From Candidatus Hodarchaeum mangrovi (GTDB lineage: Archaea > Asgardarchaeota > Heimdallarchaeia > Hodarchaeales > Hodarchaeaceae): a stretch of DNA of 30,240 nucleotides. Position numbers and translations under genes: made by a program. Under the pieces are notes generated by a model. The model ran no database searches. It was not told the origin of the DNA and saw nothing but the letters and a program-made list of their open reading frames with translations. Shown here in pieces: positions 1 to 30,240 of the stretch (the stretch's first letter is position 1; each line of letters starts with the position of its first letter). The stretch is from NCBI GenBank assembly GCA_016839515.1, contig JAEOUE010000248.1:1-30240 (forward strand), written 5' to 3'.

Positions 1-267
1 AAAATAAAGTAATAATGTTCCTCCACCTATACCAATTAAAATAACGATATTTTTATTTGAGATGAAAGGACCCATCCCCATAAGGAGAATAAGGATTAAA
101 ACGAATTCTAAAATAGCATGGCCTATACAAACGAAAATTCCTACTAGAAATGCTTTTGATTTAGCTTGTATCGCTTTATAAATAGAATATGTTAATAGAG
201 GACCTGGTGACATTGCCCCTGTCAGTGCAACAAAGAATGCAAGGATTAACACTTTAATGAAGCTCAT
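1..267 (-). CDS. LysE family translocator (5' part; runs off the window start)
   Basis: Not in the ORF track. Manual translation from ATG at 267 gives MSFIKVLILAFFVALTGAMSPGPLLTYSIYKAIQ...VGIFVCIGHAILE...IGIGGGTLLLYF. The GAMSPGP motif after TM1 and the GHA.LE segment are typical of LysE/RhtB exporters. Confidence 0.85.
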   Translation of the reverse strand, partial: MSFIKVLILAFFVALTGAMSPGPLLTYSIYKAIQAKSKAFLVGIFVCIGHAILEFVLILILLMGMGPFISNKNIVILIGIGGGTLLLYF

Positions 268-427
268 AAAATAGGCTTATAGACATTGGTATAATAACCA
301 ATCTCAAAATTAATCGAATATTAACTGGTTAAACCGGCTTTCTTACTTTTTTGTAAATCTTAATGATATAATCATCATAACAATTTTAATAAAAAGTATC
401 GTTAGAAATAAGGAATGGACGAGAAAA

Positions 428-1159
428 ATGGATTTATTTAGCGATTTAACACATTATACAAAATTAAGCATTTTAAAGAGTCTAAATGATAGCTCTAAAA
501 CCTTATCTGAACTTGCCTCAAGATTAAATTTATCAAAACCTGAAATTTCACGTCAATTAAGTGAATTAAACAATTTGAAGCTAATTGAGAGAATTGATCG
601 TCAAAATCATCTCTCTATTTTTGGGGAAACAATCTTAAACTGTATTTTTCCTTTAGAATTTCTAATTGATCATTTTGAGTTCTTTAAAAATCATCCATTA
701 CCTAATTTACCCATGAATTTGGTAAGAGATATTTGTGATTTACAGCATGCAGAACTTATTGAGGGAGCAGGGTTAATTGTAAAAAATATTATAGATAGGT
801 TAAAAAAACATAATCAAGAGATTTACCTTATGGTTGATCATCCTCAACCAAGAATTGCTGATGTTAAAATTGATAAAGTACTTGTTATTGCACCTATTTA
901 TGCAAAAGATGAGAATTTAAATTTAGATTTTTTCCATAAGGATTGCAAGGAATTTGAAATTAGAACCCTCGAGGTAGTGGAATATAATATTATGATTTTA
1001 GACCATAAAATTGGCTTATTCCTTTTACCTAACCTAAAAGGGGTAATTGATGCAAATTATGCCTTTTTTGTAACAGATCCTTTAGGAATAAACTATTTAG
1101 AAAGAGTTTGGGACTTTTTTTGGAAAAAAAGCAAGTTTCGTGTTGCTTCTAAATTATAA
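428..1159 (+). CDS. ArsR-like winged-helix transcriptional regulator with C-terminal archaeal effector domain (DUF1724/FilR1-like)
   Basis: N-terminal wHTH (LSILKSL...TLSELASRLNLSKPEISRQLSELNNLKLIE). Middle FFKNHPLPNLP...I.DL segment and C-terminal D...I.YLERVWDFFW resemble archaeal HTH regulators of this type. Divergent from the LysE gene. Confidence 0.75.
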   Translation: MDLFSDLTHYTKLSILKSLNDSSKTLSELASRLNLSKPEISRQLSELNNLKLIERIDRQNHLSIFGETILNCIFPLEFLIDHFEFFKNHPLPNLPMNLVRDICDLQHAELIEGAGLIVKNIIDRLKKHNQEIYLMVDHPQPRIADVKIDKVLVIAPIYAKDENLNLDFFHKDCKEFEIRTLEVVEYNIMILDHKIGLFLLPNLKGVIDANYAFFVTDPLGINYLERVWDFFWKKSKFRVASKL

Positions 1160-1260
1160 AAAATTTCAGATCTTGAAAAAAATACAAAATCTGTAATTAG
1201 TTCCAAATTTCTCAAATAAACTTTAAGAATACTCTTTTTTTAATATTCCTTGAATCTTAA

Positions 1261-1479
1261 ATGGCAAATAGTCGATCAATAAGTATTATGGTATCAAATG
1301 AAAAACCTTCAATTATTATTGATGTATGGAATTCATATTACTTATTTAGCTCTAATCTTGGTGAACTGAAGCATATCTTTGTAGATGATGCGACAATCCT
1401 TGTGTTATTGTTTACACAAGGGGAAATTCGACTAACCATTGACCAAAAAGATCTTTTGAAATTTTTAAGAGGAAATTAA
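1261..1479 (+). CDS. small hypothetical protein (beta-rich)
   Basis: 72-aa ORF about 35 nt after a TATA-like AAACTTTAAGAA near 1218-1229. Protein-like composition (SSNLGELKHIFVDDATILVLLFTQGEIRLTIDQKDL). The start could be the ATG at 1288. Confidence 0.6.
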   Translation: MANSRSISIMVSNEKPSIIIDVWNSYYLFSSNLGELKHIFVDDATILVLLFTQGEIRLTIDQKDLLKFLRGN

Positions 1480-1531
1480 AATGCAAACTAAACAAACAAA
1501 TCAAACACAACTAATCAGCGAGGTAAAAAAC

Positions 1532-1918
1532 ATGAATTTATTGACTGAACTAGCACTGATTATCTTAGGATTGATTGTCTTAGGAATAATGTACTTAATT
1601 TTAAACAAACAAGAGGTACCATTTCTTTCATCTACTAATCAGACTTTTATCGTTCTATTCATTATTGGTTTCATGATGTGTATTTTAGCGATAGGTACCC
1701 GTCTGAATTGGACTGGAAATAATTGGATACATCCATTTATTTTGTTAGGAATTATTATTGGAGCACTAATAATCATTTTATCTGCTTTAATATTCCTTAA
1801 TATTTCTCTTCCGTTTAATATCAATGAATATCAATCTCTTTTAATTTTAGGATCTCTTATCATCCTAAAATGGCTTATTTCAATAGGACATCTTGTAAGT
1901 TACATATTTCTGGGATAA
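1532..1918 (+). CDS. small 4-TM membrane protein of unknown function
   Basis: Four hydrophobic segments. The ORF track starts at 1481, but GAGGT precedes the ATG at 1532. A T-rich tract follows the stop. Confidence 0.7.
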   Translation: MNLLTELALIILGLIVLGIMYLILNKQEVPFLSSTNQTFIVLFIIGFMMCILAIGTRLNWTGNNWIHPFILLGIIIGALIIILSALIFLNISLPFNINEYQSLLILGSLIILKWLISIGHLVSYIFLG

Positions 1919-2037
1919 TTTTATCCCTTCTTTTTTGACAACAAATTCATGTCCGAGATTTGATATAAAATTTCTAATAGATCAAAAAATTTTCAGGTTT
2001 ATGTCTAACCAGTTGATAATAGAAATGATAACTGCTT

Positions 2038-2682
2038 TTACATACTCTCTAGTATAACCTTGGGATGAAGTAAGAATTCCTCTACTTTTTTGTAAAACCT
2101 GCCCATATGTATTCCATCCATGACTGCATGATGCCCCTGGACACTTAATGGAATTTTCAATAATCCCCCTTCATTAAAGATTTTTCCCCACGCAAACCGT
2201 GGAATAGAATCTGCAGGATGAAAATTCATTGGATGAATAAAACTTGTAAAAGAAACCCAAGGTATTGGAGTCATGAACAACATATCATCTCTTCCAGGAT
2301 CTTCATTTAAGCTTGGGTTTGATTTCACATAAGTAACCCTCTCTTCAGCTCTTGTTGCAAAATCTGAGAAATTTTCTGTGTACTCAATTGTACAGAAGGT
2401 GAAAAGATCTTCATTCACTAGAATGGTAAAACTTGGGTTTACGATCTCATGTTCAACCACTTGCTCCTTACGAATGCGGTAACGGAACTCTGGAATCGCA
2501 TTCGATGCTCGTGCAATTATGTATACAATAGCTATGGTAAGTGAATAGCCACATTGCTTTACAACTGGTTGAAATGCTGTCACATCGATATTTGCACACA
2601 TACTGAAATGGGGATGATTAAATGTGTTAAATAATCTAAAATGATCCTGTCGAGACCAAGTCTGCATGTCAATATAACGCAT
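2038..2682 (-). CDS. cat: CatA-like O-acetyltransferase (chloramphenicol acetyltransferase type A family)
   Basis: W.R..HF N-terminus, N.IPEFRYR, PWVSFTS, DSIPRFAWGK and catalytic HHAVMDG (compare HHAVCDG in CAT). GGAGGT RBS upstream. Substrate not proven. Confidence 0.9.
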   Translation of the reverse strand: MRYIDMQTWSRQDHFRLFNTFNHPHFSMCANIDVTAFQPVVKQCGYSLTIAIVYIIARASNAIPEFRYRIRKEQVVEHEIVNPSFTILVNEDLFTFCTIEYTENFSDFATRAEERVTYVKSNPSLNEDPGRDDMLFMTPIPWVSFTSFIHPMNFHPADSIPRFAWGKIFNEGGLLKIPLSVQGHHAVMDGIHMGRFYKKVEEFLLHPKVILESM

Positions 2683-3365
2683 ATTTTACCTCCAAGTTAT
2701 GATACACCTCTAAAGTTTAGGTGTCTCAAGAATTTACTCGCATTTATTAGTATTTTTGATATTCCTGTATTCGTGGGGTGTCATATTATATCCAAAAACA
2801 ATATTCTAGGTAAATTGATTTTAAAACCCTTAAATTTACTTCCGATTTATTCAAAAGTAATGATATTGTTGGGTTTTCCCTTTCTCTTTCTTAATCTATG
2901 TTAAATGCTTACAATTTTATTCCTCATCTAAATAAATTTGCTCTTCTATGTCTTAAATCTAATCTATTTTTACTGTTAAAATTACTTGTCAACCCAGTGA
3001 GGATTCAGAAAATTCAGAATGGTTTAATAGGATAATAAAATTGTCTCATAATATTATTGGATAGAACAAATTAATTTAATCTGGAAATCCTTGAAAAAAA
3101 TCTTTTCAGCTTGTTTTTATTTGTTTTTCTATTCAATTCTGTTTTCTGTATCAATAAAATAATGGTTTTCCGCCATTAAGGAGATAATATCATTTAAATC
3201 GAGTGTATTAATACGTTCATTGCAGGTTAATGCTATTCACTTTGGATCATGGTCAATCATAACATTATTAAAGAAAAAGAAAGTAACTTAATGTATAGGA
3301 AACAATCATCCTATTACTTGGATCAGATATTATTGAAGACTAAATATTATGGGAGATAGCTAAAC

Positions 3366-4157
3366 ATGGAAAGACTTCCTCATGGATTAGCTCAATCTAG
3401 TGCAAAGGAAATAGTACAAAATTTACAAAAGATTTCTGGGGGAAAGATTCTAGATGTTGCTACTGAGAAAGGTAACTTTATTACTGTTCTACAGAAATCA
3501 TTGAAAGATTATTCTACGTTTATTGGTGTTGATATTAAATTTGATGATTTAGAATCCATGAAAAAGGATTATGCAGACAGATCAGTAAAATTTTTAAAAA
3601 TGAATGCTGAAAACTTGGAATTTGAGGATGATATATTCGATACTGTTTCATTATCACACTCTTTACACCATCTTTCAAATATTGATTCAGTACTAAGTGA
3701 GATGAAGCGTGTACTAAAACCTGATGGAACTTTTATTATCCAAGAACCATTTTCAGATGGCAATCAATCAGAATCACAAAAAAACGATATGCTTCAGCAC
3801 CATTGGGGAGCTAAAATTGATAATTTACTAGGAATCCCTCATAATAAAACCTTTTCGCGAAGAAAAATAAAGAGAATTCTTAATAATTTGAATTTAAAAG
3901 CTAGTTGCACTTACGAATCAACACACTACATTAAATGTCTTTTTTGTGAAAATAAATTCGAATGTGAAGATCCAAAGAACCACGAGATAATCAATTTTGC
4001 TCTTAAAGAAATTGATCGTGATTTTAAGCGTTTAGAGATGCTAAAAGATCATCCTAATATACAAAAATTGAGAAAAGAGGGAGAAATGATTAAGACACAA
4101 ATTCAGGAAAAAGGAATTACCAGTGCATCAATCCTATTTTTTATTGGGAAGAAATAA
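3366..4157 (+). CDS. class I SAM-dependent methyltransferase (Methyltransf_11/31-like)
   Basis: Motif I variant ILDVATEKG, GVDI, NAENLEFEDDIFD, SLHHL, EMKRVLKPDG. C-terminal H-x3-C-x2-C-x5-C. Confidence 0.85.
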   Translation: MERLPHGLAQSSAKEIVQNLQKISGGKILDVATEKGNFITVLQKSLKDYSTFIGVDIKFDDLESMKKDYADRSVKFLKMNAENLEFEDDIFDTVSLSHSLHHLSNIDSVLSEMKRVLKPDGTFIIQEPFSDGNQSESQKNDMLQHHWGAKIDNLLGIPHNKTFSRRKIKRILNNLNLKASCTYESTHYIKCLFCENKFECEDPKNHEIINFALKEIDRDFKRLEMLKDHPNIQKLRKEGEMIKTQIQEKGITSASILFFIGKK

Positions 4158-4231
4158 TTATTTCCTAAGCTGTTAATATTTGAAATTTTCTTTGTGATTT
4201 AGAAAGTATTAGCTGAATAATTGTGATACAA

Positions 4232-4525
4232 ATGTTACCAACAGATGATGAATTACCTAAAGTCCCCCAAATTACTATAAAAATAACAAATATTCATAAT
4301 AATGGAAAATGTTCCCGTGGATTTCAGATTGGAAATGTTTTCCAATACCCTAAAGATCGAAACAAAATGTGTCCCTCCGCTCTCTCTGTTCTTCATCCTT
4401 ATTTATTAGTACTGGCTTATGGGGGAAAAAATATATATGATCCACAAGACCCAAATACTTTTTCGATAAGTTGCCCTGATGCGATTCATCCTGTAGTCTA
4501 TAAAATGACCCGAAGTGAAAATTAG
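4232..4525 (+). CDS. TIGR04076 family Cys-containing small protein
   Basis: Pattern GKC..G..IG..F, MCPSAL..L.PY...L..GG, SCPD...PVVYKM.R. ATG at 4232 follows GTGAT; the track uses GTG at 4223. Confidence 0.8.
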   Translation: MLPTDDELPKVPQITIKITNIHNNGKCSRGFQIGNVFQYPKDRNKMCPSALSVLHPYLLVLAYGGKNIYDPQDPNTFSISCPDAIHPVVYKMTRSEN

Positions 4526-4587
4526 AGATGGATTAACATTAATTGATTTAAATCAATATTACACACTTAACAATTGGTAGCTTCAAA

Positions 4588-5445
4588 ATGGTAACCAAAT
4601 ATATTTCCCATAGCAATGGGGAGATTCAGGAATGGTGTTGGGCGTCTGATCATGAAATATTTACTTCTCCTTTTTGGACGTCATGTTATTATATTGATGG
4701 TATTCTTATTGATACAGGAGCTCCAGGAGGGGTAGAAGAGTTCGAAGAATTCCTTAAATCAATTGGTATTAACAACATTGAAGCCTGTTATTTAACTCAT
4801 ACTCACGAAGACCATTCTGGTGGAGCTTATTTAGTAAAAGAAAAATATAACATCCCTGTTTATGCTAGTTCAGAGGGTATACCAGTTCTTAAAAATGGTT
4901 TTACATATCCATTATATCGAAAAATTGCATGGGGGGAAAAAGTGCTCCCCATTAAAGCTGAACAAATTCCCAAGACAATTTATACAAAGACGAGGGAATT
5001 AATGTTTGAATCATTTCCGATGCCTGGGCATGCTCCCGACCAAGTAGCATTTATTGAAAATCAAAAACAATGGGTTTTTGTAGCAGATGGGATCCAGCTG
5101 AAGTATAAACGGCTTTTTGGAAAAAATTCAAATATATCAGAAGATATTTCTATGATTTATCATTCAATTAAAGAGCTATTTAATTTTATAAGTCATATGG
5201 ATCATTTACAACTTTTTTTGAGCGGGAAAGAGGTCATTTATGGGAAAGATTTTATCCTAGACCGTTTAACTGAGATAGAGTCACTATATCAAACCGTTTC
5301 AGGACTATATGCCCTAGGTAAATCAGTAGATGAAATTGAAAGTATAATGTTTGGGGAAGACGATTTTCTAGAAATGCATACAAATGGTGAATTATCTAGG
5401 AAGAATTTAATTGAATCTTTAATCAATTGGAAACTGAATCTTTAG
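4588..5445 (+). CDS. MBL-fold metallo-hydrolase
   Basis: LIDTG, THTHEDHSGG (HxHxDH), PGHAPDQ and FVAD motifs. Confidence 0.9.
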   Translation: MVTKYISHSNGEIQEWCWASDHEIFTSPFWTSCYYIDGILIDTGAPGGVEEFEEFLKSIGINNIEACYLTHTHEDHSGGAYLVKEKYNIPVYASSEGIPVLKNGFTYPLYRKIAWGEKVLPIKAEQIPKTIYTKTRELMFESFPMPGHAPDQVAFIENQKQWVFVADGIQLKYKRLFGKNSNISEDISMIYHSIKELFNFISHMDHLQLFLSGKEVIYGKDFILDRLTEIESLYQTVSGLYALGKSVDEIESIMFGEDDFLEMHTNGELSRKNLIESLINWKLNL

Positions 5446-5478
5446 TCTACTCTTTTTTCTTTGATTATTTTATTATAT

Positions 5479-6513
5479 TTAGATAATAAGATCTGTTGCA
5501 CGTTTCAATGCAGCCTCCGCGTCTTTTACTGTCTTTTCTATAATATTACTTACACTTTCAATGTCATCGATCAAACCAATACTTTGTCCAAGAAGAACAG
5601 CCCCATCATCAATATTTCCTTTGTAAGCTAATTCATAAGCTCTCATAGTTTCAATTATATCATCTGCACTCAATGTTGATTCTTGAGCCAGTTTTTCTTC
5701 TTTAGAACCAATCATTACATGTTCTATTGCATATTTATTCTTCCAAAGTCGTATAGGGCCGAAGACTCCTGTGGCCATCGTTGTATCTTGAGCGTGGGCT
5801 GGAGGAACAACATTCTTGTAAGTTTCATGAAATTCGCTTTCTTTTGATGCAATAAACCTTGATCCCATAGCAACTGCCCCTGCTCCTAATGCTAATGCTG
5901 CTGCGAGTCCTTCACCAGTTGCAAACCCACCGCATGCTACTATTGGAAAGTCTGGATATTTTTGTTGCACCTGTTGAAGTAAAACTAGAGTGCTAACCAT
6001 TTCATAGGATTGATGTCCTCCTCCTTCTCCACCAGTAACAACTAAACCATCAACACCTGCTGAAACACATTTTTCAGCTAGCCACAATGCAGGAGCCACG
6101 TGAAAATGTTTTATCTCTGATTCTTCTTTCAATTTTTGGAACGTTGAAGAACTTGGTAATGTCTTAGCTGAACCTGCACTTGTTAGCGCATACATACATT
6201 GCTCCTTGAGTTTAGGATTTTCCATGATGAATTTTGGAATATCATGACATAAAACTGAAGCATATGGTTCCATACGTGATGTTCGGATATTAAACCCGAA
6301 AGGTTTATCGGTATGTTCAACAACATGCAACATATCTTTCTTCATTTCTTCTACGGGGTCTTTTTCTGCTAATCCGATATGACTTAAGACGCCTAATCCT
6401 CCTGCATTACTAACTGCTATTGTGAGCTCTGTGGTGTAAAATGGCCCCATAGGAGCTGCAATTATTGGGTGTTTAATTCCCAAAATTTCTGTGATTTTGG
6501 TTTTAATCGTCAT
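5479..6513 (-). CDS. nitronate monooxygenase / FabK-like FMN-dependent oxidoreductase
   Basis: T..LGI.HPII.APM, AVSNAGGLG, EGGGH (catalytic His), ACGGFATG.GLAAALALGA.AV.MGSRF, GQSIGLI. Confidence 0.9.
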   Translation of the reverse strand: MTIKTKITEILGIKHPIIAAPMGPFYTTELTIAVSNAGGLGVLSHIGLAEKDPVEEMKKDMLHVVEHTDKPFGFNIRTSRMEPYASVLCHDIPKFIMENPKLKEQCMYALTSAGSAKTLPSSSTFQKLKEESEIKHFHVAPALWLAEKCVSAGVDGLVVTGGEGGGHQSYEMVSTLVLLQQVQQKYPDFPIVACGGFATGEGLAAALALGAGAVAMGSRFIASKESEFHETYKNVVPPAHAQDTTMATGVFGPIRLWKNKYAIEHVMIGSKEEKLAQESTLSADDIIETMRAYELAYKGNIDDGAVLLGQSIGLIDDIESVSNIIEKTVKDAEAALKRATDLII

Positions 6514-6780
6514 TTTTTTTCACTTTCTAACATACATAACTCATTGTAAGTTCAATAATAAAAGAACTTAGGCTATTATTAGTATTGTGCTTGATTACGT
6601 CAAATTATAACTGTAAATTAGTTATGTTTTATGAGAATTTTTACTTTCAACCTTGATCGAATATTTATTAGCTACCTCTAATTATACTTTAATTTTGGAT
6701 CTTGGCCAATTATTAGGAATATCTTTTTGAGTAGAGAATTTTACTTAGTTGAGTAATTTTTAATTGGTGAGATGATTAAT

Positions 6781-8490
6781 ATGGTACAAATGACTGGAGG
6801 AGAAGTAATCGTTAACTGTTTAAAGAAAGAAAATGTCAAATTCGTTCACGGTATTCCTGGAGATCAATTATACCCAATCCTTGATGCCATTTACAATGAT
6901 GAATCCATCAACTTTGTTAGCTATCGGCATGAACAGTCTGCTGCGAATGCTGCTGATGCGTGGGCTCGTATTACAGGGCAACCTAGTGTCTGTTTAGGTA
7001 CAGTTGGGCCTGGAGCTGCTAATCTCATTCCTGGGGTGTATGCTGCTCATGCTGATAGCATTCCAATGATTATTCTTTGTGCTCAAAATCAAACATGGAA
7101 TATTTATCCATCCCATGGCATGACACAGGATCTTGATCAAATCAATCTGTTTAAACCAATTACTAAATGGCAAGCGGTTCTTTCCCACTGGAAACGTATC
7201 CCTGAATTGATTCATTGGGCATTTCGCGCCTCGGTTTCTGGACGACCTGGCCCCGTCCTAATAGATTGTCCCTCAGATGTTTTATTTTCAAAAAATGAAA
7301 TAAATGAGTTAAATCGTCCAATACTTGAACCTCACCAGTATCGCCACCTTACTAACCCTTCTGCTCCTCCGAAAGTGCTTGAAAAAGCCGTTGAAATACT
7401 TTTACACGCTGAAAATCCAATTATTCATGTTGGAGGTGGGGGGCTTGCTGCGAATGCTTCACCTGAAATTAGCGCTTTAGCAGAATATCTTCAGATTCCT
7501 GTGACTACAAGTGTCTTTGCCCGTGGTATTTTACCTGATGATCATCCCTTACTTCTGCTTCCAGTTAGCTATGGAGCAATTGCTGCACAATCGTGTGCAG
7601 ATGTAATTGTGCTAATTGGTGGACGTATGGGAGATATGGAGAATTGGGGACGTCCCCCATTTTGGAATGAAGAAAGTAAAATTATTCAAATTGATATTGA
7701 ACCTCAAAATATTGGATTAAATACTAAAATCGAATTAGGGATTGTTGGTGATGCTAAACTTACAATCAGTGAATTATTCGCAATTGTAAAACAAAAAATG
7801 AACCAGTTTGAAAAGCGAGAGATCTTAGCTGAATATAAAGCAACTGAAAAATCTTGGTTAGATGAGTATGAAGCTTTAGGACGATCAAATAAAACACCTT
7901 TACATCCTTTAAGAGCTATAAAGGAGATTCGAGATTTTTTCCCAAGAGATGCCATTACAATCGTTGACGGAGGAAATACAGGTATCTGGTGTCATTACTT
8001 AAATCGTGTGTATGAACCACGAACCTTTTTATGGGCAGGTGATTCTGGACATCTAGGTGTTGGAATAGGTTATGCGATTGGATCAAAATTAGCTAAACCA
8101 AACAAAAAGGTATATGCTATTATGGGTGATGGTTCATTTATGTTCAATGTTCAAGATTTAGAAACAGCAAGACGACTAGGGCTTCATTTTACTGTATGTA
8201 TTTTGAATGATGGTGCATATGGTATGATTAAAGCAGGTCAAAAAGTAGCTTATGACAAACGATATATTGGTGTAGACTTTTTTGATGTTCGTTATGATCA
8301 AATAGCTCAAGCAATGGACTGCTTCGGAATTCGAGTTACAGAACCATCTAAAATCAGATCAGCTTTACAAGCTGCAGAGGAATCGGACAAACCCGCAGTT
8401 ATTGACTTTGTTATTGATAGAGAAATTAATCTCGAACCACCTGATTTTAGTACATTAGCAGGTATCTGGTTAGAAGGATGTCTAGATTAA
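6781..8490 (+). CDS. thiamine-diphosphate-dependent enzyme (acetolactate synthase-like superfamily; possibly 2-hydroxyacyl-CoA lyase/IlvBL-like)
   Basis: MTGG start, RHEQ (catalytic Glu), GPG..N, GRPGPV.ID.P.D and ThDP motif GDGSF...ND..YGMI. GGTGA at 6766-6770 favours ATG 6781 over 6772. Confidence 0.88.
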   Translation: MVQMTGGEVIVNCLKKENVKFVHGIPGDQLYPILDAIYNDESINFVSYRHEQSAANAADAWARITGQPSVCLGTVGPGAANLIPGVYAAHADSIPMIILCAQNQTWNIYPSHGMTQDLDQINLFKPITKWQAVLSHWKRIPELIHWAFRASVSGRPGPVLIDCPSDVLFSKNEINELNRPILEPHQYRHLTNPSAPPKVLEKAVEILLHAENPIIHVGGGGLAANASPEISALAEYLQIPVTTSVFARGILPDDHPLLLLPVSYGAIAAQSCADVIVLIGGRMGDMENWGRPPFWNEESKIIQIDIEPQNIGLNTKIELGIVGDAKLTISELFAIVKQKMNQFEKREILAEYKATEKSWLDEYEALGRSNKTPLHPLRAIKEIRDFFPRDAITIVDGGNTGIWCHYLNRVYEPRTFLWAGDSGHLGVGIGYAIGSKLAKPNKKVYAIMGDGSFMFNVQDLETARRLGLHFTVCILNDGAYGMIKAGQKVAYDKRYIGVDFFDVRYDQIAQAMDCFGIRVTEPSKIRSALQAAEESDKPAVIDFVIDREINLEPPDFSTLAGIWLEGCLD

Positions 8491-8568
8491 GTTAAAAAGT
8501 AATAATTGGATTTAAAAGAAAATTCTGAGGAAAATCTGGATCTATTGACTGGCAAAGGTACTGAAAAA

Positions 8569-9813
8569 TTACTCATTTTCGAATGTAAAAACTGCTTTCA
8601 CAACATGATACTTATCCTTTTTCATTGAGTATTTCAATGCTTTCTTGTATTCACTTGGAAAACGAAAATGATGCGTTATCATCCATGAAAGGTCAACTTT
8701 TTTGTTACTAAGCATTCGTAAAGCAATATCAAATGCATGTTCATTTTTTGACTTATATGTTTCCATACAGGATCCAAATGACCCTACTATTTGTAGTTCC
8801 CGTGCCCAAACTAGTGACCAATCCACATTGATCCTATGGGGATTTCCAATCAATACTAGTTTTCCCCCTGCCTTTGTTAGACGTAAAGCATCCTCAATGG
8901 TATTTGATAATCCCACACATTCATAAATCATATCAGCACCTCCACCCACTGGTAATGGTTTTTTCTCTAAAATTGGTTTATACTTTCTTATTTTTAATTC
9001 ATTAGCAAGAGAATTATAATAATACTTTCCAACTTTAACAAACTTATTTGCTCCTCCTTTTTCAACCGCTAATTTTCCTCGTTCTTCATTTGTATCTAGG
9101 GCAATAATTTTTGCTTTACTTCCTAAGGCTCGTAGAGCACTTAGAACCATTAATCCTATTACTCCTGTTCCTATTACAATAACTGTATCAGAGTCTTTAG
9201 GAAAATTCCTTATAACTGCATGAAGGCCAATTGTGAATGGTTCCACTAATACTGCATTTAGATCACTTACATTTTCAGGAACCCTATACACCTGTGTCTG
9301 ATGAGCTAAATATGCCGAACTAAATGCTCCACCAGTTGAATTACACCACCCAATATCGAATCCAGGATTGATATTTCCCTTATCGAAATTATTACAGAGG
9401 ACAAAATCACCATTTGTGCAATTCTGACATAGAGGGGAAATCCCCCTGACACGACAACTAAGGATCGGATCTAAGCTTATTCGATCCCCTTTTTTGATAT
9501 TTTTTACCTCTGGGCTTATTTCTGATATAATACCTACATTTTCATGTCCTAAAACTGATGGAAAGGAACAAAGCGGTTCTAATAAAGGACTTTCTTGAAG
9601 TAAAATTGTATTTATATCTGATCCACAGATTCCAGTAAGAATTGGCTTAACTTTCACCCATCCAGGTAAGATTTCAGGTTCTGGGATATTATCCAGCTTT
9701 GTTGGAGAAAAAAAGTTATAATAGGCTAAAGGAGTTATTTTTCCCAATAATTTTGTAGTTAAATATCTTGGTATACTAGCATGAAATCGAAGTGCTTGCA
9801 TAAACTTCCCCAT
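8569..9813 (-). CDS. zinc-dependent medium-chain dehydrogenase (threonine/sorbitol dehydrogenase-like)
   Basis: GICGSD, LGHE, structural Zn C-x8-C-x2-C-x7-C, LVEP third ligand and Rossmann G.G..G (IGTGVIG). Confidence 0.9.
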   Translation of the reverse strand: MGKFMQALRFHASIPRYLTTKLLGKITPLAYYNFFSPTKLDNIPEPEILPGWVKVKPILTGICGSDINTILLQESPLLEPLCSFPSVLGHENVGIISEISPEVKNIKKGDRISLDPILSCRVRGISPLCQNCTNGDFVLCNNFDKGNINPGFDIGWCNSTGGAFSSAYLAHQTQVYRVPENVSDLNAVLVEPFTIGLHAVIRNFPKDSDTVIVIGTGVIGLMVLSALRALGSKAKIIALDTNEERGKLAVEKGGANKFVKVGKYYYNSLANELKIRKYKPILEKKPLPVGGGADMIYECVGLSNTIEDALRLTKAGGKLVLIGNPHRINVDWSLVWARELQIVGSFGSCMETYKSKNEHAFDIALRMLSNKKVDLSWMITHHFRFPSEYKKALKYSMKKDKYHVVKAVFTFENE

Positions 9814-10434
9814 CTTATTTCATTTCTATAGATTTTTCTGCATTGAGATTGAATTAATGAATCTGGTGTTTAATATAGGACTAATTTTTATCTAAAAAAT
9901 GAATTCTTATATTAATATAACAAATACCATTTAAAATTGGTTAGAAAATAAATCAGCTGCTTATTCAGAATAAAAAAATATGTTCTGATCTTAGGTTTCC
10001 AACTAGATTAGATAAGTCCATAATTGGATACATTTTTTCATTATGAAAATCAAACTTGGTGTTGGAAAAAAACAGATTTCAAAGATCTCTTCAGTCTATT
10101 GATTAGTTATTATGAGTTGAAAAATTAATGGATTAAGAAGCCTTTGTTAGGGAAAGTTATGAAAATATTTTTTGCCACATTGTTCTATCTAAGGCAGATC
10201 TATTCTATGCTTCCTTTTTCTCATTAAATCTTAGAATAAGTAAAATAGGCCTTAATCTTACTTAATAGAGATATTTTCAATAGTAGAAATTCAAAAATTC
10301 TTGTTCATCTTAATCCTCCTTCAGAAGTTACTTTTTAGATTTAGAAAAAACATTTAAATAGAAAAAAGGAGCCTAGTATAGATATTCTTGTTTATATTTT
10401 TTGGAATTCAAAAGAATTTTCAAATATTAAGCAG

Positions 10435-11061
10435 TTGGGGAATGATTTGCGAATTATCAAAGATCCTGAAATTGTTCAAGTTGTAGTTGAACGGGCTAGA
10501 TGGGAAATTTGGAATTTATTGAAAGCTAAAGGATCACTTAGTGCTGATCAAATAGCTGAAATACTGGATAAAGATATTAGTACTATCTATCGTCATTTAA
10601 AGAAACTATGTGAGGCTGGGTTTGTTTTAGAGGAGGAAGTTCGCAAAGGAGACCAAAAATACGTTATTAAAAAATTCACAGCAATTTCTACCAATTCCCT
10701 TTTTCTTTTAAGTGAAGAGGAAGAACGTATGATTGCCTCGCAACCAGGAGAAATTCCTTATCTCAATGGTTTCTTACCAAGAGTTTTAGAAGTTTTCAAA
10801 GAGCTAGGGTTTAGTCCAGATAATCGCAATGAAGAAAAAAAGGCTATTAAATTGATGAGCGAACTTCAAATATATTATAGTGATTTTCTTGTAAAATTTT
10901 TTGGTGATCAGGATGAATTTCCTACATTAGAGAGAGGAGAAGACTTTAATGAAGTATTAGAATATATGAAACTTTTTCTTTGTCAAATAGATGACTTTTA
11001 TTCTTCCAAAATAGAGGAATTAAGAAAAATCCTAATGATAAATAAGATACTTGAAGCTTAG
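10435..11061 (+). CDS. ArsR-family winged-helix transcriptional regulator
   Basis: IIKDPE...R.EIW.LLK..LSADQIAEILDKD.STIYRHLKKL.EAGFV followed by a helical C-terminal domain. TTG start is uncertain. Convergent with the end of the opp operon. Confidence 0.85.
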   Translation: MGNDLRIIKDPEIVQVVVERARWEIWNLLKAKGSLSADQIAEILDKDISTIYRHLKKLCEAGFVLEEEVRKGDQKYVIKKFTAISTNSLFLLSEEEERMIASQPGEIPYLNGFLPRVLEVFKELGFSPDNRNEEKKAIKLMSELQIYYSDFLVKFFGDQDEFPTLERGEDFNEVLEYMKLFLCQIDDFYSSKIEELRKILMINKILEA

Positions 11062-11072
11062 ATAATTGTGAC

Positions 11073-12161
11073 TCAAATTTCCAATAGATCTTCGCGAGGA
11101 ACGATGCTCGTTAGAATACCATCCTCAGTTTTAATAATATCGTCCTCAATTCTTACCCCAAATTTTCTTGGAAGATAAATTCCAGGTTCTATCGTAAAAG
11201 TATGGCCATTAATTATTGGATTAGGATTTGTTTGGACAATATATGGTTCTTCATGGATTTCTAATCCGATTCCATGACCAGTTCGATGAGTAAAATATTT
11301 TCCATAACCCATTTTTGTTATATAAGCTCGTGCAGCCTCATCCACTTCACAAGCTCGTTTATTTTCAATAACTGCTTGTTTAGCCAAGGAATTTGCAGTT
11401 TTTACGATTTTGTATATTTCTTTAAATTTACTACTCGCTTTCCCAAAAACTGATGTAATTGTGATATCACCCCAATAGTCCCCGATTGTTACCCCTGCGT
11501 CAATAACCACAACGTTATCCTTCTTTAATTTTGTGTTTAGACTAAAGCTAGGAAGCTTAGCAGTATTTTCTTCATAAGATACTTCTAAATAGAATTTTTC
11601 ATCTTTTTCAGGTTTTAATTTTTCCTTAAATATGGAAGTCACATCAGTTTCAGTTAATCCAACCTCGAGTTCCATTAAAGTTGAAATAATTAAATCGACT
11701 GTTTTTTGTGATGCTTTGAGCAATAATTTCTGTTCTTCTTCATCTTTTATTGATCTTAAAGAGTTGAAAATCTCTTCAATCGAACAATATTCAAATTTCT
11801 GAAAATTCTGAGCAATGCGATGAACATCTGAAAACCACATTCTTGGGTCAAAAGCAATGGATTGACAAGAAGTATATGAAATCTGTTTGGTTAGGACATC
11901 TATTGGATTTTCAGCTTCTTGCCACCCAATACAATCATCAATCCCGATTTTTTCACTTAATTCAGCTTTAATATATTCAGGTGCAATTAATTTAGGGGGT
12001 CCTTCTTGTTCTATTAGAGTAACCGTAAATCTATCGGTTTGTTCCCCTAAAAATCCGAATAACCAACGAAAATTATATCCTAAAGGAAGAACTAAACATT
12101 GAATCTTGTGCTGTCTCATTTGTTCTTGAAGAAGTTTTAGTCGTTTTTTATTAAAAGACAT
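11073..12161 (-). CDS. Xaa-Pro peptidase family protein (M24B, creatinase/prolidase N-domain)
   Basis: Metal ligands present: IDAG...GDIT, HRTGHGIGLEIHE, TIEPGIY, GVRIEDD. AAGGTGA precedes ATG 12161; the track start at 12203 overlaps oppF. Confidence 0.9.
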   Translation of the reverse strand: MSFNKKRLKLLQEQMRQHKIQCLVLPLGYNFRWLFGFLGEQTDRFTVTLIEQEGPPKLIAPEYIKAELSEKIGIDDCIGWQEAENPIDVLTKQISYTSCQSIAFDPRMWFSDVHRIAQNFQKFEYCSIEEIFNSLRSIKDEEEQKLLLKASQKTVDLIISTLMELEVGLTETDVTSIFKEKLKPEKDEKFYLEVSYEENTAKLPSFSLNTKLKKDNVVVIDAGVTIGDYWGDITITSVFGKASSKFKEIYKIVKTANSLAKQAVIENKRACEVDEAARAYITKMGYGKYFTHRTGHGIGLEIHEEPYIVQTNPNPIINGHTFTIEPGIYLPRKFGVRIEDDIIKTEDGILTSIVPREDLLEI

Positions 12162-12172
12162 GAATTCACCTT

Positions 12173-13360
12173 TTACAATAAAGGGTAATGACATGCTACC
12201 CAATGGTTTTGTTGTTTTTCAATTAATTCAGGTTCTATTTTACTACAAAGTTCATAATCCACAATAGGACACCGAGGATGAAATCTACACCCAGTAGGAG
12301 GATGAATTGCATCAGCTACTTCCCCTTTAGGTAGATTGAAATCGCCTTTTCTGAGAGAGGTTGAGGGAATAGATTCAATCAAAGCTCTTGTATAAGGGTG
12401 TAATGGTTTTAAAAATAAACTTTTGACATCTCCTTTTTCTACTAATTTTCCGACATACATTATTGCCACTTGATCTCCAAAATGGCGTGCTGTGGCTAAA
12501 TCATGAGTAATAAATAGTATTGCTAAACCATGAATTTTTTGTAGTGATTTTAGTAGATCAAGAATACCTGCACGGCAGCTAACATCTAGCATACTTGTTG
12601 GTTCATCAGCAATCAGGAGATCAGGTTGTAAGATAATGGCTCGTGCAATGGAAACTCGTTGTCTTTCCCCTCCACTGACTTCGTGAGGATATTTAAAATA
12701 AAATTGTTCTGCAGGTGATAATCCTATTTCATTAAATTTTTCTAAGACTGTCTTATCCAGAATTTTGTTTTTTTGAAGCCAAGAAAAGTAAAAATAAAGA
12801 ATCAATGCAATTGAGAATAATATTATGCTTCCAAGTGCGCTAAAGTTAGCGAGAGGTCCTTTTATTAGAAAACTGATAATAAATAAAAAGGAGGAAATTA
12901 TAGTACTAATCACCATAATCATTTCTGAATATTTAGCATTTCTAATTCTCCGTTGAGTATCACTGTATCGTACCTTGTCGTGAATAATTAAGGAATGAAG
13001 TACGTTATCACCTAGAGTCATTCTCGGATTAAGGGAGGAAAATGGATTCTGAAAAATTATTTGTGATTTTATGTCGTTTTTCTTCGGAATTAATTCATTA
13101 AATGGAATACTAATTCCTTCCCAGATGAATTCTCCTGCTGTTGGTTTATCTAATCCTACAAGTATGTTTGCGGTTGTTGACTTCCCGCATCCACTTTCTC
13201 CACATAAACAGAAAATTTCATTCTTCTTAATAGCGAAGCTGATATCATCGATTGCATGAACAAAATCGGTCTCTTTTGAGAAAATTCGTTTAAAAGATCC
13301 TTGTCCTACTGGAAAATACTTTTTAAGGTTCTTTACCTCAATTAATGACTCAAGGTTCAT
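12173..13360 (-). CDS. oppF: oligopeptide/dipeptide ABC transporter ATP-binding subunit (OppF/DppF type) with an inserted hydrophobic hairpin
   Basis: Walker A GESGCGKST, Q-loop IFQNPFSSLNP, signature VSGGERQR, Walker B LIADEP, ITHD, HPYT and C-terminal GCRFHPRC...C...ACH. About 60 extra residues with two TM-like segments between Q-loop and signature. Confidence 0.92.
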   Translation of the reverse strand: MNLESLIEVKNLKKYFPVGQGSFKRIFSKETDFVHAIDDISFAIKKNEIFCLCGESGCGKSTTANILVGLDKPTAGEFIWEGISIPFNELIPKKNDIKSQIIFQNPFSSLNPRMTLGDNVLHSLIIHDKVRYSDTQRRIRNAKYSEMIMVISTIISSFLFIISFLIKGPLANFSALGSIILFSIALILYFYFSWLQKNKILDKTVLEKFNEIGLSPAEQFYFKYPHEVSGGERQRVSIARAIILQPDLLIADEPTSMLDVSCRAGILDLLKSLQKIHGLAILFITHDLATARHFGDQVAIMYVGKLVEKGDVKSLFLKPLHPYTRALIESIPSTSLRKGDFNLPKGEVADAIHPPTGCRFHPRCPIVDYELCSKIEPELIEKQQNHWVACHYPLL

Positions 13361-14375
13361 ATTTATCACTGAAATTATTAAATAAGTGGCTATATTCTTC
13401 CTGATACATTAAACACTTTATTAAATGTCCAGATTTACTCGTTGAGGTCAGATGGACATCCTTTAGAACAGTTTTTTCACATATGGATATTGCATATGGA
13501 CATCTTTCAGCAAAACGACATCCTTCTGGTAGATTTCGCATGTCAGGGGGATGACCTGGAATGAAAGCTAAATTTTTCTTTTCTTTATCCTTTACATCTG
13601 GTATTGCAGAAATTAGAGCTTTTGTGTATGGGTGGGCTGGTTTTTTAAAAATAATTGAGGTATCACTAATTTCAACGATTTGACCAGCATACATTATTGC
13701 AACACGATGAGCAATGTTCGAAACAACGCTTAAATCATGAGTAATATATATTACTGTCAAATTTAGATCTTTGATTAATTCTTTAAGGATTTCTAACGTT
13801 CTAGCTTGTACTAAGACATCTAATGCTGTAGTTGGTTCATCTGCAATAATCAATTCTGGTTTTAAAATTAATGTTAGAGCAATAACAATTCGTTGTTGCA
13901 TGCCTCCAGAGAATTGAAATGGATGATCATTCAATCTAGATTTTGGGATTTCCAATTGATCTATAAGCTGCATTATTTCAGTCCAAGTAGTTTCATTCCA
14001 TTTTTTATGAAATTTTAGTGTGTCAATGAAATGATCTGAGACTTTTTGTAAAGGATTTAAGGCATTCTGTGATGCCTGAAAAATCATAGACATTTCAGAG
14101 CCTCTTATCTTCTGCATTTCTTTTTCAGACATTTTTAATAAATTATTTCCTTTGAAAAATATATTTCCTTCTTCGATTTTTCCTCCTTTTAGTAATCGAA
14201 GAATTGCAAAGCCTAAAGTACTTTTTCCACAGCCTGATTCTCCAACTAGCCCTAAAACTTCACCTGAGTTTAAAAAAAGGGACACTTTATCAACTGCTCT
14301 TATGATATTTCCATCTACTGGGTAATTGACAGTCAAATCCTTGATTATCAAGATTTTTTCATCTGACATTAGCAT
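13350..14375 (-). CDS. oppD: oligopeptide/dipeptide ABC transporter ATP-binding subunit (OppD/DppD type)
   Basis: GESGCGKST, MIFQ, FSGGMQQR, IIADEPTTALDV, ITHDL, HPYT, GCRF..RC. Likely start 14375 or 14369 after GAGG; the track start overlaps oppC. Confidence 0.93.
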   Translation of the reverse strand: MLMSDEKILIIKDLTVNYPVDGNIIRAVDKVSLFLNSGEVLGLVGESGCGKSTLGFAILRLLKGGKIEEGNIFFKGNNLLKMSEKEMQKIRGSEMSMIFQASQNALNPLQKVSDHFIDTLKFHKKWNETTWTEIMQLIDQLEIPKSRLNDHPFQFSGGMQQRIVIALTLILKPELIIADEPTTALDVLVQARTLEILKELIKDLNLTVIYITHDLSVVSNIAHRVAIMYAGQIVEISDTSIIFKKPAHPYTKALISAIPDVKDKEKKNLAFIPGHPPDMRNLPEGCRFAERCPYAISICEKTVLKDVHLTSTSKSGHLIKCLMYQEEYSHLFNNFSDKYEP

Positions 14376-14376
14376 A

Positions 14377-15300
14377 TCATCCTCTTTCCCTAAGAAGGGG
14401 ATTAAACTTATCATTAAGAGCATCACCTATCAGAGATAATGCAAATGAAAGTAAAAATATCATTAGACCAGGAAACATTATTAACCAAGGATATAAACGT
14501 ACTTTTGAAAGTGCTCGAGCATCTTGAAGATCATATCCCCAATCGGCGGTTGGTGCTTGTATTCCTAAACCTAGAAATGCAAGCGAAGCATTAGTTAATA
14601 TTGCTTCAGTCATATTAAAAGGAATTATGGCAATTGAAGAAGCTAATATATTTGGAGTAATGTAGCGTAAGAGAATTGTTAGTTTTCCTGCCCCAATTGA
14701 CTGTGCTGCTTTGATAAAAGTTTCTTCCTTAATTTGTAATACTTGAGATCTTATTACTCGAAAATAAGAAGGTGCATAAACTATTGCAGTACTAAAAGCA
14801 ACCGCAGCAATTATTTTAAAATCACCAAAAACAGAAAGATAAATTGCCAAAGTAATTGCTAAAAGTAATGATGGAAATGAATAAATAGCATCAGCAGTCA
14901 TAGTTAAAAGTCTATCTACTTTTCCTCCAAAATAACCTGAAACTATCCCTAATGGTACACCAATCACTAAAGCAACAATAGTAGAACTCATTGCCATTAG
15001 TAATGCGATTCTTGAACCATATATTATTCGTGATAACATATCACGACCAAGTAAATTTGTGCCAAATGGGTGTTGAATCGTGGGAGGACAGTAGCGACAA
15101 TTGGGATATTCAGGACCACAATCTTTACAAGTCTGAGCATAGTGATAAGGAGCTATAATATCTGCAAAAATTGCCATTATTAGAATTATTCCAAAAATTA
15201 ACAATCCTATTGTTAGAGATTTATTATGCATTATACTAGATTTAAGCTTCCTAAAGTGACTTATGAGGGGGATTTCTTTATGATAAGTATCCATTCTCAC
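14377..15300 (-). CDS. oppC: peptide ABC transporter permease (OppC/DppC type)
   Basis: HPFGT..LGRD..SRIIYG.R, EAA-like loop FIKAAQSIGA, LAFLGLG..P...WG, PW...FPG. Start may be ATG 15294. Confidence 0.93.
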   Translation of the reverse strand: MRMDTYHKEIPLISHFRKLKSSIMHNKSLTIGLLIFGIILIMAIFADIIAPYHYAQTCKDCGPEYPNCRYCPPTIQHPFGTNLLGRDMLSRIIYGSRIALLMAMSSTIVALVIGVPLGIVSGYFGGKVDRLLTMTADAIYSFPSLLLAITLAIYLSVFGDFKIIAAVAFSTAIVYAPSYFRVIRSQVLQIKEETFIKAAQSIGAGKLTILLRYITPNILASSIAIIPFNMTEAILTNASLAFLGLGIQAPTADWGYDLQDARALSKVRLYPWLIMFPGLMIFLLSFALSLIGDALNDKFNPLLRERG

Positions 15301-15318
15301 TACACAGACTCCATTGAT

Positions 15319-16335
15319 CTAGTAAACAATTCGAGGATCTAATATAGCGTAAATTACATCACCAAAGAGACTTACTATGCTTACAATAATTACAAAAATT
15401 ATCATTGCCCCTTGTACGGCTGGAAAATCTTTATTTTGTATAGCTAAATACAAATACCTCCCTAATCCTGGGATATTGAAAGTTGTTTCTGTTAGTATAG
15501 CTCCAGCCAGCAATAATGCAAATTGTAAACTGATTAAGCCGATAATTGGCGTAACAGCATTTTTAAGAACATATCGATATCTTATCGTCCTTTCAGGAAT
15601 TCCTCTTGATCGGGCATAGTGAACATAATTCTCCTCCATATGATGAATCATATTTGTTCTCACTTGTCTAGCTATAACTCCTGCAATTAACATTCCTAAT
15701 GCTAAGCTTGGCATAATCAAGTGTAAAAGAATATCTATTGTTAAATCAATTCTTCCACTCAATATTGTGTCAATTAACCATATTTCTGTGTAATGGTTGA
15801 AATCTTCTGTAGCTCCAGCCTTTATTAATGATAAAGGAGGTAAAATATCTAGAATATATGAAAAAATCACCTGCATAGCAATTCCGACAAGAAAAATCGG
15901 AATACTATATATTCCAATTGTATATAGCCTTATTACATGGTCTTTAAATCCCTCACGATTAGTACCTGCAATAGCTCCTAATAATATTCCAAGAGGAACT
16001 CCAATTAAGGTACCAAAAAAAGCTAGCATTAGTGTGGGACCAAAAGCTAATTGGATCTCTTTGACTACATCAATGTTGGTACGATAAGATTCTCCAAAAT
16101 CAAGTGTGAATGCTTGAATTAGGAAATCAAAATATTGTTCTAAGAGTGGTTTATTTAAACCAAGGTTTTCGTTTAATCTTTCTATATGTTCCGGTGGTAT
16201 TTGTGGATTCATAACTGCGACTGGATTTGCTCCTGGAAGTACTCTCAATAGAAAAAAAACAATGGTCACAAGTATCCAGATCATTGGTAATATTAGGATT
16301 ATTCTTGTAATAAAGAAAGTTCTCAAAGACGTCAT
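15319..16335 (-). CDS. oppB: peptide ABC transporter permease (OppB/DppB type)
   Basis: PG.NP, GL.KPL.EQY, DFGES, ARQVR..M...Y...ARSRG, ETTFNIPGLG, D...AILDPRI. Confidence 0.93.
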   Translation of the reverse strand: MTSLRTFFITRIILILPMIWILVTIVFFLLRVLPGANPVAVMNPQIPPEHIERLNENLGLNKPLLEQYFDFLIQAFTLDFGESYRTNIDVVKEIQLAFGPTLMLAFFGTLIGVPLGILLGAIAGTNREGFKDHVIRLYTIGIYSIPIFLVGIAMQVIFSYILDILPPLSLIKAGATEDFNHYTEIWLIDTILSGRIDLTIDILLHLIMPSLALGMLIAGVIARQVRTNMIHHMEENYVHYARSRGIPERTIRYRYVLKNAVTPIIGLISLQFALLLAGAILTETTFNIPGLGRYLYLAIQNKDFPAVQGAMIIFVIIVSIVSLFGDVIYAILDPRIVY

Positions 16336-16346
16336 TAAATATCACT

Positions 16347-16379
16347 GAACTCTATTAAAAAAAATGAGAAAAAAGAGGG
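16347..16379 (-). terminator. archaeal-type U-rich terminator between the binding-protein gene and oppB
   Basis: Minus strand reads CCCTCTTTTTTCTCATTTTTTTT immediately after the oppA stop. Confidence 0.5.
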
Positions 16380-16380
16380 T

Positions 16381-18036
16381 TTATACTCTTTTTTTCTTCC
16401 TTTTTGATAAAAGTACTGATCCAATGATAAATATTCCTATGCAAGTGTAGAAAATGTCGAATCCTGGTGTTCCATCTGCTCCAGTTTTCTCTATAGAATT
16501 AAAGTGAATGTTTTCAGATGGTTCTAAAGAAACTCCTGTTATACCCTTTTGATATGCTATAAATTGAGATACCATTGTAAACAAGGGGACGACTGGAACG
16601 TCTTTTGCAAAACCTTTTTGAGCATTGATAGTTGCTGTCATCCTATCAGCTGCATCAGGATCCGTTATCATTGTGTTTACGTATCCATCCATCTCACTTG
16701 AATCGTAAGCTGAATAACGAGTTGGTCCTACAAAAGGAGCGACATAATTACTTGGATCAGGATAATCGAACCACCATCCAAGTAGATAGAATGGCATAGT
16801 TTGTGCTAGAAAAGCTTCGACAAAGGTTCCCCATTCTGATGACATTAAAGTCACTTCAAAATATCCAGTTGCTTCTAATTGTTGCTCAACCAATTCTGCA
16901 ACGTCTTTCTCTGTATCACCATAGTGTGTTGGTGTATAGGATAGCTCTATGGGATATTTATTTGAAGTTGAGTAACCTGCTGCAGTCATATTGCCTGTGA
17001 CATAGGACATTGTCGGCCCAGCTTCAAAGGCATCAATATGACTTGTGAATATTTCAGGAACCATACTATAGAGTTCTTTATTAAAATTATTGAAGATAGT
17101 GGCAGTTATTTCACTTCTGTTTACTGAAGCTGCTATTGCTCTTCTGATTCTTACATCTGGATGATCAAGACAATTGATAACTAAATATCGAATACCTGCA
17201 GTTTCTTTCAGCTGGAATCCAAGGTCGGGATTATTCTGAATTGTTGTCATTTCTTCAGGTCCGAATTGTCTATTTGCCACATCAACTTCATTATTTTCTA
17301 ATGCAGTAAGCAAGGTTGACGAATCACTAAAGAATTTGATAATAATTTTCTTGTTCTTTGGTGCGGTTCCAAAGTAATTAGGATTTCGGTCTAAGATGAT
17401 TTCGGTATCTTTTGTCCAAGAGGAAACGATATAAGGGCCTAAACCGGCAGGAATAGAATCTGGTTCTCCACCAATTTCATCTACTGATAGTGAAATAGTA
17501 CTAATTGGCCATCCAATTGGATACGTCAAACGATTTAAAAAAGTGGCGTCTGGTGTATTGAGAAATATCTTTATTGTATTTTCATCCACTTTTTCAGTTC
17601 TATTAACAACATCTGTTAATAGAAAACTGCTGTCTCCTCCAAGTGTTAATGCACGATTGAGATTCCAGATCATAGCTGAAGCATTAAAAGGGGTTCCATC
17701 ACTAAAAAATATCCCAGTTTTTAGTACGAAAGTATATTCTTTTGCATCCGAACTTACAGTATATGATTCGACAATAGGACCTTTTACAGCATCAGTGGAA
17801 TCAACTGGCATCTCCATAAGGCCATGGGTAAAATGCATCATGATGGTTGAAGATAGAATGTCATATCCATGGGCTGGGTCCAAACTCATGATTGAATCTG
17901 TTGTTCCGATTACAATTTCGTCATCGCTTAAAGCTGTAGACCTTGTTAAATTCATCTGTAGAATCTGGAATGTCCCAAATACCCCCAAAAATATTATTGC
18001 GACTAATACATAAGAATTTATCTTTTTTTTCAGCAT
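16381..18036 (-). CDS. oppA: family 5 ABC substrate-binding protein (OppA/DppA type) with N-terminal signal/anchor and PGF-CTERM-like tail
   Basis: SLDPA, YTF.LK.G..FSDGTPFNA, G.GPY, RNPNYFG, RRAIA..VNR, W..DYPDP and C-terminus TPGF + TM + KRKKKR. AGGTGA precedes ATG 18036. Confidence 0.93.
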   Translation of the reverse strand: MLKKKINSYVLVAIIFLGVFGTFQILQMNLTRSTALSDDEIVIGTTDSIMSLDPAHGYDILSSTIMMHFTHGLMEMPVDSTDAVKGPIVESYTVSSDAKEYTFVLKTGIFFSDGTPFNASAMIWNLNRALTLGGDSSFLLTDVVNRTEKVDENTIKIFLNTPDATFLNRLTYPIGWPISTISLSVDEIGGEPDSIPAGLGPYIVSSWTKDTEIILDRNPNYFGTAPKNKKIIIKFFSDSSTLLTALENNEVDVANRQFGPEEMTTIQNNPDLGFQLKETAGIRYLVINCLDHPDVRIRRAIAASVNRSEITATIFNNFNKELYSMVPEIFTSHIDAFEAGPTMSYVTGNMTAAGYSTSNKYPIELSYTPTHYGDTEKDVAELVEQQLEATGYFEVTLMSSEWGTFVEAFLAQTMPFYLLGWWFDYPDPSNYVAPFVGPTRYSAYDSSEMDGYVNTMITDPDAADRMTATINAQKGFAKDVPVVPLFTMVSQFIAYQKGITGVSLEPSENIHFNSIEKTGADGTPGFDIFYTCIGIFIIGSVLLSKRKKKRV

Positions 18037-18073
18037 CCAAATCACCTAGTGTGAAAAAGATTAAGAAATCAGA

Positions 18074-18099
18074 TTCATATGTGTATATGCACATATGAA
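18074..18099. promoter_or_regulatory. 26-bp near-perfect palindrome (candidate operator or 5' UTR hairpin) upstream of oppA
   Basis: TTCATATGTG-TATATG-CACATATGAA: perfect 10-bp arms and only one mismatched pair overall. Lies between the TATA box and the oppA RBS. Confidence 0.65.
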
Positions 18100-18127
18100 C
18101 AGACATACAGTTTTAAAAAGTAAACTC

Positions 18128-18135
18128 TTTATAAA
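18128..18135 (-). promoter_or_regulatory. candidate TATA box of the opp operon
   Basis: Minus strand AACCTTTATAAAG, about 90 nt upstream of the oppA ATG. Confidence 0.55.
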
Positions 18136-18760
18136 GGTTAGTATTGAAAGAAAAGTCTTAAACAGAAATTTCATTGTTTCTTTTAAGTATTAACCTGACA
18201 GAATGAGTTAACCCTATCAATTATTCTAATATCGAGAATTGAATCGGAATTTGGTGGGCATTTCTATTTTTTTGAGAGTACAATAGTTGTTTATTATTTG
18301 GCTATCCACCAAAATATAACATACGTACATATTAATAAAAAATAAAAAGAGCATCTCATTAAGAATAGTCACGTTTTGAAAATCAAAACACTTTATTGTG
18401 TTTTTTGTAGAATACATTGTGTTACATAAACTTTAATGCAATTAGAAGAGATCAAAAGGTTATATTCAATGAATCAAGTAATTAAATTTAAATTTTCTCG
18501 CATAAAGGTCATATTCTTGCTACACATCTTTTAGAAACATTTTACAGTTTTTTCTCAAAGTATAAAATCTTATATCTACTCCTCCTTCTTTCTACAGATG
18601 TATACTATCAGCACTAAAGTCGTAAATATCTGATTTATCTTCTCTTAATATCATACTGTTTCTTACTATCAGTTCAAAGGTAAAAAATGACCTAGAATAA
18701 TCCTTTTCAAATCAACTGCAACTGTTCTCCTTCATTCCAAATAAAGAGTATCTGATCTAA

Positions 18761-20221
18761 ATGAACCCCAATAATAGTGAACCTAGCAGATCATCTTCTT
18801 CTCGAAATATTATTATACCTCTCAGAATGATCCTTCCAATCACTTCTATAGGCACATTCATATCGGCCATGGATGGATCAATAGTGAATGTTTCTTTGTT
18901 GACAATCGCTAATGCTTTGAATACAGATATGGAAGGAATTAGATGGATCACAATTATTTATCTTTTAATTATTTCTTCTTTAATAGGGATTGGAGGTTCA
19001 TTGGGGGATACTTATGGTCGTAAACTAATTTTCCAACTGGGAATGCTTATTTTCATAACTGGATCTTTATTATGTGCCTTTTCCCCCAGTTTAGAAATTC
19101 TTATTATCTCTCGTATTTTTCAAGCTACTGGTGGAGCAGGTCTCATGGCAAATGGATTGGCATTAGTTATCACTTATATTGAACCGGCAATTCGTGGTCG
19201 AGCGATAGGAGTTAATTCACTTGTAGTTGCTTCAGCTCTTTCTTCTGGTCCTGTACTTGGAGGAATATTAACTGAATTTGTAGGATGGCCCAGTATTTTT
19301 CTGATAAATGTACCAATAGGGCTGCTAGGAATTTTACTTGTACATCGGTTCATTCCGGAAACTCCCAAAAAAAGAGTTCAGCTTGATTACAGAGGGATGA
19401 TCATTTTTATCTTAGTTACTCTTTCTCTTGTTCAGGGAGTTTTAATGCTTTTCAAAGGAGACATTATCGGGAGCATTTTTTTAGTTCTATCCTTTATAGG
19501 AGGATTAATCTTTATTCGAATTGAGACTTCCCATCCGACACCAATGATTTCCATCCGAATTATGCGAAATCGAACAATTTTGATTGGAATGATCTCTTCG
19601 TTTCTTTGTTATATGGTTTATTACAGTGTGATCTTCCTATTACCATTCTATTATCAGGAAGTGCTTTCTTTCAAGCAATCACAAACAGGATTATTGATGG
19701 TAGTTCCTCCTTTTGCTATGGCAATTATGGGACCATTTGCTGGATTTTTAGCTGAAAAAATTGAAGCTAAACGATCAACTGCATTCGGTGCTATCTTATT
19801 AAGTGCATTTGTTTTAGCTCTCTCTTTTTTGTTTCTCATTTTTCCTATTAATACTTTAGAAATAGTTTTTCTAATTGTTCCCTTGGCTGCTTTAGCAGCG
19901 GGATCACTAACCACCTTTACTGTATCTAATGGAACTTCAATAATGAACGCTGCCCCCAAAAGTGATGTTAGTGTCGTTTCTGGCTTAATTGGGCTCTCTC
20001 GTAACATTGGATTTGCTTTCGGGACTACTGTAAGTTCCTCATTTTTTGCCTTATTTTTCATCTTAAATAATCCTAGCAATATTTCATCTGGGAATATCTT
20101 CGTTCAGAGTTATTACACAAGTCTAGGTCAAACTTTCTTCATTTTTGCACTTTTTGCTTTTGTGAGTGCAATTATTTCCTATCTTCGTGGATCATCCATA
20201 AATTTTGGTCAATTAAGTTGA
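18761..20221 (+). CDS. MFS transporter, DHA2 (EmrB/QacA, 14-TM) family
   Basis: F..AMD.SIVNV.L, G.LGD.YGRK motif A, SR..QA.GG, RGRAIG, GP.LGG.L....GW..IFLINVP.G. Confidence 0.92.
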   Translation: MNPNNSEPSRSSSSRNIIIPLRMILPITSIGTFISAMDGSIVNVSLLTIANALNTDMEGIRWITIIYLLIISSLIGIGGSLGDTYGRKLIFQLGMLIFITGSLLCAFSPSLEILIISRIFQATGGAGLMANGLALVITYIEPAIRGRAIGVNSLVVASALSSGPVLGGILTEFVGWPSIFLINVPIGLLGILLVHRFIPETPKKRVQLDYRGMIIFILVTLSLVQGVLMLFKGDIIGSIFLVLSFIGGLIFIRIETSHPTPMISIRIMRNRTILIGMISSFLCYMVYYSVIFLLPFYYQEVLSFKQSQTGLLMVVPPFAMAIMGPFAGFLAEKIEAKRSTAFGAILLSAFVLALSFLFLIFPINTLEIVFLIVPLAALAAGSLTTFTVSNGTSIMNAAPKSDVSVVSGLIGLSRNIGFAFGTTVSSSFFALFFILNNPSNISSGNIFVQSYYTSLGQTFFIFALFAFVSAIISYLRGSSINFGQLS

Positions 20222-20233
20222 ACTATTTATTTA

Positions 20234-20260
20234 CCAAATCATGAATCTTTAAATATTGTA
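20234..20260 (+). repeat. direct repeat, copy 1 (27 bp exact)
   Basis: CCAAATCATGAATCTTTAAATATTGTA, identical to 21295-21321. Confidence 0.9.
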
Positions 20261-20410
20261 GTAATGTGTTGATTAAATATTCAGGTTAAAGCTATTGGTA
20301 TTCTCCTGATTTTTGAGACCTCTTCACTTTCTTCATTCACAAAGAAGGTTAAAAAAAAACACTAATTCAACAAAGGAAATTTAAAATCAATTTTTTATTT
20401 TATCAACATA

Positions 20411-20422
20411 AAACTTTAAATT
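20411..20422 (+). promoter_or_regulatory. candidate BRE/TATA of the kinase gene
   Basis: AAACTTTAAATT ending about 35 nt before ATG 20457. Confidence 0.5.
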
Positions 20423-20456
20423 TAGAGCGATATAATTTTCTGCGAGTGAGTCTAAT

Positions 20457-21149
20457 ATGGTCGAAGAAGACGTTGAAACTCTTCAAACGAATCTAGATAA
20501 ATTATTTGAGTCAAAACCTAAGCCTGTTATTTGGGTTGAAGGTATAATCGGATGTGGAAAGACAACTTTAACTAAAAAGCTCTCACGTACCCTTAATTTT
20601 CGTGCAATATATGAACCAGTAAATCTAGAACTCTTGGAGATGTTTTATAGAGATCAAGACCGTTGGGCGTTCGCTATGCAAATTGATCTTCTTCATAGAA
20701 GATATGCATTGCAGAAACTAGGTTCATTTGAATCAATTACTGGTCAAGGTGTAATAATTGATAGAGGTTTGCCTGGTGATCGTGTTTTTGCCAAAATGCT
20801 TTATAAAGCTGGTAAAATGGATAGAATTGAATGGGCAATATATGAAAGAGCTTATTCTGTTATGACAAATTCTTTAATCCCTCCGAGTATCATAATTTTT
20901 ATGGAAGTTACTCCAGAAATCGCTCAGGCACGTATACAAGCCAGAGATCGAAAAGCTGAGCGTGATGGACTGATTCCTCTTGCGTATCTTAAAGAATTAG
21001 AACAGGGATATTTGGAACTGTTAACAGAGATTGAATCAGCCTATCCTGCTTGGAGTAGAGGTATGAGGGTGTTAAGACTCCCATTTAATACAATCGAAGA
21101 ATCAGATGTATCCACTGAAAAAGCTCTCGAAATTATTCGGAATCTGTAA
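20457..21149 (+). CDS. deoxynucleoside kinase (dNK family)
   Basis: P-loop EGIIGCGKTT, EPV, FY.D..RWAF..Q...L..R, IDR....DRVFA and LID RIQARDRKAE. Confidence 0.9.
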   Translation: MVEEDVETLQTNLDKLFESKPKPVIWVEGIIGCGKTTLTKKLSRTLNFRAIYEPVNLELLEMFYRDQDRWAFAMQIDLLHRRYALQKLGSFESITGQGVIIDRGLPGDRVFAKMLYKAGKMDRIEWAIYERAYSVMTNSLIPPSIIIFMEVTPEIAQARIQARDRKAERDGLIPLAYLKELEQGYLELLTEIESAYPAWSRGMRVLRLPFNTIEESDVSTEKALEIIRNL

Positions 21150-21294
21150 TCAATAATTTAATTTTCATTTAAGTAAACGCAAGTTTAGGTTGAACTCTCT
21201 CCAGTTTTATGCTTTTTCCTTGTTTAAGGCATTTATTTCTTATCATAGAGAATCATCCACCCATTTTGGTCAGTAACAATGAAATTCTCATTTG

Positions 21295-21321
21295 CCAAAT
21301 CATGAATCTTTAAATATTGTA
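21295..21321 (+). repeat. direct repeat, copy 2 (27 bp exact)
   Basis: CCAAATCATGAATCTTTAAATATTGTA, identical to 20234-20260. Confidence 0.9.
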
Positions 21322-21437
21322 TTGTTTTATTAAATACTTACATGTTCAAACAAAATAAAAGTTCCAAATTTCAAAGATATCTTATCTGATGGTCAACAGA
21401 ACCCTAAGTATACCCATACCGATTGAAAGGATGAATT

Positions 21438-22376
21438 ATGAATCCCGAAAAATATTGGGAGCTTTTAAGAATAATTTATGGGCTATATAACGCTGGAAAA
21501 TATGAAGAAGTCATTGAATTAATAAAAAATGAACATAAGAACTTTTCTTACGGCAAACCTGCACTTTATTACTCTCAGATTTGCGCTGCAGCCAAATTAA
21601 ATCAGTATGACCTAGCAATCGATTTATTACGTAATATTCTTGATGAAGGGGGATGGTATTCAGAATATGTTTTAAGACAGAGTCAATCGTTACAACCACT
21701 TCAGGAGCTTCCCGAGTTTCAAAAATTACTAAATCAGAGCATAGAACGTTCTAAACCATTTTTAAAGGAAGTTTATGATATTACAGCTATTCCTGATAAT
21801 GTGAATCCTCCCTATCCATTAATGTTAGCCCTTCATGCTGGTAGTGGCTTTGTTGAGGAAGAATTTGAATCTTGGAAGAATATTGTTAAGCAAGGGTATA
21901 TTTTAGGAATGCCTCGATCAACAAATGTATTCTGGTCAGGCAAAGATAGTGCATATTGGCCTGATCATGAGTCTGCAGCCATTCAAATTAAAGAATATTT
22001 AAATAAACTTGACCAAGAGAATTCACTTAATCTAGAGAGAACTATTGTAGGTGGTTTATCAGCTGGTGGAGAGCTAGCAATCTGGTTAGCACTTACTAGT
22101 ACTATTCGTGTACATAAATTTATTGTAATAGCACCTGGTGGTCAGTGGATGAACGAACCTGAAAGATGGAAACCCCTAATTGAAGATACTAAGAATGAAG
22201 ATTTGAGAGGGATGATTATCTTGGGTGATAAAGATGAAGCTGTTCCTCATAAGAGTATTCAACAACTTGTCAACATGCTAAACAAGGGAGGGATTTCATG
22301 CCAGTTTCTCGAATATCCAGACTTAGGTCATTGGTACCCTCCTGATTTTGGAGATCTTTTGATTTCTTTTATTTAA
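21438..22376 (+). CDS. alpha/beta hydrolase (esterase/phospholipase-like) with N-terminal TPR-like helical domain
   Basis: ALHAG, nucleophile GLSAGG, G.KD.AV and LGHWYP form a catalytic triad pattern. The N-terminal ~110 aa are helical and TPR-like. Confidence 0.85.
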   Translation: MNPEKYWELLRIIYGLYNAGKYEEVIELIKNEHKNFSYGKPALYYSQICAAAKLNQYDLAIDLLRNILDEGGWYSEYVLRQSQSLQPLQELPEFQKLLNQSIERSKPFLKEVYDITAIPDNVNPPYPLMLALHAGSGFVEEEFESWKNIVKQGYILGMPRSTNVFWSGKDSAYWPDHESAAIQIKEYLNKLDQENSLNLERTIVGGLSAGGELAIWLALTSTIRVHKFIVIAPGGQWMNEPERWKPLIEDTKNEDLRGMIILGDKDEAVPHKSIQQLVNMLNKGGISCQFLEYPDLGHWYPPDFGDLLISFI

Positions 22377-22547
22377 GATAGAATTTTGAAAACTTTTTTT
22401 TAGAAGCTTTTGAAAGAGAATTCTAAAAATAGTGACCAAGTTTAATTATAAAACTCCAAAACTTTTTAAGATTGAATAGTTCATTAATACAACCTTGGGA
22501 GGTACAATAATATACATTATAAAAATGAAGAATTTTGGTGAGATTTA

Positions 22548-24014
22548 TTGAGTGTATCAAGTTACAAAAAACCTGACATAAAAACGGAGTTCTCCAGTAT
22601 TCCTTCTTTGTTGTATTTACTAATAGCTCTTGTGCTGTATGCTTTTGGAACTTATGCTTTCATAGATTACATTGTAGATCCAGCAAATGCGAGTGTACTA
22701 GAAGATATATCAAGTGGTCTAGCTGTATTAGTCCCATTATCATTACCATTTTTACCGTTGTTAATTGCATTTGGTTTAATCTTTCTGGTAGTTACCTTGA
22801 TTCTAGCTTATATACTTGTATGGATCATGAGTAAGATTGCTCAAGAAGTCACAATAGCGGTCTGTATCCTTTTTCCATTGTTCATGATTGGTTTTGGGGT
22901 AATTATGGCTGGAGGAGGGTTATTGCTATCTGGTGAAGAACAAGCTGCTGTTTCTTTAATTGGTATTATTGTTGCTGGTCTAGGAGTACTATTTCTGATA
23001 TTTGTCATTTGGAAATTTACCATGATTAAACGCAGTGGAAAATTTGTTGAATTTTCAGCTCAACTAGTACTAGATGAGAAGGCAGTTTTAGCAATGCCGC
23101 TCTTATTAGGAATTTTTAGTATAATCACTGGTTTTTTCATGTTGTTTGGATTCTTAAAAATTGTAAACATTTTTTCAGTCCAAAATACCTCTGGTGAATC
23201 CGAATTAAGCATGATAGGAACTATTGTTGCAATTATCTTTGAATATATATACTTGGTTGTTTATCTTGGAGTCTACTATAGTCTTTCTGCTGGTGTTATT
23301 TCATATGCGAGCGATTGGTATAGAGGTTTAGACCCAGACTTAAATTCAGCAATGAAAGATGTTCGTCAAGTTTTTCCTATTATCATCAAGTTTGCGTTTG
23401 CAATGGCAACAGTAAAGCTGATTATGCAAATAGCTACAGGAGGTGGAAGATCTCAAAGAATGAGAACAACACAAGGAAGACAAGATATGGGTGCTGTTGT
23501 AGCAGGAGTTGTTTTTGCAGCTTTTGCAAGCATTATTATTTCCATTCTCGGAGCAATCTGGATGTTTCTAAACTATTTCACGTTGATCTCAATTGTTCAG
23601 AACAAACGAGGTTTAAAAGATTCCATCAAGGATTCCGCAAAAACAACTTGGAATGCCTTATTAGATGTATTGGTAGGGGAATCAGGATTTGGGTTGGCTA
23701 CATTCATTTTTGCGATCATTAATTGTTTCCTATGGGTTATAATTGGATTTGGTTTTGGTTTAGCAGTCGGCCAGCAACTTGGTTTTGGTATATTCTTTGC
23801 TATTGTTTTTTTGATTCTTGGAATTTTGCCGTATAATGTTGTAACAATGCCCATGAAAGTTGCTTTTCGGTCTTTCATCTATTCTTTTGCAAAAGATTCA
23901 ATCGAAGGATTCAAAAAACCCAGTCGTTTACCTACTGAACTTCGTAATGAATTCAAGACCTTATCTACTAAACCAAGGAAACGTGGCATGACAGATCCTA
24001 CAAGATATTTCTAA
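22548..24014 (+). CDS. polytopic membrane protein resembling choline-transporter-like (CTL/SLC44/Pns1) and DUF6159 proteins
   Basis: About 9-10 hydrophobic segments. Motifs IKRSGKFVEFSAQLVLDEKAVLAMP, AGVISYASDWY and AIWMFLNYFTLISIVQNKRGLKDSIKDS. TTG start after GGTGA. The CDS is secure; the family call is by eye. Confidence 0.55.
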   Translation: MSVSSYKKPDIKTEFSSIPSLLYLLIALVLYAFGTYAFIDYIVDPANASVLEDISSGLAVLVPLSLPFLPLLIAFGLIFLVVTLILAYILVWIMSKIAQEVTIAVCILFPLFMIGFGVIMAGGGLLLSGEEQAAVSLIGIIVAGLGVLFLIFVIWKFTMIKRSGKFVEFSAQLVLDEKAVLAMPLLLGIFSIITGFFMLFGFLKIVNIFSVQNTSGESELSMIGTIVAIIFEYIYLVVYLGVYYSLSAGVISYASDWYRGLDPDLNSAMKDVRQVFPIIIKFAFAMATVKLIMQIATGGGRSQRMRTTQGRQDMGAVVAGVVFAAFASIIISILGAIWMFLNYFTLISIVQNKRGLKDSIKDSAKTTWNALLDVLVGESGFGLATFIFAIINCFLWVIIGFGFGLAVGQQLGFGIFFAIVFLILGILPYNVVTMPMKVAFRSFIYSFAKDSIEGFKKPSRLPTELRNEFKTLSTKPRKRGMTDPTRYF

Positions 24015-24017
24015 TAA

Positions 24018-24057
24018 AATGGAGAAATCGTTTCCATTCCCTTTTTTTTCTTTTTTT
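24018..24057 (+). terminator. hairpin plus T-tract terminator between convergent genes
   Basis: AATGGA-GAAATCGTT-TCCATT followed by CCCTTTTTTTTCTTTTTTT. Confidence 0.55.
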
Positions 24058-24673
24058 AAGGTTGAACTTGAGGTTCAGCTTCGGTTTTTTGTATTTCTAA
24101 TTTTAAGATTTCTTGAATTTTTTGTGCTAGGCGAAATACATTTGATTTAGCTGTTTCTCCTTCTTCTTTGTATAATACTTCACTTTCTAGTGAACTATTG
24201 GGTGTCAATCGATAGTCTATTTCAATTTGATAACGATTATAGAGTTTTATTCTATCTAATGGTACTATATGAAGCCTTAACGTCGTAATCTGGTCTTTAA
24301 CGATAGATTTTGTTTTTGGCCATCTAAATAACATTTTTATATTCTGAATTCCACCTGAATCGGGAGATAATTCCTTTTTGACTACCCATAGTTCAGTCCA
24401 ACCCACTTCTCGAAGAGTAATAAGAAAACAGCCTCCACCAAAAAGAAACAGGGTTTGAAAGAAAGGAAAAAATTCACTACTAATCATTCCAAGCCAGAAA
24501 AAAGTCCAAGGGCCTGCGACCTCTAGAAAGTTCCAGTATCCCCAAATAAGCAATAATTGAGCTATTAAACCCATTATAAAGAAAAATAATGCTCGGGAGG
24601 TACTTCCGTGTTGAATTATCTTTAATTCATCTTTTTTGGAATCATCAATTATTATAGGCATAGATAAAGACAC
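24056..24673 (-). CDS. hypothetical membrane protein (2 TM followed by a soluble beta-rich domain)
   Basis: 205-aa ORF with two hydrophobic segments in the N-terminal half. Start may be ATG 24661. Confidence 0.7.
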   Translation of the reverse strand: MSLSMPIIIDDSKKDELKIIQHGSTSRALFFFIMGLIAQLLLIWGYWNFLEVAGPWTFFWLGMISSEFFPFFQTLFLFGGGCFLITLREVGWTELWVVKKELSPDSGGIQNIKMLFRWPKTKSIVKDQITTLRLHIVPLDRIKLYNRYQIEIDYRLTPNSSLESEVLYKEEGETAKSNVFRLAQKIQEILKLEIQKTEAEPQVQP

Positions 24674-24871
24674 TTTTTCCTGATTTTAAATAAAAATTTA
24701 AAGTCTTAATTTTTATTCTTTATCACTAATACATACTAAATATTTAGAATGATCTAGACTATAAAAAAAAATGGAAAACATCTAAGATGATCGTCGTTCT
24801 CGTAAATAATTTTTTCTATGAATCATAAGACAATAATAGCTTTTAGAAAAAAGGGAGAGAAGAGGATTACA

Positions 24872-26086
24872 CTAGTTATTGTGAGATCTTCGAAGCATTG
24901 TTAAAATCACAATCAAAGTTAATCCGTATAGCATGGGCAATAATGGTAGCGGAGAAGGAGTGCCATTAGCTGTTGTAGTGGTACTAGTTGTTGTGGTAGG
25001 GGTAATGCATTGTCCCTGAAACTCAAAGCTCCAGGTATCATTGTAGATGTTATCAAAATCAGTTCCACCTGGCATTCCTCCAAACATTATAGTCCTATTT
25101 GAGTTTATATCATATGCAAGAGGTGCACGACAACGTTTTAATAATTCATTAGATGAATCAATCCAACACCAATAATTGGAGGTGTAATTATAAATCCAGG
25201 TTATTGAGCTGAGAATATCATTACTATATATTCCACCAAAGAGTAAACACACATTGTTTTTAGTATCATAAATTAATGCTCCAGATGACTCTGTAGGATG
25301 ATTAATTGGACTCAGGTTAGTCCAAGTATTCGTGTTGTAATCATATGCCCATGTGTCTGTCAAAATTGTTGCTCCAGTTGCTAACCCACCATATAGGATA
25401 ATCCGATCAGCCTCGGTGTTATATGCCATTATCGGCCAAAAGCGTATTGATGGATGACTTGATGGATTCATATTTTCCCAAGTATTTGTGTTATAGTCAT
25501 ATGCCCAAGTGTCTGCTGTTAAAATATTACCATTAAGAATCCCTCCAAAGAGGATAGTTCTATCTGATTCCTCGTCGTAAACCATAGTACCATAACATCG
25601 TGGTGCAGGCATTGATGAAGGATTCAGATTAGTCCAGAGGTTCTGGTTGTAATCATATTCCCAAGTTTCTTGGTGATTGATGTGTTTCCCTTGAGTATCA
25701 CTCTGATTAAAACCACTGAACATAATGACTCTGTCGGATTCTGAATCATATGTAAAGCCATGTCCAAATCTAACACTTGGTGCAAGTATGGGTGACATAT
25801 TAGTCCAGCTATCAGTTTCATAGGAATATGCCCAAGTATCATTCCTCATGGGATTATTAGGTCCATTTTCGCCTCCAAAAAGGATTATCATATCTGATCC
25901 ACTATCATAAACTAGGGGTGAATCAGTCCTGCCTGGAGGAATAGTTTCTGGATTCATTTTTATCCAAGTATTAGTGTTAACAACCAAAAATCCATACTCA
26001 TTGTTATCTACATAGGCAAAGGTTGTAATTGGAATAGTAACTAGAAATGTGCCTAAAATTAATAACTCAATCTTATTTCTTCTCAT
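24872..26086 (-). CDS. cell-surface Kelch-repeat beta-propeller protein
   Basis: Signal peptide, six repeats of P..R....YD.ESDR.ILFGG...DTWAYDY.TN.W, Thr-rich linker (PTTTTSTTTT), C-terminal TM and RR. Confidence 0.9.
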   Translation of the reverse strand: MRRNKIELLILGTFLVTIPITTFAYVDNNEYGFLVVNTNTWIKMNPETIPPGRTDSPLVYDSGSDMIILFGGENGPNNPMRNDTWAYSYETDSWTNMSPILAPSVRFGHGFTYDSESDRVIMFSGFNQSDTQGKHINHQETWEYDYNQNLWTNLNPSSMPAPRCYGTMVYDEESDRTILFGGILNGNILTADTWAYDYNTNTWENMNPSSHPSIRFWPIMAYNTEADRIILYGGLATGATILTDTWAYDYNTNTWTNLSPINHPTESSGALIYDTKNNVCLLFGGIYSNDILSSITWIYNYTSNYWCWIDSSNELLKRCRAPLAYDINSNRTIMFGGMPGGTDFDNIYNDTWSFEFQGQCITPTTTTSTTTTANGTPSPLPLLPMLYGLTLIVILTMLRRSHNN

Positions 26087-26230
26087 AGTTTTTCACTCCT
26101 AATTATTTATTAAATTGTCTCCTAATTTTAAATTCAAAGATATTATTGCTCAATAAATTCATTAAGACCAAAAAAATTGATTATACTGTTTATAATTAAT
26201 GAATAAAAATATAAAACTGGAAAATTGGGT

Positions 26231-29020
26231 TTAGACATAACACTTTCCCTTTTTTTGACCCCTTTTTATCCATTTAAGAAAAACAACAACTATTAGTATC
26301 TGTGGGAGCTTAAATCCATCAACAATCTTATCATTATTTATCTCTTCCCCATAAAATAATGCATTGTCAAACTTATTAATGGATGAATTATTAATTAAGG
26401 TTGGAGAATTTGTAGGTGGTGTTCCAACAACCCTGAATCCCCCCGTGGAACCATAAGTTTGCCACCAGACCAATCCACCATTAGAAGCTCTTTTCACTAA
26501 AAAAGCATCATTAAAATAAAAAGGATAACCACCAGTGTTTGCTATACCTGTTGTAACATACTCCCCATTAGATGTTAAGATACTGTCAAAAGAGATTGCT
26601 CCTGATATATGAAGATGTGAATAAGAAACAGGGTAATATGCTTGTTCTTCACATAAACACGTTATATTCCAATAACAAATTCCATCTAAACCTATTTTGG
26701 TAATATTATAATAATTATAAGACCAAATCCATGCGATTATGCCATCATCGATTGGATAAATAGCATCGATGGTTTTCAGGTATCCATCATCCCGATACTC
26801 CTTTTTCCACTGAATGATCCCTTCTGCATTTGTTTTTAGTAAAATTCCTTCGTAGCCATCAGATTTTGCCATGCTACAACACATACCACCAACATAATTA
26901 GTAATCCCTAAAATGAAACCATTATCAGTGGATTCCTTGAAACACACTCTATTGTGTGAGACAAAGTGTGAGTTAAAACCCAATTCTCCATTTGACCAAA
27001 TTGGAACAAAGCCTAAATTCAACTTTTTCCTCCATTGAACAACTCCATACTTATCTGTTTTAAGCAGTTGATTATAAGGAAAGAAAAAGGCAAATCCTCC
27101 ATCATTGGTTTCAATAAAGGAGATTACACGAGTGAGTATGCTTTTACCATAAAAATATTCATCTGTATGATCACCATGAGCATAATATTCATGGATACCT
27201 TGGTCAACAAGAGTAAAATTTGATTGAAGATCGTATGTTTGATACCATTGCATCGTTCCAGAGGCATCGGTCTTGACTAATAATAATTCTCCTGAAGTAT
27301 TATCATTAGAATATGTGACTCCCATTATTGCGAATCCACCATCTATTGTTTCCTCAAGATAGTAACCAAGATCTTTCCCCTCAGTTCCATAAGTATGGTT
27401 CCATTTTAATGATCCTAATGGATCAATTTTAATCAACCACATGTCTGATTGACCATTTCCATAAGATGTTGTCGAGCCTGCGACTACAAAATCTCCATCT
27501 TTGGTTTGAATCATTGCGTTGGCTACTTCATCACCATTTCCTCCATAAACTTGGCTCCATTTCTCAAAACCAAATTCATTTGTTTTAATCAACCACATAT
27601 CTGTTGGTCCCCTTCCATATGAAGAAGTAAGTCCAGCCAATGCGAATCCCTTATCATTTGTTTCAATAACTGTGTTTGTCCATTCAGTATCTCCTATCAT
27701 TGCATAATATTTTTGACTCCACATGATTTCCCCTTCAATATCCAGCTTCGTAATTGAAGCTGTTTCAGAATATGATGCGATAGCATAACCTTGATCATGT
27801 GTTTGAACAAGAGAAACTACTTTATCATCTATCCCCATGTTTCCAAAAGTTTTTTTCCAAAATATATTATTATGACATAATTTAATGACGGTGATATCAT
27901 TTGATGAATTATTTTCATCCAAAATATTCAAGGTCGTTCCAGCAATCACAAAACAGTCTTCTGAAGTCTGAATTGGAGCTGTGATATCCACTAATGATAG
28001 ATCTTCTTTCCATTCTAATTTTCCCAAACTATCGGTTTTAATTAACCAAGATTGTACAGATTCACTTGTTTTTTCTAAATATCTATCTAATTCAGTAGTT
28101 ATAGCAAAACCTTTGTCCGATGTTTGAATAATATGACATCCTTGAATCCATTTATTCTGAACCAGTTCGAAATGATTATCCCATAGGGAATCACCGTACT
28201 TATCTAGCTTTATCAGCCAAATATCTGTTGAACTGGGGAATTCTTGCGGAGTCAGAGTAATTTGGACGTCTAGTCCAGTTAAAATATATCCATTATCTGC
28301 AGTTTGTATAATATCCGTAAGACCTGGATAATCATACTTATTCTTATTTATAAATTCCTTCTGCCATTGAATAATACCACTTTTATCAATTTTCAAAACA
28401 ATTTGTTTAGTTCTATAAGAAGTAATATCATAATTCTTATCCTTTAATAGAAAAACAAAACCACCGTCAATGGTTTGTAATAATTTACTCAGTTCTATAT
28501 CCCAAAAATTCCTAGGGGGATTTCTGAAACTATAAGATTGATTCCATTCTATATTTTGCTTGAAATCCATTTTGATTATTCTTAAATTTTCATAAAGAAT
28601 ATATGCAAAGATAAATCCTCCATCATTTGTCTGAATAAGTTTGGGATCTCTAATTCTATAATCCACATTCAATTCGTGACTCCACTGTATCATTCCTGAT
28701 TTATTTGTTTTTACTAGAACAATTTGACCAGCTCTTAGAATGAACGCAAATCCTCCATCGTTTGTGTGAATTAGATTCAAAAGTTCTAGATCAAGTGAAG
28801 GAAGAAACTCGGATTTTTTATAAAATGAAGGTTTAAATGTTGGTAGGGGTGTATTTCGTCCAGGGATAAAGGGGATTAACAAAAAAATAAAGACGATTAA
28901 AACAAACAATGGTCCTTTAAAATTTCTAGGTAATTGTTGTTGTCTCTTGGGTTCTCTCAGACATACTGGTTGTAATTTTTTGTCTCTTAGAAGATTTCTA
29001 CGAGGCCAGATGGTTGTCAT
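26231..29020 (-). CDS. large membrane-anchored repeat protein (multiple beta-propeller-type T.DGG / WLIK.D..G...W repeats)
   Basis: Many repeats of (Q/E)T.DGGF...G.T.S.G....D.WLIK.D..G...W. N-terminal TM, C-terminal DGF + hydrophobic + basic tail. ATGA overlap with the upstream gene. Confidence 0.85.
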   Translation of the reverse strand: MTTIWPRRNLLRDKKLQPVCLREPKRQQQLPRNFKGPLFVLIVFIFLLIPFIPGRNTPLPTFKPSFYKKSEFLPSLDLELLNLIHTNDGGFAFILRAGQIVLVKTNKSGMIQWSHELNVDYRIRDPKLIQTNDGGFIFAYILYENLRIIKMDFKQNIEWNQSYSFRNPPRNFWDIELSKLLQTIDGGFVFLLKDKNYDITSYRTKQIVLKIDKSGIIQWQKEFINKNKYDYPGLTDIIQTADNGYILTGLDVQITLTPQEFPSSTDIWLIKLDKYGDSLWDNHFELVQNKWIQGCHIIQTSDKGFAITTELDRYLEKTSESVQSWLIKTDSLGKLEWKEDLSLVDITAPIQTSEDCFVIAGTTLNILDENNSSNDITVIKLCHNNIFWKKTFGNMGIDDKVVSLVQTHDQGYAIASYSETASITKLDIEGEIMWSQKYYAMIGDTEWTNTVIETNDKGFALAGLTSSYGRGPTDMWLIKTNEFGFEKWSQVYGGNGDEVANAMIQTKDGDFVVAGSTTSYGNGQSDMWLIKIDPLGSLKWNHTYGTEGKDLGYYLEETIDGGFAIMGVTYSNDNTSGELLLVKTDASGTMQWYQTYDLQSNFTLVDQGIHEYYAHGDHTDEYFYGKSILTRVISFIETNDGGFAFFFPYNQLLKTDKYGVVQWRKKLNLGFVPIWSNGELGFNSHFVSHNRVCFKESTDNGFILGITNYVGGMCCSMAKSDGYEGILLKTNAEGIIQWKKEYRDDGYLKTIDAIYPIDDGIIAWIWSYNYYNITKIGLDGICYWNITCLCEEQAYYPVSYSHLHISGAISFDSILTSNGEYVTTGIANTGGYPFYFNDAFLVKRASNGGLVWWQTYGSTGGFRVVGTPPTNSPTLINNSSINKFDNALFYGEEINNDKIVDGFKLPQILIVVVFLKWIKRGQKKGKCYV

Positions 29021-29496
29021 TTCGCTAACTCCTCCAATTTTTGAAAAAGTTGTTCTCCTAAGGTCGTTGGTTGTAAGTGAGGATTCTCAAGTTTTATATT
29101 TCGTTCTTTGAACTCTTTTAATAAGATGGTACGACAATGTATTAATTCATCACAGGTTACACAGTCACCTTTGTGTTCATACCAAACTTGAACACCATTT
29201 TCGGGGGAAAAAGTGATATAGGCTGTAAGATTGAATATATGACTTTCCCCTTTAGCAAAACCCAGTTCTGCACTGATTAATTCAAGAGTAATTTTATTGG
29301 TTTTAGCAGTACTCTCAAGAAGTGACTTAATCCTTTTATTTGCCTCTTTAAGGGTCTTACTAATGAATGCAGGTGTGACATCCCTCTGTTTGGCAATTTT
29401 TCGTCCTGAAATTTCATTTCGTTTAAGAAACCAAATCTCAACTTGTGTTTTTGTTGGATATTTTATCTGATAATATTTACCAATATTGGTTACCAT
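29017..29496 (-). CDS. archaeal HTH DNA-binding protein with C-terminal His/Cys metal-binding motif
   Basis: T.TQ.EIW.LKR...SGRKIAKQRDVTPAFISKTLKEAN (sigma-r4/LuxR-like HTH) and VWYEHKGDCVTCDELIHC. Confidence 0.75.
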   Translation of the reverse strand: MVTNIGKYYQIKYPTKTQVEIWFLKRNEISGRKIAKQRDVTPAFISKTLKEANKRIKSLLESTAKTNKITLELISAELGFAKGESHIFNLTAYITFSPENGVQVWYEHKGDCVTCDELIHCRTILLKEFKERNIKLENPHLQPTTLGEQLFQKLEELAK

Positions 29497-29528
29497 GGTA
29501 ACTTTTTTTGGTTAACCCCTTATAAAAA
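29477..29528 (-). promoter_or_regulatory. leaderless promoter with clustered palindromes over the start codon
   Basis: Minus-strand GAAAAAGTTTTTATAAG ends about 23 nt before ATG 29496. Perfect palindromes GTTACCATGGTAAC (29489-29502), ACCAATATTGGT (29479-29490) and GGTTAACC (29510-29517). Confidence 0.6.
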
Positions 29529-30053
29529 CTTTTCTATCAAAAATAATAGTTTATTAGAATTCCATAATATTTTTGATTTAAATTCATAAATGAGACATTG
29601 AATTCTGAAATTTTTGCAGGTTTACTAATATCTTTTAGGTTTTTAATTCCCTTGGTTGTTCCAATTATCCTTTTTCTCAAAAGTAACAAATCTTCGAGGC
29701 TATTTATCTTCAAAAAGAGAAAATCAATCGATTCTTATCATTTTATTATTGATAACCACTTTTTTTTCTATTTCATTCTTGTTTGTTACTTTATTGCATG
29801 TAAAATCACTATCTTTTTCTCTTCTATAACTTTAGAATTTTATTTTGATTTTTTAGAATTACATTAATGATATTCATATCAATTCCACACGGACCAAGAA
29901 GTTTAAGGTGAAATTTATTTTAGAAAAGATAAATTAGAAAATTAGGAACATTTTAATTACAAGCTGAATGTCAATTGTTTTATGATGCATAAATACAAAT
30001 AATGAATCAGTTAATGTATTCAAAGGAGACTCAATAATATTAGATTTCAAAGA

Positions 30054-30240
30054 TTAATTTGGGCTCATTTTAGTTGTTTTAAGAGTTTCAATTACTTGCT
30101 CGAGGAATTTGATTATTATATCCTCATATTCTACATTTTGATATTCATAATTCCAATGTTTCCAATAAGGGCGTTTATGGGCGACTTTAAATTTTATCCC
30201 TTTCATTTCTGTCTCATAACAATTTGCATTGACTTTTGTA
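30054..30240 (-). CDS. hypothetical protein (3' part; runs off the window end)
   Basis: Not in the ORF track. Open frame TKVNANCYETEMKGIKFKVAHKRPYWKHWNYEYQNVEYEDIIIKFLEQVIETLKTTKMSPN*, with stop at 30054-30056 and protein-like composition. Confidence 0.65.
   Translation of the reverse strand, partial: TKVNANCYETEMKGIKFKVAHKRPYWKHWNYEYQNVEYEDIIIKFLEQVIETLKTTKMSPN

Follow-up and report, generated by a model that had tools for sequence, protein, structure and literature searches.

The window (the whole 30,240-nucleotide stretch of DNA that was analyzed) carries on its minus strand an operon encoding a family-5 solute-binding protein (SBP), two BPD_transp_1 permeases, an OppD-type ATPase, and the OppF-type ABC ATPase that is the subject of this analysis (Table 1). 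The order SBP-OppB-OppC-OppD-OppF was kept in all nine loci for which flanks were fetched, as far as the contigs reach. The adjacency of the M24 metallopeptidase gene to the orthologous operons is not conserved. An NCBIfam scan of the binding protein returned no C-terminal sorting-signal model.

Table 1. Features of the importer operon and of the OppF-type protein, in positions of the window
Feature	Residues	Position	Strand	Basis and remarks
M24 metallopeptidase (prolidase-like) gene		11073..12203	minus	Overlaps end of OppF-type gene
OppF-type ABC ATPase gene		12173..13369	minus	398 aa from GTG; ABC_tran 4.3e-27, oligo_HPY 7.5e-17
OppD-type partner ATPase		13350..14426	minus	Without insert and without hydrophobic window
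OppC-type permease		14377..15300	minus	Expected OppF docking partner by analogy with DppC-DppF
OppB-type permease		15319..16335	minus	
Family-5 solute-binding protein		16381..18045	minus	N-terminal signal-like segment, C-terminal hydrophobic anchor
Walker A	57-65	13175..13201	minus	Sequence motif and alignment
First helical-subdomain helix	119-129	12983..13015	minus	Contains invariant H125; AF2 and alignment
Insert (73 aa; boundaries approximate)	133-205	12755..12973	minus	Absent from solved Opp/Dpp ATPases
Basic stalk, proposed cytoplasmic	136-149	12923..12964	minus	First part of helix 136-168; ends at E149
Hydrophobic helix 1	150-169	12863..12922	minus	KD, charge, periodicity of conservation
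Turn (KGPLAN), proposed outside	170-175	12845..12862	minus	Acidic in most homologs
Hydrophobic helix 2	176-198	12776..12844	minus	KD 2.19, conserved Y192, periodicity
Basic return flank	199-205	12755..12775	minus	K/R 1.0, 0.57, 0.84 at positions 200-202
ABC signature	231-238	12656..12679	minus	Sequence motif and alignment
Walker B and catalytic glutamate	251-256	12602..12619	minus	Sequence motif and alignment
Four invariant cysteines, C-terminal oligo_HPY domain	C361, C367, C375, C393	12191..12289	minus	

The database copy of the OppF-type protein (P0003) is 395 residues long, which fits an ATG start at residue 4 (nucleotide 13360). PF00005 (ABC_tran) scored 95.8 bits against a cut-off of 25, and PF08352 (oligo_HPY) scored 61.9 bits against 27.1 at residues 310 to 370. 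The 137-position ABC_tran profile, aligned from position 2 to its end, was spread over residues 41 to 259, which indicates that the ATPase domain is stretched by an insert. NCBIfam models also matched the protein in two stretches, and the scores stayed under every equivalog cut-off (NF011659, 256.8 bits versus 540; NF043071, 242.1 versus 660), so that the protein is not assigned as an OppF/DppF equivalog and the term "OppF-type" refers to gene position only. The initial annotation had described an intact frame with preserved ATPase motifs, and both hold for the 398-residue open reading frame: K63, Q107, S232-G233-G234, D255-E256, and H289 are all present and do not vary across an alignment of 49 sequences. 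Judged by these motifs, the ATPase remains catalytically complete despite the insert. The four C-terminal cysteines align with the [4Fe-4S] ligands of Escherichia coli DppF (query residue 393 corresponds to residue 323 of 8z1v_D); the ligand cysteines of DppD and DppF are given in PMC12136057.

The distance from Walker A to the SGG motif is 175 residues, versus 111 in the neighboring OppD-type ATPase, and the 64 extra residues agree with the approximately 60 reported in the initial annotation. Alignments by phmmer to solved Opp/Dpp ATPases stop at query residue 132 and resume at residue 206 (chain residues 121 and 130 of 8j5q_D), which places the insert after helix 1 of the helical subdomain and before the helix that precedes the signature motif. 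The interval first proposed, 12761-12979, encodes residues 131 to 203, versus approximately 133 to 205 for the insert. The two hydrophobic stretches of about 20 residues that had been pointed out were recovered as uncharged segments of 20 and 23 residues (150 to 169 and 176 to 198). With a Kyte-Doolittle (KD) value of 1.6 over stretches of at least 19 residues as the threshold for a membrane stretch, the best 19-residue windows reached 2.62 (residues 151 to 169) and 2.19 (residues 173 to 191), versus a maximum of 1.43 in OppD. Hessa-type sums for the two windows were −2.8 and −0.7 kcal/mol; both hydropathy scales are simple ones. The frame is open over the 73 codons of the insert at 33% G+C, for which hand arithmetic gives a chance below 1% in random sequence; together with the presence of the insert in every close homolog examined, this argues for more than chance.

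The source genome, a metagenome-assembled bin, comprises 348 contigs and shows 6% contamination, a setting in which the insert might be suspected to be an artefact of assembly or annotation, or else to be neutral, functionless, and recent. Contigs from two other studies (X2 and X4) nevertheless bridge the insert with 0 gaps and 0 to 2 differences, which settles the question of misassembly that had been raised at the outset, and the stretch was present in 20 runs of six studies. Single bridging contigs were found in X2 and X4 only; runs X6 and X7 cover the stretch in short pieces only. Selective patterns, described below, extend over all 48 homologs, the most distant of which share 49% identity, and there are no meaningful repeats at the flanks. 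As far as the sequence data reach, an artefact or neutral insertion is refuted, and we give it practically no weight. An origin of the insert from a mobile element was considered separately and rejected, there being neither direct nor inverted repeats of any significance on its two sides. None of the listed carriers of the stretch was an RNA run, and one RNA run from the study of X8 contained almost no matching words.

A whole-protein search listed 120 matches, comprising P0003 (the window's own protein), 71 proteins of 650 to 696 residues in which two ATPase domains are fused, and 48 proteins shorter than 600 residues, which were all retained as single-domain homologs. All 48 (397 to 569 residues, 49 to 65% identity) carry the insert at the same site, with lengths of 71 to 137 residues. 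Both helices reached a KD value of 1.6 in 46 of them; in P0026 and P0029 only the first helix did. In related genomes, hydrophobic blocks between the Q-loop and SGG were found at 13 of 13 loci, with a gap of 121 to 189 residues. The named sources of the insert-bearing homologs were exclusively Asgard archaea. What the initial annotation had described from one sequence is, on this comparison of sequences, a whole family across the Asgard archaea and no oddity of one gene. The records that name such proteins label them ordinary ATP-binding proteins.

The distribution of the trait is patchy. When 10 candidates were scored per genome, insert-bearing orthologs were found in 9 of the 21 further genomes from the genus and in about 16 of the 400 genomes of a phylum sample, and other Opp operons in the same genome lack the insert, from which it follows that the hairpin is not generally required. 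Residues 105 to 245 were also compared by HMMER with 1.84 billion representatives; among the best 150 matches, only P0033, P0034, and P0124 spanned the full query, P0133 and P0161 had a longer hydrophobic insert, P0158 was a fragment, and the other 144 matched the flanks only. A word search with residues 128 to 212 matched only the window's own protein, and it was the whole-protein search that brought out the family. The protein atlas returned generic Opp-type clusters only, and a search of genome contigs for loci related to P0001 yielded only three bacterial ABC loci with no relation to it (L023-L025).

Insert length was 71 to 74 residues in 37 of the 49 sequences, and in the other 12 the turn was enlarged by 6 to 64 residues, the longer variants being expanded at that point. 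Charge, identity, and periodicity were computed for the 37 sequences in which the span from 126 to 216 is 89 to 92 residues long. Lysine and arginine averaged 4.19 in the N-terminal flank and 2.73 in the C-terminal flank, versus 0.22 in the turn, where aspartate and glutamate averaged 1.41; within the helices the corresponding means were 0.14 and 0.32 for K+R and 0.03 and 0 for D+E, so that charged residues are virtually absent from the first helix. K/R frequencies were 0.70 to 0.86 at positions 139, 140, 141, and 143 of the stalk, E149 was present in 36 of the 37 homologs, and position 192 of the second helix was Y in 34 and F in 3. The short KGPLAN turn between basic flanks, read earlier as conforming to the positive-inside rule, thus has its counterpart across the family, and the pattern agrees with cytoplasmic ends of the insert. 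Pairwise identity was 27 to 31% in the hairpin helices versus 69 to 76% in the ATPase core, so that what is retained is composition and length and not the sequence itself, the pattern of helices that face lipid. In both helices, conservation is concentrated on a single face (periodicity index of 2.48 and 2.51, reached by 21 and 3 of 1,000 permutations, respectively), and small residues recur at positions 155, 159, 166, 181, and 188. Low identity combined with a single conserved face fits, at the level of sequence, a packing of the two helices on each other.

It is conceivable that the insert is instead a soluble hydrophobic arm making cytoplasmic contacts with OppD, another OppF, or a regulator. 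The OppD-like paralogs L002 and L033 hold hydrophilic, coiled-coil-like inserts of 60 to 75 residues in the same loop, and these charged segments indicate that the site tolerates arms that do not enter the membrane. In the OppF-type protein, however, 43 nearly charge-free residues with KD values above 2 would be insoluble if exposed, basic flanks around an acidic turn have no rationale in the cytosol, and the conservation is of composition only, not of sequence. We consider such an arm very unlikely.

AlphaFold2 (AF2) predicted a confident helical hairpin, with straight helices of 33 and 30 residues at 136 to 168 and 172 to 201 and a pLDDT of 92 to 96 over the block. Two helices were predicted in most variants; the 137-residue insert of P0019 was predicted to form four helical elements. 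If both ends of the insert stay cytoplasmic, the number of crossing helices must be even, and four is even; the middle two elements of P0019 may cross the membrane or may form a domain outside. The cytoplasmic ends are equally compatible with a hairpin that is embedded but monotopic or re-entrant, dipping into the cytoplasmic leaflet or the interface as an amphipathic or hydrophobic anchor, and the tests so far fit crossing and dipping alike. The turn, of six residues in most sequences, is also very short, as such a dip would have it. Against a dip, the two stretches are of bilayer-spanning length, uniformly apolar, and not amphipathic, the predicted helices are straight over their whole length, and the polar, acidic turn would be hard to fit in the bilayer core, particularly in the 12 sequences in which it is enlarged. 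We therefore regard a monotopic or re-entrant arrangement as improbable, if less so than a soluble arm.

The reading that we favor, with a probability of roughly 0.75, is that the insert is a true transmembrane hairpin with cytoplasmic ends and an outside turn, and that it anchors OppF covalently to the bilayer, the most likely site being the periphery of OppC. The insert, its charge pattern, its conservation, and its predicted fold were computed, whereas insertion into the membrane, placement next to OppC, and the function of the hairpin are what we infer from them. The earlier proposal of a transmembrane hairpin that would anchor its own ATPase is accordingly supported in silico by hydrophobicity, charge, fixed length, periodicity, and the AF2 hairpin, and also by an insertion point next to a helix that contacts the transmembrane domain, by independent assemblies, and by the presence of the hairpin in all close homologs examined. 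None of the computational outcomes that the initial annotation had named as refuting its proposal was obtained.

In the proposed arrangement, the hairpin would interrupt the loop that follows helix 119-129, with which the helical subdomain of OppF begins. From the ATPase, helix 136-168 would emerge as the basic stalk, place the conserved E149 at the surface of the membrane, and cross the bilayer at residues 150 to 169; after the turn, helix 172-201 would return across it at residues 176 to 198 and reenter the ATPase via the K/R-rich flank, approximately 8 residues ahead of the core helix that follows. The exit direction of the hairpin from the ATPase was taken from the DppF alignment and the contact list in PMC12136057, where E124 and N113 of DppF make polar contacts to DppC. 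The equivalent residues here are the invariant H125 and, just upstream of helix 119-129, N114. The insert starts 8 residues past H125, which puts the site on the membrane-facing side. OppF would otherwise work within an ordinary SBP-OppB-OppC-OppD-OppF importer, and the periphery of OppC is proposed as the anchor site because OppC is the permease on which OppF-type subunits dock. A complex prediction of OppB, OppC, and residues 1 to 309 of OppF, made with alignments, scored 0.39, versus 0.45 for a control in which OppB was replaced, and gave no contacts; it counts neither for nor against binding. There is no sign of a conserved OppC interface in the helices, and the earlier suggestion that the ATPase adds two helices to the membrane complex could thus be wrong even if the hairpin is membrane embedded.

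For the transmembrane hairpin, the favored role would be to stabilize the assembly of OppF or to retain this subunit. Mechanical or regulatory coupling may be a second role, because the helical subdomain rotates in the ATP cycle; in DppBCDF it turns by about 20 degrees according to PMC12136057. A more far-reaching version, which we think possible but unlikely, is that the hairpin is a rigid extension of the helical subdomain into the bilayer, acting as a transmission element in addition to the coupling helix, and that it is one of several independent acquisitions in Asgard archaea. If so, the hairpin would either convey ATP-driven motion directly to the membrane portion of OppC or let the ATPase be gated by the state of the membrane. 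Membrane segments would then have been gained independently after the Q-loop (OppF), before the Q-loop (L009), and at the N terminus (L002 and L006), a lineage-wide trend in which importer ATPases become hard-wired into the membrane.

The ATPase subunits of binding-protein-dependent ABC importers are the textbook case of motor domains that are soluble and attached at the periphery. That a conserved family has a hairpin of bilayer length within the ATPase fold suggests that the helical subdomain can bear predicted membrane helices while the catalytic motifs stay intact. Such proteins offer a test case for the assembly and cohesion of importer subunits, for the targeting and insertion of a protein with a cytosolic domain on either side of the hairpin, and for the question of whether motion of the helical subdomain can reach the membrane without passing through the coupling helix. 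For annotation, the insert-bearing OppF proteins would have to be included wherever Asgard membrane proteins are counted by topology.

Full-text searches, which covered the literature in part and included peptide uptake in Asgard archaea, returned no description of membrane helices in, or attached to, the ATPase of an importer, in agreement with the initial annotation, which knew of no described example. In half-transporters and TMD-NBD fusions, transmembrane helices are likewise linked covalently to an ATPase domain, but they form the translocation domain and sit at a terminus of the ATPase domain. In the Asgard OppF, by contrast, two accessory helices interrupt the ATPase fold, and OppB and OppC are separate genes. 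The Wzt gate helix, the ABCG connecting helix, and the regulatory insertion of CFTR NBD1 are lineage-specific additions to ATPase domains, some of which touch the membrane surface or the transmembrane domain; they are amphipathic or soluble and are not known to contain a hydrophobic hairpin of bilayer length.

Three paralogs in the same bin (L002, L006, and L009) are likewise Opp-type ATPases (ABC_tran plus oligo_HPY) with hydrophobic segments lacking a Pfam match. Their segments differ from the insert in place and number, being N-terminal extensions with 2 to about 6 stretches in L002 and L006 and, in L009, some 200 residues that hold 4 stretches and separate Walker A from the Q-loop, which is another insertion site. 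All three come from short contigs and have few counterparts in relatives; a search with the N-terminal extension of L002 found 3 proteins only, one of them the bin's own.

Among solved structures, the best sequence matches (1.7e-92) were OppD (Rv1281c) and DppD of Mycobacterium tuberculosis, from OppABCD and DppABCD (8j5q_D and 8wd9_D), which have Opp-type ATPase domains and the same C-terminal domain. In these proteins, two ATPase domains are fused in a soluble chain, whereas the Asgard OppF has one domain with an internal hairpin. No PDB chain among the phmmer and Foldseek matches listed covered residues 133 to 205. The match to DppF and OppF from the E. coli complexes DppBCDF and OppBCDF (8z1v_D and 8z21_D; PMC12136057) was also close (Foldseek E value of 2e-26 and TM-score of 0.83 on the target; phmmer, 5e-65 and 6e-64). 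The E. coli proteins have the same fold and the same order of an ABC ATPase followed by a four-cysteine C-terminal oligo_HPY domain, their gene likewise stands at the end of an ABCDF operon, and the residues in contact with the C permease align; they differ at the site of the hairpin, where they have about 10 residues and the Asgard protein has 73.

The minus strand of the window carries a full binding-protein-dependent importer operon in the order solute-binding protein (SBP), OppB, OppC, OppD, and OppF, and this arrangement is common to 9/9 loci with fetched flanks, as far as the contig extends. The closest solved relatives of P0001, the last ATPase of the operon, are OppD and DppD of M. tuberculosis and OppF and DppF of E. 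coli. P0001 lies under all equivalog cut-offs in the NCBIfam scan and is therefore named OppF-type by its operon position. The adjoining M24 peptidase gene hints at peptide as the substrate among the classes peptide, nickel or opine; it is not kept beside the orthologous operons of the fetched loci. Counted from the first possible starts, OppD and OppF overlap by 20 nt (13350-13369) and OppF and the peptidase gene by 31 nt (12173-12203), which suggests that their translation may be coupled; in the database, the OppF entry begins 3 codons further on. The C-terminal domain of P0001 has four invariant cysteines, which correspond in the alignment to the [4Fe-4S] ligands of E. coli DppF reported in PMC12136057. 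The C-terminal region of the neighboring OppD is likewise cysteine-rich. At its C-terminus the SBP has a P-G-F motif, then a hydrophobic stretch, and finally a K/R tail, an ending kept in 6 of 7 orthologs (loci L026-L030, L032, and L034), the L032 protein having the hydrophobic stretch and K/R tail without P-G-F. The ending resembles what we take to be an archaeal signal for sorting and anchoring at the C-terminus; the NCBIfam scan gave no sorting-signal model for it.

Features of the window, of Opp-type paralog loci in the same bin (L002, L006, L009), and of fetched loci (L028, L032, L033)
Sequence	Feature	Position	Strand	Remark
Window	M24 peptidase gene	11073-12203	minus	overlaps OppF end
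Window	OppF-type ATPase P0001	12173-13369	minus	398 aa; ABC_tran and oligo_HPY matches
Window	four invariant cysteines	12191-12289	minus	C-terminal domain of P0001
Window	OppD-type ATPase	13350-14426	minus	
Window	OppC-type permease	14377-15300	minus	BPD_transp_1
Window	OppB-type permease	15319-16335	minus	BPD_transp_1
Window	family-5 solute-binding protein	16381-18045	minus	
Window	ORF	22548-24014	plus	488 aa; no Pfam match at E 1e-5
Window	Kelch-repeat beta-propeller protein	24872-26086	minus	404 aa; nearby
Window	ORF	26231-29020	minus	929 aa; no Pfam match at E 1e-5
L002	extension-bearing ORF, OppD-like	59-1573	plus	also charged insert
L002	extension-bearing ORF	1604-2908	plus	
L006	extension-bearing ORF	182-1465	minus	
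L006	extension-bearing ORF	1462-3438	minus	
L009	OppF-like paralog	2-1474	minus	bin contig C301; at least 491 aa
L028	OppB ortholog	10661-11950	minus	430 aa; stop-to-stop frame
L032	OppB ortholog	9557-10984	minus	476 aa; stop-to-stop frame
L033	ORF with charged insert	7757-9022	plus	
L033	ORF with charged insert	9043-10314	plus	

The initial annotation had described an extra segment at 12761-12979 (residues 131-203 of P0001), holding two hydrophobic stretches within an ATPase whose motifs are preserved, and this description is confirmed. Alignments of P0001 to solved ATPases break off after residue 132 and pick up again at 206, and the distance from Walker A to SGG is 175 residues, versus 111 in OppD. 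The two stretches are uncharged at 150-169 and 176-198, and the best 19-residue Kyte-Doolittle windows of the insert score 2.62 and 2.19, against a maximum of 1.43 in OppD. Every catalytic motif is present and invariant across the homologs. As to misassembly, for which the annotation had pointed to read support, assembled contigs from independent runs span the insert. Words of 31 letters from the OppF gene were found in 20 runs of 6 studies, and contigs from two runs bridge the insert and both junctions with no gap: one of 1240 nt from run X2 (12332-13500; 2 base differences) and one of 1034 nt from run X4 (12273-13306; 0 base differences). No joints or indels were reported, and no repeats flanking the insert were found; the insert is not an artefact.

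We place the probability that this insert is a membrane-spanning hairpin at about three in four. In the 37 sequences aligned in a common register, K/R occupies positions 139, 140, 141, and 143 in 70-86%, E149 is found in 36, charge is practically absent at 150-169 and 176-198, the turn at 170-175 is acidic (mean D+E of 1.41, mean K+R of 0.22), and K/R follows at 200, 201, and 202 in 100%, 57%, and 84%. This is a positive-inside pattern, as expected with both ends in the cytoplasm, where those of an ATPase domain have to be. Between pairs of sequences, the helices are 27-31% identical and the core 69-76%; the insert keeps its length and composition rather than its sequence. Conservation has an alpha-helical periodicity, with indices of 2.48 in helix 1 and 2.51 in helix 2 (reached by 21/1000 and 3/1000 permutations, respectively). 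Small residues recur at 155, 159, 166, 181, and 188, and Y192 is conserved, from which we infer that the helices may be packed tightly on one face with the other turned to lipid. AlphaFold2 predicts helices at 136-168 and 172-201 of P0001, with a block pLDDT of 92-96. The interpretation proposed from the initial reading is supported, for the hairpin itself, by hydropathy, charge, conservation, and predicted helices. In the model of a longer homolog (P0019, 482 aa), the insert has four helical elements (154-186, 195-218, 220-247, and 255-284), which could represent an even number of membrane helices or two membrane helices with an outside helical pair; both ends would lie inside either way.

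PMC12136057 describes how DppF docks on DppC in E. coli DppBCDF, with N113 and E124 of DppF making polar contacts with S196, N210, and N214 of DppC, and how the helical subdomain turns by ~20 degrees between states. In the phmmer alignment to 8z1v_D, DppF N113 and E124 correspond to N114 and H125 of P0001, H125 being invariant in the family. Because the insert starts 8 residues past H125, where the helix bearing H125 ends, the insertion point would lie on that side of the ATPase which faces the membrane, adjoining the permease contact. On the return side, the next core helix in the AlphaFold2 model begins only ~8 residues after the hydrophobic stretch. As a complete ATPase, the protein should power the importer together with OppD as usual, while the segment, inserted as a helical hairpin, would hold OppF in the membrane along the OppC edge, its putative position. 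The benefit would most likely be stable assembly or retention of the OppF subunit. A mechanical or regulatory role may also be possible, since the stalk and first membrane helix form one predicted continuous helix on the rotating subdomain.

OppF relatives with the insert, whose existence the annotation had left to a homolog search, were recovered. Among 120 listed matches, 48 were single-ATPase-domain proteins (397-569 aa; 49-65% identity), and 48/48 have the insert at the same site; where source names are given, they are all Asgard groups (Promethearchaeota, Hodarchaeota, Thorarchaeota, Kariarchaeaceae, and Hermodarchaeota). Across 49 aligned sequences the insert measures 71-74 residues (n = 37), 79-85 (n = 8), or 137 (n = 4), and both helices exceed the hydropathy threshold in 46/48 homologs, P0026 and P0029 passing with the first helix only. 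P0034 (561 aa) and P0039 (569 aa) bear an additional insertion within the C-terminal cysteine domain, P0034 with a precomputed PAS-type Pfam match (PF08448) and P0039 with a threefold acidic repeat. When 400 genomes from the window's phylum were scanned, with 10 candidates scored per genome so that counts are lower bounds, insert-covering matches occurred in at least 9 of the 21 other genomes in the genus, at least 1 of 2 genomes from a sister family, at least 4 genomes from two other families in the class, and at least 1 genome from another family in the phylum (G397, labeled only as same phylum). Hydrophobic blocks lie between the Q-loop and signature in 13/13 examined related loci. The insert of one more full-length match, in genome G188, is charged and non-hydrophobic. 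When residues 105-245 were searched with HMMER against 1.84 billion cluster representatives, only 6 of the best 150 matches were of the insert type, two of them (P0133 and P0161) with a much longer hydrophobic insert; judged by these top 150, the family forms a narrow clade in sequence space. Public databases already contain the hairpin-family proteins, labeled with ordinary names.

Other Opp components also carry additional segments. Nine of the 24 Opp-type ATPase ORFs in the bin have hydrophobic N-terminal extensions of 2 to about 6 stretches, at L002, at L006, and on contigs C151, C127, C117, and C237; in four that were checked, the extension matched no Pfam family, and a word search with one extension found only 3 proteins. 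In the L009 paralog, Walker A and the Q-loop are set apart by ~200 additional residues that include four hydrophobic stretches; this is a second hydrophobic insert inside an ATPase domain, located elsewhere in the fold than that of P0001. At the hairpin's loop, OppD-like proteins of L002 and L033 have charged, coiled-coil-like inserts of 60-75 residues, and one OppF-like protein of this group has a charged insert before the Q-loop; the helical-subdomain loop is an insertion hot spot, for charged and hydrophobic segments alike. The L028 and L032 OppB orthologs have hydrophobic stretches that the window's 338-aa OppB lacks. Membrane segments seem to have been gained repeatedly by Opp components in the lineage. 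The contigs carrying the bin paralogs measure 2.9-9 kb, bin contamination is 6%, and oligo_HPY matches number 24 in the bin versus 2-13 in 12 relatives, so that mis-binning or a strain-specific expansion is a possible source of the paralog pattern. Open frames with oligo_HPY in these relatives are mostly 330-370 aa, and N-terminally long forms are rare.

Full-text literature searches turned up, among the papers covered, no account of an importer ATPase with membrane helices inside it, and none of the listed PDB matches to P0001 covers the hairpin. In the known ways in which an ATPase domain is tied to the membrane, fusion to a translocation domain among them, the helices stand at a terminus, and the inserts in ATPase domains known to us are soluble or amphipathic. 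P0001 is like the Opp/Dpp ATPases in its fold, its motifs, its cysteine-bearing C-terminal domain, and its type of operon. The NCBIfam models for Mollicutes OppF (NF043078) and OppD (NF043079) are long, at 649 and 561 positions, and the signature region of P0001 matches them far downstream, at 464-599 and 347-481, respectively; large inserts ahead of the signature, of whichever nature, thus occur in Mollicutes as well.
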